In this document: one piece after another, positions 1-64,000 of the stretch
Position numbering within the stretch: position 1 is the stretch's first letter
How the letters are laid out: each line of letters opens with the position of its first letter
NCBI GenBank assembly: GCA_030429545.1
Contig: JAUIFF010000001.1
Location: 339,599 to 403,598, forward strand
DNA from: Polyangia bacterium
GTDB taxonomy: Bacteria > Myxococcota_A > Polyangia > Nannocystales > Nannocystaceae
DNA length: 64,000 nucleotides
Direction: 5' to 3'
Notes under the pieces: generated by a model
Databases searched by the model: none
What the model was told of the DNA's origin: nothing
Seen by the model: only the letters and a program-made list of their open reading frames with translations
Program-made: the position numbers and the translations under genes

Positions 1-276
1 ATGCATATGCATCCTGTCTCGGCGAAGCCCACACACGGCCGATGGACTTTACCGGGCGGCCGATGAAGGGCATGGTCATGGTTGCGGCCAGTGGGCTTGA
101 AACGGCAGCAAGCCTGCGTCGTTGGGTCGAGCGCGCAGTTGCCTACACCACTTCATTACCGCCTAAAAAGCCGAAGACGCGCAAACCCAAACCCCGTAAA
201 CCAGTGCGTGCGCGCTAGCACGGCTTGGCTGTGGCGAGACTTTGCGAGGCATCCCAGATCCGGCACACTGTCGGCG

Positions 277-2121
277 ATGAAGGTTTCGCTCAGGCTTTTT
301 GTGCTGGTGGTGGCTCCGCTAGCCGCGGGGTGCTTCAACGACGACGGCCGCCAGGAAACGGCAACAGCAGCGACGACGTCTTCGACGAACGGGGAGACGA
401 CGTGCCAAGAAACCTGCACCGCCGGACCAACGAGTGATGATACAACGACCTCAGGTGGGGAGACAACCGCAGTCGCAACCACAGCGACGACGCAGGTGAC
501 CACAGACGCGACCACGGGGGCACCCGGGGAGTGCGGAGACGGCGTGTGCCAACCTCCCGACGAGTCGAGCGAGGACTGCCCCGAAGACTGCTATTGCGGG
601 AACGACAGCTGTGAATCCAACGAAGATCCGCAGCTGTGCCCGGAGGATTGTGGGCCTCCCTACGCCAGTAGCGATTGGATTTCGCAGGACTACGTTCTCG
701 CCGACCCGTCCCAAGATCCGTATTGTGTACCCCACGCCGAACGTGCCGAGCAGGACCTCTGGACGCCCGTCCGTTACCTTCGCCGCGACGCCGATCTGCG
801 CCAAGCGTTCACTAGTTACCAGGTCCGAGCGTTTCACAATCAGTCAAAGTGGACCCAGCGGGTCGCCTCGACCTTCGATGCTCCACCCTATTTTGAGATG
901 CAGCGACGGGCCAACAACGAGCCGGGGAGGTCCTGGGGCGGGGATGTCTACGAGGTCGAGCCGCCCTATGTTTCGATTGTTGGGACAAGCGACGGCACCA
1001 ACGTGACAGGGTGGTACAACCAAGAGGATGCCAACCAGTGCCAATACGGCAATGCATGGGTGAGTTACGACCCCGACAATATTCCGCGAAGTCCCGGTGG
1101 TGGCGAAGTTATTTGGTCAGATGAATTGGCAACACCAATCGCGGGAGTTGTTGATCCTGCTGCAAATGTTTGCCCTGCTACAACAGGGACTGCGCTCACC
1201 CGATGGACACTTTATCCACAGTTTGAATATGCAAGCCCGAGCGAATGTACCAACGAGGACAGTAAACGCATTGACACTATTGTTTCTGACCACGCGCCCG
1301 GTGACCTTTCACATCACGAAGTCTTCTACTTTACCGATGTCTACGGGTTTAGTCGGTGGGAACGCTGGAATTGTAGTGAGGAGCGCAGCGAATCACCGCC
1401 CGATCCTGACTACGCGGCTCCCCGCTGTAACTACGAAAAATCACCGAGTGTGATGCATATGGCCTATGCCGACCCGATCGACCCAACAGCGAAATGGCAA
1501 ATACAAAATGCCGCGGGTTTGTACTGTACACTCGTCGATTGCCGCGATACGACATTTGTCGAGCCCAAGCCTGAACCCGGGCACGTGCCTGCGGTTTGGC
1601 ATCCCAGCGCACAGGTCTACTATGCCGGCAATCTCCTGCTCAATGGTGATTTCCCGTGGGGAGATATCGATGAATTACTACCACCATTTTGGACGGCAGA
1701 AGTAGGGATGCAACCGGTTGTGGCGGCCGACTCCGACGATAATCGCTACATGTTGCTCGACGTTGGCGGCGACAACGGCTGGTTTTCTCAGCGAACCCAA
1801 TTAGCTGAGTTTTATCAAACACTGGGGGTAGGGGCCGACGAGGCGGGGCCGCTCACCATTCACTACGGCGCGCTGGTTTCCCTTGTGGGTGCGGGCTCGC
1901 GTCAGCTCCAGGTTGCGCTTTCGCAGTGGGATGCCAACAACGAGCAGATCGAGCTCACAATTAAGGTCTTTGATGTCACCCAAGAGCCGCAACATATCGT
2001 CGCGACTACACCGCTAGAGCCAGGAGCAGACTCGATCCAGATTCGGTTTCGGCTGTCGCCCGAGGACGCACCAGCGATGCGCCTCGACGATGCATTTGTG
2101 TTGGTCGACGATACGCCGTAG
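277..2121 (+). CDS. hypothetical secreted lipoprotein (Thr-rich linker, Cys/Asp-rich segment, large C-terminal domain)
   Basis: ATG at 277 verified in frame with ORF 82..2121. N-terminus MKVSLRLFVLVVAPLAAGC has a positive n-region, hydrophobic core and LAAGC lipobox. Followed by a Thr/Ser-rich low-complexity linker and a CxxC-rich acidic stretch. No family recognised by eye. Confidence 0.55.
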   Translation: MKVSLRLFVLVVAPLAAGCFNDDGRQETATAATTSSTNGETTCQETCTAGPTSDDTTTSGGETTAVATTATTQVTTDATTGAPGECGDGVCQPPDESSEDCPEDCYCGNDSCESNEDPQLCPEDCGPPYASSDWISQDYVLADPSQDPYCVPHAERAEQDLWTPVRYLRRDADLRQAFTSYQVRAFHNQSKWTQRVASTFDAPPYFEMQRRANNEPGRSWGGDVYEVEPPYVSIVGTSDGTNVTGWYNQEDANQCQYGNAWVSYDPDNIPRSPGGGEVIWSDELATPIAGVVDPAANVCPATTGTALTRWTLYPQFEYASPSECTNEDSKRIDTIVSDHAPGDLSHHEVFYFTDVYGFSRWERWNCSEERSESPPDPDYAAPRCNYEKSPSVMHMAYADPIDPTAKWQIQNAAGLYCTLVDCRDTTFVEPKPEPGHVPAVWHPSAQVYYAGNLLLNGDFPWGDIDELLPPFWTAEVGMQPVVAADSDDNRYMLLDVGGDNGWFSQRTQLAEFYQTLGVGADEAGPLTIHYGALVSLVGAGSRQLQVALSQWDANNEQIELTIKVFDVTQEPQHIVATTPLEPGADSIQIRFRLSPEDAPAMRLDDAFVLVDDTP

Positions 2122-2136
2122 CAGCGGGTTGACTAC

Positions 2137-3189
2137 CTACGGCAGGGCGGCGATTTCGTTTTTCGAGAACACAAAGTCAGCATTGGCTTCGGTGTTATCC
2201 CGGTGACACCCGTAGCAGTCGGCCTCCGACGCCATGGGCTCGCCCTCGGGAGTGAAAAATGCGTGTTCCCATTCGCCGTTGCGAGTCTCGGGCGTGTAGT
2301 TACCAAACCCTTGCTGTTTCTCCATGACCGCAATAATCGATAGCTGGTCCTTGATATAGCGGTTGTCCATGTCGAGGATCGGTTCGTCGTTCATGTCGAG
2401 CTGGGCGCTGTAAATCTCCATCACGATGATGGAGCCGCGATCAAACTCGTTGCCGTCGGCACTGGCAACCGCGATATCGTTGGCATAGACGTCTCGGACC
2501 TGCTTGTTGTCCTCGCGATCGACGGTGGTGGCGAGGCTGTAGCTCAGGTAGTCGTCGGGGAAGTTGAGGAGATCGGTCGTACCGCCCATGGGCGCGGGGT
2601 TGGTCTGCCAGGCCTCAAGTTCGTCGAACGTAAAGATATAGTCCTTCGACGGCCCGGCGTTTTCGCCGTGGCAGCCGTAGCAGTCGAGATCCGAGGACAT
2701 GTCCTCGCCGCCAGGTGTAAAAAACGCGTACTCCCACTCCGCGTTTTTGGTCTCGGGCGTATAGTTGCCAAAGCCTTCCTGCTTCTCCATCAGGGCAACG
2801 ACGTTGAGCTCATCGGCGATAAATCGCCCCTGATCGTCGAGCACCGGCTGGCCCGAGCCGTCTAACATTGCCGACCAAATTTCCATCACCACGACAGACC
2901 CAAAATCGAGTGTTCCGGCGGGGCTGTTGAGCGCCACATCGTTGGCGAACATGCGCCGAACCTGCATATTGTCGACCTTGTCGACCGTGGTGTAGAGCGC
3001 GGTGTCCTGATAGCCCTCGGGGTAGTCGACGAGGTCGTGGTTGCCCCCGAGCGGCGCGTCTTCGAGCGCAGCGGTGTCCGTACCCGTTTCCGACCCGGTG
3101 TCGGAGTCGGTCTCTGAGCCAGATTCTCCCCCTCCACAAGCGACAGCAAGTAAGAGAACAGAGCAGGGCAACCAGAGTTTTGTAGTCAT
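2137..3189 (-). CDS. c-type cytochrome lipoprotein with two tandem CxxCH (CYGCH) domains; possibly cytochrome P460/c-prime-beta-like
   Basis: N-terminus MTTKLWLPCSVLLLAVACGG has a lipobox. The protein is an internal duplication of an about 150-aa module. Each module ends ...FGNYTPETxNxEWExAFFTPxGE...DCYGCH..., i.e. the canonical heme-c attachment motif CxxCH near the module C-terminus. The P460-like assignment is by motif position only. Confidence 0.6.
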   Translation of the reverse strand: MTTKLWLPCSVLLLAVACGGGESGSETDSDTGSETGTDTAALEDAPLGGNHDLVDYPEGYQDTALYTTVDKVDNMQVRRMFANDVALNSPAGTLDFGSVVVMEIWSAMLDGSGQPVLDDQGRFIADELNVVALMEKQEGFGNYTPETKNAEWEYAFFTPGGEDMSSDLDCYGCHGENAGPSKDYIFTFDELEAWQTNPAPMGGTTDLLNFPDDYLSYSLATTVDREDNKQVRDVYANDIAVASADGNEFDRGSIIVMEIYSAQLDMNDEPILDMDNRYIKDQLSIIAVMEKQQGFGNYTPETRNGEWEHAFFTPEGEPMASEADCYGCHRDNTEANADFVFSKNEIAALP

Positions 3190-3379
3190 ACAAGCGGTAC
3201 GCCGTAAAGTCCCAGTCGGATCGTTGAGTGGAGCGAAAAAAAAGTTGTGGCTAAAAACAACAGGTGATTCGTAATGGGGCGCTCAGTTTAGCTCAGGTGG
3301 GGTGCTAGGATACTTGTGTCTACAATATTCGCCGTTTGCTGAGCGCACTTGCGCTTGCCGAAGCGGTAGGGTGCGGGTG

Positions 3380-4114
3380 ATGTTGCGACAACCTCTGCGG
3401 GCAGGGCTTCCCGTTGGTGGCTGGTTGATGCTCTGCCTCGCCTGTCAGCCGAGTGGCGTCGCCGATCCGGCGGTCCCCACCGCGAAACAGCAGGACGATA
3501 CCGACAAATCAGTTTTGGTGGCCGGCGGCGTGGCCCCGGCAAAAGCTGGCCCGAAACCCGCGCAACAGGAGCCGACACCCATGCTTCTTGACCCCGTGCC
3601 ACCACCCGACATGCTGACTTTTCGCGCGACCCTCGAAATCGATAAAGAGCCCGGCGGCAAGCGGTTTCAGGGGGTGTGGTTGGTGCGTGAAGATGGCGAG
3701 CGCTGGGTTGTGGACTACCGCGCCCGTGACCACTGGAAACCATTTGAAGGTGCAACTGTCGAGGCTGTGGGCAGGACGTGGTCGCCCCAGGGCCAGGCAA
3801 TCTCGGCCACGCACTTTCGCGTCCACAGCCTGCGGGTCAAACCCGATGCGGGCACAGCCTGGGTGTACCTCGGCCCCGAACAAAAACTTTCGGGCAGGTT
3901 TGAGATTCGCCTGGGGCAGGCGGGCTCCAAACTTTCGGGCGAGTCGTGGCCGGTTTTTATCGCCACGGGCGGCGGCTCGTATCAACTTGCCAACGAAGTC
4001 ACGCTGAAGGACAAACCCGGAAAACGGGTCGAGGTGACGGCGAGACCGGTCGAACGTTCGCCATTTACCGCGCACATGCCCGGCCCGACGTTGTGGATCC
4101 TGTCGATCGATTGA
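3380..4114 (+). CDS. hypothetical secreted protein
   Basis: Internal ATG at 3380 gives MLRQPLRAGLPVGGWLMLCLACQPSG, which is signal-peptide-like. The antisense ORF 3509..4480 is Arg-rich low complexity and was rejected. No recognisable family. Confidence 0.45.
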   Translation: MLRQPLRAGLPVGGWLMLCLACQPSGVADPAVPTAKQQDDTDKSVLVAGGVAPAKAGPKPAQQEPTPMLLDPVPPPDMLTFRATLEIDKEPGGKRFQGVWLVREDGERWVVDYRARDHWKPFEGATVEAVGRTWSPQGQAISATHFRVHSLRVKPDAGTAWVYLGPEQKLSGRFEIRLGQAGSKLSGESWPVFIATGGGSYQLANEVTLKDKPGKRVEVTARPVERSPFTAHMPGPTLWILSID

Positions 4115-4479
4115 CCTGTCGCCTGTCGTGGCAAAACGCTGTTGGGGTCGCTGTGGTCTGCAACGCCCAAGCTCGAAGTTGGTCAGCCAGGTTCGCGCAT
4201 CGTGCACAACCGATGGGCCCAGGTTGGAACAACGGCCGTTGGCTGCAATCGTCGAAGTGTTCGTTTGTTCAATAAATAAAATAACGATCTTAGATATTTG
4301 TCGCTCGCAGTCGCAGCCCGGTGGAGAAAACCGGGCAGGGGACTTGTGTCCCGCGGCAGACGGGAATACATCTGCGCTTCGCGTGGTATCGCCGCGCGCA
4401 TGCGTGGCGCGTGACGTCCGCAACAACTTTCTTGGCACGTTCACGACGAGCACTGGCTCGAGATTTCCGTGTATCACCA

Positions 4480-5235
4480 ATGACTACGAAAACATCGCCC
4501 ACCAAAAGTGCCCAGGTCTCGATCTCGGCCTCGGGGGTCACCAAACTGTACGGCGACTTTGCGGCCCTACAAGATGTGACCTTTGATGTGCGGGAGGGGA
4601 CCGTTGCGGCGTTCCTCGGACCCAACGGGGCCGGCAAATCGACCACCATGAAGATCCTGACGGGCTATCTTTCGCCGACCAAGGGGTCGGTGCGGATGGC
4701 TGGCCTCGATCCTGTCGATGCCGCCCAGCGCCTCGTGCTTGCCCGGCGCCTGGGGTATCTCCCCGAAAATGGCCCACTGTACACCGACATGACGCCGGCT
4801 GAACTCTTGCAGTTTGTCGGCGATGTCCGGCTGCTCGGCAGTGCCCTGCCGCGGGCGATCGATCGCGTGGTTGTTCAGTGCGACATCTCGTCGGTTATGA
4901 GCAAGCCGATAGCCAAGCTCTCCAAGGGTTTTCGCCAGCGCGTCGGGATGGCCCAGGCGCTGTTGCACGACCCCGAAATTCTGATTCTCGACGAGCCAAC
5001 TTCGGGGCTCGACCCGTTGCAGATCCGCGAGGTTCGCAAGCTCATCCGCGAACTTGGCAAAACCAAAACCATCCTGCTGTCGACCCACATCCTGCAGGAG
5101 GTCGAAGCCGTGGCCGACTCGGTCATCGTCATCAAGTCGGGGCGCCTGCGGTTTACGGGCACGCTCGATGAGCTGCGTGGCCAAAGCACACTCGAGCAGC
5201 GGTTTTACGAGCTCATGGACAAGGAGGCGGCGTGA
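4480..5235 (+). CDS. ABC transporter ATP-binding protein (GldA-like, ABC-2 type)
   Basis: Walker A GPNGAGKST, ABC signature LSKGFRQRV, Walker B ILILDEP, H-loop LSTHIL. ATG at 4480 verified. The stop overlaps the next gene start (ATGA). Confidence 0.85.
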   Translation: MTTKTSPTKSAQVSISASGVTKLYGDFAALQDVTFDVREGTVAAFLGPNGAGKSTTMKILTGYLSPTKGSVRMAGLDPVDAAQRLVLARRLGYLPENGPLYTDMTPAELLQFVGDVRLLGSALPRAIDRVVVQCDISSVMSKPIAKLSKGFRQRVGMAQALLHDPEILILDEPTSGLDPLQIREVRKLIRELGKTKTILLSTHILQEVEAVADSVIVIKSGRLRFTGTLDELRGQSTLEQRFYELMDKEAA

Positions 5236-6098
5236 TGCTCAACTTCAACTTCTCCGTCGTCGGAGCCCTGGCCAAAAAAGAACTGCGCCAGTTCCTGAGC
5301 AACCCGACGGGATATGTCTTTTTAACCCTGTTCATTGCGACAGCAGCAGCAGTGGCGTTTTTGAACGACAGCTTCTTCAGTCGCAACCTCGCCGACCTCT
5401 CGACCCTCAACAAGGCCATGCCGGCGATTTTGATGTTCTTCGTCCCGGCCATCACCATGGGCATTTGGGCCGACGAGCGCAAATCTGGGACCGACGAGCT
5501 GCTGTTGACCCTGCCGGTGCGCGACGGCGAGGTCGTGCTCGGCAAGTTTTTGGGCGCATTTGGTATCTACACGGTCGGGCTGCTATTTAGTTTGGCGAAC
5601 GTCGGGGTGCTGATGTACCTCGGTGATCCCGACACGGGCCTGATGCTGTCGACTTACCTCGGCTACTGGCTGATGGGGGCATTGTTCGTCGCTGTAGGAA
5701 TGGTCGGCTCGACCTTTACCAACAACACGACCATCGCCTTCATTTTAGGGGCCCTCGGAAGTGCCGTGTTCGTGTTTACGGGGACCGAGTCGTGGGCGAG
5801 TGCGCTGGCAGGCGCGACGCTCATCGGCGAGTTTACGGCTCTTTGCTACTACATCATTGCCGGAGCCAATGCGTTTGCCGGGGTTGTTGCTGTTGTTGTG
5901 GGCGGGTCGTTTATCGCCCTGTGGCGCAACCAGTTACTCGAGTGGTTCGCGGACGCATTCGCCCCACTCAGTGCAACTGCACATTTTTCGAGTTTTGGTG
6001 AGGGCATCATCCGCCTCGGTGACGTCGCCTTTTTCGTCAGCGGGACCGCGGTGGCCCTGTACCTGTGTGGACTCATGCTCAGCCGGAGGCACTGGTAG
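5232..6098 (+). CDS. ABC-2 family permease (GldF-like)
   Basis: Multi-pass hydrophobic protein. Start overlaps the upstream ATPase stop (translational coupling). N-terminus KKELRQFLSNPTGYVF is typical of ABC-2/GldF permeases. Confidence 0.75.
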   Translation: MMLNFNFSVVGALAKKELRQFLSNPTGYVFLTLFIATAAAVAFLNDSFFSRNLADLSTLNKAMPAILMFFVPAITMGIWADERKSGTDELLLTLPVRDGEVVLGKFLGAFGIYTVGLLFSLANVGVLMYLGDPDTGLMLSTYLGYWLMGALFVAVGMVGSTFTNNTTIAFILGALGSAVFVFTGTESWASALAGATLIGEFTALCYYIIAGANAFAGVVAVVVGGSFIALWRNQLLEWFADAFAPLSATAHFSSFGEGIIRLGDVAFFVSGTAVALYLCGLMLSRRHW

Positions 6099-6100
6099 CC

Positions 6101-8065
6101 ATGACACTGCTCGCACGTCATCACCGTCTCATTCGCTTCGTCTCGCTCACCGTCGCGGCCGTGTCGCTCAGCTACATGGCCCACCGCAGCAACCTGCGGG
6201 TCGACATCACCGAGGAGGGACTCAGCGAACTCACAAGTTCAACCCGCGACCTGATCGGGAGTATCGATGCCGAACGCCCTGTCGTTGTGCATGCATATAT
6301 CTCGGCCGAGGTCCCGCGCGAGTTTGTCTCGGTGCGCTCGCGCCTACTCAATGTTTTGCGCGAGATGGAAGCCTCGGGCAACGACGCCCTCACGGTTCGC
6401 CTGATCGAGCCCACGCTCCACTCCGAGGAGGCCCAGGACGCGATCGACCAATACGGCATCGAGCCGGTCTCGCTGATGAACCGCGAGGACGGTCGCATGG
6501 GCCAGATGGATATCTTTATGGGGCTTGTGTTCCAAAGCGGACCCCACGAAGAGGTCATTCCGTTTTTGGACCGCGGCCTGTCGGTCGAATACGAGTTGGT
6601 CCGCGCCCTGCGGGTTGTCACCCAGGAAAAAAAGAAGGTCGTTGGGGTCGCCCGGACTGACGCGACCATCATGGGGAACTTCGACCTGCAAAACCGCAAG
6701 CAGCAACCTGCCTGGCGGGTCATCGGCGAGCTGCGCAAACAGTACGAAGTTCGCAGTCTCAACCCCGGCGCCGCGGTGCCCGAGGATGTCGATGTGCTGT
6801 TTGTACCCCAGCTCAGCAGCATGACCGAGGAAGAACTCGGGCATGTCAAAAACTACATCGACGCCGGGCGGCCAGCCCTACTCACGGTCGACCCGATGCC
6901 ACTTTTTGATGTGCGCCTGGCCCCGAGTGAGCCCAAGTTGCCCGAGCCCGGTCAGCAGCAAAACCCGATGTTTGGCCAGATGCCGCCCCAGGGTAAACCC
7001 AAGGGGGATTACGTTGGGTTGCTCTCCCACGTCGGGATCAAGTGGGACCCCAACCGGGTTGTGTTTGACAAGTTCAACCCCAATCCGACGTTTCGCCAGG
7101 CGCCGCCGCACCTGGTGTTTGTCAGCGATCGCGACGACGGCACCCAGCCGTTTACCGGCGGCGATCCGGTGGTCGATGGCCTGGCCGAAGTCGTCGCGCT
7201 GTTCCCCGGTGAGCTCGATCCCGCCAGCGGTTACGAGAGCTCGTTTATCCCGCTGCTGAAGACCGGCAAGTCCGGTGGCTTTCACCCGTTTGATGAGATG
7301 GTCCAACGCCATCCGCTGTTTGGCTTGGCCGGTCCCATGCCGGCCCGGACACCTGGGATCAGCGACGGCACTTCGCGTGTGATCGGTGCGCGAGTGGCCG
7401 GCGAGGGGGGCTCGGGCGAGGATGTCAAACCCCGCGACGTGGTCGTGCTGGCCGACCTAGACCTGTTTGGCGATCAGTTCTTCGCCATGCACGAGCGCGG
7501 CGGCGACCTCGATGGCGACGGCATCGACGATGTCCGGTTTGACAACGTGACCTTCCTACTCAACATCATCGACTCGCTCGCCGGCGACGATGGGTTGGTC
7601 GAGTTGCGTAAACGCAGGCCGCGCTACCGCAGGCTTTCGCGGGTCGACGAAATCACCAAGGACGCCCGCGACCGTCGCGAAGAAGAAGTCCGCAAGGCCA
7701 ACGAAGAAGCCAACGAAGAGCTCAACAAGGCCAAGCAGGCGTTGGAGGCCCGCGTCAAGGAGATCAACGAGCGCGAAGACCTCGACGAGACGACCAAGGC
7801 CGTGATGCTCAAAAGTGCCGAGGAGGCCGAAAATCGGCGCCTCAACGCCAACACCGAAACCATCGAACGCGAAAAAGCCCGCAAGATTGCCCGTTCGCAA
7901 ACCGAGCTGTTGCGAGCCGTCGATCGCGAGCAAAACGCGATTCGCCTGGTCGCCGTGTTGGCACCACCAATACCAGCCCTACTGCTCGGCTTTTACATCT
8001 TTGGCCGTAAGCGCCGGCGAGAAAACGACGCCATCCCAGCCGACCGCAAGCGAGGTGCAAAATGA
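6101..8065 (+). CDS. ABC transporter auxiliary component (GldG-like, ABC_transp_aux)
   Basis: ATG at 6101 sits directly after the permease stop. N-terminal TM, large periplasmic region, and C-terminal TM (LVAVLAPPIPALLLGFYIFGRKRRR). Layout and size match GldG-type auxiliary proteins. Coiled-coil Glu/Lys-rich region before the C-terminal TM. Confidence 0.7.
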   Translation: MTLLARHHRLIRFVSLTVAAVSLSYMAHRSNLRVDITEEGLSELTSSTRDLIGSIDAERPVVVHAYISAEVPREFVSVRSRLLNVLREMEASGNDALTVRLIEPTLHSEEAQDAIDQYGIEPVSLMNREDGRMGQMDIFMGLVFQSGPHEEVIPFLDRGLSVEYELVRALRVVTQEKKKVVGVARTDATIMGNFDLQNRKQQPAWRVIGELRKQYEVRSLNPGAAVPEDVDVLFVPQLSSMTEEELGHVKNYIDAGRPALLTVDPMPLFDVRLAPSEPKLPEPGQQQNPMFGQMPPQGKPKGDYVGLLSHVGIKWDPNRVVFDKFNPNPTFRQAPPHLVFVSDRDDGTQPFTGGDPVVDGLAEVVALFPGELDPASGYESSFIPLLKTGKSGGFHPFDEMVQRHPLFGLAGPMPARTPGISDGTSRVIGARVAGEGGSGEDVKPRDVVVLADLDLFGDQFFAMHERGGDLDGDGIDDVRFDNVTFLLNIIDSLAGDDGLVELRKRRPRYRRLSRVDEITKDARDRREEEVRKANEEANEELNKAKQALEARVKEINEREDLDETTKAVMLKSAEEAENRRLNANTETIEREKARKIARSQTELLRAVDREQNAIRLVAVLAPPIPALLLGFYIFGRKRRRENDAIPADRKRGAK

Positions 8066-9468
8066 ACCGGATGACCCTAGTCAGTGTTGTCATCGCCGCT
8101 GCCTGTGCAGCCGGTGCATATTCAATGGTTCCGCAGCCCGTCGAGTTTAAGCCCTACGAAGACGCCGGTGGACTGCTGTTTGAAAATTTCACCGACCCGT
8201 CGCAGGCGGCGTTTATGCAGCTCGTCAAATACGACGACAAGCAGGCCAACTTTGTCGACTTTAAAGTCGAGTTCAAAGACGGTCGTTGGATCATTCCCTC
8301 GCACAACAACTACCCGGCCGACGGCACCGATCGCATGGGCAAGGCCGCGGCTTCGTTTATCGATGTCCGCAAGGATATTGTCCGCAGCGACCGGACCGAA
8401 GACCACGCCGAGTTCGGTGTGCTCGACCCCGAGAGCCCCGATGGCGAATCTGAACAAAAGGGCACCCACGTGGTGTTCAAAGACGAGGCCGGTACCGTAC
8501 TCGTCGACGTCATTGTCGGCAAAGACGTCGAAGGCAAGCAGGGCTTTCGCTACGTGCGCAAACCTGGCGAAAAGCGTGTATATGCAGTCAAGCTGACCCT
8601 CGACATCTCGACCAACTTCGCCGACTGGATCGAAAAAGACCTCCTCAAGATCGAGCGCGACGACATTGTCGAGCTTGTCAGCGATGCGTATTCGGTCGAC
8701 GAGGCCAATGCCAAAATCGTTGGCAGCGACCCGCTGGTGGTCCGGCAGCTCGAAATCCCAGCCGAAGAGGAGGGCGCGAGTCAGCCCGATTGGTTGCCGA
8801 TCGAAGGCGTGGCCTTGCCCGAGGGAAAAATCGTTGACAGTGCAAAGGTTCGCACCGTGATCGGAGCGGTCGACCGCTTGCAGATTGTCGGTGTGCGGCC
8901 CCGGCCGCAGCGGCTCACAACCGGAGTGTTGCAGTCCAAGGGCTTCTTCGTGACGCCCGACGGCCGCCGCTTGATCGGCAACGAAGGCGAGGTCCAGGTC
9001 GTGTGTAAGGACGGCGTGGTCTACACCCTGTACTTTGGCGAGGTTGTGTTCGGCGAGGGTCTCGCGGTCACAGCCGGTGTCGACGATGGTTCGGCTGCCA
9101 AGCCCGAGGGCGAGGAGGCCGAGAAAAAGGCCAACCGCTACATGTTTGTCGATGTGTCCTACGACCCGACGGCCGATCGCACACGCAAGGCCGACGCGGC
9201 CGAGACCGCAGCCGAAGCCGGTGACAAGCCGGCAGCCGCAGCAGCCGAAGCGGGGGCCGAAGCCAAGGACGGTGAAGACAAGCCGGCCGAAGCTGCGGCT
9301 GGCGAGGCCAAGCCCGGCGAGCTCAAACCCGGGGAAGAGCCCGAGGGGGCCAAACGTGCACTCAAGCTGCGCCAGCGGTTTGACAAGTGGTTTTATGTCA
9401 TCTCGGACACGAGCTTCCAGCAGATCCACAAGTCCAAGGCGGACTTCTTAAAAGACGCGCCGGGCTAA
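8062..9468 (+). CDS. DUF4340-like secreted protein (commonly follows GldG homologs)
   Basis: Start overlaps the upstream stop. N-terminal signal/anchor MNRMTLVSVVIAAACAAGAY. Position after the GldG-like gene and the acidic Ala/Glu/Lys-rich tail are typical. Family assignment from memory of operon context, not a search. Confidence 0.55.
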   Translation: MNRMTLVSVVIAAACAAGAYSMVPQPVEFKPYEDAGGLLFENFTDPSQAAFMQLVKYDDKQANFVDFKVEFKDGRWIIPSHNNYPADGTDRMGKAAASFIDVRKDIVRSDRTEDHAEFGVLDPESPDGESEQKGTHVVFKDEAGTVLVDVIVGKDVEGKQGFRYVRKPGEKRVYAVKLTLDISTNFADWIEKDLLKIERDDIVELVSDAYSVDEANAKIVGSDPLVVRQLEIPAEEEGASQPDWLPIEGVALPEGKIVDSAKVRTVIGAVDRLQIVGVRPRPQRLTTGVLQSKGFFVTPDGRRLIGNEGEVQVVCKDGVVYTLYFGEVVFGEGLAVTAGVDDGSAAKPEGEEAEKKANRYMFVDVSYDPTADRTRKADAAETAAEAGDKPAAAAAEAGAEAKDGEDKPAEAAAGEAKPGELKPGEEPEGAKRALKLRQRFDKWFYVISDTSFQQIHKSKADFLKDAPG

Positions 9469-9483
9469 CCGGTACCTTCCGAA

Positions 9484-9525
9484 CAACATCCCGCGGGCCA
9501 CGTGCGCGCGGGATGTTGTTATTGG
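9484..9525 (+). terminator. rho-independent terminator after the ABC/DUF4340 operon
   Basis: Perfect 12-bp inverted repeat caacatcccgcg / cgcgggatgttg (9484-9495 and 9507-9518) with an 11-nt loop, followed by ttattgg. Lies 16 bp after the stop at 9468. Confidence 0.5.
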
Positions 9526-9711
9526 TGCACTTACAAGTAATTTGGCGACCATCTCGGCCAGCATCGAACCGACGTGGTGTCGGCGGAGATCCCATGGCTC
9601 GCACACAACAAGAACCGTGCCAAATTGCTAAAAATTGCATGCTAGTAGTGTTGCCGGGAAGATCCCAAGGTCCGCGCACAGGCTCAGCTGGCCATAATCG
9701 CCCCGGGCAAC

Positions 9712-11982
9712 TTGCAAGCTTTGGGGCTCAGGTGCATATCTGCCTCGTCCCCGCCTACGTCCCCGACTCCGGGATTCAACGCGGTTTTGCCCGGCAGACT
9801 TTCGATGTCCACAGCGAACTCCAAAAACGGTGAGCAACACCCACGCTTGAGCTGGCGCGAGGGACTGTTTTTGGTCGGCCCCGACCCGCTGACCTCGCCG
9901 TACTACGCCTCGGGATTTTTGCTGCTGGCGGGGGTTGGCTACGCAACACCGATTTTTCAAATCGGCCTGTACCTGCTGCTGTTTTTGTTGGCACCGCTGT
10001 ACATCGAGGCTGTGCTGCTCACGCTGTCCAACGGCGGCACCTATGTGATGACACGCTACGCCCTGAGTCACCTCGGCAAGCTGGCGATTGGTGCAGCAGC
10101 ATTGGTCGGGGTGATCATTTCGTTTTCGTATGTAGCGACCGCGATCGTCAGCTTGTTGTCGTACAGCGATTACGTCATGGCCCTGGTGCCCAACCTCGAA
10201 GGCGGGACCAAAACCACGGCCGCGATCGGGCTCTCGGCGATTCCCTCGGCGATCTTTGGTGTATGGGTGATGCCTAGGCAGGCCAGGCGGATCATCGTCT
10301 CGGTGGCGTTCACTAGCCTCGCGGCCCTCGGGCTGTCCTCGATCATGTCGCCCGGGGCCGTGGTGATGTTCGCCCCGCTCATCATGTTGTTTATCCTCAA
10401 CAACCAAGGGCTCAAGGAGAGCGTCAAGGTCAGCAAAACGATCTTCTTGATCAACCTCGCGGTGATGGGCGTCACCATCATTTGTGGCCTGGGTTACTTG
10501 CTGATGCACGGAGGTAACTTCGACGCCCTGATCAACGGCAGTGAGCTGGCCGCGGGAACCCACTTTCCGGGGGGGCACGGCGAAGGCGATGGCCACGGTA
10601 GCGCCACGGCAGATGTCGGGTTTTTGCCGGGCCTTGCCATGCTCGGTGCCCCGTTACTGCTCGCCGGGGTCGGCAACTCGATCCTCGGGGCTTCCGGGGT
10701 GGAGTCGGTGATGAACATCCCCGAGGAACTCGACAACGCCCGCCGCGACGTCCCCAAAATCTACTTCTGGATGTTGTCGATTTTGCTATGTGTCGGCGGT
10801 TCGGTGGCGCTGCTACTGTTTTTGGTGCTACCGCCCGAGGTCTTGGTCGAGCATGCCGGTGAGTTGTTGGCCTACCTGGGGCTGCACGTGGTCACGGGCG
10901 TCACCGGCTCGCAGACACTGGGCGAAGTCTGGAAAGTTGTCATCATCGCCAACGCGGCGCTCATGCTGATCGGTGCCACCAACACCGGGTTTGCCGGGGC
11001 CCGCGGCCTGTGGATGACCATGGCCCGCGACAACCTGATGCCACGGGCCATCCTTACCCCCAACAGCCGCGGCGCGTTTGAGCGGATCCACTGGCTGATG
11101 TTACTGGCCGTGGGATTGTTGGCCATACAAGGAGATTGGAGCCTGCCCAAACTAGAGCGTTGGTACGGGGCGACCTTTGCCCTGGTGATGTTCTCCGGTA
11201 TGGTGGCGTTTATCCTGTTGCGGCGGTTTAAAGGGACGGATCGTCGGGTCTACACCGCCCCGTGGAATATTCCGGCGTTCGGTACAAAAGTACCGATTGG
11301 CGCGTTGATTGGGGTAGGGGTACTTGCCTATGCACTTTTGAGCATGTACTCGGCCAACCGCATCCACATTGGCGAGTTGCAATCGCTGGTGACGATCTGC
11401 GTGGTCCTCGTCGGCCTTGTGCTGCTGAGCTACAACCACCGCCCGCTGATGCGGGCCGGCTATCGCTATTTTCGCCAGGTTGTCGAGACCGTCGAGCCCA
11501 CCGCGATTGAGACACGGGACCGCACCATTGTTGTCGCCGTGGGTGGGGTGCGAATTGGCCGGTTGATCAAGCGGGCGATCGAGCTCGCGCGGCGCCAAAG
11601 CAAGGCCTCGGGGATTCCGTATCGCCAGGTGGTCGTCTTTCATATGTCGCGCCACGTCAACAGTGAGCGGATTTACCGGGTCTCCCGCGACTCGGTGCGG
11701 CCCGACGGCATCGAAGGCAATACCGTTCGAATCTACACCGAGCTCACCGAGGTCGCGCCGGATGACATGACGGTCTACCTGGCACTGGTGCCCAACCCCA
11801 CGCCCGAACGCCCGACCTTGGAGGCGGCGATGGACGCCCTTGTCGACTTCCACAGGTCCCACGAGTTCAAGGGCCACATGGTGATGATCGGCACCTATGG
11901 CGTGCGTCAGGCTGACATCGAAGCGCTCGATGCCCGGCTCGAAGGCTCGACGTTGGTGCCGGTGCCCTTGTTTGAGGACTAA
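9712..11982 (+). CDS. APC-superfamily transporter-like polytopic membrane protein with a C-terminal cytoplasmic domain
   Basis: About 12 predicted hydrophobic helices across the first roughly 500 aa, with amino-acid-permease-like spacing. A soluble roughly 230-aa C-terminal domain follows. The true start may be the internal MSTANSK at 9805. Antisense ORFs 9628..10596 and 11152..12639 were rejected. Confidence 0.5.
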   Translation: MQALGLRCISASSPPTSPTPGFNAVLPGRLSMSTANSKNGEQHPRLSWREGLFLVGPDPLTSPYYASGFLLLAGVGYATPIFQIGLYLLLFLLAPLYIEAVLLTLSNGGTYVMTRYALSHLGKLAIGAAALVGVIISFSYVATAIVSLLSYSDYVMALVPNLEGGTKTTAAIGLSAIPSAIFGVWVMPRQARRIIVSVAFTSLAALGLSSIMSPGAVVMFAPLIMLFILNNQGLKESVKVSKTIFLINLAVMGVTIICGLGYLLMHGGNFDALINGSELAAGTHFPGGHGEGDGHGSATADVGFLPGLAMLGAPLLLAGVGNSILGASGVESVMNIPEELDNARRDVPKIYFWMLSILLCVGGSVALLLFLVLPPEVLVEHAGELLAYLGLHVVTGVTGSQTLGEVWKVVIIANAALMLIGATNTGFAGARGLWMTMARDNLMPRAILTPNSRGAFERIHWLMLLAVGLLAIQGDWSLPKLERWYGATFALVMFSGMVAFILLRRFKGTDRRVYTAPWNIPAFGTKVPIGALIGVGVLAYALLSMYSANRIHIGELQSLVTICVVLVGLVLLSYNHRPLMRAGYRYFRQVVETVEPTAIETRDRTIVVAVGGVRIGRLIKRAIELARRQSKASGIPYRQVVVFHMSRHVNSERIYRVSRDSVRPDGIEGNTVRIYTELTEVAPDDMTVYLALVPNPTPERPTLEAAMDALVDFHRSHEFKGHMVMIGTYGVRQADIEALDARLEGSTLVPVPLFED

Positions 11983-12082
11983 CGTGCAAGGGCGTTTTAG
12001 CTCGCCGCGAGGCCCGGGAAAAACTTGTTGGTACAACGAGATCAGGACCCTGGGGCAAGCCCGGGTACCGCGAAAGCGCAGC

Positions 12083-13798
12083 ATGCATGCTAGGCTTGGG
12101 CTGATGCGGCGAAGTCTCTTAGCTGTGTGGGTCATGTTCGCCGGCCTTGGTTGTGGTCCACCCGATCCGGTCGACGAGTATGAGCCGGTTGTGTGCGAGG
12201 GCGTGCTCGACATCCCCGATGCCAACCTGCGGGCGTTGTTGCTCGAAAAAGTGGGAACGCCGGTCGAGACCGAAGGTGAGACCGGGGACACCGGGGGCGA
12301 AACCGAGGGCGAGCCTGAGCTCGAACTACGGGCCGAGGCGTTGGCCGAACTTATTGGCCTGCGTGCGAGTTCAGCTGAGATAAGCGACCTGCGCGGGCTC
12401 GAGTGTGCGACCGGATTGCAGAGTTTGGGACTCGCCGACAACCAAATTACAAGCTTGGTCCCGCTCGCGTTTTTGACACAGTTGCGCGAGCTCGAAGTCT
12501 CCAACAATTCGCTCGACTCGCTCCAGCCACTCGAACGTTTAGGGGGCCTCGAAGTCCTCACCGTAGCCGAAACCGGGCTGACACAAATCGGTGCTGTCGC
12601 TGGGATGCCGGCGCTTCGCCACCTTGACATCGCAAACAATGCAATTACATCGATATCGCCAGTCGAAAGTTTGACAGGTCTCGAGTCGCTCTATGCCCCG
12701 GGCAACCAGATTTCCGACCTTTCACCCCTGAATGACCTTACAGAGCTGTTTTCGCTTGCGCTCAATAGTAACGAGGTAAGTGATATCCGTCCGCTCGCCG
12801 GGCTGGTCAACCTCGAGTTTGTCGATTTACGTGATAATACAATCACTGACCTGTCACCGCTTGAGGCCCTGACCAAGCTGCGCGACCTCGATTTGAGTGA
12901 CAACGCGATCGCCAGCATGCAAGGGTTGGGCAGCAAGCCCGACCTCGTTGAACTCGGGCTCGATGGCAACGCGATCACCCGTATTGAGGTCGACCATATG
13001 CCTTTGCTTGTCACCCTCGACCTCGATGACAACGCCGTGAGCGACCTCGGGGAGGTTGGGATGTTGCCCAAACTGCGCACCCTCGAGCTCGATGATTGTA
13101 ACGTCAAGGATCTCGGGCCACTGGCCGGGATGGTCACCCTGCGTCGACTCGACCTCCTCAACAACCCGGCGGTGTCGGATGTCGGGCCGCTGGCCCAGGT
13201 CCCGTCACTCGACTATGTGCGTATTGGCGGTGGGCAGGTGAACGACCTGCAGCCGTTGTCTGGGCTTGCCTTCCTGCGCCATATCGAGTTTATCGACGTC
13301 GGGCTCGGCGACCTCACGCCGTTGGTCTCGTTGGCTTCACTCCGGGTGTTGAGCCTTCGCGGGAGCACAACGGTCGGCAACGCGGAACTTGCGGTGATCG
13401 ACGAAATCAGCGAACTCACGAGCCTTGACCTCAGCGACACCGCGGTGAGCGACCTCGAGCCGCTGGCCTCTATGCTTGAGCTTCAGGCATTTGCAGCTGC
13501 AAATACACAGGTCAATACCCTCGAAAATATGACGCAATGGACCAAGCTGGAAACCCTCAACCTTTCGGGGACGCCACTGGCGTCGCTCACGGGTTATGAG
13601 GAACTCAATCGCGTAGCCAGTTTCGACCTCGACAATACCAACGTCGCCGACATCACCGCGATCGTCGACTACGCCGGGTTTCGCAACGGGGATGTCCTCA
13701 AAGTTCGGGGGACGCCACTCGATACCGGTGACTGTACAAATATCCTGGCACTACGAGAGCGTGGAGCTGTGGTCGAGACCGATGTGGTGTGCGAGTAA
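12083..13798 (+). CDS. leucine-rich-repeat (LRR) lipoprotein
   Basis: ATG at 12083 (MHARLGLMRRSLLAVWVMFAGLGCG, lipobox LGC). Acidic GETGDTGGETEGEPE linker. Then about 20 tandem 22-residue LRR units (LxxLxLxxNxIxDLxPLxxL...). Confidence 0.7.
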   Translation: MHARLGLMRRSLLAVWVMFAGLGCGPPDPVDEYEPVVCEGVLDIPDANLRALLLEKVGTPVETEGETGDTGGETEGEPELELRAEALAELIGLRASSAEISDLRGLECATGLQSLGLADNQITSLVPLAFLTQLRELEVSNNSLDSLQPLERLGGLEVLTVAETGLTQIGAVAGMPALRHLDIANNAITSISPVESLTGLESLYAPGNQISDLSPLNDLTELFSLALNSNEVSDIRPLAGLVNLEFVDLRDNTITDLSPLEALTKLRDLDLSDNAIASMQGLGSKPDLVELGLDGNAITRIEVDHMPLLVTLDLDDNAVSDLGEVGMLPKLRTLELDDCNVKDLGPLAGMVTLRRLDLLNNPAVSDVGPLAQVPSLDYVRIGGGQVNDLQPLSGLAFLRHIEFIDVGLGDLTPLVSLASLRVLSLRGSTTVGNAELAVIDEISELTSLDLSDTAVSDLEPLASMLELQAFAAANTQVNTLENMTQWTKLETLNLSGTPLASLTGYEELNRVASFDLDNTNVADITAIVDYAGFRNGDVLKVRGTPLDTGDCTNILALRERGAVVETDVVCE

Positions 13799-13813
13799 CC
13801 GCTGGCGTACGTT

Positions 13814-14518
13814 CTAGGACCTACGCAGTCGCGACCAGGCAAGCGCCGCGGCCCCGACAACCCCAGCGCGCGCAGCCCAGCGAATGCCCTTGAGAACGCG
13901 GATCCGGGTGCGCATCTGTTGGCGATCGTTGAGGTGGGGGAACGGCTCAGCCGGGGTGTCGACACCCAAAAACTCACACAGTGGCTCCCAACCCTGCTTG
14001 ACTGAGTAGACCAACAGGCGCTCGGGCGGGACATCGCGTTTGACCTGTTCGATGTGGTCGTTGAAGATTTTGATTGCATAATCACGGTTTAAAAACCGGC
14101 CGTGAAAGGTGCCGTCCCAGGCAGTCGCGGACCCAACCCGAGCCACCGCTTTGAGGCCGCGGGCAGGCAGCCACCGAGGTGTGTTGAGCGTCAGCGGATA
14201 AATTGTTTGGGCGACGCTCTCGTACCAGCGCTCGGGGTCGCGGACCGTCAGCAACACCTTGGCGTCGGGGTAGAGCTGCATGAGCTCGCGGTAGAAGATG
14301 CAACTGGGCCAGTCGAGACTGGACTGGTAACCAGCAAACAGTGAGTCCCAATCGACAGCCTCACCTCGGGCCGCCGCCAACCAGTGTGGGGCTTGCTGCG
14401 GGTGCTTGAGTACTTCGACCATGTGGTGGCACGTGCCAAAGCCGAGGCGTTCGAGAGCGGCCTTGAGCGAGGTCGTGCCGGTGCGGCCAAATCCGGCCCC
14501 AATGATTTTGAGTCCCAT
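13814..14518 (-). CDS. sulfotransferase-family protein (P-loop-like GxGRTGTT PAPS-binding motif)
   Basis: N-terminus MGLKIIGAGFGRTGTTSLKAAL plus downstream ...LLTVRDPERWYES... are characteristic of small bacterial sulfotransferases. Confidence 0.7.
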   Translation of the reverse strand: MGLKIIGAGFGRTGTTSLKAALERLGFGTCHHMVEVLKHPQQAPHWLAAARGEAVDWDSLFAGYQSSLDWPSCIFYRELMQLYPDAKVLLTVRDPERWYESVAQTIYPLTLNTPRWLPARGLKAVARVGSATAWDGTFHGRFLNRDYAIKIFNDHIEQVKRDVPPERLLVYSVKQGWEPLCEFLGVDTPAEPFPHLNDRQQMRTRIRVLKGIRWAARAGVVGAAALAWSRLRRS

Positions 14519-14599
14519 CGGCGGGAGTCTATCGCGGAGTCAGATGTGGCTTGCGTGGACAATTTCAGAAGATGCAGGGCTCGGGGTACACCGAGTGCG

Positions 14600-15568
14600 A
14601 TGGGGAGCAGTCTCGAAGCCGCGGCGGGTCAATTTCTCGAGTACCTCCGCAGTGAGGTGCGTGCCTCCGTACATACGATTCGTGCCTACGAGCGCGACAT
14701 TCGGGGGTTTGCCGAGGGCGTTCAGGCTCGGCGTGAGCGTGCGCCACGGGTGCAAGACCTCAACCTCCGGAGCGTGCGGGCCCACCTCGCGGACCTGTTT
14801 GGCAAAGTTGCTCCGAGCACGGTCGCGCGCAAGCTGTCATCGTTGCGCAGTTTTGCCGAGTTTTGCCGCAGCCGTGGGATGTTGCCCGAAAACGAAGTCG
14901 CCCTGATCCGCCGCCCCAAACTCGGGCGCAAACTGCCGGTGGCCCTACCGGTCGAGGACATCACCGAGATAATCGACGGCAAGGGGCACGCCAGCGGGGC
15001 GAGGGGGCTGCGAGATCGGGCGATCCTCGAGGTGCTCTATGGTGCAGGTTTACGCGTCAGCGAAGTTGCCAAACTCGACCTCGAGCACGTGCGCCATGAG
15101 GGAGCGGACGTCACCCTACGGATCGTCGCCGGCAAGGGCAATAAGGACAGGCTCGTGCCGCTCGGGCGGGTCGGAAGTGAGGCCCTCGCGGCCTACGTGG
15201 CGGTCCGAGACACGCTTGTCAAACCTCGCTCCAAGGGGACTGGCGCACTGTTCTTGAGCAATCGCGGGCAACGGCTCGGAGTCCGGACAATTCGCAACCT
15301 CGTGTATCGCAGGTGCGAACAAACCGGGGCACGGGCCCGCATTGGCCCCCACGGGATGCGCCACAGCTTTGCCACCCACCTGCTCCAAAGTGGGGCCGAC
15401 CTGCGCAGCATTCAGGAGATGCTTGGTCATGCAAGTTTATCGACGACCGAGCGTTACACCCATCTCGACCTCGGCCGCGTGACCGAGGTCTACGAGCGCA
15501 GTCACCCGCGGGCGGGGGCAAGCCGCGAAGCCTCGCGCTACAAGCTGCCGAAGTCTGGTGACAACTGA
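14600..15568 (+). CDS. tyrosine site-specific recombinase, XerC/XerD family
   Basis: ATG at 14600 verified. N-terminal core-binding domain (...FLEYLRSEVRASVHTIRAYERDIRGF...). Catalytic signature ...GLRVSE..., HGMRHSFATHLL, and LGHASLSTTERYTHL (the R-H-R-Y residues). XerC versus XerD cannot be told apart by eye. Confidence 0.8.
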   Translation: MGSSLEAAAGQFLEYLRSEVRASVHTIRAYERDIRGFAEGVQARRERAPRVQDLNLRSVRAHLADLFGKVAPSTVARKLSSLRSFAEFCRSRGMLPENEVALIRRPKLGRKLPVALPVEDITEIIDGKGHASGARGLRDRAILEVLYGAGLRVSEVAKLDLEHVRHEGADVTLRIVAGKGNKDRLVPLGRVGSEALAAYVAVRDTLVKPRSKGTGALFLSNRGQRLGVRTIRNLVYRRCEQTGARARIGPHGMRHSFATHLLQSGADLRSIQEMLGHASLSTTERYTHLDLGRVTEVYERSHPRAGASREASRYKLPKSGDN

Positions 15569-15604
15569 CCTCGCGCTCGCGGCTTGGATGTATAAACACT
15601 TTTA

Positions 15605-16135
15605 TTGTCACCTCATCGGGCGGCGGTGAGCGTTCTTGCTCCACCGAAACGCCGCCACGGCTTTGTGATCGGCTGGATGTTCGCTATCGTTGGCCCGATG
15701 CTGACGCGGACCCTGGTCGTAACCTTTGTTGTCGCCACGCTCGGCGGTATTGCCTGTGGGCCGGGCGGAGGAGGCGAGTTTGCTAGTTCGCCCTGCGAAG
15801 GTCCGGCCGACTGCTATCCCGATGTCGACCACGCACAGCTACGGGGGGATGTTGTTTGTATCGACAAGGTCGAGTACGGTTATTGTACACACAACTGTCA
15901 AACCGATGCAGATTGCTGTGCGGTTCCCGGAGAGTGTCGAACCAACATCCAACAGGTGTGCTCTCCGTTCGAGAATATGTCGCAAAAGCGGTGCTTCTTG
16001 TCGTGCGAGGCCGCCGACCTCCCCGGCGATTACAAGGGTGAAGCTGATCGGTTTTGCAGCGACTACATGTTTGCCGGTTGGACCTGTGCCTCGAGCGGAG
16101 GTGGGTCGGAGAACCGAAAAATTTGTAAGCCGTAG
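15605..16135 (+). CDS. small secreted cysteine-rich protein (about 12 Cys)
   Basis: Hydrophobic N-terminus (MFAIVGPMLTRTLVVTFVVATLGGIACG). Mature part rich in paired Cys (CEGPADCYPD..., CTHNCQTDADCC...). No family recognised. Confidence 0.45.
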   Translation: MSPHRAAVSVLAPPKRRHGFVIGWMFAIVGPMLTRTLVVTFVVATLGGIACGPGGGGEFASSPCEGPADCYPDVDHAQLRGDVVCIDKVEYGYCTHNCQTDADCCAVPGECRTNIQQVCSPFENMSQKRCFLSCEAADLPGDYKGEADRFCSDYMFAGWTCASSGGGSENRKICKP

Positions 16136-16160
16136 AACTCGGCTTACGGGTAAGTTTTCG
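16125..16160. terminator. bidirectional hairpin terminator between convergent genes
   Basis: gtaagccg (16125-16132), loop tagaact, cggcttac (16140-16147), followed by gggtaagttttcg. The stop codon of the upstream CDS lies in the loop. Sits between the + gene ending 16135 and the - gene ending 16173. Confidence 0.5.
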
Positions 16161-16172
16161 ACCTCGTGCAGT

Positions 16173-17102
16173 TTACGGACGCCACACGAAGGTTCGCCGT
16201 CCGCTGCGGCTGCTGGCGTTCCCCAAACGGGCAACAACTTCACCACGGATCTTGTCTTCGGGCACCCAGCCGACGGCCCGCGAGTCACAGCAGGCGCCTT
16301 CGTCACGGTTGTCGGCGATCACCAAAAAGCCTTCGGCCTCCATCTCAACCGGAGTGTTGTCCTCCGGGAGCCCCATCACGGGCCACCTCGGCTGTTCGAG
16401 ATCGGGGTGGAGCAGCACTTGATAGTCACGCTCCTCGATCTGTTCGTGGGCCGAGGGTCGCAAACCATTGCTGTGTTCGGTTTTTAGGGGCAACGAGGCG
16501 CCGGGCTTTTGCACGAGCGGTTTGCCGTTGATGGCCAGCCCCATGGCGGCACCCGGGACGTGGAAGGTCACGGTGTCCCCCGGTCGTGCGAGAATTCGGC
16601 CCACACGCAACTTACCGGCATTCTCCAAGCTGTCGGAAGGGTCATCTACCTGCGAGCGTTCCTGGACACTGTCCCAATGTTCATCGCTCAGGCCAAGGTC
16701 GTCGGGATCGATAACGGCGGTGTTGCGCAGTTGACCGCGGGGATTTTGGGTGGCATCGGCGTGTTGGCGGGGCGCGGGGTCCCCACGCCCCGGGCGTTCG
16801 ATCGGGACCACGACTTGCTGGGCAACCAGTTGCTGCTTGACCGGCTCGTAGACCACCAAATCGCCGCGTTCGAGCCCCCAGGCGCCGCGGATCATCATGA
16901 CGTATTCGCTGTCGAGGATGGTCGGAGCCATGCCGTCGCCATGGATCTTTACGACCGTAGCCGTGCTCACCCGTACCAAAACGAGCAGGCAACCACACAC
17001 CAAAACGCCCCACGCGAGGCGGGTGGAGAGGCTGCGAGAGCCAAGTTTTCGCCTTCGGCGGCGTTCGTCTTCGTAGTCGTCTCTGCGAAACCAGCGCAAC
17101 AA
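16173..17102 (-). CDS. type I signal peptidase (S26) homolog, apparently lacking the Ser/Lys catalytic dyad
   Basis: N-terminal TM anchor. Box B-like VKIHGDGMAPTI, box C GDLVVY, box D-like LRVGRILARPGDTV, box E GFLVIADNRDEGACCDSRAVG. At the expected catalytic positions, box B reads G-D-G-M where G-D-S-M is expected, and box D reads G-R where K-R is expected. By eye both residues are Gly. Confidence 0.75.
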   Translation of the reverse strand: MLRWFRRDDYEDERRRRRKLGSRSLSTRLAWGVLVCGCLLVLVRVSTATVVKIHGDGMAPTILDSEYVMMIRGAWGLERGDLVVYEPVKQQLVAQQVVVPIERPGRGDPAPRQHADATQNPRGQLRNTAVIDPDDLGLSDEHWDSVQERSQVDDPSDSLENAGKLRVGRILARPGDTVTFHVPGAAMGLAINGKPLVQKPGASLPLKTEHSNGLRPSAHEQIEERDYQVLLHPDLEQPRWPVMGLPEDNTPVEMEAEGFLVIADNRDEGACCDSRAVGWVPEDKIRGEVVARLGNASSRSGRRTFVWRP

Positions 17103-17479
17103 GTTGGCCTGCCTGGGTTGGGGTGCGCGTCATTGTCGGGCATCGGCAGGGCTTTACCAAAAAACGGCGATTTTTGGGGTGACGGGGAGACAGGTCGCCG
17201 TAGATGGGTGCGCTTTGCCAGGCTATGTGTATCAACAAGAAAATTGGCGTTCGACCGCATGGTCGCTACCGTCGCGGGGTAATTTCGCCTATGGCGGTTG
17301 CCCTCTCAAACGAAGACCTCAATTTGTTTGGCCAGGGTTCTCTAGGTACCAGTTTGTATGCGGCCCGACGACATGGAGTCGACAAGAAGGCGGAGTTTTC
17401 GGTGTCGCTCGCACAGTTTTCACGGTGAATAACGTTTTTTTGTCATGTCTTTAAGATATGTCTGAAATAACATGTCCTT

Positions 17480-19087
17480 ATGGGCAATGGAAAACGGGAA
17501 AGTAAGTACGACTCTGGTAACGTTTGGACTACATGGCCGCGGCTGCTCGCGGTTGGGGTTGCAGCCTTGCTCCTGTCGCCCGTAGCAGCCTGCAGCAGTG
17601 GTGGAGATACAACCAGCGAAACACTTGGGACCGAGGGTCCGACAACCACGACGACGACCACAACCGCCGGGCCGGGAACAACCGACACCGACACCGACAC
17701 CGGGGCCGACACGGCTGCGACGGCGAGCGGGGGTGATTGCGGGAATGGCGAAGTCGACGAAGGCGAGGCCTGCGACGACGGTAACGATGACAACACCGAT
17801 TCGTGTCTCAACACCTGTGAGGAGGCAAGCTGCGGTGATGCGTTCGTGCAGGTCGGTGTCGAAGAGTGCGACGACGGCAACGACGACGACAGCGACTCCT
17901 GCACCAGCAACTGCCAGCTGCCAGTTTGCGGGGATATGATCGTCCAAGAGGGCGAGGAGTGCGACGACGGTAACGACGATGACACGGATGCTTGTACGAG
18001 CACGTGTGTGGCAGCAGCCTGCGGCGATGGTGTGGCCCAAGAGGGCGAAGAGTGTGACGACGGCAACACTGAAGACACCGACGAGTGCACCAACGCCTGC
18101 ACACTGCCAGTGTGCGGTGACGGTGTGGTGTCGAACGGTGAAGAGTGCGACGACGGCAATGCCGAAGATACCGACGCCTGCACCATGGAGTGCGTCGCCG
18201 CAGTCTGTGGCGACGGGATCGTGTGGGAAGGAACCGAGGCCTGCGACGACGGCAACGATGTCGATGACGATGAGTGTTCCAATATGTGCGCCCTCGCCAG
18301 CTGTGGTGACGGCATCGTCCAGATGGGCGAGGAGTGTGACGACGGCAACGATGTCGACTCCGATGAGTGTCCGACCAACTGCCTCAACGCCGTCTGCGGC
18401 GATACTTTTGTCCAAGAAGGGGTCGAGGATTGCGATGATGGCATGGAGTCGGAGATGTGCGACGGCGACTGCACGGCTGTGGAGTGTGGTGATGGCCTAG
18501 CCAACACGCTCGCGGGCGAGGAGTGCGACGACGGAAACGACGACGATACCGATGAGTGCGTTTCCGGTTGTGTCGCCGCGACCTGCGGTGACGGGTTCGT
18601 GCAGGACGGAGTCGAAGAGTGCGACGATGGCAACGAAAACAACGACGACGCGTGCACCAATGATTGTATGCTCAATCAAATCAACATCACCATGAGCTGC
18701 AACCAGGGGCAGGATTGCCAGCAAGAGTGCAACCCGTGGAACTCGTTCCGCTCCAGCCTCACAGGCGGTACCTACTCGGCAGTCACCCTCCGGGGCAGCT
18801 CGGACATGGTCGGTCAAACCTGCTCCAATCCAGCCCTTGCCAACCAGATTTGCAACAACCTCGCCACCGGCACGGCAACCAACGTCCAGTGCGACGGTCG
18901 AACCTGGCGAATCGGTAACTGCGGAGCAGGCGTGGAGATCAACGCCAACGGCAACATGTGTAGCTGCGCAGCCGGATGGGTGGTGCGCCCCTGCATCAAC
19001 CAAGGCAATCCCAACTGGGGCGGCATGAACACGGCGACCTGTAATAGTCCAACACAGACGCTCGAAGTCATCTGTTTTGGCGGCTAG
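17480..19087 (+). CDS. lipoprotein made of tandem Myxococcus-type cysteine-rich repeats ([27 protein letters not shown])
   Basis: Signal with lipobox-like VAACSS. Thr-rich spacer. About 11 consecutive roughly 40-aa repeats carrying ECDDGN(D/T)xDTD(A/E)C...C(V/L)xAxCGDG. Cys-rich non-repeat C-terminal domain. Antisense ORFs 17420..18415 and 17443..18675 are mirror artefacts. Confidence 0.7.
17750..18660 (+). repeat. coding tandem repeat array (about 120-nt period) encoding the cysteine-rich repeats
   Basis: Recurrent gagtgcgacgacggcaacga... / tgcggcgatgg... units are visible at nucleotide level. Confidence 0.6.
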
Positions 19088-19103
19088 CGAGTGTTATTTG
19101 CGC

Positions 19104-19136
19104 AGGCGGGGCCCATAGCGGGTCCCGTTTTTTATC
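19104..19136 (+). terminator. putative rho-independent terminator
   Basis: GC-rich imperfect hairpin gcggggccc-atagc-gggtcccg followed by ttttttatcg, 17 bp after the stop at 19087. Confidence 0.4.
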
Positions 19137-19168
19137 GATTACGGGCAAATGCTGGCCGACTCAAGGAC

Positions 19169-19876
19169 TCAAAACCCACCTCCGAAGAAAAGACCAAAGT
19201 AATTTGCATCGACTAAAATCGGGGAGGCACGGATTTTTTCTAGGTAGTTTCGAGAAAATTGAAAACCGGCTCGTACGAAATTTGTTTGCATCGAGAGTTC
19301 GCTACAAATACCGAGGGCCGCCTGCTTCTCGCGCCCTAGATACGCTAGTACTTCAGAGCGGACATACTGGAAGTGTGCGTAAAAATTGAAGCGGTTGAAC
19401 TTGAGTTTTTCTTCCCACTCTCGAAACACGCCTACTCGTACGGACGCATAGTTTAGGCGGGGCCTGTTCAGAGCTACACTTTCGCGCGCCGCAATCTCGA
19501 GGACGGTATCGTTAAACGCTTCACGAAAGGCCGCTGGCCGCCAGTAGACTTCTGCGTTCTGGCTGTGTAAATCAAGTGAAGCTGACCAGTGGTATCCGGA
19601 TGCTATGTCCACGGGGGTCTCTTCAGCGTCTTGAACCTTGATTTCTCGGATCGACTGAATAAAGCCTCGCAAGGCGGCCAGTGCATTGAGTGGACGTCCA
19701 TCGGCTAGTGACTGGAGCAACGAGCCGTATGTGTTTATAATAGGTGATTCGATAGTGTAGACTGGTCCCTTGTCATGTTTACTGGCAGTTGAGAACTTTT
19801 CGGTGAAAATTGCATAGCCCACTTTTGCCCGAATATAGTTCCTGTATCCTAGGTGGCCTCCGGCGACAAAAAGCAT
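19169..19876 (-). CDS. outer-membrane beta-barrel-like protein (C-terminal portion); lower-GC gene
   Basis: Alternating hydrophobic pattern. C-terminus ...VDANYFGLFFGGGF ends in Phe, the classic OMP signature. Local GC is about 50% against a background of about 68%. Confidence 0.4.
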   Translation of the reverse strand: MLFVAGGHLGYRNYIRAKVGYAIFTEKFSTASKHDKGPVYTIESPIINTYGSLLQSLADGRPLNALAALRGFIQSIREIKVQDAEETPVDIASGYHWSASLDLHSQNAEVYWRPAAFREAFNDTVLEIAARESVALNRPRLNYASVRVGVFREWEEKLKFNRFNFYAHFQYVRSEVLAYLGREKQAALGICSELSMQTNFVRAGFQFSRNYLEKIRASPILVDANYFGLFFGGGF

Positions 19877-20307
19877 ACGCGTAACCTCCTCCGGCCTTCG
19901 ATCGGGTTCAGGTGGCGACTTCGGTGGCGTATAGTCATCGGACTCGTAACTACCAATTCTGGCAAATGATAGAGTATAGAATGTGCCAACCTCAAACTCG
20001 GGGTGTTGTCCTCACGTTTTGTGATTGCCATCAAGTAGCGTTGGGAGATTACGTTGTTCGTAATCGTTTCATCGAAGTGTTGAAATGCCTGATCTGCTCG
20101 GGAGTTCTTGAGGACATCTGCTGGTGTGTCACCTAGGGGAGATTGAAGTGTAAGAAGTTGAAGCGGTACCAGTGCAAGCGTCCTCTTCGTGGTCCAGCGG
20201 CTCCGACTCATGGACATTTGCCGGATGTCCTCAGTCTGGGAGATACGGACGGGGTGAGAAGAGCACTCGGTACAGCAGCATAGTTTGGTATGGAACTTTG
20301 CGAGCAT
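19169..20307 (-). pseudogene. possible frameshifted OMP gene (ORFs 19849..20307 and 19169..19876 overlap 28 nt in different frames)
   Basis: The upstream ORF has a signal-like stretch (TKRTLALVPLQLLTLQSPLG) but no barrel. The downstream ORF has the barrel but no signal peptide. Both lie in the same low-GC islet, consistent with one gene split by a frameshift or a sequencing error. Confidence 0.3.
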
Positions 20308-20382
20308 GTGCGCTTTTATACCAACATTGGCGCGAAACTTTGCCTCTGGTGCACACGCCGAATTTCGGCTTACAGCTACCAG

Positions 20383-21483
20383 CTATAAATCGAGAAGTAT
20401 CTCGGGACCACGGGCGAGCGGGCGCTTGGGAAACGGCCGCACCCCACGGACCCGTTGGCCGCGGACGGGCATATACCGATCGTGCCAGCGGCCATCGATG
20501 TAGACCTCGACAAACGGAGCCGGCAGTGAGTAGCCCGAGGCTTCCATTTCGCGGGTCGAGACATGGAAGTGGATGTGTGGGCCCGAGCTGCTGCCGCTGT
20601 TGCCGGCCTTCCCGAGGTATTGGCCGACTTCCACGCGGTCGCCTTTTTTGACCGTGAGCGTGCCGGGAATGAAGTGCCAAAGCGACGAGGTCTCGCCGAA
20701 GCCGTGGTCGAGCACGAGGCCGTTGCCTCCCTTTTTCCCGCGCTTGCCAGGCACGTTTTCGCGGACGCCGTCGACCGCGTGGATCACCGTGCCCGAAGCC
20801 GGTGCATATACAGGTTGCCCGTAGCAAAAGTACTGGCTGTTGCGCTTGCCGTTGCCGACCCGTTGGCGCCCGTTTTTGCGGACCACCAGGTCGTAGGCAA
20901 ACCGCTGCTTGCGGCTACCATGGTGGTAGTTGGTCGCTTTACGTCGCCCGCCGTGGGCAACCGTCCACTCGCCCACGCTGGGAAAGTGAAACCGGGTGAC
21001 GGGCAGGTAGTGCTCCGCCGGGGGCTCGAGCTCGGCCAGCGAAAGATGCTCACGGACGAGCAGACGTTCGAGGGTGCGGTCGGGGTTGATCGCAAATTGG
21101 TAGAGCATCAGCCGCTTGGGGCCGGTCGGCGAGGGGGGTTTTTGTGCATGTAAAACGACCCCCGAGTACCACAGCAGGTCATCCTCGCGATGCAGGCGCT
21201 CCTCGACGATCCCGACCACGTCGCCGTAGCTCGATGCAATCCGTTGACTAGCCTGCGACAGCATCTCGCCCGAAACCTGCGTGCGCAGGGTGGGGCTCAT
21301 CCAGGCCACGATCGCCGGAATTTTTTTGTGGGTCACGGCATCGATCAGGCGATCGGCCTCGGGCAGTAGCGCACTTTTGGGAGCGACGGTGGTCGGTGGG
21401 CGTTTGAGGGTTTGCGGACGGCAAGCAAACGCTGAGGTGGCGAGCCACAAACCCAAAACTGCGATCGGTCGGTACCTTCGCAT
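20383..21483 (-). CDS. M23 (LytM/lysostaphin-type) peptidase-family protein
   Basis: ATG at 21483 (MRRYRPIAVLGLWLATSAFAC, signal/lipobox). C-terminal domain has GNSGSSSGPHIHFHV (the HxH motif) and ...LVLDHGFGETSSLWHF.... The first HxxxD zinc motif is not obvious by eye, so it may be degenerate. Confidence 0.7.
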   Translation of the reverse strand: MRRYRPIAVLGLWLATSAFACRPQTLKRPPTTVAPKSALLPEADRLIDAVTHKKIPAIVAWMSPTLRTQVSGEMLSQASQRIASSYGDVVGIVEERLHREDDLLWYSGVVLHAQKPPSPTGPKRLMLYQFAINPDRTLERLLVREHLSLAELEPPAEHYLPVTRFHFPSVGEWTVAHGGRRKATNYHHGSRKQRFAYDLVVRKNGRQRVGNGKRNSQYFCYGQPVYAPASGTVIHAVDGVRENVPGKRGKKGGNGLVLDHGFGETSSLWHFIPGTLTVKKGDRVEVGQYLGKAGNSGSSSGPHIHFHVSTREMEASGYSLPAPFVEVYIDGRWHDRYMPVRGQRVRGVRPFPKRPLARGPEILLDL

Positions 21484-21641
21484 GCGCCGCTGGAGTGTAT
21501 CAGAAGCTTCCGGCCCGTGACGCGGGGTTTTCGCCCGGTGACCCGGTGCTGTTGTGGGCAGTCCCGGGCGGGGGGAGCCGCCACCGCGCACCGATTTGTA
21601 TGAGCAAGTAATTTAGAGCAACAGGCCGGATTTTAATTTGA

Positions 21642-22598
21642 CTATGCATGATTTTCGCGGGGGACGATGTTGTAGGCCGTGCGCAGCTCATCGCATGTGC
21701 GGGCAAAGTCGTCCCACGGCTGCCAACCCAGGCACAGCTGCTTGGTCACCTTGCTGCCCCGGACGTACCCTCGCAGCAGGCGTGCCGGATCTTTGAGTGC
21801 CATCTTTGTGGGTTTGTCGACCGGGGTCACGCGCAGGCCGAGTTGGAATTGTGCCAGGGCAAAGAACATGGAGAACACCGGGTCCTTGGTGATATTCGCC
21901 GCCTGGAACGCGACAATTTCGCATTCTTCTGCCGCGCTGGTTCCGTATTCGCCGAGGACGTGGAGGCAGTCGTGAAACACGATTGGCTCGGGTGGACCTC
22001 CTTTTTCACCCGGCAGGGCAAACCCGTTTTCCCGGGTAAACCGGTAGTATTCACGGCCGAGCGTGCCCTTGGGGTAGTCGGCGAGGGCCTGGTAACGCGC
22101 CGCGAGTTTGGGGTCGGGGATGTTGGCCACGCTTTTGAACAGGGTCACAGCGCCGGCGAGTCCCCGGGTTTTGACAAACTCGATCGCACGTTGGCCTGAG
22201 AACCCGCGGCGGACCGTGTCGAGCCGAAACAGCGTGGCCCAGCCGTGGGCGAGGCGCTCGACATCGGTGACCGCTTGGCTGTCGATTTCCAAGGCGTCGG
22301 CCAGCTGTCGCAGGATCTTGCCTTCGTTTTTGGTCGCCTCGCCATCGATCAACGCGACGACGATCGCGGCATTGAGCATACGTTCGCGAAATGGGCCCTC
22401 CGGGACGATGTCGGCGAGCTCTTCGGGCGTAATCGGCAACAGGGCATCGAGGTCGAAGTCTGTGTGGAGGATGTACTCTTGGGCCGCGTTGAGCAGGTCG
22501 TACTCTAATTCGTGGAAGTGGCCATCGGCCAGGGCGACACCCTTGAGGGCGCGCAGGGCTGCATGGGCAACAGGACGGGGAGGGGTGATGGTGTACAT
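21642..22598 (-). CDS. hypothetical protein: TerB-like N-terminal domain fused to a Coq4-like domain (HDxxH-x11-E)
   Basis: ATG at 22598 (MYTITPP...) verified. The N-terminal roughly 120 aa shows the TerB-like pattern (...LADGHFHELEYDLLN...LIDGEATKNEGKIL...). The C-terminal region has FHDCLHVLGEYGTSAAEECE, which matches the Coq4 zinc motif HDxxH(x)11E. Divergent from an AraC-family regulator gene. Confidence 0.5.
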   Translation of the reverse strand: MYTITPPRPVAHAALRALKGVALADGHFHELEYDLLNAAQEYILHTDFDLDALLPITPEELADIVPEGPFRERMLNAAIVVALIDGEATKNEGKILRQLADALEIDSQAVTDVERLAHGWATLFRLDTVRRGFSGQRAIEFVKTRGLAGAVTLFKSVANIPDPKLAARYQALADYPKGTLGREYYRFTRENGFALPGEKGGPPEPIVFHDCLHVLGEYGTSAAEECEIVAFQAANITKDPVFSMFFALAQFQLGLRVTPVDKPTKMALKDPARLLRGYVRGSKVTKQLCLGWQPWDDFARTCDELRTAYNIVPRENHA

Positions 22599-22746
22599 GA
22601 CAATGGCTCCTTCTCGCCAGTTTCGCGGCCAGCGAATGCGGCGCGGTGACTGGTGATTTGAGGATGGGGCGAGCACTGGCCACGCGGTAGGACCGGATGC
22701 GCCAGAGATTGAACAGTTCGCGCCATCGCCCCGGTACAATCGACCG

Positions 22747-23796
22747 ATGCCGAACCAGGCCACTGGCGGTCGGGAGACGATCCTGGCGAGCTTTGCCAGC
22801 TCGCTGTTGGCATTTGTGCGCGCGCGCAAGCTGCCCGAGGTTCGGTTTTATGAGTTGGCCACGAAGTATGGCGAGCGGCCGGAAAATTGGCATGAACGCG
22901 ACCGACGTGTACCGCTCGGGTTGGTCCGCGAAGCCTGGGAGTGGCTGGCCGAAACCTGCCCGGGCCCGATCGGGCTCGAGATGGCCCAGTACTTTGCCGG
23001 CTTACAAACCCAGGGACCGGTTGGCATTGCGGCCGCGCTCGCACCAGACCTCAAAACCGGGCTCGAAGTGTTTGTCCGCTACCAGTCGGTCTTGCGTGTG
23101 CTCCGAACATCGAGTTTTCGCATGCAGGACACCGAAATCGGGAGCGTGGTGCACATCGACTATGACTATGGCCTGAGTTTCGCAATCCCACGGATCGTCG
23201 AGTTTGCAGCCGCGCTCACCCTGTTGTTTGCCCGCGAGCTGAGCCAAGACAGCTCTGTTGTTCCGCGAACCGTTCAGTTTGCACATACATGTGTTGGCAT
23301 GCCTCAAGACTACCGGCAACACTTTGGGGTCGATGTTTCATTTGCGGCCGCCAACAATGCGATGACCTTCGACCCGGCCACACTCGCCACCGTGTTGCCA
23401 ACCGCAAAACCCGAGGTTCTGCACTACCTGCGACAGCACTTGGAGAGGGTCAAACAGCAACTAGAGCCCCAGGCAGGCGATGCGCTGGCCGAGGTGCGAC
23501 GGGCTGTTGCCGAGCACGCTGCCCGCGGGGAGTTTCGCGGCGAGATCATTGCCAAGAGTTTAGGGGTCTCCCTTCGCAGCCTCCAGCGGCGGGTCCACGC
23601 CAGCGGGACATCGTTGCGGGCACTTGTCGACGAAACCCGATTGGTCCACGCCCGCGAGCTGTTGACCAATGCCAAGCTGTCGACCGAGGAGGTTGCGTTT
23701 TTACTGGGGTACTCCGAGTTGCGGAGTTTTAATCGTGCGTTCAAACGCTGGACCGGGCGGACCCCAGCACAGTTTCGCAGGGGCAAATATATGTAG
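22747..23796 (+). CDS. AraC-family transcriptional regulator (N-terminal AraC-binding-like domain plus C-terminal HTH)
   Basis: C-terminus ...LSTEEVAFLLGYSELRSFNRAFKRWTGRTPAQFRR is the canonical AraC HTH_18 signature. Confidence 0.75.
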   Translation: MPNQATGGRETILASFASSLLAFVRARKLPEVRFYELATKYGERPENWHERDRRVPLGLVREAWEWLAETCPGPIGLEMAQYFAGLQTQGPVGIAAALAPDLKTGLEVFVRYQSVLRVLRTSSFRMQDTEIGSVVHIDYDYGLSFAIPRIVEFAAALTLLFARELSQDSSVVPRTVQFAHTCVGMPQDYRQHFGVDVSFAAANNAMTFDPATLATVLPTAKPEVLHYLRQHLERVKQQLEPQAGDALAEVRRAVAEHAARGEFRGEIIAKSLGVSLRSLQRRVHASGTSLRALVDETRLVHARELLTNAKLSTEEVAFLLGYSELRSFNRAFKRWTGRTPAQFRRGKYM

Positions 23797-23819
23797 GAGC
23801 AAGATTATCGAGGTCCGCG

Positions 23820-24050
23820 TTACCCACTCGGCGGCGTGTACTCAAAGACATGTTCGAGCGGGACCCCAAACACCGTGGCAATGCGAAACGCGACCTCGAG
23901 AGATGGGGAGTATTTGTTGCCCTCGATCGCGTTGACGGTTTGCCGGGTCACCCCGATCGCGTCGGCGAGCTGCTGTTGGGTCATCGCGTCGTGCTCAAAT
24001 CGCAGGCGGCGGATGTTGTTGGTAATCGTCGACTTTGGCTTGCGCCCCAT
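23820..24050 (-). CDS. XRE-family (Cro/C1) HTH transcriptional regulator
   Basis: ATG at 24050 verified ([71 protein letters not shown]). Classic short HTH_3 protein. Start immediately follows the stop of the upstream membrane-protein gene. Confidence 0.75.
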
Positions 24051-24052
24051 CG

Positions 24053-24472
24053 CTAAAAACCTCGGCGGTAGTACAGCAGCTGCAGCGCGGCCTTGAGTAA
24101 CTCGGCCAAAAACAGCGAGAGCAGCAACAGGTGGGCGACCCAGACATTCGGCACGGCGACGACCATCGCGCTGATACCCGCGAGAATACCGACCCCGACC
24201 AGCCACGAGGCATTGGCCTCGGCCCGCCAGGCGATCAGGCGGTCGCGTTCATCGCGTTCGTCGGCCCGTCCGAGGACTTTGGCGGCGATACTACCCGCGG
24301 CGATCAGGGCGACCTGCACAACCACTGCAATTGTAAACAGGGGCACGTAGGCCACCAAATTCGTCACGCCAGCACGCAACATCGAGCCGGCGACCACAAA
24401 GTAGATACCGAGTGCGAGCAGCAGCGCAATCATGTTGACCCAGACGATTCGCTCTTCAAAAGATGTGTTCAT
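24053..24472 (-). CDS. DUF2178-like small integral membrane protein (partner of the XRE regulator)
   Basis: Four hydrophobic helices with a conserved charged loop ([17 protein letters not shown]). A co-oriented, nearly overlapping arrangement with a short XRE HTH gene is the usual DUF2178 plus HTH pair. Assignment from memory. Confidence 0.6.
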
Positions 24473-24479
24473 CGTTGCC

Positions 24480-24600
24480 TTGTGGTGGAAAGTATTTTTG
24501 ACACCGTGTAAAAGTTAATCGACATGCCCACGATGTCAAATAATTTTTACAAGGTCGACAAAATCTACATATTAACAGATATATACGTGGTTCTGCAGCC
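24480..24600 (-). promoter_or_regulatory. AT-rich promoter/operator region upstream of the DUF2178-XRE operon
   Basis: About 120 bp at roughly 35-40% GC in a roughly 68% GC genome. Inverted repeat tttgaca...tgtcaaa (24495-24540). Three TCGACA half-sites (ttaatcgacatg, ggtcgacaaaatc). Confidence 0.35.
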
Positions 24601-24741
24601 CGGGAGCGGCTGGTTTGGGCGTGTCAGTGCGCAGATTCGAACGTAGGCAACGCAAGTCAGCGCGCAGATCCGAATGCGGGCACCGCAAGCCATCTCGCCG
24701 GGCGAGACGACCTGCTGACCTGCTGACCTGTGGACCGGACC

Positions 24742-27700
24742 CTAGAATTTTGCCGAGGTGAACACCGGGTCGAGTTGACCAAAGCCAACAAACTCTTGCG
24801 ATTGGTGCGAGAGCAGGCGTTCGCGGATAAACCGGTGGTCGGCCACGGCTTCGCCGACGAGCAGCTTGACGACTTCGCGTGGCCGGACACCACCCTCGGC
24901 GCCCATGCGTAGGCGAAACCGCAGCAGGCTCGCGTCGCGATCGAGGCTGGCCGACAGCAGGTGCGGGCGGATATCGACCTGCACGGTCTCGGGAGCCTGT
25001 GTATGTGCATGCTTACGCAGGCGTTTGCCGCGTTTTTTGCGTTTGCGCGGTCGCTCGACAAACAGCGACTCGGCACGTAGGTGCTCTTCGAGGGTTTGCG
25101 CGACCTTCTGTGCCTGATCGGGGCCGAGCGCGACGGCGTAATCGGCCGCGTCGACAAGCGCACCGGCCTTGCGCTCGCCCGGGCTCAAAAGCCGCAATCC
25201 GACCAACACAAGCCCGGGAGGTGCAACCTCACGGAGCTTCTCCAAAACCTCGTCGGCGCGTTGCTGGCGAAGTTCGTCGGTCCACATCCCGGCCATGTCG
25301 CGGTCGGAGTCGGGCAGCAAGATCGCGAGGTCGACAACTTCTTCGAGTGCAGCCATGCCCAGCGGTAGGGCTGGCCCAAAGCTCATACGCGGCGTCGGGT
25401 TGAAGCCGCGGGTAAAGCCCATTTCAATCCGGGCCCGCCGCAGCATCCGCGGAATGATGCGGACGAGGTCGAGGTGGCCCATGAAACACATGCTCCCCTG
25501 CTTGGCAAACAGCAGGCGCGCACGGCTGTACGGGGCCTCAGCGTTTTCGCGGTACATGTGGTCGGCCGGCAACTTGCTGGGACTCAGCCGCCCCTTGAGC
25601 CGGGACAACGGGACGATGTCGCCAGCTGGTGGGGCGCTTGGCTCCTCGGGGTCTTGTTGTACTTGCACGGTTTCCAGGGTGCGCAGCGCTTCGATCCGTT
25701 CGCTGCGCATCTCAGACATATCGCAGGCAATTCCGCAGTCGTAGCACACCAGCCGCCGGGCGTCGTTTTCGGCCTCGGGGCGGTTGGTGTGATGGACCTG
25801 GGCACCAAACGGCTTGCCGCACGGGGGCGAGTGCCGGCTTTTGAGGGCCTTGCGGTACTCGTCGGCCAAAAACCCGGGCTCGAGCCCAATGTCGATGTGG
25901 TCCCACGGCAGGCGGGCGTCGACGGGAATGGTGCCGGTGTATAGGCTGGGCTCGATCCCCGCGCCTTCGAGGGCGTCGAGCCAGCGTTGAAACGAGAAGC
26001 ACTCGCGCCAGCCCTCAAACCTCGAACCTGCCTTATAGGCCAGCTCCAAGGCCTCGCCCATGCGCCGGTCGCCACGGGCAAACAAACACTCGAGCCAGCT
26101 CTCCTCTTGGTTGTGGGTTTTGAGCGAAACCTTGGCCCGCTTGGCGAGGTCTCGCAGCATCGCAACTTTGCTGCGCAGGTCGCTGAGGTTGTCCATCGCC
26201 GCCCACTGAAACGGGGTATGCGGTTTGGGCACGTGCTGCGAAACAGAGCAGGTCACCGAGGGCACGCGGTCGAGCTTTAACTCGCGGGCGAGCTGGCGAA
26301 CCTTGCGACCGGTTTCGATAATGCCGACGACGTCCTCCTCGGTCTCGGTCGGCAAACCCATAATAAAGTACATCTTGATGCGGTCGTAGCCGCGTTCAAA
26401 GATCCGCCGGGCAGAGGTCAGGATGTCCTCGTCGCTGACGTTTTTGTTGATGACGTTGCGCATCCGCTGGGTGCCGGCCTCGGGGGCAAACGTGAGGCCG
26501 TTGATGCCCACGGTTTTGATCTCGTCGAGCAGGGATTCGTCGAGCCCATAGGCACGCAGGCTGGCGACCCCGAGTTTGACCTTGCGCTTGCGCAACTCCG
26601 GGGTGAGGGCCTTGATCAGCGGATTGATGCACGAGACATCGGCGGTGCTCAGGGCGGTGAGGCTGGTTTCGGAAAACCCGGCATTGTCGACCCCGTCGAG
26701 CACGGCCTTGACGACCGCATCGGGGCTGCGCTCACGGACAGGTCGGTAAATGATGCCGGCCTGGCAAAATCGGCAGCCCTCGGTACAACCGCGGGTAATT
26801 TCGACACTGGCGCGGTCGAAGATAGCCTCGGCGTAGGGCACCGGAAAGTCGGTCGGAAACGGATATTTGTCGAGGTCGCGCACCCACACCCGGCCAATGG
26901 TTTTTGGTGCATCTGCATCGATACCCGCCTGGGTGCGACCGACCACGACCTGCAGTGAGCTGCGCGGGTCGATCTCGACGCGATAAAATGCGGGGACATA
27001 GATGCCCGGGACCCGGGCGCAGGCGGCCAAAACTTCGGCCCGCGTCTTGCCGGCACGGCGCATCTTGCCGATCAGGCGCAGCAGGTCGGGGAGCACTTCC
27101 TCGGCCTCTCCCACCAAAAACAGGTCGATAAACGCGGCCAGTGGCTCAGGGTGGGTCGCCGTGGGCCCCCCGGCAATGACGATCGGGTGGGCGTCGTTGC
27201 GATCGGCACTGCGAAGCGGCACCCCCCCTAAGTCGAGGTTTTGCAGCACGTTGGTGTAACACAACTCATATTGCAGGCTCACGCCGACAACATCGAACGC
27301 GTGCAGGGGCAGGGCGTTTTCGAGGCTCACCAGCGGCAGGTTGCGGGCGCGCAGCTCGGCCTCGACATCTACCCACGGGCTAAACGAGCGCTCACAGGCG
27401 AGGTCTTCGTGTCCGTTGATCAACTTGTAGATGATCTTGGTGCCGAGGTGGCTCATCCCAACTTCGTAGAGGTCTGGAAACGCGAGCACAAACCGACAGG
27501 CAAGGTCGGCGGTGAGCGGTTTGACGGTTTGTTGCTCCTCGCCCCCGAGGTAGCGCCCGGGCTTGGCCATCCGCCCTAAGAACTCAGCATAGGGGTGACC
27601 CGCCAGAACATGGGTGGCCGGCAGGGCGTCGAGGTTGCGATCTTCGACCTCGGAGCCAGAAGTTGTCGTGGGTTGGGATAGGTGTGCCATAGCCGCAACC

Positions 27701-27756
27701 GCCCTTGTGCCACAAACCGAGCAGCGATTCCATGTCTGCCGCCGTGACACAGCCAC
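24742..27756 (-). CDS. fused radical SAM protein: B12-binding-like N-domain plus radical SAM core (TIGR03960-type) plus C-terminal DUF2344/TIGR03936-type domain
   Basis: CTEGCRFCQAG (CxxxCxxC) radical SAM cluster motif. N-terminal region shows the B12-binding-like TIGR03960 pattern. A long C-terminal extension (...FMGHLDLVRIIPRMLRRARIEMGFTRGFNPTPRMSFGPALPLG...) is typical of the radical-SAM-linked DUF2344 protein. An alternative start at 27690 (MAHLSQ) was verified. Confidence 0.85.
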   Translation of the reverse strand: MAVSRRQTWNRCSVCGTRAVAAMAHLSQPTTTSGSEVEDRNLDALPATHVLAGHPYAEFLGRMAKPGRYLGGEEQQTVKPLTADLACRFVLAFPDLYEVGMSHLGTKIIYKLINGHEDLACERSFSPWVDVEAELRARNLPLVSLENALPLHAFDVVGVSLQYELCYTNVLQNLDLGGVPLRSADRNDAHPIVIAGGPTATHPEPLAAFIDLFLVGEAEEVLPDLLRLIGKMRRAGKTRAEVLAACARVPGIYVPAFYRVEIDPRSSLQVVVGRTQAGIDADAPKTIGRVWVRDLDKYPFPTDFPVPYAEAIFDRASVEITRGCTEGCRFCQAGIIYRPVRERSPDAVVKAVLDGVDNAGFSETSLTALSTADVSCINPLIKALTPELRKRKVKLGVASLRAYGLDESLLDEIKTVGINGLTFAPEAGTQRMRNVINKNVSDEDILTSARRIFERGYDRIKMYFIMGLPTETEEDVVGIIETGRKVRQLARELKLDRVPSVTCSVSQHVPKPHTPFQWAAMDNLSDLRSKVAMLRDLAKRAKVSLKTHNQEESWLECLFARGDRRMGEALELAYKAGSRFEGWRECFSFQRWLDALEGAGIEPSLYTGTIPVDARLPWDHIDIGLEPGFLADEYRKALKSRHSPPCGKPFGAQVHHTNRPEAENDARRLVCYDCGIACDMSEMRSERIEALRTLETVQVQQDPEEPSAPPAGDIVPLSRLKGRLSPSKLPADHMYRENAEAPYSRARLLFAKQGSMCFMGHLDLVRIIPRMLRRARIEMGFTRGFNPTPRMSFGPALPLGMAALEEVVDLAILLPDSDRDMAGMWTDELRQQRADEVLEKLREVAPPGLVLVGLRLLSPGERKAGALVDAADYAVALGPDQAQKVAQTLEEHLRAESLFVERPRKRKKRGKRLRKHAHTQAPETVQVDIRPHLLSASLDRDASLLRFRLRMGAEGGVRPREVVKLLVGEAVADHRFIRERLLSHQSQEFVGFGQLDPVFTSAKF

Positions 27757-27808
27757 CCGTATTCTCTGACTTGCACTGGGCGATCTGCAGCTTAGGATAC
27801 CCGGCGTT

Positions 27809-28768
27809 GTGAAGGACCTGTATCAGACCCTAGGCGTGTCTAAGGATGCCGACGCCCGCGAGATCAAGCGGCGCTATCGCAAGCTGACCCAGAAGTACCA
27901 CCCCGACAAAAATCCGGGGAACAAGCAGGCCGAAGAGAAGTTCAAAGATGTCTCGACGGCCTACGACGTGCTCGGCGATCCGGACCGGCGCAAGCTCTAC
28001 GACGAATTTGGCGAGATGAGCCTCACCCAGGGCTTCGACCCCGAGCGTGCCCGTGCCTACCAACAGGCCCGGTCGGGGTTCGGCGGCGGTGGTGGCGGAT
28101 TCCCGGGCGGGATGAACTTCTCCAACTTCGGCGACGCCTCAAACGCGAGCTTCGACGACATCCTCTCCCAACTTTTTGGCGGCGGGCGGGTGCGTTCGCC
28201 AGGCGCAAGCGGCATGGGTCAACGTCCGCGCAAGGGGCAAAACATCGAGGGTGAAATCTCGGTGAAGTTTCTCGATGCCCTGCGCGGCACCAAGGTCCCG
28301 CTGCGAATTGACTCGTCGCAGGGGGGGGCCCGCACACTCGATGTCCGGGTGCCGCCGGGGATGGCCGACGGCGGAAAGCTGCGTGTGCGCGGCAAGGGAG
28401 GGCCAGGCAATCCGCCCGGCGACATCATCCTGACGGTTCATGTCAAAACCCACCCCTACCTCCGGCGCGAGGGCGCCAACCTCCATATGGATGTCCCGGT
28501 GACAGCGCTCGAGGCCTACCGCGGCGGGCCGATCGATGTGCCCACACCGTGGGGGACAGTTACTCTAAAATTGCCAGCAGGGGCACAAAGCGGGCAGAAA
28601 ATGCGGCTTCGCGGCAAGGGGGTCAAGGTCGGCAAGCGCGACCCCGGCGACTTGTTTTTGCATCTACAAATTAAACTGCCCGAGCCCGGGGATGAACGCC
28701 TCGCCGAGTTGCTCGAGGAGTTGCAAGCGGGCGAGAAGGTGCGCTCAAAGCTCGACTTCGGCGAGTAG
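27809..28768 (+). CDS. J-domain chaperone (DnaJ class II/CbpA-like; no zinc-finger domain)
   Basis: J-domain DLYQTLGVSKDADAREIKRRYRKLTQKYHPDKNPGN with the HPD motif. Gly/Phe-rich linker, then a DnaJ C-terminal substrate-binding domain. No CxxCxGxG repeats. Confidence 0.8.
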   Translation: MKDLYQTLGVSKDADAREIKRRYRKLTQKYHPDKNPGNKQAEEKFKDVSTAYDVLGDPDRRKLYDEFGEMSLTQGFDPERARAYQQARSGFGGGGGGFPGGMNFSNFGDASNASFDDILSQLFGGGRVRSPGASGMGQRPRKGQNIEGEISVKFLDALRGTKVPLRIDSSQGGARTLDVRVPPGMADGGKLRVRGKGGPGNPPGDIILTVHVKTHPYLRREGANLHMDVPVTALEAYRGGPIDVPTPWGTVTLKLPAGAQSGQKMRLRGKGVKVGKRDPGDLFLHLQIKLPEPGDERLAELLEELQAGEKVRSKLDFGE

Positions 28769-28789
28769 CAGGCGCTGCGTTCAACGCTC

Positions 28790-29050
28790 GACTTTGCTGT
28801 CCAACGCTCGAGTCATGCGATGGTTCAACGACATCGAGTAACGGGCCAGCTGCTGTCCAACGCGAGTCACGCGATGGTTCAACGACATCGAGTAACGGGC
28901 CAGCTGCTGCGTTTAACGCTCGAGTCACGCGATGGTTCAACGACATCGAGTACGGGCCAGGTGCTGCGTTCAACGCTCGAGTCACGCGAGGATTCACCGG
29001 CATCGAGTAACGCGAGGGGGCGACATCGAGGAACGGTGAGCCGGTGCGTA
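28790..29050. repeat. intergenic tandem repeat array, about 4 copies of a 54-58 bp unit
   Basis: Unit ...cgctcgagtcacgcgatggttcaacgacatcgagtaacgggccagctgctgcgttcaa.... Copies of ggttcaacgacatcgagta at 28822, 28876 and 28934, plus a degenerate fourth copy at about 28991. Lies between convergent gene ends (28768 and 29182). Confidence 0.7.
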
Positions 29051-29181
29051 ACTCGACTTTGGGTACCGGGCTGCACGTATTGCCACTGCCGGCGATGAGT
29101 CTCGCCGACTGCAGGTTCCCGACGGAAGTGCCCTCGACAGATAGCAGCGAGCCCAGGCCTTTTTTGGCAACTGGTCCACTG

Positions 29182-31125
29182 TCATCCGGCCAACACGTGG
29201 CCATCTACCCGCATCTGAAACAGGAAGTAGGGCGGGATACAAACGCCCCCGTCGGCGTTGGGCGAGCGGGCACAGATATAGTCGTCACGGCATGGCTCGT
29301 TGGGTCCGCAGGCCTGCATACCCGCTGGGTGGGCGGTTGTTTTGATGCAGCCTGGGAACGGCTTTTTTTGCCCGATACACAGGTTGAACGACAGTAGGTC
29401 GACAATCGCGCCACAGCGCTCACCGGCGCCTAGGTCATCGCAGGTCGCCGTGCACATCCCCTGGGGAAACCCGACTTTGTTGCGGTTACAAACAGCGCCC
29501 TCGCGGCAACTCGACTGCTTGGCGCCTCGCACCCGATCGGCATGGGGATGGGCTCGCATCGCCATCTCCCCAACTTCGCAGGGGGCCCCGGCCGGTGCTC
29601 CCTGGGGAAGACAGGTGCCGAGTTCCGGATCGTCGAGTTTGGTGCAGACAAGCCCGCTGTCGCAGGTGAGGTGGGTAAAGCTGCGGTCGCCAAGGCCACA
29701 ATGGCTCCCCGCCGCACCCTGGTGGCGTTCGGCCTCCGACAGCGGCCGGCGGTCGTCTGGCTGATCACCGGCGAGCACCGCCGCAAGGACCTCCGACCGG
29801 CGTTCGCGTTCGCCATCGAGGTGAGGTGAGGTCGCAATGGCCAGGGTGTCGAGCACAGCGGTCGGGTCACGCGGCTCGCCGAGCAGGTGAAACCCGGCCA
29901 CGCTGCGACTTTCGTGACAGCCGTTGCAGGTCAAGCCGTCGAGGCGGCGAAGCAGTCCGAGCGGGCTCTTGACATGGGTGAGGCCTGAGAAGTCGTAGTC
30001 GGCAAAATCCTTGGGTTTGAACAGTTGGCGATAGGGGCGGTTGGCCAGCCGAGCAAAGCCCCGCGGCGTGACCGATGTTGCGCGTTCGGCCAAAAACTTG
30101 TCGGGTACATTCAATGTACCTGCATCAAGATCCGTGCGTTGTGCGGGCGCGGTGAGCCAGGAAAGCAGCTCCTCCCGCAGCTGTCGGTCGCGCTTGAGCT
30201 GCGCAAGGTCTGGCGTGTTTTCGAGTTTGGCCGGCACAAGCCCCTCCCCATCGGGGTGAAACACCCGCAAGATGTACTCGGCATGGCCAGCCATCCCCGG
30301 ATGGACCGCGGCCGGCCAGCGAGCGCTTTGCAAGTTGACCTCGACCGACTTGAGCTTTTGAGCGGTCAAACGCTCGGGCGCCAGCGGTCCATTGGGGCTG
30401 GATAGTCGGGCCACAAGGGCGTCGCCGGTGACCGATGGTGCGATTGACCAGCGCTCGCCAACCTGTTTGCAAGTCTGTGCTTCGCCATCTGGATCCTGCC
30501 AAAAAACCACATTGAACGTCATCGGCAGGCGCGACTCGACCTGTTCGCCATCGAGGTTGGTGCGGTAGGCAAGCCGGTAGATCAGGCGGGTCTCGCCACA
30601 GTGCTCGGGGGCAAACGGACGACGGTCGAGGCGGTTGACCACCCCGATCAACTCGACGTGGTTTTGGTTGCCAACCAGCCAGGTCCGGTCGAACTGGCGA
30701 TGGGAATGGCGCATACCGACGCCGAGGCGTTTGTCATTTGATGCATCTGCATCAAAATCGCGGTTGAGTACCCGGTTGATGGCTGCCATCCGCGGACCCC
30801 TGGCAAGCTCCGCCATATTCGCGGCGGGCTGACCATGAAGCAGGGTTCCCAAGTTCGCCGGTCCGGCCTCCAAACTGGCCAACACCTGCGCCGAGGTAAT
30901 GAGGTCACGGGCGGGCGCCACGGGGGTGTTGGGGGAGGGGGCAGGTGAGGGCGACACTCTCGGAGGGGTACCTTCGGCCACTGGTGTGTCGTGCGGTGGT
31001 TGTTGTGCGGGCGTGAGCTTGTCAGCCCGGGTTGTCGCCGGAGCCTGCCCGTGGGACTGCGTTTGCGCGGGGAGGGGCGAGCAGGCGAGAAGCGAGCAAG
31101 AGGCGACGAGCAGCACACGGTGCAT
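29182..31125 (-). CDS. hypothetical secreted lipoprotein with Pro-rich linker, a single CxxCH motif and a Cys-rich C-terminal region
   Basis: Start chosen at the internal M (MHRVLLVASCSLLACSPLPAQT, lipobox LLAC). Pro/Ala-rich linker. ...LTCNGCHESRSVAGFHLLG... carries one CxxCH. The C-terminal roughly 180 aa hold about 20 Cys. Confidence 0.55.
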   Translation of the reverse strand: MHRVLLVASCSLLACSPLPAQTQSHGQAPATTRADKLTPAQQPPHDTPVAEGTPPRVSPSPAPSPNTPVAPARDLITSAQVLASLEAGPANLGTLLHGQPAANMAELARGPRMAAINRVLNRDFDADASNDKRLGVGMRHSHRQFDRTWLVGNQNHVELIGVVNRLDRRPFAPEHCGETRLIYRLAYRTNLDGEQVESRLPMTFNVVFWQDPDGEAQTCKQVGERWSIAPSVTGDALVARLSSPNGPLAPERLTAQKLKSVEVNLQSARWPAAVHPGMAGHAEYILRVFHPDGEGLVPAKLENTPDLAQLKRDRQLREELLSWLTAPAQRTDLDAGTLNVPDKFLAERATSVTPRGFARLANRPYRQLFKPKDFADYDFSGLTHVKSPLGLLRRLDGLTCNGCHESRSVAGFHLLGEPRDPTAVLDTLAIATSPHLDGERERRSEVLAAVLAGDQPDDRRPLSEAERHQGAAGSHCGLGDRSFTHLTCDSGLVCTKLDDPELGTCLPQGAPAGAPCEVGEMAMRAHPHADRVRGAKQSSCREGAVCNRNKVGFPQGMCTATCDDLGAGERCGAIVDLLSFNLCIGQKKPFPGCIKTTAHPAGMQACGPNEPCRDDYICARSPNADGGVCIPPYFLFQMRVDGHVLAG

Positions 31126-31214
31126 GCCGGGATTGTACCCGCCATAGCGATTGCGGTCGCGCTTGCCCGAGTACAACGCTTGCCCTCGTACCAAGTGCGC
31201 GTGGCAATACCGAA

Positions 31215-31650
31215 GCCGAGCACAGAGCTCGCCTCGCTACCTGTCGTAGGTCTCCGAACCAACGGTCCCGAGGAGCGTACCTGTTTTTGCCGCAAACACT
31301 TCGAACGCGGCAGCACCGTAGCCGAGTATGAAGCTCGCCTCGCTACTTGTCGTAGGAGTCCGAACAAACGGTTCCCTGTTCGTACCGCAAACACTTCGAG
31401 TGACGACGTGCGCACGAGACGTCGCCCGAAGCTCACCTCGCTACTTGTCGTAGGACTCCGAACCAACGGTCCCGAGGAGCTTCCCGGTTTTCGCCGCAAA
31501 CACTTCGAGTGACGACGTGCGCACGAGAGACGTAGCCCGAAGTTCACGTCGCTACTTGTCGTAGGTCTCCGCACCAACGGTCCCGAGGAGCTTGCCGGTT
31601 TTTGCCGCAAACACTTCGAGTGATGACGTGCGCGTGACAAACACATAGGA
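31215..31650. repeat. intergenic tandem repeat array, about 4 copies of a roughly 100-110 bp unit
   Basis: cgctacttgtcgtagg recurs at 31235, 31341, 31439 and 31550. Each unit contains the palindrome cgtgcgcacg flanked by acttcg...cgaagt, a potential compound hairpin. Overlaps the 3-prime end of the PQQ-like gene, whose last roughly 30 codons fall inside the repeat. Confidence 0.7.
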
Positions 31651-32889
31651 CCCGCTCACCACCACTTCGTCGACGCGGTCGACCGCAAAGACCGGGCGAA
31701 GTTGGGTGTCCCACAGCCGGGCTCCGGTGGCAGCATCGAGCGCGGTGAGGTGCCAAAAATCCTGGCCGCTGCCGTAGATGCTGATAAACCGACCGTCTGC
31801 GAGCCCCTCGGCTTTGTTTGAGTTTTCGCGAACCGTCGCCCGATCGACCGCGGCGATTTCTTGGTCCCACAAAACTTTTTTGGTCGCCTGGTCAAACCCC
31901 ACGGCTCGCGGGTAGGCGGTTCCCGGCGATTTGGTGCCAGCTGCAACCGCGATGTCCCCATCCCGATGCACGCGCTCGGCATCAAAGCCATCAACCTTGG
32001 GAACGTCGAGTTTCGGTTTTCTAAGGTGACGATGCTTGGGGCAACTTTCGGGGCGGGGCGCCTCGGCCAACTCGCCGGTTTTGGTGTCGAGCATGTGGCT
32101 GCGCTCGTCGACCTGACCAACCCACAACGTATGTCCGTTACTGTCTTTTGGAACACATAGCTGCTTAACCCGATCGCTGAGATTGTGCTGTTTGAGCAGC
32201 TCCCCGTCGCCGGCGTTGTGTATATACAGCTTTGCCTGGTGGTCGCTGACAACCACCCGCTCGCCGAGCACCTGCGCATGGGTGTGGCGATAGCCCTGGC
32301 CATAGGTACCGAGCGGGCCGATTCGCCATTTGCGTTTGACGGTGTCGGCATCAAAGGCATCGAAGTACAGTTGATCGCCGTTGCGGATTTCGCGTGTGCG
32401 CCCCAAAAAACCCTGAGAATCGCCCCAGTCAATTAGTTGTGGAGGACCGCCAACCGAATCCCAGGTGACGCGGGGACCCGCGGCTGCCTGCTGGGCAAGT
32501 TCCGGAATCGCTGGCACCTCCGCCACCCCGGCGATCTGCGTTGCCTGGGAGACCGAGACCTCCGGCTCCCGAAGCAAAAACATGGGGATCAAGCTGGCGA
32601 CGAGCGTCACTCCAAAGAATATCCAGGCGAGCCGACCGGCACTTTTTCGGGCGTGTTCGACATGCGCATAGGCGTGGGCTTGTCCCTGGGCGGCGAGTTC
32701 CTGTTGCGCGGCAACGATCGCTTTTGCGAGTGCCTTGGCGTCCATCGGTTGGCCGGCAACGGTCGTCGCCGAGCGCACCTGCGAAGCTTGAAATTCCGAT
32801 TGGCAGTAGTCACAACTGATCGTACCGGTGGGAGCGCGCGGCGGAAGTTGGGCTCCGCAGCTGGGACATTTGAGGCGCAAAAGTTCCAT
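31552..32889 (-). CDS. membrane-anchored PQQ-like beta-propeller repeat protein with N-terminal zinc ribbon
   Basis: ATG at 32889 verified (MELLRLKCPSCGAQL...CDYCQSEF, a CxxC...CxxC ribbon). One TM (LAWIFFGVTLVASLIPMFLL). Then repeated ...G.LW...D..TG... motifs (KKVLWDQ, ARLWDTQ, HTLWVGQ) typical of PQQ-type propeller blades. Confidence 0.55.
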   Translation of the reverse strand: MELLRLKCPSCGAQLPPRAPTGTISCDYCQSEFQASQVRSATTVAGQPMDAKALAKAIVAAQQELAAQGQAHAYAHVEHARKSAGRLAWIFFGVTLVASLIPMFLLREPEVSVSQATQIAGVAEVPAIPELAQQAAAGPRVTWDSVGGPPQLIDWGDSQGFLGRTREIRNGDQLYFDAFDADTVKRKWRIGPLGTYGQGYRHTHAQVLGERVVVSDHQAKLYIHNAGDGELLKQHNLSDRVKQLCVPKDSNGHTLWVGQVDERSHMLDTKTGELAEAPRPESCPKHRHLRKPKLDVPKVDGFDAERVHRDGDIAVAAGTKSPGTAYPRAVGFDQATKKVLWDQEIAAVDRATVRENSNKAEGLADGRFISIYGSGQDFWHLTALDAATGARLWDTQLRPVFAVDRVDEVVVSGSYVFVTRTSSLEVFAAKTGKLLGTVGAETYDK

Positions 32890-33025
32890 TGCCAGGCCAG
32901 TATACCGCAGTAGCGAAGTCCGCGGATGGTGAGTGACCGATGCGACAGCTCGAAAATGAGAAGCCCAAAGCTCAGCCAGAATATTTGATGGTACAAATTT
33001 TGTCGGTCGGTGATGTTTCCCGGTC

Positions 33026-33625
33026 TCAGTCGACGGACGACTCAGGCGGAAGTTCAGGCGTGGATGGCCCGCCCGGCAGGGCCTGCTGAGCCTTCGAGAT
33101 CGCGGCCGCCATGCTTGGAGCTTCTTGGGTGCCAACCAGCGTGACCTTGCGTTTACCGGCTTTTGTACGCCACACGATGCGGACCGCACTACCCCCGTCT
33201 CCGGGCATGTTGTACATCCACTCGCCGTCCATTGAGCGGCGAATGCCCCAGCCTCCGTACTTCTTCCAATCATAGGTAATCGCCTCGGCAGACTCGATCG
33301 CCGCCATGGGGATTTTCGGCCCAAACAGGCCATATTGAATGTTGACACTTCCCTCAGAGACGGTCACGCGGAGGATCGCAAACAGCAGGATAATGGCGAG
33401 GAATACCGGGATGGCCAGGAGGCTGTAGTAGGAGCCGGCCAAGACTTCAGCGAGCACAGCCCCGCCACCCACAAGCCCGATGAGCGCGCCGAGTTGCCAC
33501 GGAGCGCGCGCCTTGATGCGGTACAACATCGCACCGTCGGCCTTCATGTACTCGGTCTCGTAGCGGTCGGGCGTCGTCGCTGGCGAGACCTGGTTGCTGG
33601 GGACCGGTAGGTTGGGCTTGGTCAT
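33026..33625 (-). CDS. hypothetical membrane protein (two TM helices plus a PH-like soluble domain)
   Basis: Hydrophobic hairpin LGALIGLVGGGAVLAEVLAGSYYSLLAIPVFLAIILLFAIL followed by a roughly 90-aa beta-rich domain. Resembles bacterial PH (bPH_2/YdbT-like) proteins, but weakly supported. Confidence 0.5.
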   Translation of the reverse strand: MTKPNLPVPSNQVSPATTPDRYETEYMKADGAMLYRIKARAPWQLGALIGLVGGGAVLAEVLAGSYYSLLAIPVFLAIILLFAILRVTVSEGSVNIQYGLFGPKIPMAAIESAEAITYDWKKYGGWGIRRSMDGEWMYNMPGDGGSAVRIVWRTKAGKRKVTLVGTQEAPSMAAAISKAQQALPGGPSTPELPPESSVD

Positions 33626-34020
33626 TGGCGTGAGACTAGCGCACTGCCGTCAACAAGTGTGTCGAAACCGTGCATAGCGTGTGTAGAGGTGGTAGCGGCA
33701 GGTTGTGGCGCCCTTCGGGCGCAACCGCCGATTTCACGCATCGAGAGGTCGAGCGCGGCCCTCGCAACCTGTGGATTTTTTTGTCACGACGCCTCGCATG
33801 CCGATTTGCTGTCGTAGCACCCACGACAGCTGCGATTCACAAAACCGATCGCTACCAGCAACACCGGCAACATCTGTACACGCGCCCAAAAAACCACGGG
33901 CTGCGAGCGCCTGTCGATTATGCCCATAAACTTGTCTATACACACCCACCGGCTGGGCGGCCTGCTTCGCTACAGTTACGTCGGCTTGACCGGGTCGCAA
34001 CAACCAGGGATGATGGGGGC

Positions 34021-35259
34021 ATGTGGGGGCGATCTAGGCGTGTTTGGCTCGCGGCGGTGGCCCTCGTTGCCCTCGTTGCCCTCCCGGGCCAAACACCGGC
34101 GGCCGAGACCCGGCAGATCTGTGTGACGTTTGGCCTCGGGTCGACCTACGCCGATGCATCGCCGCGGCGCAATGGGATCTGGATACCGGGCCAACCCAGC
34201 AAAGATGCGGGCGAGACCTACGGCCGGACCGACCAACCATTTCCGGCGATTGCTATGTTGGCGCGGGTACGCGACGCCTCCGGCGTCGTTTGGGGGTGGG
34301 CACCACTCGACGAACACGGGTGTACCGGCGAGTTTGAAACGCCCACAAATTCGGTTACGTTAGAGTACTATGATTGGGCTTACTTCGCCGACGATACTGG
34401 TGTGGTTGCCTACGATTGTTGGAGTGGCGATGGGTGTTCGTTTGAGCAGGCCGATGTGGAGGTCACGCTTGAAACAGGCGTAACCCATTACGAACTTGTT
34501 CACCTCAAACCGACGGCCCCAATGTTTTGGGCCACGGTATTCTCGACGTTTCGCCTGTCGCTTGTCCATGGTCTTCCGCTCTATGCCGTACTCACACGCG
34601 ATGAGACGGGCACGCGGCGAAATCTCGGGGGCTGGCCAACAGCCAACTATCGCGGGACAATCGGCGACTCACGCGGGACCGATCACAGCAAGTTTACGCT
34701 CGCCCACGAGTGGGGGCATATCCAAACCATACTGGCGACAACAGACGTACTCGCCAGTGACATCGATTATGGCTACACGCCGAGCATGTGCTCAGACGAC
34801 CCAGAAAGCGAAAACTACCAACCAGGGTGTACTCCGAGTACCCAGCATGCGATCGACAGTCTCGAGTATCAGTCGGCTGCGAGCGTTGAAGGATTCGCCA
34901 ATTGGTATGCAATGAGTGTGTGGAATGACGAGTCACAGAAGCAGGCGGTCTATATCCGGCCGCGCAGCGCCGATACTTTTCTGGCGATTTACTACGAAGG
35001 TGAATACCAACCCATTTGTGCCGAGGATCATTGCCCCCAGGGGGTCGCCAATGCGTTAGACTGGGCATTTGCGCTGTGGGACTTGCAAGCCCGTGCCCAA
35101 CTGCCTGGGGTTGGGCCCCATGCGGTTGGCGGCTTGCTAGCAGCGGCCTACCCCTGGCCGAAACCACAGGATTTTTGGCAACACTTTCTAGGCACGCTTC
35201 CCGAGCCCGTGGCCGGGGCGTGGTCGACGATTGGGGGAGACTTTGCCATCGATAACTAG
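34021..35259 (+). CDS. secreted HExxH-motif protein (putative zinc metallopeptidase)
   Basis: ATG at 34021 verified. Signal peptide MWGRSRRVWLAAVALVALVALPGQTPAAE. ...KFTLAHEWGHIQTI... contains HEWGH (HExxH), and a candidate third-ligand Glu lies downstream (EGFANWY). No family assignment possible by eye. Confidence 0.55.
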   Translation: MWGRSRRVWLAAVALVALVALPGQTPAAETRQICVTFGLGSTYADASPRRNGIWIPGQPSKDAGETYGRTDQPFPAIAMLARVRDASGVVWGWAPLDEHGCTGEFETPTNSVTLEYYDWAYFADDTGVVAYDCWSGDGCSFEQADVEVTLETGVTHYELVHLKPTAPMFWATVFSTFRLSLVHGLPLYAVLTRDETGTRRNLGGWPTANYRGTIGDSRGTDHSKFTLAHEWGHIQTILATTDVLASDIDYGYTPSMCSDDPESENYQPGCTPSTQHAIDSLEYQSAASVEGFANWYAMSVWNDESQKQAVYIRPRSADTFLAIYYEGEYQPICAEDHCPQGVANALDWAFALWDLQARAQLPGVGPHAVGGLLAAAYPWPKPQDFWQHFLGTLPEPVAGAWSTIGGDFAIDN

Positions 35260-35737
35260 TCGCCGGCGGGGTTCTCTGGCCACGTGCTCCGTTGCCGCAA
35301 CGCTGATGCTCTGCATCGCGTGTGGCCCGGGCTCGACGGGCGACTTCGCGACCGAGCAAGGAGAGACCGCGGCGGATGTTTGCGACGATGCTCCGGGCAA
35401 AAAACCCGGCTCAAACACGCCGCTTCGGGTCGATGACCTCGATGTTACCCGGGTGCGCACCGTCTGTCCGCAAGCACACCACAGCTTGGTGCTCGAGCTC
35501 GCCCGGCCGAACTACGTGATTGCCGAGGCCACGTTTGATGTCGAGCTCGGCAACCTCAAAATGAGTTTGTTTGATGCGAGTGGCGAATTGCGATGGTCGT
35601 CGACCGGGGGAGACTTTGCCGCGATTCACCGACTGCTCGACCAAGGCACCTATACCCTGCAGCTCGAGTCCCTCAGTGATGCCGAGCTGACCTATACCTT
35701 GCGAGTACGCGGATTACCTGCCCACATTTCCCAATAG
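35231..35737 (+). CDS. small hypothetical lipoprotein (overlaps the 3-prime end of the HExxH gene)
   Basis: N-terminus ...RRRGSLATCSVAATLMLCIACGPGSTG is lipobox-like. The roughly 130-aa mature part is beta-rich. The start is uncertain; it overlaps the upstream gene by 29 nt in another frame. Confidence 0.4.
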   Translation: MGETLPSITSRRRGSLATCSVAATLMLCIACGPGSTGDFATEQGETAADVCDDAPGKKPGSNTPLRVDDLDVTRVRTVCPQAHHSLVLELARPNYVIAEATFDVELGNLKMSLFDASGELRWSSTGGDFAAIHRLLDQGTYTLQLESLSDAELTYTLRVRGLPAHISQ

Positions 35738-36372
35738 CATTAAGGTCGTTTGGTACGCCGCCGAATTGCCCCGAGCAGAAGCAGGAGTAGGCTGACGGTG
35801 AGGTGGTGTTTGCGGTACAGTTACAGGCCTCGTCGCCAGGATCGAAGTTACCCGTGGAAGCCGAAGCGCCGGACTCGGAGTCGGTACCAAGCGCTTGGCT
35901 TTCATCTGTCGAGTTTTCGTTAGTCCCGTCGTACACGGATCCCCATAAGTATGGACAGTCTGCCCTGGCCCCGGAGCGGGGTCGGTGCGGACAACCATCA
36001 CATTATACTGGTAGCCTAAGTCATACTGATAGTCGAAGAGTGTGCTCAACTCTTTGTCAATGACAACATCGACTTCGACGCCGTCGATCGTGCCATCAAG
36101 TTTTCGTCCCCAAAGGCGCCCCTTGAGCAGGACTCCCGCATTTGCCGGGTACCATTGTTCGGATAGACAAGCGAAAAGTTCGGGGGTGGCCGGGCTACAC
36201 GCGCGGGCGAGCTGCCAAGCATAGGCAGATGCCGGTCGCACGGGCGAAATAGATCGGTCGAGACTTCGTGAAACTTCTGTATCCCGAGGTTAGGCGAAAT
36301 ACGGAGCCCGCGAAATGCAAGAGATTTTGCCCCCACGTGCGCCCGCAATTTAGATGCATATTCATATGCCAC
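35673..36372 (-). pseudogene. possible frameshifted gene in a slightly lower-GC stretch
   Basis: Three consecutive minus-strand ORFs in different frames (36046..36372, 35714..36241, 35673..35936), each with protein-like, not Arg-rich composition. GC is about 55%. Weak. Confidence 0.2.
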
Positions 36373-36422
36373 GGGACTACGAAAATTCCACGCGGTCCTC
36401 CGACTGATGGCATACTCCGACC

Positions 36423-37142
36423 GTGTCGCGTACCTACGACGAGGGCGAAGCTCAGAAAATCCTGGCCAAGGCGGCAGAACTGGAACTCGCGCGGCGCAAT
36501 GACCCTGGTGGGGTCACGCTCGCGGAGCTCGAGCAGGCCGCCGAGTCGGCTGGGATCGATCGCGCGCTCGTGCGGCAGGCTGCCCGCACACTCGATACCC
36601 CTGGCCCCGATGCCCAGCCAACGACGGCCGACGAGTTGATCTCGACAATGACGGTCGCTGGCGTGTCGCCAGATGTTGTGGCCCGCCGCCTGTTTACCCG
36701 GATGGCGCGGGAGCACGGCGAAGTTGGCTCGCAGTCGGAGGTCGGCGAGGGGTTTATGTGGCAGACACAAAGCTACGGAAAAGCCTATGAGCCAGGGCAG
36801 GGGCGCAAGGTTGCCCTGGCTGTGTTCCCGGCGGGCGATGGTGCCGAGATTGTGTTGCGGGAAAACCCGACTGGCGCCGGGGTACCGGGCGTCCTGATGC
36901 GAATCTTGAGCGGGGGTGGGCTCGGGTTTGTTCTCGGAATCGTGCTCATCGCCCTGTTGGGCCTCAGCGACGAGGCTGCATTTTTTTCGGTTTTGCTGAC
37001 CACTATCACCTCGGCGGCAATCGGTTGGGGCGCGAGCGTTCGCTGGTGGTCTCGCCAGCGTCAAGCGCTTCACCAGGCACAAGAACAGAGCTTGAGGCAG
37101 TTGGCTGCGAGCCTCGATGATCTTCCCCGGTCCGAGCCGTGA
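36423..37142 (+). CDS. hypothetical membrane protein (soluble N-domain plus two C-terminal TM helices)
   Basis: Protein-like composition. TM segments GLGFVLGIVLIALLGL and FFSVLLTTITSAAIGWGA. The antisense ORF 36195..37082 was rejected as the less protein-like of the two. Confidence 0.45.
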   Translation: MSRTYDEGEAQKILAKAAELELARRNDPGGVTLAELEQAAESAGIDRALVRQAARTLDTPGPDAQPTTADELISTMTVAGVSPDVVARRLFTRMAREHGEVGSQSEVGEGFMWQTQSYGKAYEPGQGRKVALAVFPAGDGAEIVLRENPTGAGVPGVLMRILSGGGLGFVLGIVLIALLGLSDEAAFFSVLLTTITSAAIGWGASVRWWSRQRQALHQAQEQSLRQLAASLDDLPRSEP

Positions 37143-37189
37143 GCTCTAAAAATGAATATGACTGATGGGACATGTCGTATGATGGCCCC

Positions 37190-38335
37190 ATGGTTGCCCG
37201 GATACGTAGTGTGGTTGTCATCGTTGCCGCTACCGCCTGTTCGCCCACAACAGGCGACACCGCAGCCGAGTCCGACTCGGATGCGACAACTACCACCGCG
37301 GGAACTTCAGATGACTCGACCAATCCACCAGGTCCTCCGCCCGACGAGGGGCCCGAAGCAGGGAACCCGGATGGCGATTGCCCAGTTCCAGACGATGCCA
37401 GCGAGGCGGATATCTCAAATCCCACCACCGTGGTAGGTGACGGGACGCCGGAGTCCTGCACCGGCGACGAGGTGATAGCAGCGGTTGCCGGAGGTGGGGT
37501 TATCACCTTCGACTGTGGTCCCGATCCGATCACGATCACGCTCGACCGTCCGGCCAAGGTCTTCAACGACACGACGCCCGAAATTGTCATCGACGGCGGG
37601 GGTCTTGTGACGCTCAGCGGCGGTGGTACGACACGAATCTTGTACATGAACACCTGCGATCCGGACCAGGTGTGGACCACCCCGGAGTGCAACAATCAAG
37701 ACCATCCGCGGCTGACCGTGCAAAACCTGACATTTGCCAATGGCAACTCCAAGCAGGAGACAGAGTACGATGGTGGCGGTGCAATCTTTGTCCGCGGTGG
37801 ACGGTTTAAAATTGTCAACTCTCGGTTTTTTAACAATGTGTGTGCCGACGTCGGTCCTGATGTTGGCGGCGCTGCAGTCCGGGTATTCGACCAATACCAG
37901 GACCTGCCGGTTTATGTGGTCAACTCGACGTTTGGTGGCGAGGATGGCTACGGCAATCGTTGTTCGAACGGGGGTGGTATCAGCAGTATTGGTGTGTCGT
38001 GGACGATTATCAACAGCTTGTTTAGCCACAATACAGCGGTTGGAAACGGTGGGAACCCGGCGCAGGATGGCACCCCTGGCGGTGGCAGTGGCGGTGCGAT
38101 TTACAACGACGGCAATACCATGACGCTGTCGCTGTGTGGCACGCGGATCGAACACAACGAAGTGACGACCCACGGGAGTGCGATTTTCTTTGTCAGCAAC
38201 GATCACTCCGGGGATATTCGGATCGACCAGTCTATCATTACCAACAATGTTGGCGGCAGCTGGTACCCGACCTATCCGCAAATCTCAGGACACGCGGATA
38301 CACCGATTGTCGTCACGAACTCGGTGATCGAGTAG
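37190..38335 (+). CDS. right-handed parallel beta-helix (pectin-lyase-fold) repeat lipoprotein
   Basis: ATG at 37190 (MVARIRSVVVIVAATACSP, lipobox). Acidic Thr-rich linker. Repeated ...GGGAIxxxGGxxxIxNSxFxxN... units (GGGAIFVRGGRFKIVNSRFFNN, GGAAVRVFD, GGGISSIGVSWTIINSLFSHN, GGAIYNDGNTMTLSLCGTRIEHN) characteristic of beta-helix proteins. Confidence 0.6.
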   Translation: MVARIRSVVVIVAATACSPTTGDTAAESDSDATTTTAGTSDDSTNPPGPPPDEGPEAGNPDGDCPVPDDASEADISNPTTVVGDGTPESCTGDEVIAAVAGGGVITFDCGPDPITITLDRPAKVFNDTTPEIVIDGGGLVTLSGGGTTRILYMNTCDPDQVWTTPECNNQDHPRLTVQNLTFANGNSKQETEYDGGGAIFVRGGRFKIVNSRFFNNVCADVGPDVGGAAVRVFDQYQDLPVYVVNSTFGGEDGYGNRCSNGGGISSIGVSWTIINSLFSHNTAVGNGGNPAQDGTPGGGSGGAIYNDGNTMTLSLCGTRIEHNEVTTHGSAIFFVSNDHSGDIRIDQSIITNNVGGSWYPTYPQISGHADTPIVVTNSVIE

Positions 38336-38344
38336 CGTCGGCGA

Positions 38345-39805
38345 CTAGTTTGGCGGGGGTGGGGGCGTCTCGTCGAAACACGTGGTGATCTCGAGGATCA
38401 TGTACAGGAGCACGAGTTCCTGTGGGCTCAGCCCATTGTGCGCGGTGCTCGAGGTTTCAAACGTGGAGTACATCATGCGGCCACAGCCGTACTGGCCACT
38501 TACAGCCATTGGCCGGGTTTGCTGGGGATTGGAGCAGCTTTGGCAGGGGCCCTCGACCCAGGTGTGATGCCCGACATTGACCTGCTCGCCCATCATGTCT
38601 TCAACCCACACATCGTTGACGATGTCGATGCCGGAGAAGTTGTCTTCGGTGGTAACTGTTGGCAACTGATAGAGGTTGGGGAAACCACCACCGATGTCCT
38701 TGAGGTTGTCGGGGAGGGCCTGCAGCCAGGCGAGCAACTCGGTGTCGACAACCGTGCCGTTTGAGGTATAGGCTGGTTGAATGTCGGGCATGCCCGGGTT
38801 GTGAAACTCCTGATAATCGGGGAACGGGCCCTCGATGTATTCGTTGGAGTGATCGGTGGCATACCACTTGCCACCGGCGGCCACGTAGGACTGGATATTG
38901 TTGATGCGTTGCGCGGCGATGCCCGGGGCACCAAACCAGTATTTGGTGGAGGCACACGGTACAAACACAATATGGTACTGGTTCATGCCCGCGAGGTCGT
39001 CCATAAAGGCCCCCTGGTCGCTGTCGCTAATCAGGGTAAACTGCTCGGTACCGGGCACCATAACACCACTACCGCTCACCTGGGCGAGCCCAAATTTGGC
39101 GAGTACGTTGTAGACCGCGTCGGGATTGGTCTGATACACGGCAATCCGCGGAATCCACATCCCCGCGGCCGGGTTCCACTCGCCCGGCAGATTACTTTGG
39201 GTTGCGGGAATCGCATTCATACCGGGGGTGATATTGAGGTTGACGACCCGCAGAAACTGCCCCTTTTGCACGACCAGTTGCAGGTTTTGCCCCGACGTTG
39301 CCGGCAGTGTAAAACTGCCATCGGCCTCGCTAAACGTGTAGGGCGTCGAACAGTCGAGCTGGACACACTCCGCACAATAGACACCGTCGGGCACGGGGTC
39401 GACCGGGTCGCTGGTGACATAGACGAGGGCGCCGCTGATCGGGAGTTCGAGGTTCGGGGCAAACACCTTGCCCTGGAGCGTGGCATCCTTGGCGGGCCCG
39501 CAGTCCCCCTCGGTATCGGTACTGCTGCCTCCCCCCGTCTCGGAATCTCCGATGTCAAACTTGATACCTGAGCCGCCATTGGTCGTCTGCATGCCACTGG
39601 TGGAGGTTGTCTCGCCGCCCGTCGACCCCGAACCGTCGCTCGATTCGGTTGGGCTGCCACTTGTTTGCCCCTGAGTACCCGAGAGCGTCACGCTGGGCTC
39701 GATGCCGGAGCCGACGCCTTGACTGTCACGCGTGTCTTCAGCACCGCCGCCACAACCGATGAGCAGCACCCCCAAAAATCCAGTGAACAAGCAAGTACGC
39801 GACAT
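38345..39805 (-). CDS. hypothetical lipoprotein with carboxypeptidase-regulatory-like beta-sandwich domain and a large unknown C-terminal domain
   Basis: ATG at 39805 verified (MSRTCLFTGFLGVLLIGCGG, lipobox). Gly/Ser/Thr linker. ...LQGKVFAPNLELPISGALVYVT...ADGSFTLP... is CarboxypepD_reg-like. The downstream roughly 300 aa are unassigned. Confidence 0.6.
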   Translation of the reverse strand: MSRTCLFTGFLGVLLIGCGGGAEDTRDSQGVGSGIEPSVTLSGTQGQTSGSPTESSDGSGSTGGETTSTSGMQTTNGGSGIKFDIGDSETGGGSSTDTEGDCGPAKDATLQGKVFAPNLELPISGALVYVTSDPVDPVPDGVYCAECVQLDCSTPYTFSEADGSFTLPATSGQNLQLVVQKGQFLRVVNLNITPGMNAIPATQSNLPGEWNPAAGMWIPRIAVYQTNPDAVYNVLAKFGLAQVSGSGVMVPGTEQFTLISDSDQGAFMDDLAGMNQYHIVFVPCASTKYWFGAPGIAAQRINNIQSYVAAGGKWYATDHSNEYIEGPFPDYQEFHNPGMPDIQPAYTSNGTVVDTELLAWLQALPDNLKDIGGGFPNLYQLPTVTTEDNFSGIDIVNDVWVEDMMGEQVNVGHHTWVEGPCQSCSNPQQTRPMAVSGQYGCGRMMYSTFETSSTAHNGLSPQELVLLYMILEITTCFDETPPPPPN

Positions 39806-40040
39806 GCCCCGACCGTACCGCGGTGGCAAAGACCCCCGCAAGCGCACAGATGCGGTTGCTGACACAACAAAAACCGTGTTGCCGTAAACTGTGTGGCTGT
39901 ACAAGGAGTTGGACGGGGTCTGTGAGCCGGCAACGCAGCTGTCCTATCGAGATCTCAGCCATTGGCGTGATAACGCACTGCTTAATTTCGCACGCCACGC
40001 CTAGCAGTTTGATCGCGCCGCGGGAAAAGATGCTTGTACA

Positions 40041-40406
40041 CTATTTTTTTGGCGGTGTCGGATGCGACATGAACCATCCGACGACGCTCGCCACACCGGC
40101 CGGCACACCCAGGCCGAGGGCAAACCACAGCGGGACCATGGCAATTTGCGTGCCCCGCTCGATCACAGCTTCCCGCATCTCCGGGGAGACCGAGGCGAGT
40201 GCTGCCTCGACGTCGACCATCCCGGTTTTGTAGCCGACAAACCCGTGCAACAAACAAAAGAGTGTACATGCAATCGAGGCGTAGGCGATCCCACGTGACC
40301 GCATCGCCGCCGCGACGATGCCGGTGACGAGCCCGCTGAGCCCAAGCAGAAAAATGGGGTGCATCCACATACCCCCGTTCTGATAAAACTCGGCGAAATC
40401 CGACAC
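40041..40406 (-). CDS. small integral membrane protein (3-4 TM), unknown function
   Basis: Hydrophobic segments PIFLLGLSGLVTGIVAAA, IACTLFCLLHGFVGY, IAMVPLWFALGLGVPAGVASVVGWF. Co-oriented with and just upstream of the ABC1-kinase gene. Confidence 0.4.
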   Translation of the reverse strand: MSDFAEFYQNGGMWMHPIFLLGLSGLVTGIVAAAMRSRGIAYASIACTLFCLLHGFVGYKTGMVDVEAALASVSPEMREAVIERGTQIAMVPLWFALGLGVPAGVASVVGWFMSHPTPPKK

Positions 40407-40416
40407 TGGCTGGAGT

Positions 40417-41733
40417 TTACTCTAAAAACTCCCGCTCGACCTGGGCGTAGTCGACCTCGCAGTTTAGGCGGGCAAGCACCGAATAGAAGCCAAACTGCAA
40501 CCGGTTCATAAAAAACACACCCTCGGGAAACGGGACAAAGTTGTCGTCGCGATCGCGCAGGGTCGAACCGGCGATGTTGCGCACCTCGTGGACCAGGGCG
40601 GTGACATAGGGCCGAGTGATCCGATAGGGCGAGGCAAATTGTGGCATGAATGCGTTGCGCATATAGGAAAGGGCACGTTTTTCGTAGGCGCCGCCACGGG
40701 TTTCGAGCACGAGTTTGGCCGTTTCAAAAAATGTATGCTCGTCGCCGCGACAGGCCGCCAGATGCATGCGCACCGCGAGGTCCTGGCGGTGTTCGGTCAC
40801 CGGTTGAACACAGCCAAAGTCGATAAACGCAACCCCGCCATCGGCCTGAAAAAAGTAGTTCCCGGGGTGGGGATCGGCGTTGAACATCCCCCCCAAAATT
40901 GTCGCTTTGTAGACAAATCGCCACAGGGCTGCGGCCCATTGCGCGCGCAGTGCCTCGGGCTGGGTGCGGGCAGTATCGAAGTCAAAGCCCTCGACAAACT
41001 CAGTTGTCAGTACCCGGCGCCCACTGTGGCTGGGAATCACCGCGGGGATGCGGATAGCCGGATCATTGGCGTGAACGGTTGCAAATGCAAGTTGTCGCTC
41101 GGCCTCTAGGCGGTAGTCGAGCTCCTCGCGAAATCGTGTGCGAATCTCCTCGAGCATGCGCTTGGAGTCGAACTTGCGGGCACCGATCATGGCGATGGCC
41201 CCCTCGACCAGCCCCGCGTTTTTGAGGTCGTTTTCGACGGCCTGGGCAATTCCCGGGTGCTGGACCTTGACTGCAACTTCGCGGCCATCGTGCAGGCGCG
41301 CGCGGTGGACCTGGCCGATCGATGCACTTGCAATCGGTTTGGGATTCCACCACGCAAACAGCTCAGATACCGGTTTGCCGAGCTCCTCGACAAGCTGGGC
41401 TTCGATAGCTTCGGGCGGCGAGGTCGTGGTCGCGGCCAACAACTTTTTCATGTGGCGCTCATACCCGTCGCGGTGCTCCTCGGGAATCACACCATCGACA
41501 TAGCTGGCCATCTGTCCGAGTTTGGTCGCCAACCCGCGAAGGTTGCCAAGGGTGCGGGCCGCAGCAATCGCGGCGTCTTCGGAGTTGCGACCGAGCAACA
41601 GGTTGGCCCCGGAGCGCGCCCCGGTAGCTGCGAGTCGGGCGAGTCGACCGAGGCGACTACGCGGAAGTTTGCGGTCCGACATGGGGCGGAGTATCGGCGA
41701 TTCGACCCGGGTGCCAACTGTAAAAGAGCTCAC
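40417..41733 (-). CDS. ABC1/UbiB/ADCK-family atypical kinase
   Basis: [16 protein letters not shown]..., [26 protein letters not shown], and [12 protein letters not shown]...GGVAFIDFG are the hallmark ABC1 kinase motifs. Confidence 0.8.
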
Positions 41734-42074
41734 ATCGGGAAAAATCGAACGATGTACGGCGGGCCCGGGTTGCTGCCCTATCTCCTACAAATTTGCGATG
41801 CGTAGGGTTTTTGGATGGTTTTGGCTTGGTAACTCACAGTGGCTGGTAGTCGCGAGTTGCAGAAAGCTTCCGAAGTGGTCACTCACGTGACCCCGTCAGT
41901 GCTCGGTACGGCTCTTGACTCGCAACGCCGGTGGAAGCCAAGCCGGTGCTAGTGGGGCTCGGACAGACTTGCCGTCGCGCGCACACCTGTACATCGGTCG
42001 GGAGCAGGTCACGAGCGCCGGCGGAGGTCGAATCGGTGTACTTGCATGTGTTATCGCTAGTACGGGCGAAATCT

Positions 42075-42938
42075 ATGACCGACTTCTTTGCCTTCCATCA
42101 GGTCCTACTCCAATTAGCCAGCCTTGTAGCATCTTTCCTGCTCAGGGATGATATTTGCTATCCTTGGGGAGTGAAGATACGACCAGAGCTTCTCCTTGTG
42201 TGCTGTCTGGGAGGTTGTCCGTCCAAGGGCTCGGTCACGACGTCGTTGACAATCTCAGACACAGGCAGTTCTTCGACGAGCTCTTCGACAAGCACCAGCT
42301 CGTCTGGGGGGAGCGACACTGCTTCGGAACCGTCGTTGACAATGGGGAGTGGCACCGCCTCGACCTCCACCACACTCGGTGAGACCACGGCGGGAGACGG
42401 TGTATGTCCAGAGTGTTCTGATTGCTCGGATCAAGAGACCTGCGTAGCTCGATGCAAAACGGGTCAAAACCCGGCAGACCGTGAGTGCTATGTTGAGTGT
42501 ATTGAGAAAGTCCCATTTTCGAGTAAACTTGAAGCTTGTGAGTACGAAGATTCCTTATGTGGCCCAGACATGACAATAAATGGGTTTGGTGAAGATTACT
42601 TTGCATGCGGGGATGTTTTATGTAGCGATGCATGCGACATCTGCTCGGTTTGTGACTGGTATGAGTGTGAGCTTACGAACCCTTGCAAAGAGGGCTACAA
42701 CTGTAGTCCAATCCGTGTATTTAGCGAGCACGCTTATGACTGGCTGGCTTGTTTACCAAGTGGCGATCTACCGGTGGACTCGCCATGTGTGGAACATAGC
42801 GACTTTGACGAGTGTGAGTACGGTGCAGCTTGTGTTGTCGGTGTCTGCCGTTTCTTCTGTGACGAAGATGATTCATGCCCTCAAGGCTATCATTGTGAAA
42901 CTTTACAAAACTGGGTTAACTTTTGTGTTCTCGACTAG
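42075..42938 (+). CDS. cysteine-rich secreted lipoprotein, paralog A (lower-GC islet)
   Basis: ATG at 42075. An in-frame GTG at 42171 gives a better lipoprotein signal (V)KIRPELLLVCCLGGC. Ser/Thr-rich linker, then a roughly 190-aa domain with about 28 Cys. This domain is collinear with the gene at 43119..43883 (for example ...LEACEYEDSLCGPDMTINGF...CGDVLCSDACDICSVCDWYEC...CPQGYHCETLQNWVNFC). Local GC is about 50%. Confidence 0.55.
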   Translation: MTDFFAFHQVLLQLASLVASFLLRDDICYPWGVKIRPELLLVCCLGGCPSKGSVTTSLTISDTGSSSTSSSTSTSSSGGSDTASEPSLTMGSGTASTSTTLGETTAGDGVCPECSDCSDQETCVARCKTGQNPADRECYVECIEKVPFSSKLEACEYEDSLCGPDMTINGFGEDYFACGDVLCSDACDICSVCDWYECELTNPCKEGYNCSPIRVFSEHAYDWLACLPSGDLPVDSPCVEHSDFDECEYGAACVVGVCRFFCDEDDSCPQGYHCETLQNWVNFCVLD

Positions 42939-42959
42939 AATGCGCCTGGCTTTTGTGGC

Positions 42960-43045
42960 ACCTCGGCGACGACCCATCAGTTGAGGAGCGCAGCTGTCTG
43001 CTCACCGTGACTCCGGAGGTACATTGCGAGTCCCGCGGAGCATCG
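42960..43045. repeat. dispersed repeat copy R1 (core tcaccgtgaNtNcgNagNtNcattgcgaNt)
   Basis: ...acccatcagttgaggagc...gtctgctcaccgtgactccggaggtacattgcgagtcccgcgga..., with two related copies 1.1 kb away (R2, R3). Confidence 0.45.
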
Positions 43046-43118
43046 AGTGGAGCTGCCATAAATCTCTCGCGGTCGGTACAACTTCGACGAAGCAGGTGGT
43101 GTTGATAGCCTTTGCATG

Positions 43119-43883
43119 TTAGCTCGGATAGCAGTACCCAACCCAATTCTGTATGTACATACAGTGAAATCCCTGAGGGCACGAGTCTTGCTTACCACAC
43201 GGAGTGCGGCAAGTTTCAAACACGCAAGCAGCTCCATATACACACTCATCATAGTCGTTGTGATGAGTGCAGGGCGAGCCTACGGGGGAGTCGCCGCTTG
43301 GAAGACAAACCCGCCAGTCATAAAAGATGTCATTACCAAAAACAAGAATTGGGCTACAATTGTAGCCCAGTTCGCATGGAGAATTGACGGAGCACTCATG
43401 CCAGTCGCAGGATGAGCATATATCACACGATTTGCTACATAACACATCGCCACAAGCACGACTAGTGCTATCCTTCCGGAATCCCACTATCCCCATGTCG
43501 GGGCCACAAAGGTATTCATCAAAGTTGCAAGCCTCAAGCTCCGTCGAAAATGGAGCATCTCCCTTAGGGAGACAAACGGTGCCGCACACACCTTCATAGA
43601 TGTTGATTGTACACCTTGCAATACATATTTCGTCATCAGAGCAAGTAGAACACTGTGGGCAATCGAGGTCCCCACCCGTAGCTGTCTCAGTGTCAATGTC
43701 TGTCGTCGATTCTGACTCTGAGCTATTCCCTAGCGAGGTTTCATCCGTTGTCGATGAACCAGTAGTTGTCGAAACTGATGTTGTCCCGCCATCTGTATTG
43801 GAACTTGAGTTTTCGACCGAGCTGCAACCGACCAAGTAGAAGATCGCAATAAATAGTGCGGGAGATACCTTCACATTGCTCAT
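43119..43883 (-). CDS. cysteine-rich secreted lipoprotein, paralog B (convergent with paralog A)
   Basis: ATG at 43883 verified (MSNVKVSPALFIAIFYLVGCSS, lipobox LVGC). Ser/Thr/Glu linker. Cys-rich domain collinear with paralog A (...LEACNFDEYLCGPDMGIVGF...CGDVLCSKSCDICSSCDWHEC...CPQGFHCMYIQNWVGYC). Confidence 0.6.
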   Translation of the reverse strand: MSNVKVSPALFIAIFYLVGCSSVENSSSNTDGGTTSVSTTTGSSTTDETSLGNSSESESTTDIDTETATGGDLDCPQCSTCSDDEICIARCTINIYEGVCGTVCLPKGDAPFSTELEACNFDEYLCGPDMGIVGFRKDSTSRACGDVLCSKSCDICSSCDWHECSVNSPCELGYNCSPILVFGNDIFYDWRVCLPSGDSPVGSPCTHHNDYDECVYGAACVFETCRTPCGKQDSCPQGFHCMYIQNWVGYCYPS

Positions 43884-44077
43884 GATAGCATCATTCAGGG
43901 GGGCTTCACTCGCGAGCAATTTCGACTGTTTTGTGAGCAAGCTTGAAGCACACGAGCCCGTGTTCGTTTGTAGCCACCGCGCAATACCATCGCCACGGTG
44001 TATGCTGAGTCTATGAACTGCACGGCCGCTGACCCTAGCCAGCGGCCGGCTTGCTCACCGCGACACATCAGCCGACA

Positions 44078-44150
44078 AGGTCGGCCGTCTGCTCCTCACC
44101 GTGAATCCGCAGATACATTGCGAGTGCCTCGCGGATTATCATAGCTATGT
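44078..44150. repeat. dispersed repeat copy R2
   Basis: ...gtctgctcctcaccgtgaatccgcagatacattgcgagtgcctcgcggattatca... is about 85% identical to R1 over roughly 55 bp. Confidence 0.45.
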
Positions 44151-44197
44151 CAAGGGTTGGCGATCTACGCCGCGCCTACCCACCGGTCCGTTTGCTC

Positions 44198-44290
44198 GTC
44201 TCGAACCCATCAGTCGAGGAGCTCCTGAGTTTCACCGTGACTGCGCAGGTGCATTGCGAAATCCTCGTCGATCATCGCCATCCGCTTCTC
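44198..44290. repeat. dispersed repeat copy R3
   Basis: ...acccatcagtcgaggagctcctgagtttcaccgtgactgcgcaggtgcattgcgaaatcctcgtcgatcatcg... shares both the acccatcagtYgaggagc head and the tcaccgtga...cattgcga core with R1. Confidence 0.45.
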
Positions 44291-44436
44291 TCCGTCCCGC
44301 CGCCAGGCCTCGTCGGTCGACGATTGTGGATCGTACTTGTTTGATGACAGAGGTGCGAAGGGAGAAAAGAAGCAAAAATAAGGTTCCGGACGTTGTCACG
44401 GATCAAAGTTCCCACTCCGAGTGCTATACAAGCGAC

Positions 44437-45552
44437 ATGCGCTCACTTGCCGCCGTGATGCTCCTTGTGTCGTGCGCACCGGATTCCTCGATCGGGACCA
44501 CGACGACAACGACGTTCACGCCCACTACCAGTGGTGACGTGCCGGAGCCCACGTTGGTGACATCCACTGGAAGCGTTGACACCGTTGACACAACCGGGAC
44601 AGGCACAACATCGACAACCGGCTCGACGTCGGGACAGCACCCGACGACAACCGGAGTCTTGCCTGACTTCGGCCCCGACGGCCCTGACTGCGGCGGCAAG
44701 ATCGATATCCTGTTTGCGTTCGATACCGCCGGACAACTAGAGGAGCACTACCCGAAACTCGAGTTCGCGCTGCAGGAGACGTTGCCAACCTTCATCGAGT
44801 GGTTCGCCAACTTTGACACGCACTGGCTCGTCGCCAACACCCGGGGTGGGTGGGGGATCGCGGGCTGTGAGGACGAGTGCGCCGCGAATGATGGCGTCAT
44901 GTGCTGGCCCGTGGGGCCGCCGGCCTATCCATGTAAGGCCTACGACGGGGAGCTTTCGGAGTGCGACACAACTTTTGCCGCAGGCGTCACCTATCCCGCC
45001 GGTTTCGACGCGGCCAATAAGCGTTGCATCCTCGGGTCAGGGCAACGGTATGCGACCTCGGAAGATGCCGAGGACCTGTTGGCCGAGCTCGAGTGCATCA
45101 CGCAGACCGGATGGACGGATGTTGGTGGCCTAATTGCTGAGAAAGCAATGGTCGACGCCGTGCGACCGACAATGGCGAAAGTTCCTGGCGGCTGTAACCT
45201 CGGTTTTTTGCGGGACGAGGCATTGCTCGTTGTGATCTACTTTTCGGCTTACGGCGGGGTTTACGCCCCGAGCGGGCCTCCAGAGGAGTGGGCCGAGGTG
45301 TTTCTAGATGCCAAGGGAGGCGACCCCGACAAAATCGTTGTGCTCGGGATCTCGCCTGACACCACGGAGCCAGACCCCGTATGCGAGAAGAATAACCTCA
45401 AGGACGATTACTGGGCGTACAACGAACAATTCTTGCATTTCATCATGAAGCACGCGATCCACGGTAGCCGCTGTGCCGAGGATTACAGACCGTTTTTAAT
45501 GGATGTCCTCACCCTGTCGCTTGCGCTGTGTGGGGAGGACCCGCCGACATAA
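44437..45552 (+). CDS. hypothetical lipoprotein with Thr-rich linker (possible degenerate vWA-like start ...IDILFAFDTAGQ...)
   Basis: ATG at 44437 verified (MRSLAAVMLLVSCAPD, lipobox). Thr/Gly-rich linker, then a roughly 290-aa globular domain with several Cys pairs. The vWA resemblance is weak. Confidence 0.55.
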   Translation: MRSLAAVMLLVSCAPDSSIGTTTTTTFTPTTSGDVPEPTLVTSTGSVDTVDTTGTGTTSTTGSTSGQHPTTTGVLPDFGPDGPDCGGKIDILFAFDTAGQLEEHYPKLEFALQETLPTFIEWFANFDTHWLVANTRGGWGIAGCEDECAANDGVMCWPVGPPAYPCKAYDGELSECDTTFAAGVTYPAGFDAANKRCILGSGQRYATSEDAEDLLAELECITQTGWTDVGGLIAEKAMVDAVRPTMAKVPGGCNLGFLRDEALLVVIYFSAYGGVYAPSGPPEEWAEVFLDAKGGDPDKIVVLGISPDTTEPDPVCEKNNLKDDYWAYNEQFLHFIMKHAIHGSRCAEDYRPFLMDVLTLSLALCGEDPPT

Positions 45553-45565
45553 AAACGGGCCGGAA

Positions 45566-47086
45566 CTATGGGTGAATGGCGACTACAAACGCACGCGTGT
45601 GGCCACCAACTTCGACACGCCCGGTCGCGTAGAAGTTGCCAAATCGGTCCGACGCCAACGCGGTCAAACTTCCGACTTCGGGCGACTGGAATAACCAGCT
45701 GTCTCGGAACACCGCCGGTCGTCCCCCGAGGCTCCCAACCGCGTGCCCGTGTCCGGCCGCAACCACCTCGCCCTCGAATTCGACAGACGTGTAGTAGCTG
45801 AGGTCTGGCTTATGGGTGGAGCGGAAGCTTGTTTCGTCCGTCCCCCCCCACGCGATAAACTTGTCCCCAGCGAAACCTCCACCGACATACTCGCTGTCAC
45901 CACCTGTGTTGGGGCGGGGAACGGTAGATAGTGCTCCCGACGAGAACGAAAACAGGCGGGGGTGCTTGATAAACTCTAGCATGCCGATTTCCTCGCGCAC
46001 GTACCCTGCACACACAACACTTTGCCCGCGCACGGACACACTGCGGATCGAAGAGTCGAGAAAAATCCCGTCAGAGTTCTCCACACTCAACGTGTCGGAA
46101 AAAACCGTCCCACCCGACTCGGTGAGCTGCCACGCCGTGGCGTCGAAACCATCGCCTCCGATCGCTTCCCCCACCACAATGACGTCCTCGCCAAACGCCG
46201 CGGCTCCGTGGAGCATCGTGTCCGGAAAGTTGCGCACCCAGTACCGTACCCAACTCCCATGGAGTTCGCGGTACAGCCGGACCTCCGCGTCTTCGCCGAC
46301 AGAACCGACGAGCACGAGGCTCCCGTCGGACAGCATCGTCGCCGATGTGACATCGAGCGGCTCGTCCTCGGCGAACGCTCGCTCGAACACTGAGCCCAAC
46401 GGTGACACCTCCGAGAGCGTGACGAAATCGCCGGCGTTGCCCACCAGGAACATGCGATCGTAGAAGCCAGGCTGCCCAGGCTCGACCACGACAGCCTTGC
46501 CTGTGGTCCCGGGCGCGCCCACCCAGGTGTAGTTCAACGACCCAGAAGCCGGTAGGTCGACGACCACTGTTGTGGCCGCCATCAGCGGGGCGCCTGAGCC
46601 TGTCTGTGCAAGTACACGAAACTCCTTGGTCCCATTGTCGTCCGGTTGATCGACGATGTACTCGAGTGAATCCTGCCCCAAGGGCCATGTGATCTTTTCG
46701 ACAGGTCCGTTGCTATCGAGATTTGAGACAAACAGGTCGAGCGACTCCAGCGAGTCAATCGAGTCTGTTTCGACGGTTAGGAGCACGCTCCCTGCCTGTG
46801 TGAGTGAATCGACGTTGACGCTCAGGTAAAGCTCGCCCTGGTCGTGCACTCCAGTTTCCGATGCCTGGTCCGTCGGGTCGGTGGTTTCTGGCGACCCGGT
46901 GGTCCCGGGCGGGAAGTCGTGGGAGTCCTCGAAGTCCGTGGTCGACCACCCCGTCGTGTCGTCACCGGTGTAGCCATTGTTGTGTTGGTGAATCTGATTG
47001 AGTATCGAATCGTGATCGCCGCACGACGCACTGAGAAGAACGGCCAAGCAGGTGAGGCGAGCGGGCACGGATCTATTATCGCACAT
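45566..47086 (-). CDS. hypothetical lipoprotein (large beta-rich extracellular protein)
   Basis: MCDNRSVPARLTCLAVLLSASCGD has a lipobox. Acidic Thr/Asp linker. Long beta-strand-like repeats. The antisense ORF 46071..46688 was rejected. Confidence 0.55.
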   Translation of the reverse strand: MCDNRSVPARLTCLAVLLSASCGDHDSILNQIHQHNNGYTGDDTTGWSTTDFEDSHDFPPGTTGSPETTDPTDQASETGVHDQGELYLSVNVDSLTQAGSVLLTVETDSIDSLESLDLFVSNLDSNGPVEKITWPLGQDSLEYIVDQPDDNGTKEFRVLAQTGSGAPLMAATTVVVDLPASGSLNYTWVGAPGTTGKAVVVEPGQPGFYDRMFLVGNAGDFVTLSEVSPLGSVFERAFAEDEPLDVTSATMLSDGSLVLVGSVGEDAEVRLYRELHGSWVRYWVRNFPDTMLHGAAAFGEDVIVVGEAIGGDGFDATAWQLTESGGTVFSDTLSVENSDGIFLDSSIRSVSVRGQSVVCAGYVREEIGMLEFIKHPRLFSFSSGALSTVPRPNTGGDSEYVGGGFAGDKFIAWGGTDETSFRSTHKPDLSYYTSVEFEGEVVAAGHGHAVGSLGGRPAVFRDSWLFQSPEVGSLTALASDRFGNFYATGRVEVGGHTRAFVVAIHP

Positions 47087-47162
47087 CCGCGGTCAAAAAC
47101 GAACCCCGCGGCCTGCGCAACAGGAAATCTGTGACGAGCTCCGTTTACTTTATACGGGCGAT

Positions 47163-48179
47163 CTATCTGGGTGATGGCGAGCCGAGCGTGTCGGCGAACA
47201 ACTCGGGGAACACGTTGGCGACCTTGGCCGTGAGATAGGCCCCGTAGGTGCCTTGGTGGTCCATCGGGTCGTGGTTGTCCCAGCGTTTGCGGTGCTCGGG
47301 CGGCGGCGGTCCAAGGTGTTGTAATGGCGCGAGCTGGTCCGGGGTTGCCTCCCAGTCTGGGTCGTAAAAATAGGCGAGTGAAACCCGACCTGGGCCGTCG
47401 GTTCCAACCTGAGCGTGCACGCGGTGGGGCGTTGAACGGTAGTGCCCGTTGGTCAGCCGCTCGAGCATGTCGCCTAGGTTGCACACAAGTGTGCCGGGCA
47501 CGGGTGGCACCGCGGTCCAACCGGCAGGGGTGTGAACCTCGAGACCACCACGTGTATCTTGGCAAAGTACGGTGAGTAATCCGTAATCGGTATGCTCGGC
47601 CACCCCCCAATGGTTGGGGTTGTGACCGGTACGGGCCGGATAGTGGAAGATGCGAAACAGGGTTGTCGGGTCGTGGGTGAGTCCGCAGGCGAAGTAGTCG
47701 CTGGCAAGCCCGAGGCCGCGGGCCATACCCGATAAAAGTGTAGCTGCAAGCGACTGCATGGCCGCGAGGTAGCGGGCGACGAGCTCGGCGAGTTCGGGAA
47801 CCTCGCTTGGAAACGGGTTGGGGCCGTGCAGTGGGGTTTGGGCGCGAACTTTGGGGTGCCCAGTTGGTAGGTGCTTGCCGAAGTAATAACCCTCTTTTTG
47901 GTCGGGCACACCCGAGGTCAACTCACCACCCACGGGAAACCACCCGCGCCATGCCGGGCCAAAGTGGTGCATGGCAACGGCTGCTTTGCGAGCGGGTGGC
48001 AGGGCAAAAAACCTTCGTGCCGCCTGGTCGAGCGCCGCGATGAGTTTGGGGCAGACGCCGTGATTGTGCACCAAGAAAAACCCCGATTGCCGACAGGCTT
48101 GGTCGAGTGAGCGCGCGACCACGTCGTGTGCATTCGCAGGGCCGTCGAGCAGTGGGCCAATGTCGACAAGCGGCAGCAT
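47163..48179 (-). CDS. 2-oxoglutarate/Fe(II)-dependent oxygenase (isopenicillin-N-synthase-like family)
   Basis: N-terminal DIOX_N-like MLPLVDIGPLLDG...QACRQSGFFLVHNHGV. Core HTDYGLLTVLCQD (the HxD motif), distal His in ...GHYRSTPHRVHA..., and the RxS-type region. Confidence 0.8.
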   Translation of the reverse strand: MLPLVDIGPLLDGPANAHDVVARSLDQACRQSGFFLVHNHGVCPKLIAALDQAARRFFALPPARKAAVAMHHFGPAWRGWFPVGGELTSGVPDQKEGYYFGKHLPTGHPKVRAQTPLHGPNPFPSEVPELAELVARYLAAMQSLAATLLSGMARGLGLASDYFACGLTHDPTTLFRIFHYPARTGHNPNHWGVAEHTDYGLLTVLCQDTRGGLEVHTPAGWTAVPPVPGTLVCNLGDMLERLTNGHYRSTPHRVHAQVGTDGPGRVSLAYFYDPDWEATPDQLAPLQHLGPPPPEHRKRWDNHDPMDHQGTYGAYLTAKVANVFPELFADTLGSPSPR

Positions 48180-48199
48180 CTATACAGTGTACCTACAAC

Positions 48200-49063
48200 T
48201 TAGCCTGGTAGCCGGCCGTCGGTACCAAAGGTGCGTTCGGGGTTGCGCAGGTGTTCACAAAGTCTTGAAAGGATTCGACCACACATCACACCGTCGACAA
48301 TGCGGTGGTCAAACGTGTAGCTAAACGGCAGCATTGGACGTACTTTGGCTTCGCCGGCGACCGCGATTGCCTCGTGCTGGACGGGCAAAATGCCGACAAA
48401 GCTCCCGAGGCCAAAAAACCGTCGGGGTGGTGTAAACGATGCTGCCCGCGAGACCACGCCGCCAGGGACATTGAGGGTGGAGCCCAAATTGGAAACAAGC
48501 GCCGTCATCGGGTAGACCCGATGAAATTGCCGATACAACGGAAGTTGCTGGCTGGCGGCATCGAGTACGTCGAGCGTGCGGTGTAGCAGGCGGGTAGGGA
48601 TGTGCCGCGCCAATGGCATCAGTCGTAAAAATAAGGGGTTGGGCGTGGCCGAATCTCGGTAGTCTTGGACCCGCCCCGAAACGCGTTCGGCGATGTCTCG
48701 CAGCGAGCGGGTCTCGCATTTGGTGACCAGCACCGCACTCAGCTCGGCCTTGCCACCACCCCCCTTGGCCGCCCCGAGGTCGATCGGCACAGCGATGCCA
48801 ACGTGCTCGTGGCGGACGATTCGACGCCCGACCACGGAGGCATTGACCACGGGAAATTCACGGTAGACCCGCGACAGCGCAGCCATAAATAGGTGTTGCA
48901 CAGTGACCCGCGGCAGCACGTTGGAGGCGTTGAGCTGCTGGAGGTAGGCCTGGGCCTCCGTGAACTCGACGGCGCAACTAAATGACGCGTAGGGCGAAAA
49001 TGGAGGGTACTTGAAGTACCACAGCATCGCCTTGCGAATCACTGAGAGGGGCAGGACCTCCAT
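48200..49063 (-). CDS. stand-alone 2-oxoacid-dehydrogenase-type (E2 catalytic domain) acyltransferase-family protein
   Basis: C-terminus ...SYTFDHRIVDGVMCGRIL... carries the catalytic DHRxxDG motif of E2/CAT-fold acyltransferases. No lipoyl or E1/E3-binding domains. Separated by only 20 bp from the oxygenase gene and co-oriented with it. Confidence 0.65.
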   Translation of the reverse strand: MEVLPLSVIRKAMLWYFKYPPFSPYASFSCAVEFTEAQAYLQQLNASNVLPRVTVQHLFMAALSRVYREFPVVNASVVGRRIVRHEHVGIAVPIDLGAAKGGGGKAELSAVLVTKCETRSLRDIAERVSGRVQDYRDSATPNPLFLRLMPLARHIPTRLLHRTLDVLDAASQQLPLYRQFHRVYPMTALVSNLGSTLNVPGGVVSRAASFTPPRRFFGLGSFVGILPVQHEAIAVAGEAKVRPMLPFSYTFDHRIVDGVMCGRILSRLCEHLRNPERTFGTDGRLPG

Positions 49064-49205
49064 GGTGATGGCATTGTATGCGGGGTTGCCAACAATCCGC
49101 CAGCCCGCTCCCCGAAGTCAGGCGCTGAGCAGTTTGCTGGCGGTCAAGTGCGGGATTGCCAACAATTCGCTGGCCGGGACCCCGGGGTGTGCCGAGGACG
49201 CGAAC

Positions 49206-49400
49206 GCAGCTCGGCCAGCTCGACCAGCTCGACTAGCTCGACCAGCTCGACCAGCTCGATCAGCTCGGCCGGCTCGGCCAGCTCGGCCAGCTCGGCCAGC
49301 TCGACCTGCTCGACCTGCTCGACCTGCTCGACCTGCTCGACCTGCTCGACCTGCTCGACCAGCTCGACCAGCTCGACCAGCTCGACCAGCTCGACCAGCT
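49206..49400. repeat. 9-bp microsatellite (tcgRccNgc)n of about 21 units inside a divergent promoter region
   Basis: Three sub-blocks: tcgRccagc x10, tcgacctgc x6, tcgaccagc x5. Followed by 2x ttggacatg(c/g). Lies in the 468-bp gap between divergent gene starts 49063 (-) and 49532 (+). Read as plus-strand codons it would encode (PAR)n. Confidence 0.8.
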
Positions 49401-49531
49401 TGGACATGCTTGGACATGGACCGAGCGCGCTCCGGAGCGGCAGTGCCGGAGATCCCGCAGGCGAGCAAACGCGTGGATTTTTTGGAGCCGCGGGCGAGCT
49501 GACGTAGGCGTAGGGGGCGAGGTTTTTTCCC

Positions 49532-50338
49532 ATGCGTGACGTGCATAAGTGGAAGGACAAAGTCGAGTTTTCCCTCGACAACCGTCAGATCTTCTTTTTG
49601 TTCTTCGGCCTTTCGGTCGTTGGCTGTTTTGTCTTTGCCCTCGGCGTAATGGTTGGGCGGCGCGGGGACGATGCTCCCAAGATCGCCCGTGCCCAGCAGG
49701 ACGCTCTCGGCCTGCTTGCCGGCGTCGACGAGACAACCCCGGCTGAGCCCGCCGAACAGGTTGGGTTTTCGTTTAAGGAAGGGCTCGCGCAGTCGGCTGC
49801 GGCCGACCTGCCGGAAACCCGAGACCCAGAGGTTCCGCCCCAGCACGACAAGGCCAAGGCCAAGGTCAAGGCAAAGGTCGAGGACAAAGCCAAAAAACCG
49901 GCCAAGCCGGAGCCCAAAAAGCCCCAGCCGCTGTTGGCCAAAAACAACAAGCCAAAGCCGGTGGCCAAACCCCTGCCTGCCGCCCTGCCAAAGCCGCCTG
50001 CAGCCAAGCCCAAGCCACCTACGGTCAAGCCCGAAAATAAGCCTAAGCCCGCGGCGATTCCGGCCAAGGCAACACCCGAGGCGGCGATCCAAAAGCCCAA
50101 GTCGGCCTCCGGGTTTACGTTGCAGATGAAGGCGTTTGCCAACCAGGCCGATGCCGACAAGCTCGCTGACAAACTGCGGCGAAACGGGCACGACGTTCGG
50201 GTCGAGACCGCCGATGTTCGCGGGCGCCTGTGGTACCGCGTGCGCGTGGGTAACTTCACCAAGTGGGACGATGCCCTCATGGCCAAAAAGAAGTTCGAAG
50301 AGGCCGAGTCGGTGATCGCCTACGTCGTCCGTATGTAG
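49532..50338 (+). CDS. SPOR-domain protein (FtsN/DedD-like; TM anchor, Lys/Pro/Ala-rich linker, C-terminal peptidoglycan-binding SPOR domain)
   Basis: TM FFLFFGLSVVGCFVFALGVMV. Long KPxP/AKxK low-complexity linker. C-terminal ...GFTLQMKAFANQADADKLADKLRRNGHDVRVETADVRGRLWYRVRVGNFTKWDDA... is the SPOR pattern. Confidence 0.75.
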   Translation: MRDVHKWKDKVEFSLDNRQIFFLFFGLSVVGCFVFALGVMVGRRGDDAPKIARAQQDALGLLAGVDETTPAEPAEQVGFSFKEGLAQSAAADLPETRDPEVPPQHDKAKAKVKAKVEDKAKKPAKPEPKKPQPLLAKNNKPKPVAKPLPAALPKPPAAKPKPPTVKPENKPKPAAIPAKATPEAAIQKPKSASGFTLQMKAFANQADADKLADKLRRNGHDVRVETADVRGRLWYRVRVGNFTKWDDALMAKKKFEEAESVIAYVVRM

Positions 50339-50356
50339 ATGCAAATATTTCAACAA

Positions 50357-50388
50357 ATGCCCGGGTTATGCCCGGGCGTTTTTATTGG
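50357..50388. terminator. hairpin terminator (palindromic gcccggg-ttat-gcccgggc plus T-run)
   Basis: Hairpin at 50359-50377 followed by gtttttattgg. Lies 20 bp after the SPOR gene stop. The stop of the convergent minus-strand gene (50382) sits in the T-run. Confidence 0.55.
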
Positions 50389-50930
50389 TTGGCGAACGCT
50401 TTTCGCCAGCCACGCTTCTCGATCGTCCTCGGGTTGCGGTCGCCGATCTGCGCGAGGTAGCGTTGCAGGTAGGTGAGCTCGTGGTCGTTGCGGTCGCCCT
50501 CAAAGTCGCTGACCGCAATGAGATTGCCGTATGAGCGGCACCACTTGCTCGGGGTGTTGTCGACAGCGAGCACGCGCTCGCGCCGAAAGCCGCGACGCCG
50601 GAGTTTTTTGAGGTCCTTGATGTATTCGTATTCACGCGTGTGCGGGTCTAACCGCAGGGTGCAGCGACGGCGAGTCCACACGAGCGCGAGTTGCCCATAG
50701 GATTGACCGAGCAATTGCTGCAGGACCGGATGTGCATACGAAGCGGTTGAGACGGTCCAGATCGCAACCCCGGTAAAGTTGGCGAATGCCCATGCCATAA
50801 ACTGCTCGACCCCGGGCCGGTGGTACACATGGTAGGGCCCCACCGTGCAGTTCGGAGGGTAGTCGAGTGCCAACTTTGTGGCATATACAAGCGTCTCGTC
50901 GAGATCGAGTACAAGCAGTTTTTGAAACAT
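50382..50930 (-). CDS. HAD-superfamily NIF/FCP1-like phosphatase
   Basis: N-terminus MFQKLLVLDLDETLVYAT (the DxDxT motif), plus the size and downstream pattern of NLI-interacting-factor-like phosphatases. Confidence 0.65.
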   Translation of the reverse strand: MFQKLLVLDLDETLVYATKLALDYPPNCTVGPYHVYHRPGVEQFMAWAFANFTGVAIWTVSTASYAHPVLQQLLGQSYGQLALVWTRRRCTLRLDPHTREYEYIKDLKKLRRRGFRRERVLAVDNTPSKWCRSYGNLIAVSDFEGDRNDHELTYLQRYLAQIGDRNPRTIEKRGWRKAFANQ

Positions 50931-50933
50931 CGT

Positions 50934-52295
50934 CTAGCCGATGGAGGGAACCTGGTACACCCCCGACCACCCGGGAGGGGCACCCTCGCCGAGGAGTTTT
51001 TGTGCACGTCGGTGGAGGCGTTGTGCGAGGGTATCGTGGGGGTTGAGTTCGTATACGGCGGCAAATGCCTCACATGCCTGGGTGAAGTTGCTCGCTTCGT
51101 AGGCGGCGAGCCCCTGCTCAAAAAGTGGTCGGGTCGACAGCTTTTGGTCGCGCGCCGGATCACTCGAAAACAGTTCGTAGATGTCCATGTTGTGCTTGGA
51201 TTGGTCAAACCGCACCTGGGCGATTTTGCGGGTCCATCGGCGTAGGTCCTCGTCGAGTAGCTCACGCATGGGGCCGCTGAGGAGGGTTTTAACGGCATAA
51301 CGTTTGGTCAGACGCTCGAGTTTGGCTGTGCAATCGACCACCTCTGATATCACAGTACTCTCGAAGCGGTCGGGGGCTCCAACTGTCCCCAAGAGCATTT
51401 GACCACAATGTAGCCCGATACCAACACGTACGTGGTCACCATCTTTGTCGACAAAGTCGACAAGCGCCTGGTGGATAGCGTCGGCTGCATGGACGGCATC
51501 CGCGGTCTCCTCGGGGAACAGGGCCATGACCGCGTCCCCCTCGTATTTGTCGATAAACCCGTGATGCTCGGTAATCGCAGGGGCGACACAGGCCATGTAG
51601 CGATTGAGAAAGTCGAGCCGGGCACCCGGACTCATGCCCGTGGTCTTGCGGGAAAAGCCGCGAATGCCCACAAACATCAACGTAGCCTCGGTTTCGACCT
51701 GGTCGCCGAGCCGAATTTGGGTGATGTCGTCGTGGCCGAGGAGGTCCAAAAATGCCCGGGGGACAAATCTGCTAAACGCCCGGTTGACCTGGCGCAGGCG
51801 GACATTGGCCTCGGCGAGGTCGACCATGCGTTCGGCCACCCGTTGCTCGAGATATTCATTGGCCTGTTCGAGTTTCCGGTTGGCCGCGTGCAGCTGCAAT
51901 TGCAATTTACGCATATTGACGTGGGTCGACACCCGCACAGACACTTCTTTTTGCTGGAACGGCTTGGTAATATAGTCAACAGCTCCGAGCTCAAAGCCAC
52001 GCACTTTGTCGACCGTTTCCGAAAGTGCCGTCATAAAAATAACTGGTATATCCTGGGTTTCGGCGTGCCCCTTGAGTCGCCGACAGGTTTCAAACCCGTC
52101 GATGTCAGGCATCATAACGTCGAGCAAGATCACATCAGGGCGGGTGAGCACGGCCTGCTCGAGCGCACCCTCGCCATCGACCGCTACGAGCACTTTAAAC
52201 CCATCGGCGCTCAGGGCTTCAAACAGCACCTCGAGGTTTGTCGGTGTGTCATCGACGATGAGGACGACGCCTCGGTAATCTGATTGTGTCGTCAT
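50934..52295 (-). CDS. response regulator with class III adenylate/guanylate cyclase output domain and C-terminal helical repeat region
   Basis: ATG at 52295 verified (MTTQSDYRGVVLIVDDTPTNLEVL...DVMMPDIDGFE, a REC domain). Coiled coil. Cyclase core (...ATLMFVGIRGFSRKT...YEGDAVMALF...). TPR-like tail. The start is 1 nt downstream of the kinase stop (TGAcATG). Confidence 0.8.
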   Translation of the reverse strand: MTTQSDYRGVVLIVDDTPTNLEVLFEALSADGFKVLVAVDGEGALEQAVLTRPDVILLDVMMPDIDGFETCRRLKGHAETQDIPVIFMTALSETVDKVRGFELGAVDYITKPFQQKEVSVRVSTHVNMRKLQLQLHAANRKLEQANEYLEQRVAERMVDLAEANVRLRQVNRAFSRFVPRAFLDLLGHDDITQIRLGDQVETEATLMFVGIRGFSRKTTGMSPGARLDFLNRYMACVAPAITEHHGFIDKYEGDAVMALFPEETADAVHAADAIHQALVDFVDKDGDHVRVGIGLHCGQMLLGTVGAPDRFESTVISEVVDCTAKLERLTKRYAVKTLLSGPMRELLDEDLRRWTRKIAQVRFDQSKHNMDIYELFSSDPARDQKLSTRPLFEQGLAAYEASNFTQACEAFAAVYELNPHDTLAQRLHRRAQKLLGEGAPPGWSGVYQVPSIG

Positions 52296-52296
52296 G

Positions 52297-54867
52297 TCAT
52301 GCTTCTTTTGCGGAGGCCATGGCGTTGGCCAGGAGTTCACGAACTTGTTTGAGCTTAAAGCGGCGCGCGAGGGTGATAACTTCGTCGGTAAATGCCCCGT
52401 AGTTTGGGTCCGACTTTTCGAGTTCCCGCGCGAGGGTAGTCAGGCCTTGGACATCGCCTCGACGCGCCAAATCGTGTAAAGGGGCGAGTTTCGCGGGAGG
52501 GGGGAGCTGAGGTTGAACCGCTGGCGACTGTGACTCGGCCTCGGCCTCGCGATCGGGGGACGATTCGAGGGCATCGGTGGTGTTGCCCTCGTAGGTCCAT
52601 CGCAGTCCAAGCAATTGACCCACAAGGTCGAGGAGTTTCGACAGGCGAAAGGGTTTGGCAATAAAACCGTCGGCACCGGCTGCGAGGCTCTCGCGGCGGT
52701 CGATATCAAATGCACTGGCAGAGATAATAATGATCTTACATGGCTCGGTGCGCGGGTCCTGACGAAGATTGTGAATTGCTTCAAACCCATCGACGTGGGG
52801 CATCTTGAGGTCGAGCAGGAGCAGGTCGGGCCTGTGCTCTCGGCACATCTGCAGGGCAGCGCGTCCATCGGCGGCCTCGTGCATCTCAAATCCGAGCGGG
52901 GCGAGCATGTGGACCAGGGTGGAGCGGTTTTCCCACACGTCATCGGCGACCAGCACCGTACGCGGAGCCCCGAGGTAGCCGGTGATTGTGCGCACCGTGG
53001 TGGCCGTGACAACGGCATTGTCCCGGCAGGTCGGCAGCCGGATATCAAACCAAAACACACTGCCCTGGCCGAGCTTACTTTGCACATGCAACTTGCCGCC
53101 CATAATCTCGACCAGCTCACGTGAGATGGCAAGGCCAAGGCCTGTTCCATCAGACATGTTTTCTGGGACGCCCACCTGGCGAAACGGCTCAAAGATCCGG
53201 TCGAGGTCATCCTTGGCGATACCAACCCCTGTGTCCTCAATTCTAAACCTGTAGGTCTCCGCAGTCGCTTCGACGGTAAACGTAACCCGCCCCTCCTTGG
53301 TAAACTTGATGGCATTTCCAAGCAGGTTGAGCAGGACCTGGCGCAGGCGCTGCTCATCGCCCGACACGGCCGCAGGCAAGGCATTGAGGGGTTTGTAGGT
53401 GAACGTGATGTCCTTGAGGCCAGCACGCACACGGAAGATCTCGGCGACTCCGTGCAATAACTCCGTCAGCGAGAAGTCGGCGATATGTAGTTCGAGCTTG
53501 CGATTTTCAATTTTGGCGATGTCGAGGATGTCATTTATCAGCGAGAGCAGGTGTTCGCCGCTTCGCCGAATGACGTCGATCCCCGTGCGATGGGTTGGCG
53601 GCAGGTTTTTGGCTTGCCCGATAATCTGTGCATAGCCAAGTATACCGTTGAGTGGCGTCCGTAACTCATGGCTCATACGGGCCAGGAAGTTGCTTTTTTC
53701 CCTGTTTGCCGCCTCGGCCGAGGCGCGCGCCAGCTCAGCGGCTTCCTTGGCCCGCTGCAGCTCGCTGTTTCGGCGGATGTTGAGCAGGGTGATGCCAATG
53801 TAGCTCGCCAAGTGTAAGAGCAGGTCCTGTTCGCGCTGGTGGCTGTAGGTGCCAACGCTGGTGCTCGCTACATTGACCGTGCCGAGGATGGTCTCACCGG
53901 CGACCATGGGTGCAATCAGACAGGTTTTGAGCCCGACCTTGGCCAGCCGCGGGCCTTCGCGTAGCTCGCTGCTCGGGAGGTCGGAAATCAGCAGCGGGCG
54001 GCCCGACAAAACGGCTTCGCCGGGCCCAGTACCCGCGAGCGGAGAGAGCTCCCCAAGCTGGACCGCGCCCATCGAGCTGCGTAGCCCATAGAGGGTGAGG
54101 GCCTGTTTGTCGGGTTTGAGCAGGGCGATGCTCACCCGATCAGCTGGCAACACGCGGGCCGTGAATTCGGTTGTGACCTTAAACAGCTCCTCCTCGGTTG
54201 TCGCGTAACCGAGTGCACGCCCCATTTCACTGAGCGCAGCCAAGCGTTGAGCATGTACACGCGTCTGGGCGAGGGTTTCGCGGCTGCGTGCGAGCTGGCG
54301 CCGGGCCTCAATATTCGATGCAAGTACAACTGCGATCTGCTGCGCTTGGCGGGCAAGCTCCGTGTCGTAGGCGTTGGTTGTCACCGCTCCGAGGTTGAGG
54401 GTGCCGATCACGCGGGGACCGACTTTGAGGGGCACACACATGGTCGACAAAATGCCGGAGCGCGCTAGCTGCGAAGATTCGCCATAGTGGCTGTTTGTGG
54501 TGTCCCGAACAAACACCACCTGACCCGACTTGACCGCGCTCCCGACAGCCGTGCCATCAGCTGGAACAACGGCCCCTTTGGGTAAGGAGTTACGGTTGCC
54601 CTCGAGCGCATGCACCGTGAGTGTTTGGTCACCGTCATTGACGAGGGCGATGCTTGTACGATCGCTCGGAAGGTATTTGAGTACGTGGTGGGCGACCCGC
54701 CGCAGCAGATCGTCCTCGTCGACGGCCTCATTAAACGCGATCGAGATCGAAGCGAGCCGTTGGGCCGCATCGGCTCGGCTCTGGGCACGTGCGAGTTTCT
54801 GCTCGAGTTCAGCAGACGAAGTATCGATCTCGGTTCGATTGTTCCGGTCGTTCACCGACTGCTCCAA
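52297..54867 (-). CDS. hybrid sensor histidine kinase (three GAF domains, HisKA, HATPase_c, C-terminal receiver)
   Basis: H-box [25 protein letters not shown] boxes (...[12 protein letters not shown]..., DTGVGI..., [13 protein letters not shown]). REC domain with ...[11 protein letters not shown]...[15 protein letters not shown].... Three GAF-like modules upstream. Confidence 0.85.
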
Positions 54868-55086
54868 ACTCGCTAAATCCGGTAGAAGTTACGGTACCAA
54901 TCGGTCGAAACCCGGTCAATTGGTCGGGACCAACTATCGACATCGCACGAGCTCCATTTTGAGGTCGCTAGCGATGCGCATGCATCGATTCAAACATGCG
55001 TTGTCGAGCACGGGCGAAACGGTTTGAGCGCAGCTTCGACCAAGTGCGCAGGGTGACGTGACGCCTCGCGTGCGCTAGGGTTTGGC

Positions 55087-56040
55087 GTGGCCAGAATGAT
55101 CGATGGAGAGTGGGTCGAGCACGACCTCGGGCCCGATGCGCACGGCCGCTTTATCCGCGCGGCAGCCAAGTTTCGCGGGCGAATCAGTGCCGACGGGAAA
55201 ACCGGGTTTAAAGCCGAGCAGGGGCGCTATCACCTCTATATCGCCGACGCCTGCGGTTGGTGCCATCGCACCTTGCTGTTTCGCCAGCTCCTCGGGCTTG
55301 AGGAAGTCATCTCGGTTTCGCGGGTCGAGCCGCTGATGGGGGCGCAAGGATGGGAATTTGGCGACCATGGCGACCCTGTCCTCGGTAAGTCGCGACTGAG
55401 TGAGGTCTATGCCGAACATGACCCAAAGTACACAGGCCGGGTCACTGTGCCGACTTTGTGGGACCGCAAAACGCACAGGATCGTGACCAATGAATCCTCG
55501 GACATTATCCGCGATTTCGACAGTGCATTTTCGGGACTCCTGGCAACACCGAGACGGTTTTTCCTCCCCGAGATTGCCGATGAGATTGATGCCATGATCG
55601 ACGCCAACTACCATCCGGTCAATAACGGCGTCTATCGCTGTGGGTTTGCCGGAAGTCAGCAGGCCTATGACGAGGCAATCGCTCAGCTGTTTGCCCGGCT
55701 CGACGCGCTAGAGTCCCTCCTGGGCAGACAGCGCTACCTGCTTGGCGAGCGACTGACGGCAGCTGATCTGTGCTTGTTCCCAACGCTGTATCGCTTTGAT
55801 AGCGTGTACTATATCCACTTTAAATGTTGTGTGCGCCAGCTGCGGGATTATCCAAATCTCTGGGCTTATACGCGGGACATTTACCAAACTCCTGGTGTTG
55901 CGAAAACCTGTGATATGGCCTCCACTCGCGCGCATTACTATGCAAGTCACGAGTCGATCCACCCCCGTCGGCTGGTACCGTCGGGCCCGGAGATCGACTT
56001 CTTAGCGCCCCATGGGCGGGAGCATGTGGGGACAGCGTGA
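55087..56040 (+). CDS. yqjG: glutathionyl-hydroquinone reductase (Xi-class GST, YqjG/ECM4 family)
   Basis: GRYHLYIADACGWCHRTLLFRQLLGL matches the YqjG N-terminal Cys-containing active-site region. Size and the remainder are consistent with GST_N_2/GST_C_2. Confidence 0.7.
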   Translation: MARMIDGEWVEHDLGPDAHGRFIRAAAKFRGRISADGKTGFKAEQGRYHLYIADACGWCHRTLLFRQLLGLEEVISVSRVEPLMGAQGWEFGDHGDPVLGKSRLSEVYAEHDPKYTGRVTVPTLWDRKTHRIVTNESSDIIRDFDSAFSGLLATPRRFFLPEIADEIDAMIDANYHPVNNGVYRCGFAGSQQAYDEAIAQLFARLDALESLLGRQRYLLGERLTAADLCLFPTLYRFDSVYYIHFKCCVRQLRDYPNLWAYTRDIYQTPGVAKTCDMASTRAHYYASHESIHPRRLVPSGPEIDFLAPHGREHVGTA

Positions 56041-56810
56041 CCCTGCGATTCTACTATTTTCCAACATCCCATTGGTCGCGGGCCGTTGGTATGGCAATTG
56101 AGGAGCTACAATTAAGTTGTGTGCGCGAGGTTGTTGATATTACCAAGAACGCCTCATTTGAGCCAAGGTATATGCAACTAAATCCCCGTGGGGTGGTGCC
56201 GACGCTTGTCGACGGCGAACAGGTGCTGTGGGACTCGCGGGCAATCGTGCGTTACCTCGACCAACGCTACGCCAACGGGCACCTGTGGGATGCACATGCG
56301 GAGGAGACCAAGGCCTGGATCGATCGTTTGCACAAGTTTCCCCTGATGCTGTTGAGCTATTCGGTTTGGGTGCTCGGCAAGCGTGGCGAGAAGTCGGCGG
56401 ATATTCTGGCGGACAAGGTTGGCCGGGCGTACCGCTACGCCGAGGAAAACCCCGAGCTCGCCGATGCCTATCGGCGCAAGGCTGCGTTTTTCGAGACGTT
56501 TGCCAAGGAACTTGGAGACGCTCAACACGTTGCCTCGGCGATTGAGACCAGTCGGATTGTGCTCGAACAACTGCGCGAGCAGGTGCGAGCCCGCCGGTGG
56601 ATCGCCGGGGACCGGATTTCGTTTGCCGACTGCATCGCCGCGAGTGTGTTGTCGCGGCTCGTTGACCTCGGGCTGCTCGACTTTTGGTACCGCGACCGCA
56701 GTGATCGTCTGCGGGCATACTTCGACAGGTTACGCGGCCGCGACTCCTATCGTTTTGTGTTTGTCGGCGACCCCCAGATTCCCGAGCACTTGCGCTTGCG
56801 ATTGCCCTAA
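56037..56810 (+). CDS. glutathione S-transferase family protein
   Basis: Thioredoxin-fold N-terminus MTLRFYYFPTSHWSRAVGMAIEELQL...VVPTLVDGEQVLWDSRAIVRYL. Helical C-domain. Start overlaps the upstream stop. Confidence 0.65.
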   Translation: MTLRFYYFPTSHWSRAVGMAIEELQLSCVREVVDITKNASFEPRYMQLNPRGVVPTLVDGEQVLWDSRAIVRYLDQRYANGHLWDAHAEETKAWIDRLHKFPLMLLSYSVWVLGKRGEKSADILADKVGRAYRYAEENPELADAYRRKAAFFETFAKELGDAQHVASAIETSRIVLEQLREQVRARRWIAGDRISFADCIAASVLSRLVDLGLLDFWYRDRSDRLRAYFDRLRGRDSYRFVFVGDPQIPEHLRLRLP

Positions 56811-56894
56811 TAATTTGTAGATGCAATATTTTTGCAACGGCTAGCGCAACTCGGGCACGAGGTCACGCGACAGTGCCGGTAGGCGGGTAGACGG

Positions 56895-57767
56895 TTAAGC
56901 GGCGGGGGACGGTGCCTCGAGATGGGCGAGGTGGTCGACACCGACGTAGCGGCCGCGCTCATCCTGACCGACACGACAGGCGGCGACCTTGGGATCATGG
57001 GTGAAAAACAACCATTCCCGCTGTGTGTGTAGGCGACTGAGCATGCGTTGTTTTTCGTCGATAAGGAGCTCCGGGTAGCGGTCGTAGCCCATTGTGATCG
57101 GTAGGTGGACCCAGGCCAGCCCGGGAATCAGGTCGCCCATGAATGTGATGGGGCCGGGATTTGCTGCCTCGACCCGCGTGAGCATGAGGCCGGGGGTGTG
57201 TCCCTCGGAGTAGCTCAGCCAGTAGTTGGGGCCCAGTGTTTGCGAGCGATGACCCTCGACGATCTCGAGCCGGCCGGTTTGTTGTAACAGCACCTGTAGC
57301 TCGGGAATAAACGAGGCCCGGTCGCGCGGGTGTGGAGCGAGGGCCCGGGCAAAGGCCCTGGCACCCACGACATAGTGCGCGTTTGTAAATACAAGTTTTG
57401 CTGGCTCGTCGGGTTGCCAGGGCGAAAGCAGGCCGCCCGCGTGGTCAAAATGCAGATGGGAAAGGACGATGACATCGATGTCGCCGGGGCGGATCCCATG
57501 TTGCGCGAGGTTGTCTAGGAGGACATGTTCCGATTCACGGACGCCAAATCGCTCGCGCAGTTTCGGCGGGAAGAACGCTCCAATACCGGTCTCTAGGAGC
57601 ACAAGCCGACCGCTCGATTCCTTGATCAGCAGGCATCGACACGCCAACGGAATGCGATTGTGCTCGTCGGCGGGGTACCACCGGGTCCACAGTGCTTTGG
57701 GACAGTTGCCAAACATGGCTCCGCCATCGAGCCATTGCGAGTTTCCCGCCACAGAAATCAGTTCCAT
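56895..57767 (-). CDS. MBL-fold metallo-hydrolase
   Basis: ATG at 57767 verified. [12 protein letters not shown] (the HxHxDH motif) with downstream His/Asp ligands. Confidence 0.75.
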
Positions 57768-57896
57768 CGTCACAAGGGTAGCGCGCGTATGCGTGGGCAG
57801 CACCAAGCAGGTGTGAGCTCACAACTGTAGGTGCTCACACAAAAAAATTGGGGTTCGTGATTGCGAAAATAGCGTTGCGAAAATAATGTTAGGTTC

Positions 57897-60800
57897 GTGA
57901 GCTATCGGAAGTTTCAGTGGTCGACTCCTCTCGTCGCAGCTCTCGCTGCCAGCCTCGTAAGCCCTGTTGCTGGGGCCGCTGCCCCCCAGTCGAGCTCTGG
58001 GCCCGGCACCATGCGGCTCGAAGCAAAGTCTGGTGCGAGTGTACGCACGGCGGCTGAACTTGCTTGGCACACGGGTCCAACGACTCGGTCGAAGTTGATG
58101 AACACGGCCTGGGGCCGCCTGCTCGCCGATGTGGCGGATGTCAAAGTTGCCTGGGATACGGCAACAGGGGTTGCCAGTCGCATGGTGTTGGCCGGTGTTG
58201 AAGCGGCCAATAGTGTTGATGATGCAACGATCGCCGAGCAGCATGCGCGGGCATTTCTCGCCAAACACCTCGAGCTGCTAGCCCCGGGCGCCCAGGTGTC
58301 GGACTTCAAGCTCGCGGCCAACAAGCGTCAGGGCAAAACCCGGGCGGTTGGGTTTATCCAAACGTATCAGGGGGCTCCGGTACTCGGTGGGCAAATCGGG
58401 TTTCGCTACCAAAACGATCGTCTCATTCTCGTGAGTTCGGAGGCTGTGCCCCACATCGCAGTGCCGAGGGCCGGATTTGTCATCAGTGACCGTGTGGCCG
58501 AGGAGCGAGCCCTCGATTGGGTTTTGGCCGACGTGAGCCCGCAGGCAGACCTGCGAGGTGCGGTTGCGGCACCTGAGATATTGCCGTTGATCGGAGAGAC
58601 TGGTGTGCTCGAGACCCGCGAGGTCCGGCGGGTCACGATTGACACGACGGCGCCGGTCGGTCGCTACGAAGTATTTGTAGATGCAAAAACAGGGGAGCCG
58701 GTTGCCCGGCGTCAGACCCTGATGTTTGGCCAGGCATCGGTTGTTTACGACACGCCGATTCGTGGTCCCCATGCCGCGCGCGGGACCTACCCGGCGGCCT
58801 TCGCCAACCAAGCGGTCAACGGCGTGCCCACACTCAGCGATGCCGCGGGGGTGGTCAGTTGGGACGGCAGTGGCGTGGTTGATGTACGTGCAAATGTTGA
58901 AGGACCATACATTCGTATTGTCAACGAGGCGGGCTCGGAGGCCTTCAACAATGTCCAGGTTGCCGACGGTGGGCAGGTGCAGTGGGTCGACCCGGGCAAC
59001 GAGCTTGTCGATGCCCAACTGACGACGTTTATCCATACCAACCTCGTCAACAGCTATGTCCGCAACATCGATCCATCGTTTGCCTGGCTCGACGAACAGA
59101 TCAACGGTGTGGTCAATATCGAGGATGTTTGCAATGCCTACTCCGACGGCCACAACATCCACTTTTTCCAGTCGAGCGGACAATGTGCCAACACCGGCCA
59201 GCTGACGGACGTCGTGTACCACGAGTTTGGCCACTCGGCGCACTCCAATGTAATCATCCCGGGTGTTGGTGCATTCGACGGGGCCCTGAGCGAGGGGATT
59301 TCTGATTACCTTGCAGCTACAATCGTTGACGATTCGGGCATGGGCCGGGGATTTTTCAAAACCGATGAACCGCTGCGCGAGCTCGACCCCGATGGCTATG
59401 AATGGCACTGGCCCGAGGATCGCGGCGAGGTCCACTACGAGGGCCAGATCATTGGCGGAACGCTTTGGGACCTACGCCAGCTGCTACGCCAAAAGCTCGG
59501 TGACGCGGCCGGCATTGCCCTGGCAGATCGGATTTTCCTGGAGGGCATTAGCCGTGCCGTCAACATTCCGTCGATGTACCTCGAAGCCCTGGTGATCGAC
59601 GACAACGATGGCAACCTGCTCAATGGCACACCCAATGTCTGTGAGATCAACAAGGCCTTTGGCGACCATGGCCTGCGGACCATGTCGGCTGAGGTCACAG
59701 ACATCGGCCGTGTCGACACCGTGCAAAATGGCTATGAGATCAAGGCATCTGTCGATGGTCTGATTTTCCCCGAGTGCGGCGACATGCTGGGCGATGCCAC
59801 CCTCGAGTGGAAGGTGCGTGGGCAGGCTGGACCGACGAACTCGGTGCCAATGTCGGCGAACGGGCTGGTATTCGCGGCCACAATCCCCCAGCAGGCCCCA
59901 AACACGGTGATTCAGTATCGGGTGCAGGTTGGCTTGGTTGGCGGCAATCCCCAGTCGTACCCGCAAAACCTAGGTGACCCATGGTTTGAGTTTTATGTCG
60001 GTGATGTCGTGCCGCTTTACTGTACAAGTTTTGAGGACAACGACGGCTGGCAGCTGCCTGGCAGTTGGGAAATCGGTCAACCCCAGGGGGCAGGGGGCGA
60101 CCCCGAGGATGCTCGCGGGGGGGACAATGTTCTCGGCACGGTGTTGGGTGGCACAGGCATGTACCCGGCGTTTTCCTCGGATGCGACGTCGTCGCCCATG
60201 GTCGACACCCTCGGGTACGATGTCGTGCGGTTGCAGTACCGCCGCTGGCTTCGGGTCGAGGATTCGTTTTATGACGTCGGCAACATTCTCGCCAACGGTG
60301 GCGAGGTATGGCGCAACACTGAGACGCAGGACGGGACCACCCACCACCTAGACCACCAATGGCGGTTTCACGATGTCGACCTCAGCAGTCGTGTGCAAAA
60401 TGGAAAGGTGCAGCTGCAATTTTCCTTTGAGAGCGACGCCGGGCTCGAGTTTGGTGGTTGGAACATCGACGACCTGTGTATCGTTGGGGTTGGCGATGTC
60501 GAGGGGCCGGGCTCCTGTGGCGATGGGATCATCGACCCCGACGAAATCTGCGACGACGGCCCCGGCAACAGTGCCTCGGTGCCGGATGCCTGCCGGCCAG
60601 ATTGCACGCCGGCCGCCTGTGGAGACGGTGTGGTCGACAGCGGCGAAAGTTGTGACGACGGCAACCTGTGGGGCGGTGATGGCTGTAGCGCGACCTGCAA
60701 CAACGAGTCGGGTGAGAGCGACACGACGACGGCTGGTCCGGAAACCGAGTCGGACTCAGATGGCACGGAAACCGGCGAGACGGATACCGACACCGGCGAC

Positions 60801-60914
60801 TTGGCGGTCGATGGACGGGGCTGTGGCTGCCGCTCGAGCGACGACACGGCGCCAATCGGGACTGCTGCCGTTGCCCTGTTGATGCTCGGGCTTCGTCGAC
60901 GCCGGCGCGACTAG
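57897..60914 (+). CDS. secreted zinc metallopeptidase (HExxH; M4/M36/M6-like) with C-terminal Myxococcus cysteine-rich repeats and MYXO-CTERM-like sorting tail
   Basis: GTG start at 57897, signal peptide (V)[29 protein letters not shown]. Catalytic ...[15 protein letters not shown]... plus ...[13 protein letters not shown]... (Glu-Asp third-ligand region). C-terminal [18 protein letters not shown] / [16 protein letters not shown] repeats. Tail ...[34 protein letters not shown] (GCGC, then hydrophobic, then an Arg cluster). Confidence 0.75.
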
Positions 60915-60934
60915 TCGCGCGCTTCCGGACAAAC

Positions 60935-60992
60935 GGTGAGTATACACGCATAGTCCGCGATGTTGGGTGACCGACATCGGTGTACACTCACC
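60935..60992 (+). promoter_or_regulatory. long imperfect hairpin (13-bp stem, about 32-nt loop) downstream of the metallopeptidase gene
   Basis: ggtgagtatacac (60935-60947) against gtgtacactcacc (60980-60992), 12/13 complementary. No T-run follows, so it may be a processing or attenuator element rather than an intrinsic terminator. Confidence 0.3.
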
Positions 60993-60997
60993 GGTGA

Positions 60998-62017
60998 ATG
61001 TCGCGGCGAAGCAAACTGGTAGCGCTGTTTGTTGTCGCCGGCATCGTGATTTGGTGGCTTGGCTCCGACACGGCCCAGCCACCAGCACAGCCGCAGGCTG
61101 AGAAGCCGCGTGCAGCCCCCCGGCTGACCTCGCGCAGGGTGCTGGCTTCTGCCCCGGAGCGCCAGCCTTCGGCAAGGCAAAACTTGCCAGAAATCACGCT
61201 TATCGATCCGGGTGATGAGCCACGAGAACAGTTGCGTCTACAAATAAATCCGGGGTTGCGTCAAGAACTCGTGCTCGACCTAGAGCTGGTGGTAGCGACG
61301 GCCCTGGCCCAACAGGTTGCGCCGCGCGTGCGCATGCCGACAATGCGGATTCACGCGCTGCTCGAGGTCACGGGGGTTACCGAGGAGGGACACGCCCATG
61401 CCGAGTTTACGATTCGCTATGTGCGCCTGCTCGAAGCGCCAGGTGTGATGCCGGGGTTGGCCAAGGCGTTGCATGACGGCGTGGCCCAAATTGAGGGGTT
61501 TCGCGGTTACTTGGTCGTCGATGCGCGCGGGCGTACGCACGAGGCCGAGTTCGACGCTGCCGATGAGCTGCCCGAGGAGGTCCGCCAGTTGATCGATGGG
61601 TTGCGGGTGGCGATGGACCAGTTGACCTTGCCGTTGCCCGAGGAGCCGGTCGGTCCCGGTGCCTCGTGGGCTGTGATGGTCCAACGCAACCCGCTCGGCG
61701 TTGTTGTGTTTGACCAAGCCGTGACCTACTCGCTGGTCGAACACAACGACGAAGGATTGACCCTCGGGTTTGATATTGTGCAAACCGCTGACAGCCAGTT
61801 GGTGAATATTCCCGACTTGCCGGACGGTGCACGGGTCAAACTTTCGAGCTATGCAGCCGAGGGCAAAGGTCGCAGTGTACTCGCGCTCGACCAGGTATTG
61901 CCGCGCAAAAACCACCTGGAGATGTCGTCGGAGTTGCAGATGACGGTCTCGCTCGGCTCGTTGCGGGAGCCAGCGGCTGTGTTTACCGACATCAAACTCG
62001 CAATCCTCGAGCCCTAG
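60998..62017 (+). CDS. hypothetical N-terminally anchored periplasmic protein
   Basis: MSRRSKLVALFVVAGIVIWWLGS is a signal anchor. Pro/Gln-rich spacer, then a roughly 250-aa domain. Sits immediately upstream of an ECF sigma gene, but its topology does not fit a classical anti-sigma factor. Confidence 0.5.
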   Translation: MSRRSKLVALFVVAGIVIWWLGSDTAQPPAQPQAEKPRAAPRLTSRRVLASAPERQPSARQNLPEITLIDPGDEPREQLRLQINPGLRQELVLDLELVVATALAQQVAPRVRMPTMRIHALLEVTGVTEEGHAHAEFTIRYVRLLEAPGVMPGLAKALHDGVAQIEGFRGYLVVDARGRTHEAEFDAADELPEEVRQLIDGLRVAMDQLTLPLPEEPVGPGASWAVMVQRNPLGVVVFDQAVTYSLVEHNDEGLTLGFDIVQTADSQLVNIPDLPDGARVKLSSYAAEGKGRSVLALDQVLPRKNHLEMSSELQMTVSLGSLREPAAVFTDIKLAILEP

Positions 62018-62114
62018 CCCGGCGGCGTGCCTGTGAAAGGTGCAGCTACAACCGAAGTTGTGGGTGAGCGCATAAATGCGAACCCGCCCGGCAAACAGCC
62101 TCGGTTGACGCCGT

Positions 62115-62759
62115 TTGGCTGGTACCATCGGCACGATGGACGATGACATGGAACTGCTGGCTGCGTGGCGCAGCGGGGACGAACGCGCAGGGGGACGTCT
62201 GGTCGAACGACACTACGCTGCAGTCGAGCGATTTTTTGTCCACAAGGTTGCCGACGAGGCTGCGGCCGACCTGATCCAACGAACCTTCTTGAGTTTGGTC
62301 GAGGCGCGCGAACGTATTCGTGCAGATGCAAATTTTAAAGCGTACCTCCTGGGGATCGCCCGCAACCTGCTTTACAACTACTTTCGTCGCTATCGCCGCG
62401 ATGCAGACCACCTCGATTTTGTCCGGGTGTCGTCGGCCGACTTGGCCCCCTCGGCCCCGTCGCTTATCGCCCAGAATCAAGAGTCGCGGTTGCTGTTTGA
62501 GGCCCTGCGCCGGATTCCCCTCGAGTTTCAAGTGGTGCTGGAGCTCTACTACTGGGAAAATCTCAAGGCCCGCGAGCTCGCCGGGATTTTGGGGATTCCC
62601 GAGGGTACAGCGAGGACTCGTATTCGCCGGGCCAAGATCCTGCTCGAGCAGGCGCTCAAGGACCTGTCGAAGTCACCCGATTTGCTGCGTAGTACGGTTT
62701 CAAACCTCGAGCAGTGGGCGCGGCAGCTTCGTGGGCTACACAACCGCTCGCCGGGTTAG
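62115..62759 (+). CDS. RNA polymerase ECF-type sigma-70 factor
   Basis: Region 2 (...AAADLIQRTFLSLVEARERIRADANFKAYLLGIARNLLYNYFRR...) and region 4 (...LELYYWENLKARELAGILGIPEGTARTRIRRAKILLEQAL...). Confidence 0.8.
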   Translation: MAGTIGTMDDDMELLAAWRSGDERAGGRLVERHYAAVERFFVHKVADEAAADLIQRTFLSLVEARERIRADANFKAYLLGIARNLLYNYFRRYRRDADHLDFVRVSSADLAPSAPSLIAQNQESRLLFEALRRIPLEFQVVLELYYWENLKARELAGILGIPEGTARTRIRRAKILLEQALKDLSKSPDLLRSTVSNLEQWARQLRGLHNRSPG

Positions 62760-62771
62760 CTGCTGATACAT

Positions 62772-62812
62772 CTAAATAAATAAACCAGCGGGCCGATAGC
62801 TGGCCCGCTGGG
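62772..62812 (-). terminator. rho-independent terminator for the minus-strand lipoprotein gene
   Basis: Perfect 10-bp stem ccagcgggcc / ggcccgctgg (62786-62795 and 62803-62812), 7-nt loop. On the minus strand it is followed by TTTATTTATTTAG (complement of 62772-62784). Confidence 0.5.
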
Positions 62813-62862
62813 AGTGACACGGAGAACATAATCGCCCTGGGTAGCCAGGTAGCGAGGTTTGC

Positions 62863-63834
62863 TTAGAAGTGTTTGGTCCACAACAGACCGCGGTTGACAA
62901 AGGTGTCGTGGGCCTCGGCGTCGCTCGGGCAGTGGGCCAGGGGCTCACCGTCGCAGGTGACGTTTTCCCACCACTCGCCTAGGCGGGTGTACTCGCCGAT
63001 ACAGACAGCACCCTCGGTGCTCCACACGGCCTCGTTGTCGAGCGACGAGTCGACAAACGAACTCGATACGCCAAAGTGGTCGACGACTTGGAGAAGTTGC
63101 CCGGGGCTGGTCCAAGACTCACCATTGCCGCAAAAGTCAGCGCGCAACATGCGAATCACCGCTGTGAATTTTTCGGCACCGAGCTCAAACGGCCAGTAAC
63201 CCCAGCGATACGAGGCCTTGCCCATGGCGCCACTGAGGCAGCCGATATAGATCGTGTTGGGTCGCTCCGACACCACGGCCTTGGACTCGTCGACGGTGAT
63301 GTCACCGTAGAGTGCGGCGTCGTACATACCGTTCTCGTCGGCCTCGCACGTGGGCAGACCGTCGTTGAAGGTGACATCGCCAAACCGGTAGAGCCGGCGG
63401 TTGAGCTCGTTGTCGGCGCGGGTGACATCGGCGAGCACGATTTCGGCGATTTCGCCAGTGTTGGGCCCCTCCGTCAGCTCGACCACCCAGATCGACCCGA
63501 TGAACTCCTCAGCGGCAATGGGGGTGCCGCTGATCTGGCCTTCGAGCCGGTCCCCGACCACGCGGATGTCTTCGATAGTTTTTGGGCCCAGGCGAACTTC
63601 GTGGAGAATGACGCCCCCGTGGTCTTGGCCCGCGGTGTCGAACTCGGAGATTTGCGTGTGCCCGAGCCAGTTGGTGTTGAGACCGAGGCCAAACCCGCCA
63701 CCGCCACCACCACCGCCGGTGCCGCGGAAGCTCTGGGTGTTTTGGATGTCGACGGGCTCCTCCTCGGGAAGGTCACAGCCCGTGGCAAGGGCGGAGCAAA
63801 GTGCGAGTCCAGTGAGTAGGTGAAAGCGTTGCAT
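62863..63834 (-). CDS. hypothetical lipoprotein with poly-Gly linker
   Basis: ATG at 63834 verified (MQRFHLLTGLALCSALATGCD, lipobox ATGC). G8 linker (RGTGGGGGGGGFGLG). Roughly 270-aa domain with conserved Cys pairs. The antisense ORF 63076..63819 was rejected. Confidence 0.6.
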   Translation of the reverse strand: MQRFHLLTGLALCSALATGCDLPEEEPVDIQNTQSFRGTGGGGGGGGFGLGLNTNWLGHTQISEFDTAGQDHGGVILHEVRLGPKTIEDIRVVGDRLEGQISGTPIAAEEFIGSIWVVELTEGPNTGEIAEIVLADVTRADNELNRRLYRFGDVTFNDGLPTCEADENGMYDAALYGDITVDESKAVVSERPNTIYIGCLSGAMGKASYRWGYWPFELGAEKFTAVIRMLRADFCGNGESWTSPGQLLQVVDHFGVSSSFVDSSLDNEAVWSTEGAVCIGEYTRLGEWWENVTCDGEPLAHCPSDAEAHDTFVNRGLLWTKHF

Positions 63835-64000
63835 GATGTCCTCCGTCGTGCCGGTGATTGCTAGTGCCCGGCGTGTGTCACGATTCAATTACCCGAGGGC
63901 GGCAAAACAATTGGCCCCTATGAAAAAAAAATTACAAAAACGACGGTAGGTTTTGCTCGGCGCGAAAATGCAGTGTGCTCAGCTCAGTGGCTCTTAAGCC

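Follow-up and report, generated by a model that had tools for sequence, protein, structure and literature searches.

The minus-strand open reading frame at 16173..17102 of the window (the whole 64-kb stretch of DNA that was analysed) encodes a homolog of the S26 family signal peptidase I (SPase I) from which, to judge by the alignments, the whole catalytic centre is gone: the nucleophile Ser, the general-base Lys, the oxyanion Ser, Gly272 and Ser278 (E. coli LepB numbering). Purifying selection on the gene is strong, and by analogy its product is most likely a non-catalytic, periplasm-facing peptide-binding protein. In its full form, which we hold with moderate confidence, this reading describes a functional non-catalytic type I signal peptidase paralog (‘pseudo-SPase’), anchored in the inner membrane and exposing a SPase-I-fold domain to the periplasm; it may bind signal peptides or regulate export. 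Pseudo-proteases are increasingly seen as binding or regulatory modules, and the described bacterial examples of dead S26 proteins that were found (SipA and SpsA) are both Gram-positive. The kind is already known from Gram-positives, and the form reported here is new and carries new features. The family would represent an independent case of a diderm lineage losing the entire S26 catalytic centre, and it is kept by strong selection order-wide. It has novel invariant residues in place of the old active site, along with a surprising operon tie to thiamin biosynthesis. The family may allow a clean test of what purpose a groove for signal peptides serves once cutting has been lost.

S26 homology, protein layout and active-site columns

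The coding sequence of this dyad-less S26 (signal peptidase I-like) protein is given in the ORF list with a TTG start at 17102 and a length of 309 aa; a database protein that is 100% identical to the window protein, P0001, begins one codon later, at 17099, and has 308 aa. Homology to S26 signal peptidase I is well above chance. The protein matches PF10502 of Pfam (E=6.1e-13; 49.5 bits, with a cutoff of 22.9) and TIGR02227 (56.8 bits, with a cutoff of 47), and an HMM built from a canonical set of 52 Ser/Lys S26 proteins finds it with E=5e-26. Foldseek matches its AF2 model to E. coli SPase I with E=4e-7 and a probability of 1.00, and to 1b12, 3s04 and 9nlo with E~4e-7 and TM scores (target) of 0.5–0.6. 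Membership of other S26 subfamilies was considered and rejected: the score against TIGR02754 for SodX, the Ni-SOD maturation protease, is 21.2 bits and lies below the cutoff of 63.25; the window protein has zero matches to the TraF conjugative peptidase in NCBIfam; and with respect to the ER/archaeal-type SPases (SipW/Sec11, Ser/His) the general-base column of box D is Gly168, not His, the invariant His54 being part of box B.

All features of the protein lie on the minus strand. Conservation profile and charge counts define an Arg-rich cytoplasmic N-tail (aa 1–28; 17019..17102) with the consensus FRRxDxED...R..DRSxSTR, which is followed by a single transmembrane anchor corresponding to box A (aa ~29–50; 16953..17018), recognized by hydropathy and AF2. 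There is one hydrophobic segment only, as the Kyte-Doolittle mean exceeds 1.6 solely in 19-residue windows starting at aa 24–35, and AF2 places a helix at 25–45. The K+R count is 3.3 in the N-flank versus 0.12 in the C-flank, and the N side is the more positive one in 99% of 119 orthologs; the anchor is predicted to be N-in/C-out, with the SPase-like domain facing the periplasm. Box B (aa 51–62, VKIHGDGMAPTI; 16917..16952) was located by alignment with SpsB, the 4nv4 signal peptidase I chain and E. coli LepB, and contains His54 (16943..16941). Box C (aa 80–85, GDLVVY; 16848..16865), with invariant G80 and D81, aligns with ‘GNVVVF’ of SpsB. Between boxes C and D the conservation profile reveals a family-specific insertion of ~75 aa (aa 88–163; 16614..16841) in which the motif LRNTAV(I/V)D-DDL...W..VQ.RS is kept, the same interval in the canonical E. 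coli LepB sequence being ~9 residues. Box D (aa 165–176, LRVGRILARPGD; 16575..16610), with invariant Arg166 and Arg169, aligns with SpsB, E. coli LepB and ‘LKVGRIAAQAGD’ of SipA.

Downstream of box D, HMM, Foldseek and AF2 point to a beta-rich segment that resembles domain II of LepB (aa ~190–255; 16338..16535) and includes E220 and ‘RRYxVL’. Here the family HMM ‘etlGdrryqvL’ aligns with ‘ETLGDVTHRIL’ of E. coli LepB, the best Foldseek matches are to E. coli SPase I, a domain II enzyme, and AF2 strands occupy residues 197–255. Box E (aa 260–278, LVIADNRDEGACCDSRAVG; 16269..16325), placed by HMM alignment to E. coli LepB and SpsB, harbours the inserted vicinal pair Cys271-Cys272 (16292..16287). 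Model confidence (pLDDT) is mostly <50–60 in the C-D insertion, ~60 at box B and <50 at the box E loop. A terminator-like hairpin with an 8 bp stem and 5 GC pairs, followed by AAATTTTT, was found by consensus scan and sequence reading at 16125..16147; it starts 26 nt past the stop codon and extends into the 3' end of ORF 15605-16135, which is convergent with the gene, in agreement with the earlier suggestion that the gene has a terminator of its own.

Alignment of the family profile with PDB sequences sets ‘iHGdGmAPtl’ against ‘IKGESMDPTL’ of SpsB, so that Gly57 falls at the nucleophile Ser36, and ‘vgRvlAvPGd’ against ‘VKRVIGVPGD’, so that Gly168 falls at the general base Lys77. E. coli LepB gives the same columns (‘QIPSGSMMPTLL’ and ‘IKRAVGLPGD’), and neither the nucleophile Ser (E. 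coli Ser90/91) nor the general-base Lys (E. coli Lys145/146) has a counterpart in the window protein. Both glycines are encoded by GGC (G57, 16934..16932; G168, 16601..16599). The oxyanion Ser88 of LepB aligns with Gly55, while in the HMM alignment LepB Gly272 corresponds to Ala263 and LepB Ser278 to Gly269, after which the two cysteines form a two-residue insertion. Ser88, Gly272 and Ser278 have active-site roles in LepB, and Ser278 touches the catalytic Lys (PMC4049620). Since the entire Ser/Lys catalytic centre is replaced, cleavage via the S26 mechanism is predicted to be impossible. His54 stands three residues ahead of the nucleophile column, at a position that is variable in canonical SPases (Pro in LepB, Lys in SpsB). 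The positions lining the hydrophobic S1/S3 cleft are conservatively kept in the alignment (V51, I53, M58, L/I62, V68, V84 and V167), at a site of low confidence in the AF2 model. The first-pass annotation had described an S26 homolog without both dyad residues and with its binding cleft and box E intact. The SpsB and LepB profile alignments bear out the first point, and the conservatively hydrophobic S1/S3 positions would suit the second; of box E, the DNR...DSR core is kept, and the changes at Gly272 and Ser278 and the inserted cysteines show that it is otherwise altered.

Conservation, phyletic range and gene neighbourhood

Conservation was assessed over 121 sequences, comprising the window protein and 120 orthologs among the matches listed, with 49 orthologs in the alignment. 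Gly57 is present in 121/121 and position 168 has Gly in 113 sequences and Ala in the other 8, so the prospect that orthologs with a canonical dyad would expose sequencing errors at this locus, raised in the first-pass annotation, fails. Residues H54, G55, G57, M58, C271, C272, D273, S274 and R275 are invariant. Comparison of the window gene with an ortholog of 84% identity (L004) gives a pN of 0.10, a pS of 0.69 and a dN/dS of 0.058. The family forms a discrete clade, with 31 representatives at E<=1e-30 and then a fall to ~65–75 bits for generic S26 proteins. It comprises 62 loci in 62 genomes, all of Nannocystaceae/Nannocystales, and none of the genomes scanned holds two loci. Canonical LepBs of Polyangia keep IPSGSM, KRV and GDNRDNSxDSR, which identifies the family as a diverged type of paralog and not as the product of lineage-wide drift in LepB motifs. 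Among distant members, P0134 and P0145 have the Cys-Cys pair without the His, and P0142 and P0150 have neither.

The label ‘paralog’ is used because Ser/Lys SPase I is established, to our knowledge, as universal and essential in bacteria. No second S26 ORF was found in the 64-kb window or in ~770 kb of Nannocystales loci. When canonical Ser/Lys LepBs (P0261 and a 20-sequence profile of Polyangia-type LepB) served as queries, homolog searches returned thousands of canonical enzymes; no canonical lepB among the matches listed, whose coverage is short of whole genomes, was assignable to a family-bearing Nannocystales genome.

In most Nannocystales (~50 species) the S26-like gene appears, from its position, to come fourth in a thiS-thiG-thiE operon, with translational coupling. 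The order thiS-thiG-thiE-S26-like occurs in ~55 of the 62 genomes, and the start of the S26-like gene overlaps the thiE stop by 14–53 nt in 49 of the 57 measurable loci; alr and crp also belong to the conserved thi block. Upstream of thiS no TPP riboswitch was found, the Rfam matches being tRNAs only. The products ThiS, ThiG and ThiE are cytoplasmic. Processing of ThiS by the S26-like protein was considered and rejected, given that the ThiS C-terminus is already Gly-Gly (53 of 54 loci) and that the S26-like domain is predicted to be periplasmic.

The lineage of the window is organized differently, and its S26-like gene may have moved to M23-peptidase/xerC surroundings. In the 84%-identical relative 185 bp separate the S26-like gene from the end of an upstream M23 peptidase gene, and 154 bp separate it from xerC, which is downstream. 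The window gene adjoins a divergent gene for a DUF4215 Cys-repeat lipoprotein across a 377-bp intergenic region. This lipoprotein gene and orf 19169-19876 lie within a segment of lower GC (0.559); both, together with the small Cys-rich ORF 15605-16135, are missing from the 84%-identical relative, and the loci of other genomes do not conserve any of the three as a neighbour; there the sole DUF4215 match is weak and far downstream (L059). On this synteny the lipoprotein neighbour is best described as a genome-specific insertion.

Comparison with known signal peptidases

The first-pass annotation had supposed dead S26 paralogs to be undescribed in bacteria, but two had already been reported. SipA/LepA of S. 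pyogenes has Asp48 and Gly85 in place of the dyad and lacks peptidase activity, and pilus polymerisation requires it; the protein keeps its peptide-binding cleft and has a non-enzymatic essential function despite the Lys-to-Gly change (PMC4049620). SpsA of S. aureus is missing both catalytic residues and is peptidase-inactive, and is thought still to bind peptide (PMC12414704). A literature search found neither the present family nor any dead LepB paralog of myxobacteria described.

SipA (4n31, 4k8w) is among the PDB matches of the window protein, and the two have much in common. Each has the S26 fold and other residues in place of the Ser/Lys dyad; Gly85 aligns with Gly168 and results from the same Lys-to-Gly ‘VGR’ change within a near-identical box D; a basic residue stands two positions upstream of this Gly (Lys83 in SipA, Arg166 here); the equivalents of Gly272 and Ser278 are changed in both; and the hydrophobic peptide cleft and the membrane-anchored, extracytoplasmic location of SipA have predicted counterparts here. 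However, the nucleophile position is Asp in SipA and Gly in the window protein, and SipA is a protein of ~170 aa without the E. coli-type domain II, whereas the window protein has 309 aa and a domain-II-like segment. The 75-aa C-D insertion and the Cys-Cys insertion are found only here. SipA belongs to a Gram-positive sortase/pilin island, beside its clients, in contrast to the thiSGE or M23/xerC neighbours of the present gene. The resemblance is most likely convergent, because the family profile scores SipA (7e-9) no better than the active SpsB (2e-9). When common descent with SipA (orthology) was tested, these profile E values, the domain-II-like segment and the range restricted to Nannocystales all spoke against it at the sequence level.

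SpsA is likewise a conserved chromosomal SPase I paralog with both catalytic residues gone. It adjoins its active paralog spsB, whereas no S26 gene lies near the family gene, and it is of the short Gram-positive type, without the Cys-Cys, His or insertion features. With LepB (E. coli, MEROPS S26A; Polyangia) the protein shares boxes A–E, the N-in/C-out anchor, the SPase I fold, the domain-II-like region, the S1/S3 pocket residues and the DNR...DSR core of box E. It differs in that Ser88, Ser90, Lys145, Gly272 and Ser278 are represented by Gly55, Gly57, Gly168, Ala263 and Gly269, and in having the Cys-Cys insertion, the 75-aa C-D insertion and the invariant His54 and Arg166.

Candidate roles

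A pseudo-SPase of this kind would bind, but not cleave, extended stretches of proteins that are exported or lie in the membrane; candidate ligands resemble signal peptides or Ala-X-Ala sites. This mode of action would be that of S. pyogenes SipA and probably also of SpsA from S. aureus. The lineage-specific additions, namely the 75-aa insertion beside the groove and the invariant His54, Arg166 and Cys271-Cys272 at the former catalytic Lys/Ser278 network, may suit the groove to a ligand or partner peculiar to the lineage. Some observations sit less easily with this proposal. Unlike sipA, the gene is not beside genes for exported substrates, and its conserved neighbours encode cytoplasmic thiamin enzymes; and the invariant His54 and Cys-Cys point, as sequence features, to a newly gained functional site rather than to simple loss. 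The latter would be explained if the fold had been neofunctionalised, with the emptied Ser/Lys cavity, His54, Met58 and Cys271-Cys272 forming a new active or ligand site, maybe linked to thiazole or thiamin through the coupling to thiE, and we regard this as unlikely but worth serious consideration. The site could use thiol/His chemistry, bind a metal or contain a vicinal disulfide with redox activity. Such a site is suggested by the invariance of H54, C271 and C272 across the 121 sequences, by the insertion of the cysteines exactly at the position of LepB Ser278, the contact of the catalytic Lys (PMC4049620), and by the thi gene order and thiE overlap seen in most genomes. Against it, the domain is predicted to be periplasmic while ThiS, ThiG and ThiE are cytoplasmic, the block also contains the unrelated alr and crp, so that ancestral synteny may account for the thi adjacency, and no TPP riboswitch precedes thiS in the Rfam results. 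Moreover, the window and its 84% relative are uncoupled from the thi genes yet keep all the conserved residues, the distant members have the Cys-Cys without the His or neither, and the His54 column is variable in canonical SPases. The stronger statement, in which a re-purposed S26 fold carries a new catalytic, redox or metal-ligand site and acts with the thiazole/thiamin operon, with a relocated Cys/His peptidase as its extreme form, is unlikely too, slightly more so.

The remaining explanations are much less credible than the pseudo-SPase reading. A working signal peptidase with a non-Ser/Lys mechanism, for instance one using Cys271/272 and His54 in Nannocystales that have no canonical LepB, would suit a strongly conserved, order-wide gene that never occurs at two loci per genome, keeps its S1/S3 pocket residues and belongs to genomes to which no canonical lepB could be assigned among the matches listed; even so, it is very improbable. 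We know of no bacterial SPase I without Ser/Lys that has been described, and the Ser/Lys enzyme is considered to occur in all bacteria and to be essential; Polyangia/Myxococcales MAGs contain many canonical LepBs with their motifs intact, the missing Nannocystales lepB does not come from a genome-wide search, and SipA, with the identical Lys-to-Gly change, is inactive (PMC4049620). Equally hard to credit is a dedicated partner, chaperone or regulator of the DUF4215 lipoprotein, a tie that the first-pass annotation had implied. The divergent pair with its 377-bp intergenic region favours it, but comparative synteny contradicts a functional tie: the lipoprotein gene and orf 19169-19876 occupy the lower-GC segment, both are missing between the M23 and S26-like genes in the 84% relative, and the weak match in L059 is the only one elsewhere. 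The idea of a decaying pseudogene, or of a normal lepB misread in sequencing or assembly, has nothing but the missing dyad in its favour and can be practically dismissed: the ORF is intact, the same substitutions recur in 120 independent orthologs (among the matches listed) from 62 genomes, and a change from Lys (AAR) to Gly (GGC) takes at least two nucleotide changes. Ortholog conservation and the strong purifying selection (dN/dS 0.058) refute it.

The family and several other dyad-less S26 groups exceed the TIGR02227 ‘signal peptidase I’ equivalog cutoff, and family members carry the JGI annotation ‘signal peptidase I’; counts of LepB paralogs in genomes are therefore inflated.

Homology, fold and catalytic columns

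The S26-like gene occupies positions 16173..17102 on the minus strand and encodes 309 residues from a TTG start at 17102; the database protein P0001, 100% identical, begins at the next codon. Homology to signal peptidase I (SPase I) is established by matches to Pfam Peptidase_S26 (PF10502, E=6.1e-13, 49.5 bits; cutoff 22.9), to NCBIfam TIGR02227 'signal peptidase I' (56.8 bits; cutoff 47) and to an HMM of 52 canonical Ser/Lys S26 proteins (E=5e-26). The fold agrees, in that an AlphaFold2 model with 49 orthologs as input (mean pLDDT 71, pTM 0.62) has as its top Foldseek matches the E. coli SPase I structures 9nlo, 3s04 and 1b12 (E~4e-7, probability 1.00), followed by Streptococcus pyogenes SipA (4n31) and Staphylococcus aureus SpsB. 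The sole hydrophobic segment spans residues 29–50, and positive charge (K+R) is concentrated on its N-terminal flank (3.3 vs 0.12 on the C-terminal flank), a bias present in 99% of 119 orthologs; the predicted topology is thus N-in/C-out, as usual for SPase I.

Catalytic columns were mapped by searching a profile of the 49 orthologs against PDB sequences, and E. coli LepB was aligned separately. The family segment iHGdGmAPtl aligns to IKGESMDPTL of SpsB, which places Gly57 at the nucleophile Ser36, and vgRvlAvPGd aligns to VKRVIGVPGD, which places Gly168 at the general base Lys77; LepB gives the identical mapping. In LepB 324-residue numbering (classical numbering in brackets), Gly55 lies at Ser89 (Ser88, oxyanion hole), Gly57 at Ser91 (Ser90, nucleophile), Gly168 at Lys146 (Lys145, general base), Ala263 at Gly273 (Gly272, adjacent to the Lys) and Gly269 at Ser279 (Ser278, which stabilises the Lys), while His54 falls at the variable Pro88 (Pro87). 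As judged from these columns, the whole five-residue catalytic centre is lost, and the first-pass annotation, which had both dyad residues replaced by Gly, if anything understated the case. It had also called box E intact, which is true of the DNR...DSR core but not of the Gly272 and Ser278 positions, nor of Cys271-Cys272, a two-residue insertion relative to LepB immediately before DSR.

This vicinal cysteine pair is a family-specific addition, as are the invariant His54 and Arg166 and an insertion of ~75 residues (aa 88-163) that separates boxes C and D, where LepB has about 9; the insertion carries the conserved motif LRNTAV(I/V)D...W..VQ.RS, and AlphaFold2 confidence is low there. Hydrophobic character is conservatively kept at the positions that form the S1/S3 pocket of LepB in the E. 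coli structures (LepB/here: Phe84/Val51, Ile86/Ile53, Met91/Met58, Leu95/Leu-or-Ile62, Ile101/Val68, Val132/Val84, Ile144/Val167).

Conservation, distribution and ancestry

The substitutions are kept across orthologs. Gly57 never varies among the best 120 database homologs (43–84% identity); with the S26-like protein itself counted, 113 sequences have Gly at position 168 and 8 have Ala. Further invariant residues are His54, three residues ahead of the nucleophile column, Gly55, Met58, Arg166, two residues ahead of Gly168, Arg169, Gly269, Cys271, Cys272 and Asp273-Ser274-Arg275. Comparison with the 84%-identical ortholog in MAG contig L004 establishes selection on the gene (pN=0.10, pS=0.69, dN/dS=0.058, the last only approximate because dS is near saturation). 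A pseudogene or a sequencing error is refuted by this ratio and by the retained substitutions.

Searched exhaustively against 1.84 billion representative proteins, the family profile returned 31 representatives at E<=1e-30, beyond which scores fall sharply to the about 65-75 bits of generic S26 proteins. Scanning GTDB genomes, one per species, with family motifs gave 62 loci, never two in one genome, from Nannocystis, Enhygromyxa, Plesiocystis, Paraliomyxa or MAGs labelled Nannocystaceae, Nannocystales, Polyangia or Myxococcales. The family retains the E. coli-type domain II segment (etlGdrryqvL; ETLGDVTHRIL in LepB), a sequence signature by which its ancestry is Gram-negative LepB and not the Gram-positive SipA lineage. 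Literature searches turned up no account of this myxobacterial family.

Gene neighbourhoods

The S26-like gene comes fourth, after thiS-thiG-thiE, in most Nannocystales genomes (e.g. L006 8322-10933; L003 8361-10861), and about 55 of the loci other than the window lineage have the order alr<-crp<- thiS->thiG->thiE->S26-like. Of 57 measurable loci, 49 have a candidate start codon, mostly ATG, that precedes the thiE stop by 14-53 nt (common offsets -20, -23, -26 and -29); such a start inside the thiE 3' end is a signature that points to co-transcription and translational coupling. The Nannocystales loci show no TPP riboswitch ahead of thiS. A tRNA gene with the same 72.8-bit score in three loci (L006 10987-11059; L037 7111-7183; L002 14049-14121) directly follows the S26-like gene in Enhygromyxa salina and Plesiocystis pacifica and is a few kb away from it in Pseudenhygromyxa.

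Two genes of the window are convergent with the S26-like gene: a XerC-type recombinase gene (14384-15568) and, between the two, a small Cys-rich ORF (15605-16135, plus strand, 176 aa). A DUF4215 Cys-repeat protein gene (17480-19087), whose product has a lipobox-like N-terminus (LLLSPVAAC), is divergent from it. The small ORF matches no Pfam family, carries a possible lipoprotein signal (LGGIACG) and is 90% identical in a near-identical Logan contig (L001). The S26-like stop codon is followed by a terminator-like hairpin. The DUF4215 gene, the ORF at 19169-19876 (no Pfam match) and the small Cys-rich ORF are all absent from the closest relative, the 84%-identical MAG (L004/L008), where the S26-like gene has the end of an M23 peptidase gene 185 bp upstream and xerC 154 bp downstream; the rest of the window is collinear with that contig. 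GC is lower in the inserted segment (0.559 at 18001-20000), and the ~3.3-kb stretch 17103-20382, with the DUF4215 gene and ORF 19169-19876, is probably a recent insertion. Given this absence and the lower GC, the lipoprotein is not a conserved partner of the S26-like gene; the link implied in the first-pass annotation falls, and a dedicated partnership, contradicted by synteny, is very improbable.

The M23 gene (20383-21591, minus strand) is the conserved same-strand upstream neighbour in the window lineage. A leucine-rich-repeat protein gene (11897-13798, plus strand; LRR_4/LRR_8, 633 aa) adjoins a Sulfotransfer_4 family gene (13814-14518, minus strand) that is not among the Pfam-annotated genes of the L004 contig. 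Positions 42001-44000, where GC is 0.511 against about 0.60 elsewhere and ORFs 41931-42938 (plus) and 43119-43940 (minus) lack Pfam matches, may be foreign DNA.

Possible role and other dyad-less S26 proteins

The best-supported reading, towards which we lean modestly, is that of a peptide binder without catalytic function, anchored in the membrane and facing the periplasm, that would use the retained SPase groove; we infer the peptide binding, and likewise any chaperone or regulatory role. A site rebuilt from His54 and Cys271-Cys272, possibly tied to the thi operon, is a less probable alternative: these residues are invariant and thiE coupling is widespread; the thi block also holds the unrelated, divergent alr and crp, and the window lineage is uncoupled from thi genes with its conserved residues unchanged. 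A role in ThiS processing is rejected, since ThiS already ends in Gly-Gly (53 of 54 loci) and needs none. That the protein is the sole signal peptidase of Nannocystales, acting by a novel mechanism, is highly unlikely; canonical LepBs from Polyangia, the class to which the order belongs, retain IPSGSM, KRV and GDNRDNSxDSR.

Catalytically dead S26 paralogs have precedents. In SipA the dyad is Asp48/Gly85 and the Gly272 and Ser278 equivalents are altered; SipA lacks peptidase activity but conserves the peptide-binding cleft, and pilus polymerisation requires it (PMC4049620). Box D of SipA, LKVGRIAAQAGD, bears a striking similarity to that of the S26-like protein, LRVGRILARPGD. S. aureus SpsA lacks both catalytic residues and is inactive, with peptide binding thought to be retained (PMC12414704). 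The functional class therefore already exists, and its supposed novelty was overstated; the initial observation is borne out, its interpretation in part only. Within that class the Nannocystales family is a variant not described before, which evolved independently in diderm bacteria and spans the order; its former active site is remodelled, and its coupling to thiE is unexpected.

Of the 112 representatives that come next in the family profile search (P0155-P0266, metagenomic), just 59 keep the Ser/Lys pair and about 40 lack Ser and/or Lys. Recurring types are Glu/Arg and Asp/Arg (both about 205-235 aa) as well as Ala/Met, Ala/Gln, Ala/Gly and Gly/Gly; an 'IPSGAM' group keeps the Lys. TIGR02227 matched all eight dyad-less or distant variants compared, seven above its cutoff, so that dyad-less S26 proteins are common in sequence space and routinely annotated 'signal peptidase I'.

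Follow-up and report, generated by a model that had tools for sequence, protein, structure and literature searches.

A conserved bacterial family of TerB-Coq4-like fusion proteins with a possible Coq4-type decarboxylase function

The fusion of a TerB domain with a Coq4-like domain, found in a 318-aa protein encoded in a 64,000-nucleotide stretch of DNA from a Polyangia bacterium (hereafter the window), represents the conserved and ancestral architecture of a large bacterial family. Residues 1-117 form a helical bundle of the TerB type in which the paired acidic motifs are kept; the 200 residues at the C-terminus belong to the Coq4 superfamily as a divergent member, with a complete HDxxH-x11-E motif and the upstream LPxGTLG. 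By analogy with eukaryotic COQ4, the protein may be a metal-dependent decarboxylase of the Coq4 type, active on a lipophilic hydroxy-aromatic acid; this assignment is plausible, but still tentative.

The open reading frame of the fusion gene covers 21642..22829 on the reverse strand and would give 395 aa if read from a TTG codon. The true start is the ATG at 22598, leading to the 318-aa protein beginning with MYTITPP, since all homologues begin at a matching M-x-L-x-x-P-P and an AAGGAG is found 8 nt upstream. An identical protein (P0001) is present in public assemblies. The fusion gene is preceded by a ribosome-binding site of its own, and no conserved operon partner accompanies it. The 148-bp spacer that separates it from the divergent AraC-type gene was searched for a sigma-70-like promoter, a terminator and an operator, and nothing above chance was obtained; its inverted repeats are weak.

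Table 1. Features of the fusion gene and of its divergent neighbour (positions in the window)
Feature	Position	Strand	Basis or remark
TerB-Coq4-like fusion gene, 318 aa	21642..22598 (including stop codon)	-	ORF, homologue alignment, ribosome-binding site
TerB domain, aa 1-117, two helical repeats	22248..22598	-	N-terminal part of the fusion protein
Coq4-like domain, aa 118-318	21645..22247	-	C-terminal part of the fusion protein
H209-D210-C-L-H213-x11-E225 (HDxxH-x11-E, putative metal site)	21924..21974	-	Translation HDCLHVLGEYGTSAAEE
Shine-Dalgarno AAGGAG, 8 nt upstream of ATG 22598	22607..22612	-	Sequence reading
Divergent intergenic region, fusion gene/AraC gene, 148 bp	22599..22746	.	
AraC/XylS-family regulator, 349 aa, divergent (Arabinose_bd and HTH_18); unit membership tentative	22747..23796	+	Pfam

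The N-terminal half, assigned to TerB in the first-pass annotation, indeed matches PF05099 in Pfam with 36 bits (cutoff 24.4), and the same domain is recognized in 34 of 36 relatives. Both acidic motifs are present, ADGxxxxxE (D25, G26 and E32) and IDGEAxxxE (D85 and E92), and domain searches also returned weak matches to the DjlA N-domain and to DUF533. For the C-terminal half, the Pfam match of the window protein to Coq4 (PF05019) is borderline, with 22.5 bits versus a cutoff of 22.9 (E=7.7e-5) and an aligned part limited to aa 169-193; Coq4 matches are found at E<=0.01 in 35 of the 36 relatives, the best reaching 4.8e-7. This domain contains a motif of the LPxGTLGxxY type at aa 172-184, as well as family-specific invariant residues, P196-G197-E198 and E204. 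When the family profile was compared with the PDB, 2OU3 (3e-6), 6E12 (3.3e-4) and 3MSQ (8.9e-4) were retrieved; in this homology the metal motif is in register and the similarity extends to the C-terminal LRxxYNIxP. In the predicted structure, both the Coq4 fold known from 6E12 and 3MSQ and the TerB helical bundle are recognized; the AF2 model has a pLDDT of 93.5 and a pTM of 0.90, and the packing of both halves into a single globule is a high-confidence prediction. The two-domain architecture first proposed for the 318-aa protein holds in sequence, family profile and predicted structure.

The protein contains the string FHDCLHVLGEYGTSAAEECE, in which HDCLH-x11-E is encoded at the position given in Table 1. 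H209, D210, H213 and E225 are invariant in an alignment (A1) of 36 relatives at 37-59% identity, so that the motif is not due to chance, and the exact HDxxH-x11-E, whose spacing had been pointed out from the start and is intact, is found in 379 of the 384 true family members retrieved. The motif is in register with the HDIWH/HDIYH...E of the Alr8543 and Npun homologues; about 8 residues ahead of HD, present in Alr8543, are missing in the fusion family. In the model, H209, D210 and H213 are inside helix 204-216, while helix 222-234 carries E225 in its first turn. This helix-loop-helix placement and the in-register alignment with Alr8543 suggest that the four residues come together in one site.

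The family comprises at least 236 clusters at 50% identity (E<=1e-30), nearly all of about 310-335 aa in length and with the C-domain beginning near residue 118. Members occur in Myxococcota, Nitrospira, Cyanobium-type cyanobacteria (Cyanobium, freshwater Synechococcus and Vulcanococcus), Planctomycetota and Binatia; among the best 80 species-level genomic matches, 47 belong to Nitrospira or Nitrospiraceae, with Ca. N. defluvii among them. Polyangium jinanense SDU13 (L021) is a carrier available in culture. Candidate close relatives devoid of TerB were discarded, since these matches of 229-255 aa start within the second TerB repeat and are truncated gene calls. The fusion had been described initially as a novel architecture: no paper was found on the family, or linking Coq4 with a TerB domain, or Coq4 with Nitrospira in the sense of the quinone gaps considered below, but rarity does not stand, because the fusion is the standard form of its family and the database entries of hundreds of these proteins already bear the two Pfam labels. 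The name given at NCBI is 'TerB family tellurite resistance protein' for some and 'ubiquinone biosynthesis protein COQ4' for others. One database cluster, P0098, also contains the neighbouring DedA-rhodanese protein, and this was treated as a clustering artefact.

Gene neighbourhoods were compared by all-against-all clustering of the ORFs at 84 loci, and 30 candidates for an operon partner were scanned with Pfam. No conserved partner emerged at the 84 loci: outside the genus-level synteny of Nitrospira, the recurring elements are limited to antisense shadow ORFs and generic families. Functional inference from operons was rejected. In the window, the fusion gene is surrounded by genes for an M23 peptidase, the AraC-type regulator, an XRE-type regulator (23820..24206, with generic HTH matches in PADLOC), a membrane protein and a radical SAM protein. 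The top NCBIfam match of the AraC-type regulator is QhpR-like, with 160 bits, below the cutoff of 250. The divergent AraC gene had been reported correctly, but it is not conserved: it is absent beside the closest relatives (59-53% identity), whose neighbours differ, no AraC cluster is found among the neighbour ORFs of the 84 loci, and the only AraC gene at the approximately 30 non-Nitrospira loci (L065) belongs to a different subfamily, of the DUF6597 type. A conserved regulator was thus rejected, this neighbour being found in the window genome only; there it may control transcription of the fusion gene, as a local arrangement.

In Nitrospira, a conserved block includes a DedA/VTT-rhodanese protein immediately upstream, RND efflux genes (MFP, pump and OEP) downstream and a GAF-sigma54 activator, while pirin, DSBA, DoxX and glyoxalase genes are found further up; in 16 Nitrospira loci a SAM methyltransferase, which also matches the TPMT family (34 bits versus 26), adjoins the fusion gene in either order. 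In Synechococcus CS-1332, KatG lies 6 bp ahead. Together with the intact acidic motifs of TerB and the 'tellurite resistance' label, these contexts could indicate a metal, chalcogen or redox-stress protein, with both halves binding metal and with a role in buffering, sensing or detoxifying metal, Se/Te oxyanions or reactive quinones. Such a role is considered rather unlikely. Indeed, the Nitrospira block is confined to one genus and its elements are absent beside the members from Myxococcota, Planctomycetota and cyanobacteria; ter genes, TerC, TerD and TerZ included, are absent near the window gene (ORFs scanned in 15-52 kb); moreover, in the cyanobacterial/Binatia clade the first TerB motif is degenerate, whereas the Coq4 motif is intact, so that the conserved function sits in the C-domain.

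The TerB domain and the XRE-type regulator might also be taken as signs of a Ter-type or phage-defence module under AraC control, but this is extremely improbable, as the fusion protein, the AraC-type regulator and the M23 peptidase have no match in PADLOC, no conserved partner exists, and the gene is chromosomal, vertically widespread and located in scattered, housekeeping-like contexts. The stress and phage-defence flavour initially attributed to the TerB domain was thus not borne out. Compared with the TerB family at large (PF05099; 2OU3, COG3793; PG1108, 2H5N; DjlA N-domain; DUF533), the fusion lies outside any ter operon, and its TerB domain is permanently joined to an enzyme-like domain, against which it is predicted to pack.

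Genes for quinone biosynthesis were searched by tblastn of E. coli UbiA, C, D, X, E, H, I, J and B, and of MenA, against the 84 loci and the window. UbiA/MenA, UbiC, UbiD, UbiX and UbiH were found neither within 10 kb at the 84 loci nor across the 64-kb window; the matches were limited to the distant UbiB of the window, generic methyltransferases and one UbiI-like flavoprotein 6 kb off in one locus (L017). The window UbiB is an ABC1/UbiB kinase (40417..41733; 190 bits), unlinked to the fusion gene. The Coq4 and Coq8 families cooperate in eukaryotic CoQ synthesis, and a literal Coq4-Coq8 pairing in a ubiquinone pathway could be imagined for the two window proteins. However, it is very unlikely: a distance of 18 kb that contains unrelated genes separates the two, the window is devoid of any other ubi gene, UbiB-type kinases belong also to menaquinone (futalosine) pathways, and a genome survey places ubiquinone pathways almost exclusively in Pseudomonadota. 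The link had been proposed as thematic only, in agreement with these data. In the same survey Myxococcota are annotated with menaquinone, from the Men or the futalosine pathway; thus, a prenyl-4-hydroxybenzoate substrate would be unexpected in the window organism.

A close reference is eukaryotic COQ4 (human COQ4 and yeast Coq4; PF05019), which shares with the fusion an all-helical fold, LPxGTLG and the exact HDxxH-x11-E; in COQ4 the ligands of this motif are required to decarboxylate the CoQ precursor at C1. The similarity to the fusion is borderline in sequence; the fusion has about 8 residues fewer before HD, an N-terminal TerB domain in place of the mitochondrial presequence and N-region, and no COQ metabolon partners, and it is found in lineages without a ubiquinone pathway according to the genome survey. 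COQ4 binds Zn through the HDxxH-x11-E motif, and D164A abolishes its function; it substitutes for UbiD and UbiH in E. coli and allows C. glutamicum to make a polyprenyl-benzoquinone (PMC10680789). In vitro, ancestral COQ4 catalyses a Zn-dependent decarboxylation at C1, and mutants in the motif are dead (PMC7615680). The chemistry of COQ4 is disputed, with a Zn decarboxylase on one side and an O2-dependent oxidative decarboxylase on the other. No enzyme assay is found in the literature for the Coq4 homologues of bacteria. The cyanobacterial Alr8543 (6E12) and Npun protein (3MSQ), structural-genomics targets of unknown function crystallized with Mg and oleic acid, are stand-alone, single-domain proteins of about 225 aa and, unlike the fusion, have no TerB. 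The motif residues D and E of Alr8543 act as metal ligands beside a hydrophobic tunnel, and the crystal ligands do not include a quinone precursor.

The oleic acid found in the hydrophobic tunnel of these structural homologues, the long-held view of Coq4 as the organizer of complex Q, and the occurrence of the fusion family without a conserved enzymatic partner or operon would also fit a non-catalytic lipid or polyprenyl scaffold. Its C-domain would bind an isoprenoid or fatty chain and a metal, and TerB would tether it to a membrane partner, so that a complex is organized; TerB domains elsewhere, as in the DjlA N-domain and DUF533, with weak matches here, are membrane-associated modules. A scaffold of this kind is nonetheless doubtful, given that none of the four metal ligands varies between phyla, as is typical of a catalytic site, that the same ligands in COQ4 are required for activity and not for complex assembly, and that decarboxylase activity of COQ4 has been demonstrated in vitro.

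As a Coq4-type decarboxylase, the fusion would be a soluble or peripheral-membrane, all-helical, two-domain metalloprotein. A Zn or binuclear metal centre would be built from H209, D210, H213 and E225, to which E198 and E204, both invariant in the family, may contribute. The substrate, a lipophilic 4-hydroxy-aromatic acid that comes from the membrane and is probably prenylated, would be held there by its carboxylate, and the carboxyl group would then be removed, possibly oxidatively with O2, in a COQ4-like manner. The TerB module would act as a fixed lid, structural or for association with the membrane or with metal, rather than as a tellurite-resistance device.

The prenyl-FMN decarboxylases UbiD/UbiX (MpqD/X, PlqD/X and MqnL/M) and the UbiH-type C1 hydroxylases are unrelated to the fusion in sequence and fold, and could be its functional analogues. 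The family can be proposed, with considerable reserve, as the missing C1 enzyme, decarboxylase or oxidative decarboxylase, of bacterial high-potential quinone pathways that are devoid of UbiD/UbiX and of a UbiH-type hydroxylase. Nitrospira makes methyl-plastoquinone, and in this genus mpqD/X are not found, there is no ubiH homologue and the C1 hydroxylation step is unassigned (2025 pathway paper). In cyanobacteria of the PCC-6307 order PlqH is weak or inactive, PlqD-X are missing in Prochlorococcus, and the authors explicitly raise a possible COQ4-like oxidative decarboxylase (2025 plastoquinone paper). The phyletic pattern of the fusion is no more than suggestive of a benzoquinone role. The SAM methyltransferase that stays adjacent in 16 Nitrospira genomes, in either order, is as expected for a pair of ring-tailoring enzymes.

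The catalytic role of COQ4 was established only in 2024, and two papers of 2025 leave gaps at the C1 decarboxylase and hydroxylase of Nitrospira methyl-plastoquinone synthesis and at the corresponding plastoquinone steps in Prochlorococcus and Cyanobium-type cyanobacteria; the abundance of the Coq4-like family in these lineages makes it a concrete candidate. If the proposal is correct, the family would represent a third, cofactor-light route to aromatic decarboxylation in bacterial quinone synthesis, and the prediction of quinone type from genomes would improve. The window myxobacterium, from a phylum that the genome survey annotates with menaquinone pathways only, would then have a so far unrecognized phenol or benzoquinone with a prenyl chain, or would decarboxylate a naphthoate as in the futalosine pathway, and the nature of the product in Myxococcota, Planctomycetota and Binatia would become a question in its own right. 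If the proposal is wrong, the fusion would still be a large, well-folded family of two-domain metalloproteins, distributed in databases under two contradictory labels.

The window protein is a member of a TerB-fused variant of the Coq4 superfamily. Fusion of a TerB domain to a Coq4-like one had been proposed in the first-pass annotation and is supported, both halves being matched in HMM searches, clearly so at the family level. In Pfam, the protein matches TerB (PF05099) with 36 bits (cutoff 24.4) and Coq4 (PF05019) with 22.5 bits, just short of the cutoff of 22.9 (E=7.7e-5); among 36 diverse relatives, TerB is matched in 34 (best 1.3e-12) and Coq4 in 35 (best 4.8e-7). The family profile retrieves the TerB structure 2OU3 (E=3e-6) and the two bacterial Coq4 homologues with solved structures, Alr8543 (6E12, 3.3e-4) and a Nostoc punctiforme protein (3MSQ, 8.9e-4); the alignment with the latter two starts at the LPxGTLG motif, takes in the HD motif and extends to LRxxYNIxP at the C-terminus. 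The TerB half retains two acidic repeats, A-D25-G26-x5-E32 and I-D85-G-E-A-x4-E92. An alignment-based AlphaFold2 model is all helical (pLDDT 93.5, pTM 0.90); given the high pTM, both domains are predicted to form a single packed unit.

The exact Coq4 spacing previously claimed for the metal-site motif is borne out by translation (see table). Its four residues are invariant in an alignment of 36 sequences with 37-59% identity, and 379 of 384 retrieved genuine members of the family show exact HDxxH-x11-E. In the model, helix 204-216 holds H209, D210 and H213, while E225 is in the opening turn of the helix that follows, 222-234, a predicted hairpin with the same arrangement as in Coq4. Since the motif aligns in register with Alr8543, where metals are held by its Asp and Glu (PMC10680789), we infer that these residues converge on one site. 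Just upstream, P196-G197-E198 and E204 are invariant and family-specific; Alr8543 differs in having 8 more residues just before HD, corresponding to a deletion in the fusion family.

COQ4 holds about two Zn through the same motif; its D164A variant loses function with complex Q undisturbed, while COQ4 itself compensates, dependent on O2, for ubiD and ubiH defects of E. coli and yields polyprenyl-1,4-benzoquinone in C. glutamicum (Pelosi et al., PMC10680789). Ancestral COQ4 catalyzes Zn-dependent C1 decarboxylation in vitro, abolished by motif mutations (Nicoll et al., PMC7615680), and bacterial homologues are already known from proteobacteria and cyanobacteria (PMC5714133). By analogy, we tentatively propose, as the preferred reading, with somewhat less than an even chance, that the fusion protein is a COQ4-like enzyme, whose metal-dependent domain would decarboxylate, possibly oxidatively, a lipophilic hydroxy-aromatic acid, with the TerB bundle as a fixed appendage that would serve structure, membrane association or metal association. 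That the protein acts instead as a non-catalytic scaffold for lipid binding seems unlikely.

The fusion is widespread. In a word-indexed search, full-length relatives (about 312-342 aa) fell into 363 clusters at 90% identity, and both Pfam labels are already attached to many of them. The presumed rarity of the fusion does not generalize; a literature search found no paper on it. Exhaustive HMM searching with only the C-domain as query gave 236, 734 and 1284 clusters (50% identity) at E<=1e-30, 1e-10 and 1e-3, respectively; nearly all of the top 150 matches are 310-335 aa long, with the C-domain starting near residue 118. The few seemingly TerB-less matches of 229-255 aa begin inside the second TerB repeat and were rejected as truncated gene calls. 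A scan of one genome per species revealed 131 relatives, the best 80 of which comprise 47 from Nitrospira or Nitrospiraceae (Ca. N. defluvii included), 24 from Myxococcota (Polyangiaceae, Kofleriaceae, Nannocystaceae, Byssovorax, Polyangium jinanense), 3 from Cyanobacteriota, 2 from Planctomycetota, 1 from Acidobacteriota and 3 unlabelled or mislabelled; those closest to the window protein belong to Polyangiaceae MAGs (59% identity). Together with the DUF4215 protein at 17480..19087, they assign the window to Myxococcota, probably Polyangia. With the Synechococcus CS-1332 protein as query, the fusion was found in Cyanobium, freshwater Synechococcus, Vulcanococcus, Nodosilinea, Binatia and more Myxococcota. 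At NCBI it is entered as 'ubiquinone biosynthesis protein COQ4', 'TerB family tellurite resistance protein' or 'hypothetical'. The neighbour-joining tree is discordant with taxonomy: Myxococcota occupy at least 4 clades, the window protein falls in one dominated by Polyangia, and the cyanobacterial/Binatia clade combines a degenerate first TerB acidic motif with an intact Coq4 motif. Spread, labels and tree together indicate that the architecture is real, old and known to databases.

Clustering of all ORFs from 84 loci revealed conserved neighbours confined to Nitrospira, which is synteny inside one genus; outside it, nothing recurs beyond generic families and antisense shadow ORFs. The putative operon partners differ from locus to locus (isochorismatase, GlnA, DMT transporter, GNAT, PI-PLC, PLD, acyl-AMP ligase, SNF2 helicase, KatG, cNMP-PRK). 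In L005 and 21 Nitrospira loci, a DedA/VTT-rhodanese fusion protein is encoded immediately upstream of the family gene; in the Nitrospira block a GAF-sigma54 activator lies further upstream, RND efflux genes (MFP, pump, OEP) downstream, and Pirin, DSBA, DoxX and glyoxalase genes beyond. A 90%-identity cluster with a Nitrospira fusion representative (P0098) also lists 318-319-aa 'DedA/rhodanese' proteins without the motif, which are the adjacent gene's product, apparently through a clustering or look-up artefact. The block may represent a redox or chalcogen-stress island, or mere genus-level synteny. In 16 Nitrospira genomes the fusion gene is accompanied by a co-directional gene for a SAM methyltransferase of some 240 aa: in 10 loci the methyltransferase gene follows after 9-73 bp, in 2 it precedes by about 107 bp, and in 4 it is more distant. 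As adjacency survives the change of gene order, a functional pair is hinted at. The methyltransferase matches Methyltransf_25/11 and also TPMT (34 bits vs 26), with only weak generic NCBIfam matches, UbiE and UbiG among them. Both the block and the TPMT-like neighbour suggest a metal, chalcogen or redox-stress protein, a reading that we hold to be rather improbable.

In one Polyangiaceae MAG (L046), a class-I methyltransferase gene divergently adjoins the fusion gene; its product is 46% identical to E. coli UbiE across a 54-aa SAM-binding stretch and unrelated to the Nitrospira enzyme at the BLAST threshold used. In Synechococcus sp. CS-1332, the catalase-peroxidase KatG is encoded in the direction of the fusion gene and stops 6 bp ahead of it. 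On a 3.8-Mb myxobacterial MAG contig, an isochorismatase-family hydrolase gene begins 15 bp after it, a possible chorismate-derived theme seen in one lineage only.

With E. coli UbiA, C, D, X, E, H, I, J, B and MenA as tblastn queries, no quinone gene turned up closer than 10 kb to a family member; since scattered quinone genes are normal, this is uninformative rather than refuting. The window UbiB, which had been pointed out 18 kb away, is isolated among unrelated genes, and a literal ubiquinone role together with it is very unlikely. PADLOC gave no match, and a Ter or defence module is the least credible reading. The proposed COQ4-like decarboxylase could bear on published gaps. In the methyl-plastoquinone pathway of aerobic Nitrospirota, MpqD/X are absent from Nitrospira and Leptospirillum, there is no UbiH homologue and C1 hydroxylation was left unresolved (Elling et al.); a plastoquinone study reported Prochlorococcus without PlqD-X and weak or inactive PlqH in the PCC-6307 order, and raised the possibility of an oxidative decarboxylase 'as in eukaryotes'. 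The fusion family is well represented in Nitrospira and also occurs in Cyanobium and Synechococcus of the PCC-6307 type; among the matches listed, Prochlorococcus and Leptospirillum have no member, and phyla annotated with menaquinone pathways only also carry it. This distribution, taken with the methyltransferase kept beside the gene in 16 Nitrospira genomes, fits a missing C1 enzyme of bacterial quinone pathways, circumstantially, and we consider this identity unlikely; the family is nonetheless a directly testable candidate for these gaps.

Features of the window and of loci carrying family members
Feature	Location	Coordinates	Strand	Remarks
DUF4215 protein	window	17480..19087	+	myxobacterial cysteine-rich repeat
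Fusion gene, ORF as listed	window	21642..22829	-	395 aa from TTG
H209-D210-C-L-H213-x11-E225	window	21924..21974	-	exact match to HDxxH-x11-E
Shine-Dalgarno AAGGAG	window	22607..22612	-	strong; 8 nt upstream of ATG 22598
AraC/XylS regulator	window	22747..23796	+	349 aa; Arabinose_bd + HTH_18
Membrane protein, then small XRE/HTH_3 regulator	window	23820-24472	-	two-gene unit; membrane protein 139 aa, multi-pass
Radical SAM protein	window	24742-27756	-	~1000 aa; Radical_SAM_N2 + Radical_SAM + DUF2344
DnaJ/CbpA-type gene	window	27809-28768		adjoins radical SAM gene
2OG-Fe(II) oxygenase, acyltransferase domain protein, collagen triple-helix repeat protein	window	47163-50356	-	in a row; DIOX_N + 2OG-FeII_Oxy; 2-oxoacid-dehydrogenase type
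DedA/VTT-rhodanese	L005	6992-7951
DedA/VTT-rhodanese	L032	8796-9929		Nitrospira
SAM methyltransferase	L030	11033-11749		Nitrospira; 13 more loci besides these three
SAM methyltransferase	L063	10191-10979		Nitrospira
SAM methyltransferase	L025	9124-9846		Nitrospira
Isochorismatase-family hydrolase	L004/L009	8954-9508
KatG	L084	5237-7483
Class-I methyltransferase	L046	3761-4609	-

The interval 21642-23796 of the window contains two divergent genes, the fusion gene and that of the AraC/XylS regulator. The former in fact starts at the ATG at 22598, giving 318 aa; an equivalent M-x-L-x-x-P-P start is common to 35/35 aligned homologues. The regulator has a QhpR-like top NCBIfam match, below threshold, and in the 148-bp spacer neither a consensus promoter nor a terminator nor any convincing operator repeat was found. 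The AraC-mediated control suggested earlier has no generality, the AraC neighbour being peculiar to the window organism; at a single further locus, L065, there is an AraC gene of a different subfamily. An identical protein (P0001) is present in public assemblies with the same flanking genes: an M23 peptidase downstream and, upstream, AraC, the small XRE regulator, the membrane protein, the large radical-SAM/DUF2344 protein and DnaJ, the last two both kept in identical public contigs. The two-gene unit sits between the AraC and radical-SAM genes; public annotation gives 76 aa for its XRE/HTH_3 regulator, and the ORF of 128 aa is an over-extension. Elsewhere in the window, the row at 47163-50356 may represent a hydroxylase with a collagen-like substrate.

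Follow-up and report, generated by a model that had tools for sequence, protein, structure and literature searches.

Two Cysteine-Rich, Putatively Lipid-Anchored Paralogues at a Strain-Variable, AT-Rich Locus of a Probable Marine Myxobacterium

A stretch of 64 kb from a genome that is probably that of a myxobacterium of the Nannocystaceae, and a probable marine one, carries two convergent genes for cysteine-rich proteins in a patch of low GC, together with a repeat present in three copies. This raises the question of whether the locus was imported from a foreign donor or represents a variable part of a resident gene family. We analyzed the whole 64-kb stretch, here called the window, and favor with a probability of roughly 0.55 the reading of a strain-variable accessory locus, in which two anciently diverged paralogues of a clade-restricted, lipid-anchored family would provide binding modules and the repeat would be a scar.

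Paralogous Genes in an AT-Rich Patch

Between 42400 and 44000 the GC content is 0.477–0.515, compared with 0.60–0.63 on both sides (calculated over 400 nt at a time), with the minimum of 0.465 at 42524; the 64 kb as a whole have a mean of 0.601 and a standard deviation of 0.036. Comparably low GC is found in only one other stretch of the window, at ~18.8–20.6 kb. The drop reflects synonymous sites: GC3 is 0.43 in the domain encoded by geneA and 0.49 in that of geneB, against 0.56–0.81 in the other long open reading frames (ORFs) of the window, which were picked with a filter of GC3 ≥0.55. Codon choice differs between the same sets (Ala GCT 0.57 vs. 0.09; Pro CCA 0.46 vs. 0.15), and the signal and Ser/Thr linker ahead of the geneA domain have a GC3 of 0.68. 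Sliding GC (0.47–0.52 against the mean of 0.60) and codon use therefore agree on the lower-GC islet of a preliminary description, the coordinates of which proved correct to ~10–20 nt.

On the left, the patch is flanked by a gene for an ABC1 atypical kinase (40417..41733, minus strand; Pfam ABC1, E 3e-56) with a host-like GC3 of 0.70. The ORF of geneA spans 42075..42938 on the plus strand and its stored protein, P0002, has 287 aa from the ATG at 42075; the GTG at 42171 is the likelier start, giving MKIRPELLLVCCLGGC with a lipobox. Its Cys-rich domain (42393..42935, plus strand) comprises 181 aa. On the minus strand, geneB (43119..43883) encodes P0001, 254 aa long, with the signal MSNVKVSPALFIAIFYLVGC, a Ser/Thr linker, and a Cys-rich domain of 184 aa (43122–43676, minus strand). 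To the right lie geneC (44437..45552, plus strand), for a lipoprotein of 371 aa with a Thr-rich linker and a host-like GC3 of 0.72, for which a profile search returned no Pfam or NCBIfam family, and convergent with it geneD (45566..47086, minus strand), for a lipoprotein-like protein of 506 aa. This arrangement is seen in two independent assemblies.

The proteins of geneA (read from 42171..42938) and geneB are 55% identical along 203 aa (E 6e-72), which bears out their description as convergent paralogues. Both show a signal with a lipobox Cys, a Ser/Thr-rich stalk of ~50 aa, and a compact domain of ~185 aa, so that the lipoprotein signal and linker described before are visible in the translations; the conserved Cys-rich domains were likewise recognized correctly, but we count 26 Cys per domain and not the ~28 given earlier. 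The Cys positions are invariant in an alignment of seven family members and could form up to 13 disulfides per domain, and the C-termini stop right after the last Cys motif (..NWVGYCYPS or ..NWVNFCVLD). The lipoboxes read from the translations are L-G-G-C in geneA and L-V-G-C in geneB: The sequence of the geneB region, MSNVKVSPALFIAIFYLVG|C, fits the pattern [LVI][ASTVI][GAS]C, whereas that of geneA from the GTG at 42171, MKIRPELLLVCCLGG|C, departs from a strict lipobox in the Gly at −2. Relatives agree, with FVSGC (P0004), ATMGC (P0006), and LAVGC (P0007) at this site. Judged from these signals, both products are predicted to be lipid-anchored extracytoplasmic proteins.

At the DNA level, similarity between the two genes is confined to the domain-coding part (42372–42917 vs. 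43693–43140, 62.5%), with differences at 0.58 of third codon positions and 0.28 of first and second positions. Third positions near saturation and similarity limited to the domain indicate that the duplication is ancient and that flanks and repeats were not coduplicated, which contradicts the earlier proposal of a duplicating cassette.

Distribution of the Family and Origin of the Locus

The family is, by the searches performed here, very small and clade-restricted. A search of 1.84 billion representative proteins gave only nine matches at E ≤1e-3; six of these are full length with the same layout of signal, linker, and domain, and three share the C-terminal module of ~80 aa alone, in otherwise uncharacterised proteins. 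When 5.8 billion proteins were searched through a word index, just the two paralogues came back. The Cys-rich domain has no match in Pfam, NCBIfam, PADLOC, or PHROGs, and a fold search with a confident AlphaFold model (pLDDT 82) gave none in PDB or BFVD; these results, together with the true paralogy and the rarity, uphold the preliminary view of a secreted, disulfide-rich family without known function. Known Cys-rich families were considered and rejected, as no profile of the myxococcal Cys-rich repeat, DUF4215, EGF, Dickkopf, or knottin type scored above threshold and none gave a significant fold match in PDB or BFVD.

All relatives found occur in a Nannocystaceae-like context, mostly adjoining homologues of geneC. 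Such homologues are linked to family members at L011, where the neighbor is 38% identical to geneC (E 5e-72), and at L013; a further locus, L015, also has two family genes in convergent orientation. The family genes tend to lie next to the geneC/geneD pair, but they differ in where and in which orientation they are placed and in how many copies occur. The geneD product itself is only weakly similar to the neighbor at L013.

Low GC3 recurs throughout these relatives: It is 0.44 for P0006 (neighbors 0.73–0.78), 0.50 for P0003 (neighbors 0.66–0.80), 0.49 for P0005 (neighbor 0.74), and 0.48 for P0004, and overall 0.43–0.57 for the family in at least four genomes against 0.66–0.80 for the neighbors. 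As relatives in other genomes combine the same low GC3 with host-like neighbors, the composition is long-standing; in every genome where the family was found, its codon use is AT-rich, a standing property that does not signal recent import from a foreign donor.

The locus nevertheless differs between close strains. A sister strain, represented by two independent assemblies (L016 and L017), is 98.1% and 99.0% identical to the window over 10.8 kb up to 42942, with the alignments running across the ABC1 kinase gene (kept at 98–99%) and with a geneA that is 99.4% identical (five mismatches, three amino acid changes). Homology ends at 42942/42943, 4 nt past the stop codon of geneA; beyond this breakpoint, the sister strain has a spacer and, in the slot of geneB, a different family gene with 92% nucleotide identity to the gene at L015. 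Both sister-strain contigs end inside this alternative gene, and the mapped breakpoint is the left one. In a related species (L018–L020), the geneC/geneD pair is kept at 63% identity, with no family gene upstream of its geneC. Polymorphism by presence/absence or replacement, the former a check proposed in the preliminary description, is thus found among close relatives, and a geneB slot that holds a different member in a near-identical strain makes this a variable accessory locus.

Atypical composition and strain variability are the parts of the earlier "horizontally acquired" label that stand; the foreign donor is not supported, as all relatives detected reside in the same kind of genome with the same low GC3. 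In its full form, the earlier model invoked an islet recently acquired from a foreign donor of lower GC, a mobile cassette duplicating in place with the repeat as its recombination site. The islet GC3 far under that of the host genes would fit, as would the direct repeats 1.09 kb apart that flank geneB, the exchanged geneB slot with its sharp break at the left end of the first repeat copy, and the related species without a family gene upstream of geneC. However, no low-GC reservoir and no member outside the clade was found among the 1.84 billion representatives, at least three other genomes have relatives that share both the low GC3 and, mostly, the geneC neighbor, the near saturation of third positions and the nonaligning flanks of the paralogues argue against duplication in place, and the repeat is missing from all other family loci searched (see below). 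There is also no integrase, transposase, or tRNA within ~10 kb: The 64-kb window contains no tRNA, no integrase or transposase was found among the large ORFs scanned at 31.5–54.9 kb (several of which are without any Pfam match), and the nearest tyrosine recombinase (14384..15568) is 28 kb away. We therefore consider this model unlikely, although ongoing transfer of family genes within the clade could also explain why GC3 stays low, which would be nearer to the earlier idea.

A related known kind of locus comprises AT-rich accessory islets and hypervariable surface-protein loci that strains exchange by recombination in conserved flanks. Lower GC3, a sharp left homology break, and alternative genes in ~99% identical strains are shared with these; here, however, mobility genes and tRNA are absent from the borders, the genes carried belong to an orphan family restricted to the clade, and the low GC3 persists across divergent genomes instead of decaying. 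Set against the criteria for a recent foreign island, the locus shows atypical composition and strain polymorphism but neither a donor outside the clade nor mobility genes at its borders.

The Three-Copy Repeat

The repeat core, TCACCGTGANTNCGNAGNTNCATTGCGA, occurs at 43002, 44096, and 44232, always on the plus strand, and 0 of 100 shuffled sequences gave a match. Extended copies (42970–43046, 44061–44140, and 44203–44276) are 65–78% identical and weaker similarity reaches ~30–40 nt further left, so that the whole repeat measures ~75–110 nt. R1 (42943..43046, core 43002–43029) lies between the convergent stop codons of geneA and geneB, with its left end falling on the sister-strain breakpoint. 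R2 (44033..44140, core 44096–44123) and R3 (44172..44276, core 44232–44259), both on the plus strand like R1, are arranged in tandem in the divergent geneB/geneC intergenic region with a start-to-start distance of 136–142 nt, R2 being ~180 nt upstream of the geneB start and R3 ~160 nt upstream of geneC. The repeat therefore brackets geneB, with R1 downstream and R2 and R3 upstream.

All three copies described previously were recovered, and the 64-kb window holds no fourth even with six substitutions allowed, so that within these 64 kb it does not behave as a REP element. Searches of 185,579 species genomes, IMG/VR, and JGI metagenomes gave only chance matches at the pattern level, and none of the other family loci searched contains the repeat. 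It is consequently not a feature of the family, and the suggestion that the family carries its own repeat-borne element is not supported. The repeat has no coding, RNA-structure, integron, or (within the 64 kb) REP signature.

Most likely, the repeat is a scar of an insertion or duplication. Insertion of the geneB segment would have doubled a piece of intergenic sequence, for example if a circular piece integrated by a single crossover, an event that leaves direct repeats, and R3 may be a later tandem copy. It should be noted that the repeats are less diverged than the synonymous sites of geneA and geneB; this could point to a later event or to functional constraint, the latter not being predicted by a scar.

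Alternatively, the repeats could be regulatory DNA. They might serve a dimeric regulator as operators, which is proposed because TCACCGTGA, at the beginning of the core, is a palindrome, or they might be modules of the promoters or 5'-UTRs of geneB and geneC that selection keeps. R2 and R3 do lie inside the divergent promoter region, a sigma-70-like −10/−35 match toward geneB overlaps R2 at its right end, and the identity of 65–78% is better kept than the synonymous sites of the paralogues. R1, however, sits between two convergent stop codons with no obvious operator target, promoter-like matches are not enriched (4 found vs. 1.8 ± 1.3 expected), a good −10 hexamer is read in R2 only, neither conserved structure nor covariation was detected, and geneC homologues elsewhere lack the element in their upstream region. 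A regulatory role thus appears improbable.

A coding origin seems more doubtful still. The minus strand of all three repeats reads ..AM(Y/H)LR(S/I)HGE.. followed by TGA 6–9 codons on, and the copies might thus be 3'-end remnants of a small gene, left by successive insertions, as at integration sites, or by the decay of three paralogues. In favor of this are the in-frame stop common to three of three copies and the location of three of the five variable positions of the 28-nt core at third codon positions; over the whole alignable coding-like stretch, however, the variable columns show no preference for any codon position (6/19, 8/20, and 8/20), and copy 1 requires a frameshift. The peptides have no Pfam match even at E ≤10, a search with little power for fragments of only 23–28 aa; their sole PDB match is a designed repeat protein, the matches in sequence collections are unrelated "AMDLRGHG" coding motifs, and neither the window nor the related loci contain a full-length ORF with such an end. 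The peptide presumably resembles the last helix of ribbon-helix-helix regulators, but a remnant of this type (CopG/antitoxin) is not supported, as the 23–28-aa fragments gave no profile match and no coding-type substitution pattern.

Finally, a single-gene unit of ~1.09 kb between direct repeats of ~100 nt, next to an "empty" unit of 136 nt between R3 and R2, recalls an integron-like cassette array with the repeats as attC sites. This reading is contradicted because the tested features are missing: No integron integrase is adjacent, the equivalents of the core sites (GTTGAGG, GCCGACA, and GTCGAGG) lack conserved GTTRRRY or RYYYAAC ends, and hairpin stability does not exceed that of shuffled controls (z −1.2 to +0.7). 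With geneA in the opposite orientation and three sites only, we regard an integron as extremely improbable.

Candidate Roles and Known Systems

Under the preferred reading of a strain-variable accessory locus, the proteins would be displayed on the cell envelope via the flexible stalk, the domains, stabilised by disulfides, may serve as binding modules in adhesion or recognition, and the variation between strains would reflect diversifying pressure, as in other polymorphic surface proteins. The products of geneA and geneB would most likely be polymorphic, surface-anchored binding proteins.

A plausible model, by analogy, for the role of a strain-variable surface binding protein is TraA of Myxococcus, a polymorphic cell-surface receptor that functions in kin recognition and outer-membrane exchange (PMC3820747, PMC6372800). 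Like TraA, the geneA and geneB proteins are myxobacterial and extracytoplasmic, contain a Cys-rich region, and belong to a locus that is polymorphic between close strains; they are lipobox lipoproteins with C-termini that end after the last Cys motif, and they vary by whole-gene replacement in a two-gene locus, whereas the variation of TraA is allelic and lies within a single domain. The TraA protein combines a PA14-like variable domain with tandem Cys-rich repeats and carries a MYXO-CTERM tag for sorting. None of these features was found in geneA or geneB, which show no sequence or profile similarity to TraA and no Pfam or NCBIfam domain in profile searches, and a TraA-type receptor was accordingly rejected.

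As a long shot, the convergent pair might represent a new polymorphic system of self/non-self recognition or contact-dependent interaction in marine myxobacteria, with an unseen 26-Cys fold and single-gene alleles exchanged by recombination at the flanking ~100-nt repeats from an AT-rich gene pool shared by the clade. If true, this would be a form of cassette exchange unrelated to integrons, and lasting AT-rich codon use would mark genes that circulate as a pool of the clade and not of one genome.

Small disulfide-rich folds (Dickkopf/colipase CRD, inhibitor cystine knots, and EGF-like) were the top-ranked structural and profile matches of the domain, none of them significant; these are likewise compact, disulfide-held binding modules. 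The myxobacterial Cys-rich repeat proteins with a repeat motif of 11 protein letters (DUF4215/TIGR02232 type) occur in similar hosts and are also secreted, lipoprotein-anchored, and disulfide-rich, but the geneA/geneB domain fails those models and forms a single unit of ~185 aa in place of a short tandem repeat. The window itself encodes examples of this DUF4215/TIGR02232 type, one at 17480..19087 and one at 57897..60914.

An orphan family of disulfide-rich lipoproteins

The two convergent genes, geneA (starting at 42075 or, more likely, at a GTG at 42171, and ending at 42938; + strand) and geneB (43119..43883, − strand), specify products whose alignment over 203 aa shows 55% identity (E 6e-72, with geneA taken from 42171). 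In both, a lipobox (CLGG or YLVG before the C) precedes a linker of ~50 aa rich in Ser/Thr, which leads into a domain containing 26 Cys (181 aa in one protein, 184 aa in the other), bearing out the preliminary description of two paralogous Cys-rich lipoproteins. At the DNA level, the similarity is limited to the domain-coding part (42372-42917 vs. 43693-43140, 62.5%), and no linkers, promoters, or flanks could be aligned between the two genes. Third positions differ in 58% of the aligned codons and first and second positions in 28%, a pattern which shows that the copies are old and both under purifying selection. The proposal of a cassette duplicating in place therefore does not hold as far as a recent local duplication is concerned, given the extent of third-position difference and the unalignable flanks.

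Neither protein has a match in Pfam, NCBIfam, PADLOC (defence systems), or PHROGs (phage proteins), and a word-indexed search of 5.8 billion proteins recovered the two paralogues alone. When 1.84 billion cluster representatives were searched exhaustively with an HMMER profile, nine proteins reached E <= 1e-3. Besides geneB itself (P0001), whose 50% cluster presumably also includes geneA, these comprise five further full-length members with the signal-linker-domain layout (P0003-P0007) and three larger proteins that have only a C-terminal module of ~80 aa in common with the family, present in four tandem copies in one of them. The Cys positions are invariant across an alignment of the seven family members. 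A scan of the JGI metagenomes for further members gave 114 pattern matches, none of which was confirmed. The domain is thus an orphan disulfide-rich domain, the C-terminal half of which is a slightly more widespread and equally uncharacterised module.

Structure prediction of the domain with AlphaFold reached a pLDDT of only 41 from the two paralogues alone, and gave a confident model from the nine sequences (pLDDT 82.3, pTM 0.66), consisting mostly of beta-hairpins with one helix. Searching this model against the PDB with Foldseek yielded nothing significant, the best match being a Dickkopf Cys-rich domain (E 0.18, TM 0.13), and spider knottins align to it over 25-30 residues only; no match was found in a viral structure set, and the best hit of a profile search of PDB sequences was a fibrillin module at E 0.059. 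The domain is accordingly a candidate for a new disulfide-rich fold, as judged from the predicted model, and the family is indeed of an undescribed kind, with neither a Pfam or NCBIfam family nor a structural counterpart in these sets. The combination of 26 conserved Cys, a confident model lacking a match in the PDB or the viral set, and about half a dozen full-length relatives is one of three features that raise the locus above the routine, beside its stable AT-rich codon use and the whole-gene replacement between strains, both described below.

Composition and origin of the low-GC stretch

The lower-GC islet with atypical codon use was confirmed by sliding GC, GC3, and codon preferences. At a 400-nt sliding scale, GC is 0.477-0.515 between approximately 42400 and 44000, compared with 0.60-0.63 in the flanks; the mean of the window is 0.601 (sd 0.036), its absolute minimum of 0.465 lies at 42524, and at the 1-kb scale the whole window has only one other stretch of similarly low GC, at about 18.8-20.6 kb. 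GC3 is 0.43 in the geneA domain and 0.49 in the geneB domain, against 0.56-0.81 in the other long ORFs of the window, a comparison set restricted to ORFs with a GC3 of 0.55 or more. Among the flanking genes, it is 0.70 in the ABC1 kinase gene (40417..41733, −), and 0.72 in both geneC (44437..45552, +) and geneD (45566..47086, −), which encode neighbouring lipoproteins. Because the shift is carried by third positions and by synonymous codon choice (Ala GCT 0.57 in the low-GC genes vs. 0.09 in the comparison ORFs, Pro CCA 0.46 vs. 0.15, Thr ACC 0.19 vs. 0.52), amino-acid composition can be ruled out as its cause.

Two further observations concern composition. Within geneA, the signal and linker (42171-42392) have a host-like GC3 of 0.68 and the Cys-rich domain (42393-42935) one of 0.43, so that geneA may be a mosaic or may have recombined where linker and domain meet; geneB is low throughout, at 0.47 and 0.49 for the corresponding parts. 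The other low-GC stretch (18800-20600; 1-kb GC minimum 0.492) holds two minus-strand ORFs without a Pfam match, 19169..19876 and 19849..20307, and may be another accessory islet.

The relatives of geneA and geneB allow the origin of this composition to be weighed. On a contig of NCBI assembly GCA_964621785.1 (L013), P0003 (GC3 0.50) lies directly upstream of a geneC homologue (GC3 0.66) in the same direction, followed by a weakly geneD-like gene, with an ABC1 kinase gene 9 kb away and other neighbours at GC3 0.72-0.80. On two contigs, L011 and L012, P0006 (GC3 0.44) faces a geneC homologue with a GC3 of 0.73 (38% identity, E 5e-72) in convergent orientation. On L015, P0005 (GC3 0.49) forms a convergent pair with another family gene, and the upstream neighbour has a GC3 of 0.74; P0004 on L014 has a GC3 of 0.48. 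Low GC3 is thus kept by the family in at least four genomes, the geneC and ABC1 proteins of which are 38-50% identical to those of the window. Among the 83 homologues of geneC are several, at 46-48% identity, from MAGs labelled Nannocystaceae, and one labelled Myxococcales; with the cysteine-repeat and DUF4215 proteins also encoded in the window, they make a Nannocystaceae-type myxobacterium the probable host. The family was seen in no other clade among the 1.84 billion cluster representatives.

Since the low GC3 is conserved in divergent genomes and the family is confined to the clade, the suggested horizontal acquisition is contradicted in the sense of a recent import from a foreign low-GC donor. 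The data fit a family of accessory genes native to the clade that has retained its own AT-rich composition; weak selection on accessory genes of fast turnover, or continual exchange within the clade, would be alternative sources of that composition. The persistence of AT-rich codons across divergent genomes, beside host-like neighbours, provides a counter-example to the equation of low GC with recent acquisition.

Some features of these neighbourhoods should be mentioned. On L011 (2429-3519), a DUF6642 gene comes after P0006 and its geneC-like neighbour, together with an IS3-type transposase orfA, the sole mobility gene seen near any family member. On L015, a Cys-rich protein with weak Endostatin/DUF1554-like matches (341-1075) is encoded upstream of the convergent family pair, with a 680-nt gene-free spacer after it. 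GeneC and geneD (44437-47086; 989-3614 on L018, a contig of a related species) form a conserved convergent lipoprotein pair without a Pfam or NCBIfam family, and two geneC-like fragments, P0094 (153 aa) and P0099 (88 aa), occur on one 308-kb NCBI contig together with a full copy, which suggests that they are pseudogenes or partial duplicates.

Strain variability and the repeat around geneB

A geneA variant with three amino-acid differences (P0100), taken from a ≥90%-identical cluster, led to L016 and L017, contigs of a sister strain that come from two further sequencing runs (samples SRR15635847 and SRR15635845). Their identity to the window is 98.1% and 99.0%, over a stretch starting at 32136 or 39768 and ending at 42942, 4 nt beyond the geneA stop codon; geneA itself shows 5 mismatches in 864 nt, and there is zero alignment from 42943 onward. 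Past this breakpoint, both contigs continue with an unrelated spacer of ~100 nt, followed by a different type of family gene in convergent orientation, the C-terminus of which reads ..CPQGHSCAYIQMAFPVCLPD and the last 68 residues of which have ~63-68% protein identity to geneA, geneB, and P0003. This alternative gene shares 92% nucleotide identity with the second family gene on L015, where its partner is the distant P0005 instead of geneA. The arrangement of the window is itself backed by two further independent assemblies, both 100% identical. As the homology stops just past geneA and the sister strain carries another family gene, near-identical strains differ in the family member that occupies the geneB slot. 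In the related species, geneC and geneD are 82% and 63% identical to those of the window, and the homology begins at 44436, the base before the geneC start codon; upstream of it lies an unrelated 160-aa gene and no family member. Replacement in the sister strain and absence in the related species uphold the variable-cassette part of the first reading, which, together with the observations themselves, outlasts the claims of foreign acquisition and recent duplication.

A second strain-variable gene appears to lie nearby: 33670..35259 (+), without a Pfam hit, contains two 500-nt bins (33636-35135) with 62 and 45 mismatches to L016, and nearly all other bins have 0-6.

The three-copy dispersed repeat also proved to be real, as its 28-nt core is present exactly three times, always on the + strand, and 0 of 100 shuffles gave a match. 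The extended copies, R1 (42970-43046), R2 (44061-44140), and R3 (44203-44276), are 65-78% identical, with weaker similarity extending about 30-40 nt leftwards. All are in direct orientation and confined to the surroundings of geneB, R1 lying 72 nt downstream of its stop codon and R2 and R3 preceding its start by about 180 and 320 nt, and no further core with up to six substitutions was found in the 64-kb window or any related locus. The left end of the extended similarity of R1 (about 42940-42943) coincides with the strain breakpoint. The repeats have diverged less than the synonymous sites of the paralogues, so they either arose after the gene duplication or are constrained to some degree.

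On the most economical reading, the geneB segment would have been inserted into, or have recombined at, an intergenic sequence that was duplicated on both sides; single-crossover integration of a circular piece is a route that would leave such a flanking duplication, and R3 would be a later tandem copy. A tyrosine recombinase of the XerC/XerD type with an N-terminal SAM-like domain is encoded at 14384-15568 (+), 28 kb from the islet, and no link between the two was found.

Other identities of the repeat were considered. A coding remnant of an RHH-like gene 3′ end was raised by a minus-strand reading of ..AMYLRSHGE..stop in all three copies and by apparent third-base variation in the core; the variable columns however do not favour any codon position (6, 8, and 8), a frameshift affects copy 1, the peptides lack a Pfam match and hit only a designed protein in the PDB, and no profile or full-length gene matches, leaving this reading unsupported. 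A structured RNA or attC-like hairpin was rejected, with neither strand folding better than shuffled controls (z near zero) and no Rfam family or tRNA in the window, as was an integron, with no IntI and no conserved core sites. R2 and R3, both within a divergent promoter region and both starting with the palindrome TCACCGTGA, may have a regulatory role, but such a role would leave R1 unexplained.

Nor did the public collections give any sign that the repeat is a widespread element. The core gave eight matches in 185,579 species (one genome each, the source genome not among them), 15 in the JGI metagenomes, and none in the IMG/VR viral contigs; all are matches to the pattern only, mostly 'AMDLRGHG'-type coding motifs, and because their flanks are unrelated to the repeat, the core pattern alone is not specific. 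At least five of the matching loci (L003-L010 and L022-L036) are the same Nitrospira-like sequence, and one match translates, in reverse complement, to 'AMDLRGHGD', which we take to resemble an alpha/beta-hydrolase motif. The R2 core also matches the L011 DUF6642 gene at 20/23 nt, which was judged to be due to chance (E 0.66).

A putative role at the cell surface

The locus is an AT-rich, strain-variable accessory locus for predicted surface proteins, a known kind, here with an orphan family of unmatched fold as its cargo and an unusually stable compositional signature. Its proteins combine lipobox signals, Ser/Thr stalks, 26 conserved Cys, and purifying selection on both copies with recurrent linkage to the geneC–geneD lipoprotein pair and strain-level replacement. 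From these sequence features, they would be exported and lipid-anchored, with a flexible, possibly glycosylated stalk holding the domain off the membrane, and the rigid disulfide-locked module may bind a partner on another cell, prey, or matrix. An inhibitor or toxin would be equally compatible with this architecture, and is ranked below a binding module solely on the ground that the two slots are filled by paralogues and not by a toxin with its immunity protein. For the binding module, the strain variation would reflect diversifying pressure, and whole-gene replacement between near-identical strains points to such pressure on a surface protein. An analogy, in logic and not in sequence, is provided by TraA of Myxococcus, a polymorphic receptor (PMC3820747, PMC6372800).

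In social bacteria, strain-variable surface loci govern recognition, adhesion, or the interactions with phages and predators; the present one adds an uncharacterised accessory locus to a poorly studied group, and long-standing open questions are not directly touched by it. Two large secreted or lipoprotein-like proteins are encoded elsewhere in the window, one with about 11 tandem cysteine repeats (17480-19087, +) and one with a DUF4215 match (57897-60914, +); such cysteine-repeat and DUF4215 proteins are typical of myxobacteria.

Follow-up and report, generated by a model that had tools for sequence, protein, structure and literature searches.

The 9-bp tandem array in the gap between the divergently oriented genes for an E2-like acyltransferase and a SPOR-domain protein is probably a lineage-specific, non-coding intergenic VNTR, which would have arisen as a non-functional by-product of slippage or unequal recombination. 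The class of this locus is ordinary, and the array is a long, clean, and recently expanded example of it. None of the results obtained here pointed toward a tuning of the flanking genes by the copy number.

Position and anatomy of the array

Tandem Repeats Finder (TRF) scored the array with a period of 9 bp, 21.6 copies, 94% matches, no indels, and a score of 290, so that the preliminary description was right in reporting about 21 copies of a 9-bp repeat. The array was composed of 21 full units plus 5 nt, 194 bp altogether, with the consensus CAGCTCGAC on the plus strand and GTCGAGCTG on the minus strand. A two-unit probe gave 18 matches compared to 0.00 expected from 100 shuffles, and TRF and the shuffles together placed the number of head-to-tail short-unit copies at this site far beyond chance. 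In the window, i.e., the whole stretch of 64,000 nucleotides that was analyzed, TRF found no second array of this kind.

The units were eight copies of CAGCTCGAC, six of CTGCTCGAC, four of CAGCTCGGC, and the singletons TAGCTCGAC, CAGCTCGAT, and CGGCTCGGC, which were distributed to a degenerate left part and two perfect tracts (Table 1). With the exception of the three singletons, this list agreed with the block structure (tcgRccagc)10 (tcgacctgc)6 (tcgaccagc)5 described before, and successive local expansions fit this structure. The interval 49195-49420 given for the tract in the preliminary description spanned the array but also took in some 12 nt of unique sequence on the left and the separate 10-bp duplication located at its right end.

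Table 1. Features in and around the acyltransferase/SPOR gap (positions in the window; "." indicates no strand assignment)
Feature	Position	Strand	Basis or value
2OG-Fe(II) oxygenase gene (338 aa), separated by 20 bp from the upstream acyltransferase gene	47163..48179	-	PF14226 and PF03171
E2-like acyltransferase gene, 287 aa, first of the leftward pair	48200..49063	-	PF00198 (2-oxoacid dehydrogenase catalytic domain), E = 4.5e-19
Acyltransferase-upstream short conserved block	49064..49081	-	Alignment of three genomes
36-nt direct repeat, first copy	49079..49114	+	Repeat search
36-nt direct repeat, second copy, 81% identical	49149..49184	+	Repeat search
9-bp array	49207..49400	.	TRF
Left, degenerate array part, units 1-11 (GAC, GGC, and the three singleton variants)	49207..49305	.	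Unit list
CTGCTCGAC x6, perfect (units 12-17), 54 nt, longest perfect tract	49306..49359	.	Unit list
4.6 perfect CAGCTCGAC units	49360..49400	.	Unit list
Single-strand fold, minus strand	49290..49420	-	DNA -50.5 kcal/mol, z = -10.5; RNA -71.6 kcal/mol, z = -6.3
Single-strand fold, plus strand	49290..49420	+	DNA z = -0.6; RNA z = -3.5
10-bp duplication GCTTGGACAT x2.1, abutting the array	49398..49418	.	TRF
SPOR-upstream conserved block, ~73 bp	49459..49531	+	Nearly identical in both relatives (about 70-80% protein identity)
SPOR-domain gene, 268 aa	49532..50338	+	PF05036, E = 1.2e-14
Spacer between conserved blocks, window			378 bp; whole gap 468 bp
Spacer between conserved blocks, L009			88 bp; whole gap 176 bp
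Spacer between conserved blocks, L010			54 bp; whole gap 143 bp

The gap and its flanking genes

Measurement confirmed that the array is located in a divergent intergenic region of 468 bp, which had a GC content of 66.5%, and the start codons of the flanking genes were at distances of 144 bp and 132 bp from the array. The Pfam matches (Table 1) bore out the assignment of the flanking products as an acyltransferase, a 2OG-oxygenase, and a SPOR-domain protein. The next gene after the SPOR gene encoded a NIF-type phosphatase on the minus strand. The translation of the SPOR gene shows a hydrophobic N-terminal segment resembling a membrane anchor. Between this segment and the SPOR domain, in-frame repeats of 6, 12, 18, and 21 bp (49847-50031) encode a Lys/Ala/Pro-rich stretch.

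The genome had been called GC-rich, which is overstated at about 60% GC for the window. The region 42001-44000 had a GC content of 0.51 compared to about 0.60 elsewhere in the window and may be acquired DNA. Overlapping tandem repeats with a period of 93 bp and 70-76% matches were located at 17860-18370 and are probably coding repeats in a large protein.

Comparison with related loci

The gene order SPOR/acyltransferase/oxygenase was common to only two other loci, L009, a Nannocystaceae metagenome-assembled genome (MAG) with an 82% identical acyltransferase, and L010, a JGI metagenome contig with an 80% identical one. The comparison set was composed of the window and these two syntenic relatives. 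A scan of genomes with an acyltransferase profile returned 79 loci, one of which had the gene order and was already known; the genome from which the window comes was not included in these loci, and the nearest named genome was an uncultured Nannocystaceae MAG. A scan of metagenomes with the conserved start of the SPOR gene yielded no matches, so no additional relatives were obtained from this source.

In the three-way alignment, the array was absent in both relatives, and conservation was found next to the two genes. The SPOR-upstream block contained GGCGAGCAAACGCGTGGATTTTTTGGAG, a variable stretch of 8 nt, and GAGCTGACGTAGGCGTAGGG, followed by GAGG 9 nt before the ATG. On the other side, the nonamer GCATACAAT (49073-49081, minus strand), which contains TACAAT, preceded the acyltransferase ATG by 9-11 nt in three of three genomes, with no Shine-Dalgarno sequence between the nonamer and this ATG. 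The array ended 59 bp upstream of the SPOR block and started 125 bp beyond the acyltransferase block. It sits in the variable spacer, outside both conserved blocks. Neither an identical copy number across relatives nor a location inside a conserved coding sequence was observed, as the array was absent from the relatives instead of being constant in them.

The spacer contained two further duplications (Table 1). The 10-bp duplication, when read on the minus strand, provided two ATGs in different frames. The two copies of the 36-nt direct repeat were spaced by 70 bp within the lineage-specific spacer; their core TTGCCAACAAT gave 2 matches compared to 0.04 expected, and the repeat was found neither in the relatives nor in the rest of the window. 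When the array and the 10-bp and 70-bp duplications were each cut to one copy by arithmetic, about 112 bp were left. This indicates that the extra DNA arose in place by tandem duplication and not by insertion of foreign DNA. The three local tandem duplications account for almost all of the extra length of the gap. A search for a mobile-element insertion with terminal inverted repeats yielded as the sole match 8 nt (TGCGGGAT/ATCCCGCA), which is the chance level for a region of such size, and this reading was rejected.

Variation between strains

In six runs, exact-protein look-ups identified 10 short-read contigs (k = 31) with the flanking genes. Two of them, L007 and L091, stopped short of the array. 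The contigs reaching the array broke inside the two perfect tracts, and the copy number could not be read from short-read contigs for this reason. Neither a second long-read assembly nor a publication on the sample accessions turned up. L001, a Logan contig found in five samples, was identical to the window down to position 49328, where it ended inside the CTGCTCGAC tract. Due to this exact match, the degenerate left half is considered stable in the strain of L001. On the SPOR side, six contigs (L002 to L006 and L008) started at 49371, and L007 started just past the array.

A contig from another run, L090, covered the left edge of the array. Compared to the window, it had 22 mismatches in 2176 positions of the flank (1.0%) and 3 in 47 positions of the array (Fisher p = 0.015), a comparison that concerns the sequence and arrangement of the units in one variant strain and not the copy number. 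An alternative alignment placed two additional GAC units at the left edge and left a single substitution. Under either alignment, the array evolves faster than its flanks, which is the behavior of a VNTR. Since two strains with 99% identity in the flanks differ at the left end of the array, it is polymorphic, and the proposed variability between strains was found to this extent.

The contig L002 (SRR15635847) was without the 8 bp ATCATAAC present at 52110-52117 of the window (L002 positions 2739/2740), inside a response-regulator/cyclase gene. In L002, this gene was called as two pieces of 366 and 60 aa instead of a single piece of 453 aa. No tandem repeat is present at the site, and either a frameshift at the strain level or an error in the assembly could explain the difference.

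Coding potential through the array

Five of the six reading frames were open through the array, and the QLD frame was stopped by a TAG in unit 4. The frames stay open because the period of 9 bp corresponds to three whole codons. The (SST)n frame was cut off from the ATG of the SPOR gene by an in-frame TAG at 49505-49507, so there is no N-terminal extension of the SPOR protein into the array, and an in-frame stop at 49118-49120 separated the (GRA)n frame from the ATG of the acyltransferase gene. The most gene-like open reading frame (ORF) encoded 87 aa on the minus strand with the sequence MSKLVE(LVE)n, starting at the ATG at 49407 and ending with the stop at 49144. Pfam gave no match for it, and a homologue search gave a single marginal low-complexity protein with an E value of 3e-4. 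None of eight versions of the array-spanning ORFs was present in a collection of 15 billion proteins, in which the proteins encoded on either side, on the same NCBI contig of 1.55 Mb, are found.

In the LVE frame, most of the unit variants changed the amino acid (V to A; L to Q, six times; L to P, once). Codons were common in the LVE, QLD, and SST frames and rare in the ARP and GRA frames, with repeat DNA giving this test little power. As an alternative to an intergenic function, the array had been suggested to encode a (PAR)n peptide. This suggestion was not supported: measured against the neighboring genes (GC3 of 0.72), the codons of this frame were rare (GCT, CGA, and CCA with 10%, 11%, and 17% of their synonymous sets), the ORF overlapped the start of the acyltransferase gene on the opposite strand, and it was absent from the protein collection. 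Rfam contained no family for the gap (E values up to 1) or for the whole window. No ORF through the array reads as credible, and the in-frame stops, the missing homologues, and the absence in the relatives all agree with the location of the array in non-coding DNA of the divergent intergenic region.

Promoter elements and spacing

Scans for sigma-70-like and sigma-54-like consensus sites revealed no site in the 468-bp gap. Judging from its conservation, the SPOR-upstream block probably contains the ribosome-binding site of the SPOR gene and its promoter or operator, and TTGGAG-N17-TAGGCG (49482-49510) is a candidate promoter element on the same basis. On the acyltransferase side, the conserved TACAAT (49073-49078) could be the -10 element of a near-leaderless mRNA. 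A leaderless or near-leaderless acyltransferase mRNA is also suggested by the position of GCATACAAT close to an ATG that has no Shine-Dalgarno sequence.

The preliminary description had expected that a change in copy number would alter the promoter spacing of both transcription units and might act as a phase- or amplitude-variable switch. This was not borne out. With 194 bp, the array is too long to be located between a -35 and a -10 site. The conserved sequences hug the start codons, with the array outside them, and the distance between the two conserved blocks was 54, 88, and 378 bp in the three genomes, which makes a strict requirement for spacing or phasing across the spacer unlikely. Maintenance of the tract across a lineage, a feature of phase- or amplitude-variable repeats, was not observed in relatives with 80-82% protein identity, and because both lack the array, it is not a conserved regulatory feature.

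Fold-back structure

CTG- and CAG-type units were complementary at 7 of 9 positions (CTG with CAG and TCGA with TCGA), which makes the right half of the array an imperfect inverted repeat. The predicted single-strand fold was strong on the minus strand (Table 1). A fold-back of this kind would favor slippage and is not evidence of a function.

The DNA around the array was also compared with that of iterons and replication origins. No initiator gene was present among the adjacent genes (acyltransferase, oxygenase, SPOR, and NIF phosphatase), and there was no AT-rich region in the gap. Presumably, the 9-mer matches a DnaA box at 6 of 9 and Chi at 7 of 8 positions, a resemblance on which no claim is based. 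An unrelated, AT-rich metagenome contig, L116, contained 19 copies of GGTCGAGCT at 2250-2580 with a higher-order pattern of 27 bp. Immediately ahead of these copies were an AT-rich stretch and four iteron-like repeats of 18 bp, and an ORF of 735 aa was located upstream, a layout that looks like the origin region of a plasmid or phage.

Frequency of such repeats and comparison with known systems

The array had been regarded as rare for a GC-rich genome, a claim that turned out to be weak. Three more tandem repeats were found in the window, at 28802-29012 (57 bp, 3.7 copies), 31385-31633 (111 bp, 2.3 copies), and 24623-24689 (33 bp, 2.0 copies); their positions coincided with the ends of the large ORFs listed there or fell between these ends. 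In loci mostly from Myxococcota, totaling about 0.8 Mb, dozens of arrays with a short period were present, and for some of them the period was not a multiple of three. Four exact copies of the 9-mer occurred in 31 unrelated JGI metagenome contigs in arrays of 4-55 copies, and long open frames spanned some of these arrays and not others. The genome seems to be prone to intergenic tandem duplication. Compared to the usual loci of this lineage, the array is long and pure, and its 21 copies with 94% purity are at the upper end of the range.

The VNTRs of Yersinia pestis have units of 7-21 bp in 84% of the cases, and 54.5% of them are intergenic (PMC3689786). The array resembles such bacterial intergenic VNTR or MLVA loci in having a short unit, a head-to-tail arrangement, an intergenic position, and variants in blocks; it likewise differs between close strains and is absent from related species. 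Unlike in Y. pestis, the host is an uncultured Nannocystaceae-like myxobacterium, and the variation observed here is that of sequence and arrangement only.

In Haemophilus, the hmw1A repeat with 13-24 copies upstream of the gene is a real tuner of expression (PMC8262952). The hmw tract is located between two mapped promoters, is transcribed into RNA that folds into a hairpin and undergoes processing by RNase III, and higher repeat numbers give lower expression (PMC8262952, PMC12721329). The array and the (ATCTTTC)n repeats of hmw1A and hmw2A of Haemophilus influenzae are alike in copy number, in a unit longer than the classic 1-4 nt, in the position upstream of a gene, and in a repeat strand able to join a long hairpin. 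Unlike the hmw tract, the array is missing from the relatives and is located in a spacer of unconstrained length. The TAAA tract of nadA in Neisseria meningitidis lies between mapped operators of the repressor NadR and also has an IHF site in its flanks (PMC2791445). Here, too, a repeat is positioned upstream of a core promoter, and its length could shift the spacing of distal elements; in contrast to nadA, there is no conserved sequence beyond the array except the promoter-proximal block of the neighboring gene itself. By analogy, a tuning role like that in hmw or nadA would be possible but is unsupported, and the unconstrained length of the spacer counts against it.

DISCUSSION

The following course of events may have generated the array. 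A short seed in the middle of an unconstrained gap would have been amplified by replication slippage, unequal recombination, or both. Point variants (GAC to GGC, CAG to CTG) would then have spread as blocks, while the same spacer also went through the 70-bp and the 10-bp tandem duplication. Once adjacent CTG and CAG blocks existed, their partial complementarity may have allowed one strand to fold back, which would favor further slippage. Located upstream of the conserved promoter-proximal sequences of both transcription units, the array would most likely serve no function of its own and would affect expression only incidentally and modestly, if at all. Several points speak against a non-functional VNTR: the array is located within 150 bp of two start codons, its length and purity are at the top end among related loci, tracts with a similar copy number tune expression upstream of hmw1A (PMC8262952), and the acyltransferase operon could have a long 5' leader that includes the array. 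The evidence for the absence of a function is derived from two relatives and one variant strain.

Evaluation of the alternatives needs to consider, above all, a tunable "volume knob," in which gain or loss of 9-bp units shifts the promoter distance, the helical phase, or the length or structure of a 5' leader and thereby varies the expression of the acyltransferase and oxygenase genes, the SPOR gene, or both. The position in a divergent gap close to both starts, the polymorphism between strains, and the perfect tracts of 6 and 4.6 units, which are prone to slippage, would all agree with such a device. A repeat in a distal promoter region has a precedent in nadA (PMC2791445), and the predicted RNA hairpin on the minus strand, the sense strand of the acyltransferase operon (z = -6.3), recalls that in the 5' untranslated region of hmw (PMC12721329). 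A tuning device is nevertheless unlikely here: both syntenic relatives manage without the array, the spacer has no conserved length, the conserved blocks next to the genes exclude the array, and no promoter consensus is present on either side of it. The flanking genes are presumably also not of the surface or host-interaction type that is usually under the control of repeats. A more specific version, in which the array is part of a long 5' leader of the acyltransferase/oxygenase operon with a promoter back to back with that of the SPOR gene, and in which the CUG/CAG hairpin allows the number of units to tune mRNA processing or translation as in hmw, would be quite improbable.

A protein-binding or structural DNA element, either iteron-like 9-mers or a quasi-palindrome extruding under the negative supercoiling of divergent promoters, is very improbable. 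One strand does have a strong fold-back potential, and the same 9-mer occurs 19 times in the AT-rich non-coding DNA of L116 next to the iteron-like repeats. With 7 of 9 positions pairing and a mismatch every 3-4 bp, however, the folds predict a poor extrusion of a cruciform; no replication or partition gene is among the immediate neighbors, variants of the unit are tolerated in blocks, and the relatives do not possess the array. That the array encodes a small repetitive protein, with the 87-aa minus-strand ORF as the best candidate or else the plus-strand (SST)n or (PAR)n frame, is hardly to be believed. The 87-aa ORF has an ATG at the edge of the array, with a GGAG 22 nt upstream of it and 12 nt upstream of the preceding ATG at 49417; its CTG, GTC, and GAG codons are common ones, and the gene caller assigned a partial 60-aa product to it on L001. 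It is codirectional with and just upstream of the acyltransferase and oxygenase genes, and a peptide gene beside two candidate modifying enzymes is a tempting picture. The open frames, however, follow from the 9-bp period by construction, the ORF is missing next to this enzyme pair in the relatives, and the searches in Pfam and the protein collections as well as the non-synonymous variants in the LVE frame, the rare (PAR)n codons, and the stop in the QLD frame speak against a protein. An assembly artefact, i.e., a source contig with too few or too many copies of the repeat, is extremely unlikely. The unit count inside the two perfect tracts does come from the window assembly alone, as the short-read contigs cannot span them, but the 13 leftmost units and the two edges of the array recurred base for base in independent short-read assemblies of several runs, so that the array is not an artefact of a single assembly.

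As a probably non-functional intergenic VNTR, the array may be useful for telling strains of this uncultured Nannocystaceae lineage apart, and it also cautions that assemblies from short reads break at such a locus. If the copy number did tune the flanking genes, this would extend repeat-driven variation of expression from host-adapted pathogens to an environmental myxobacterium.
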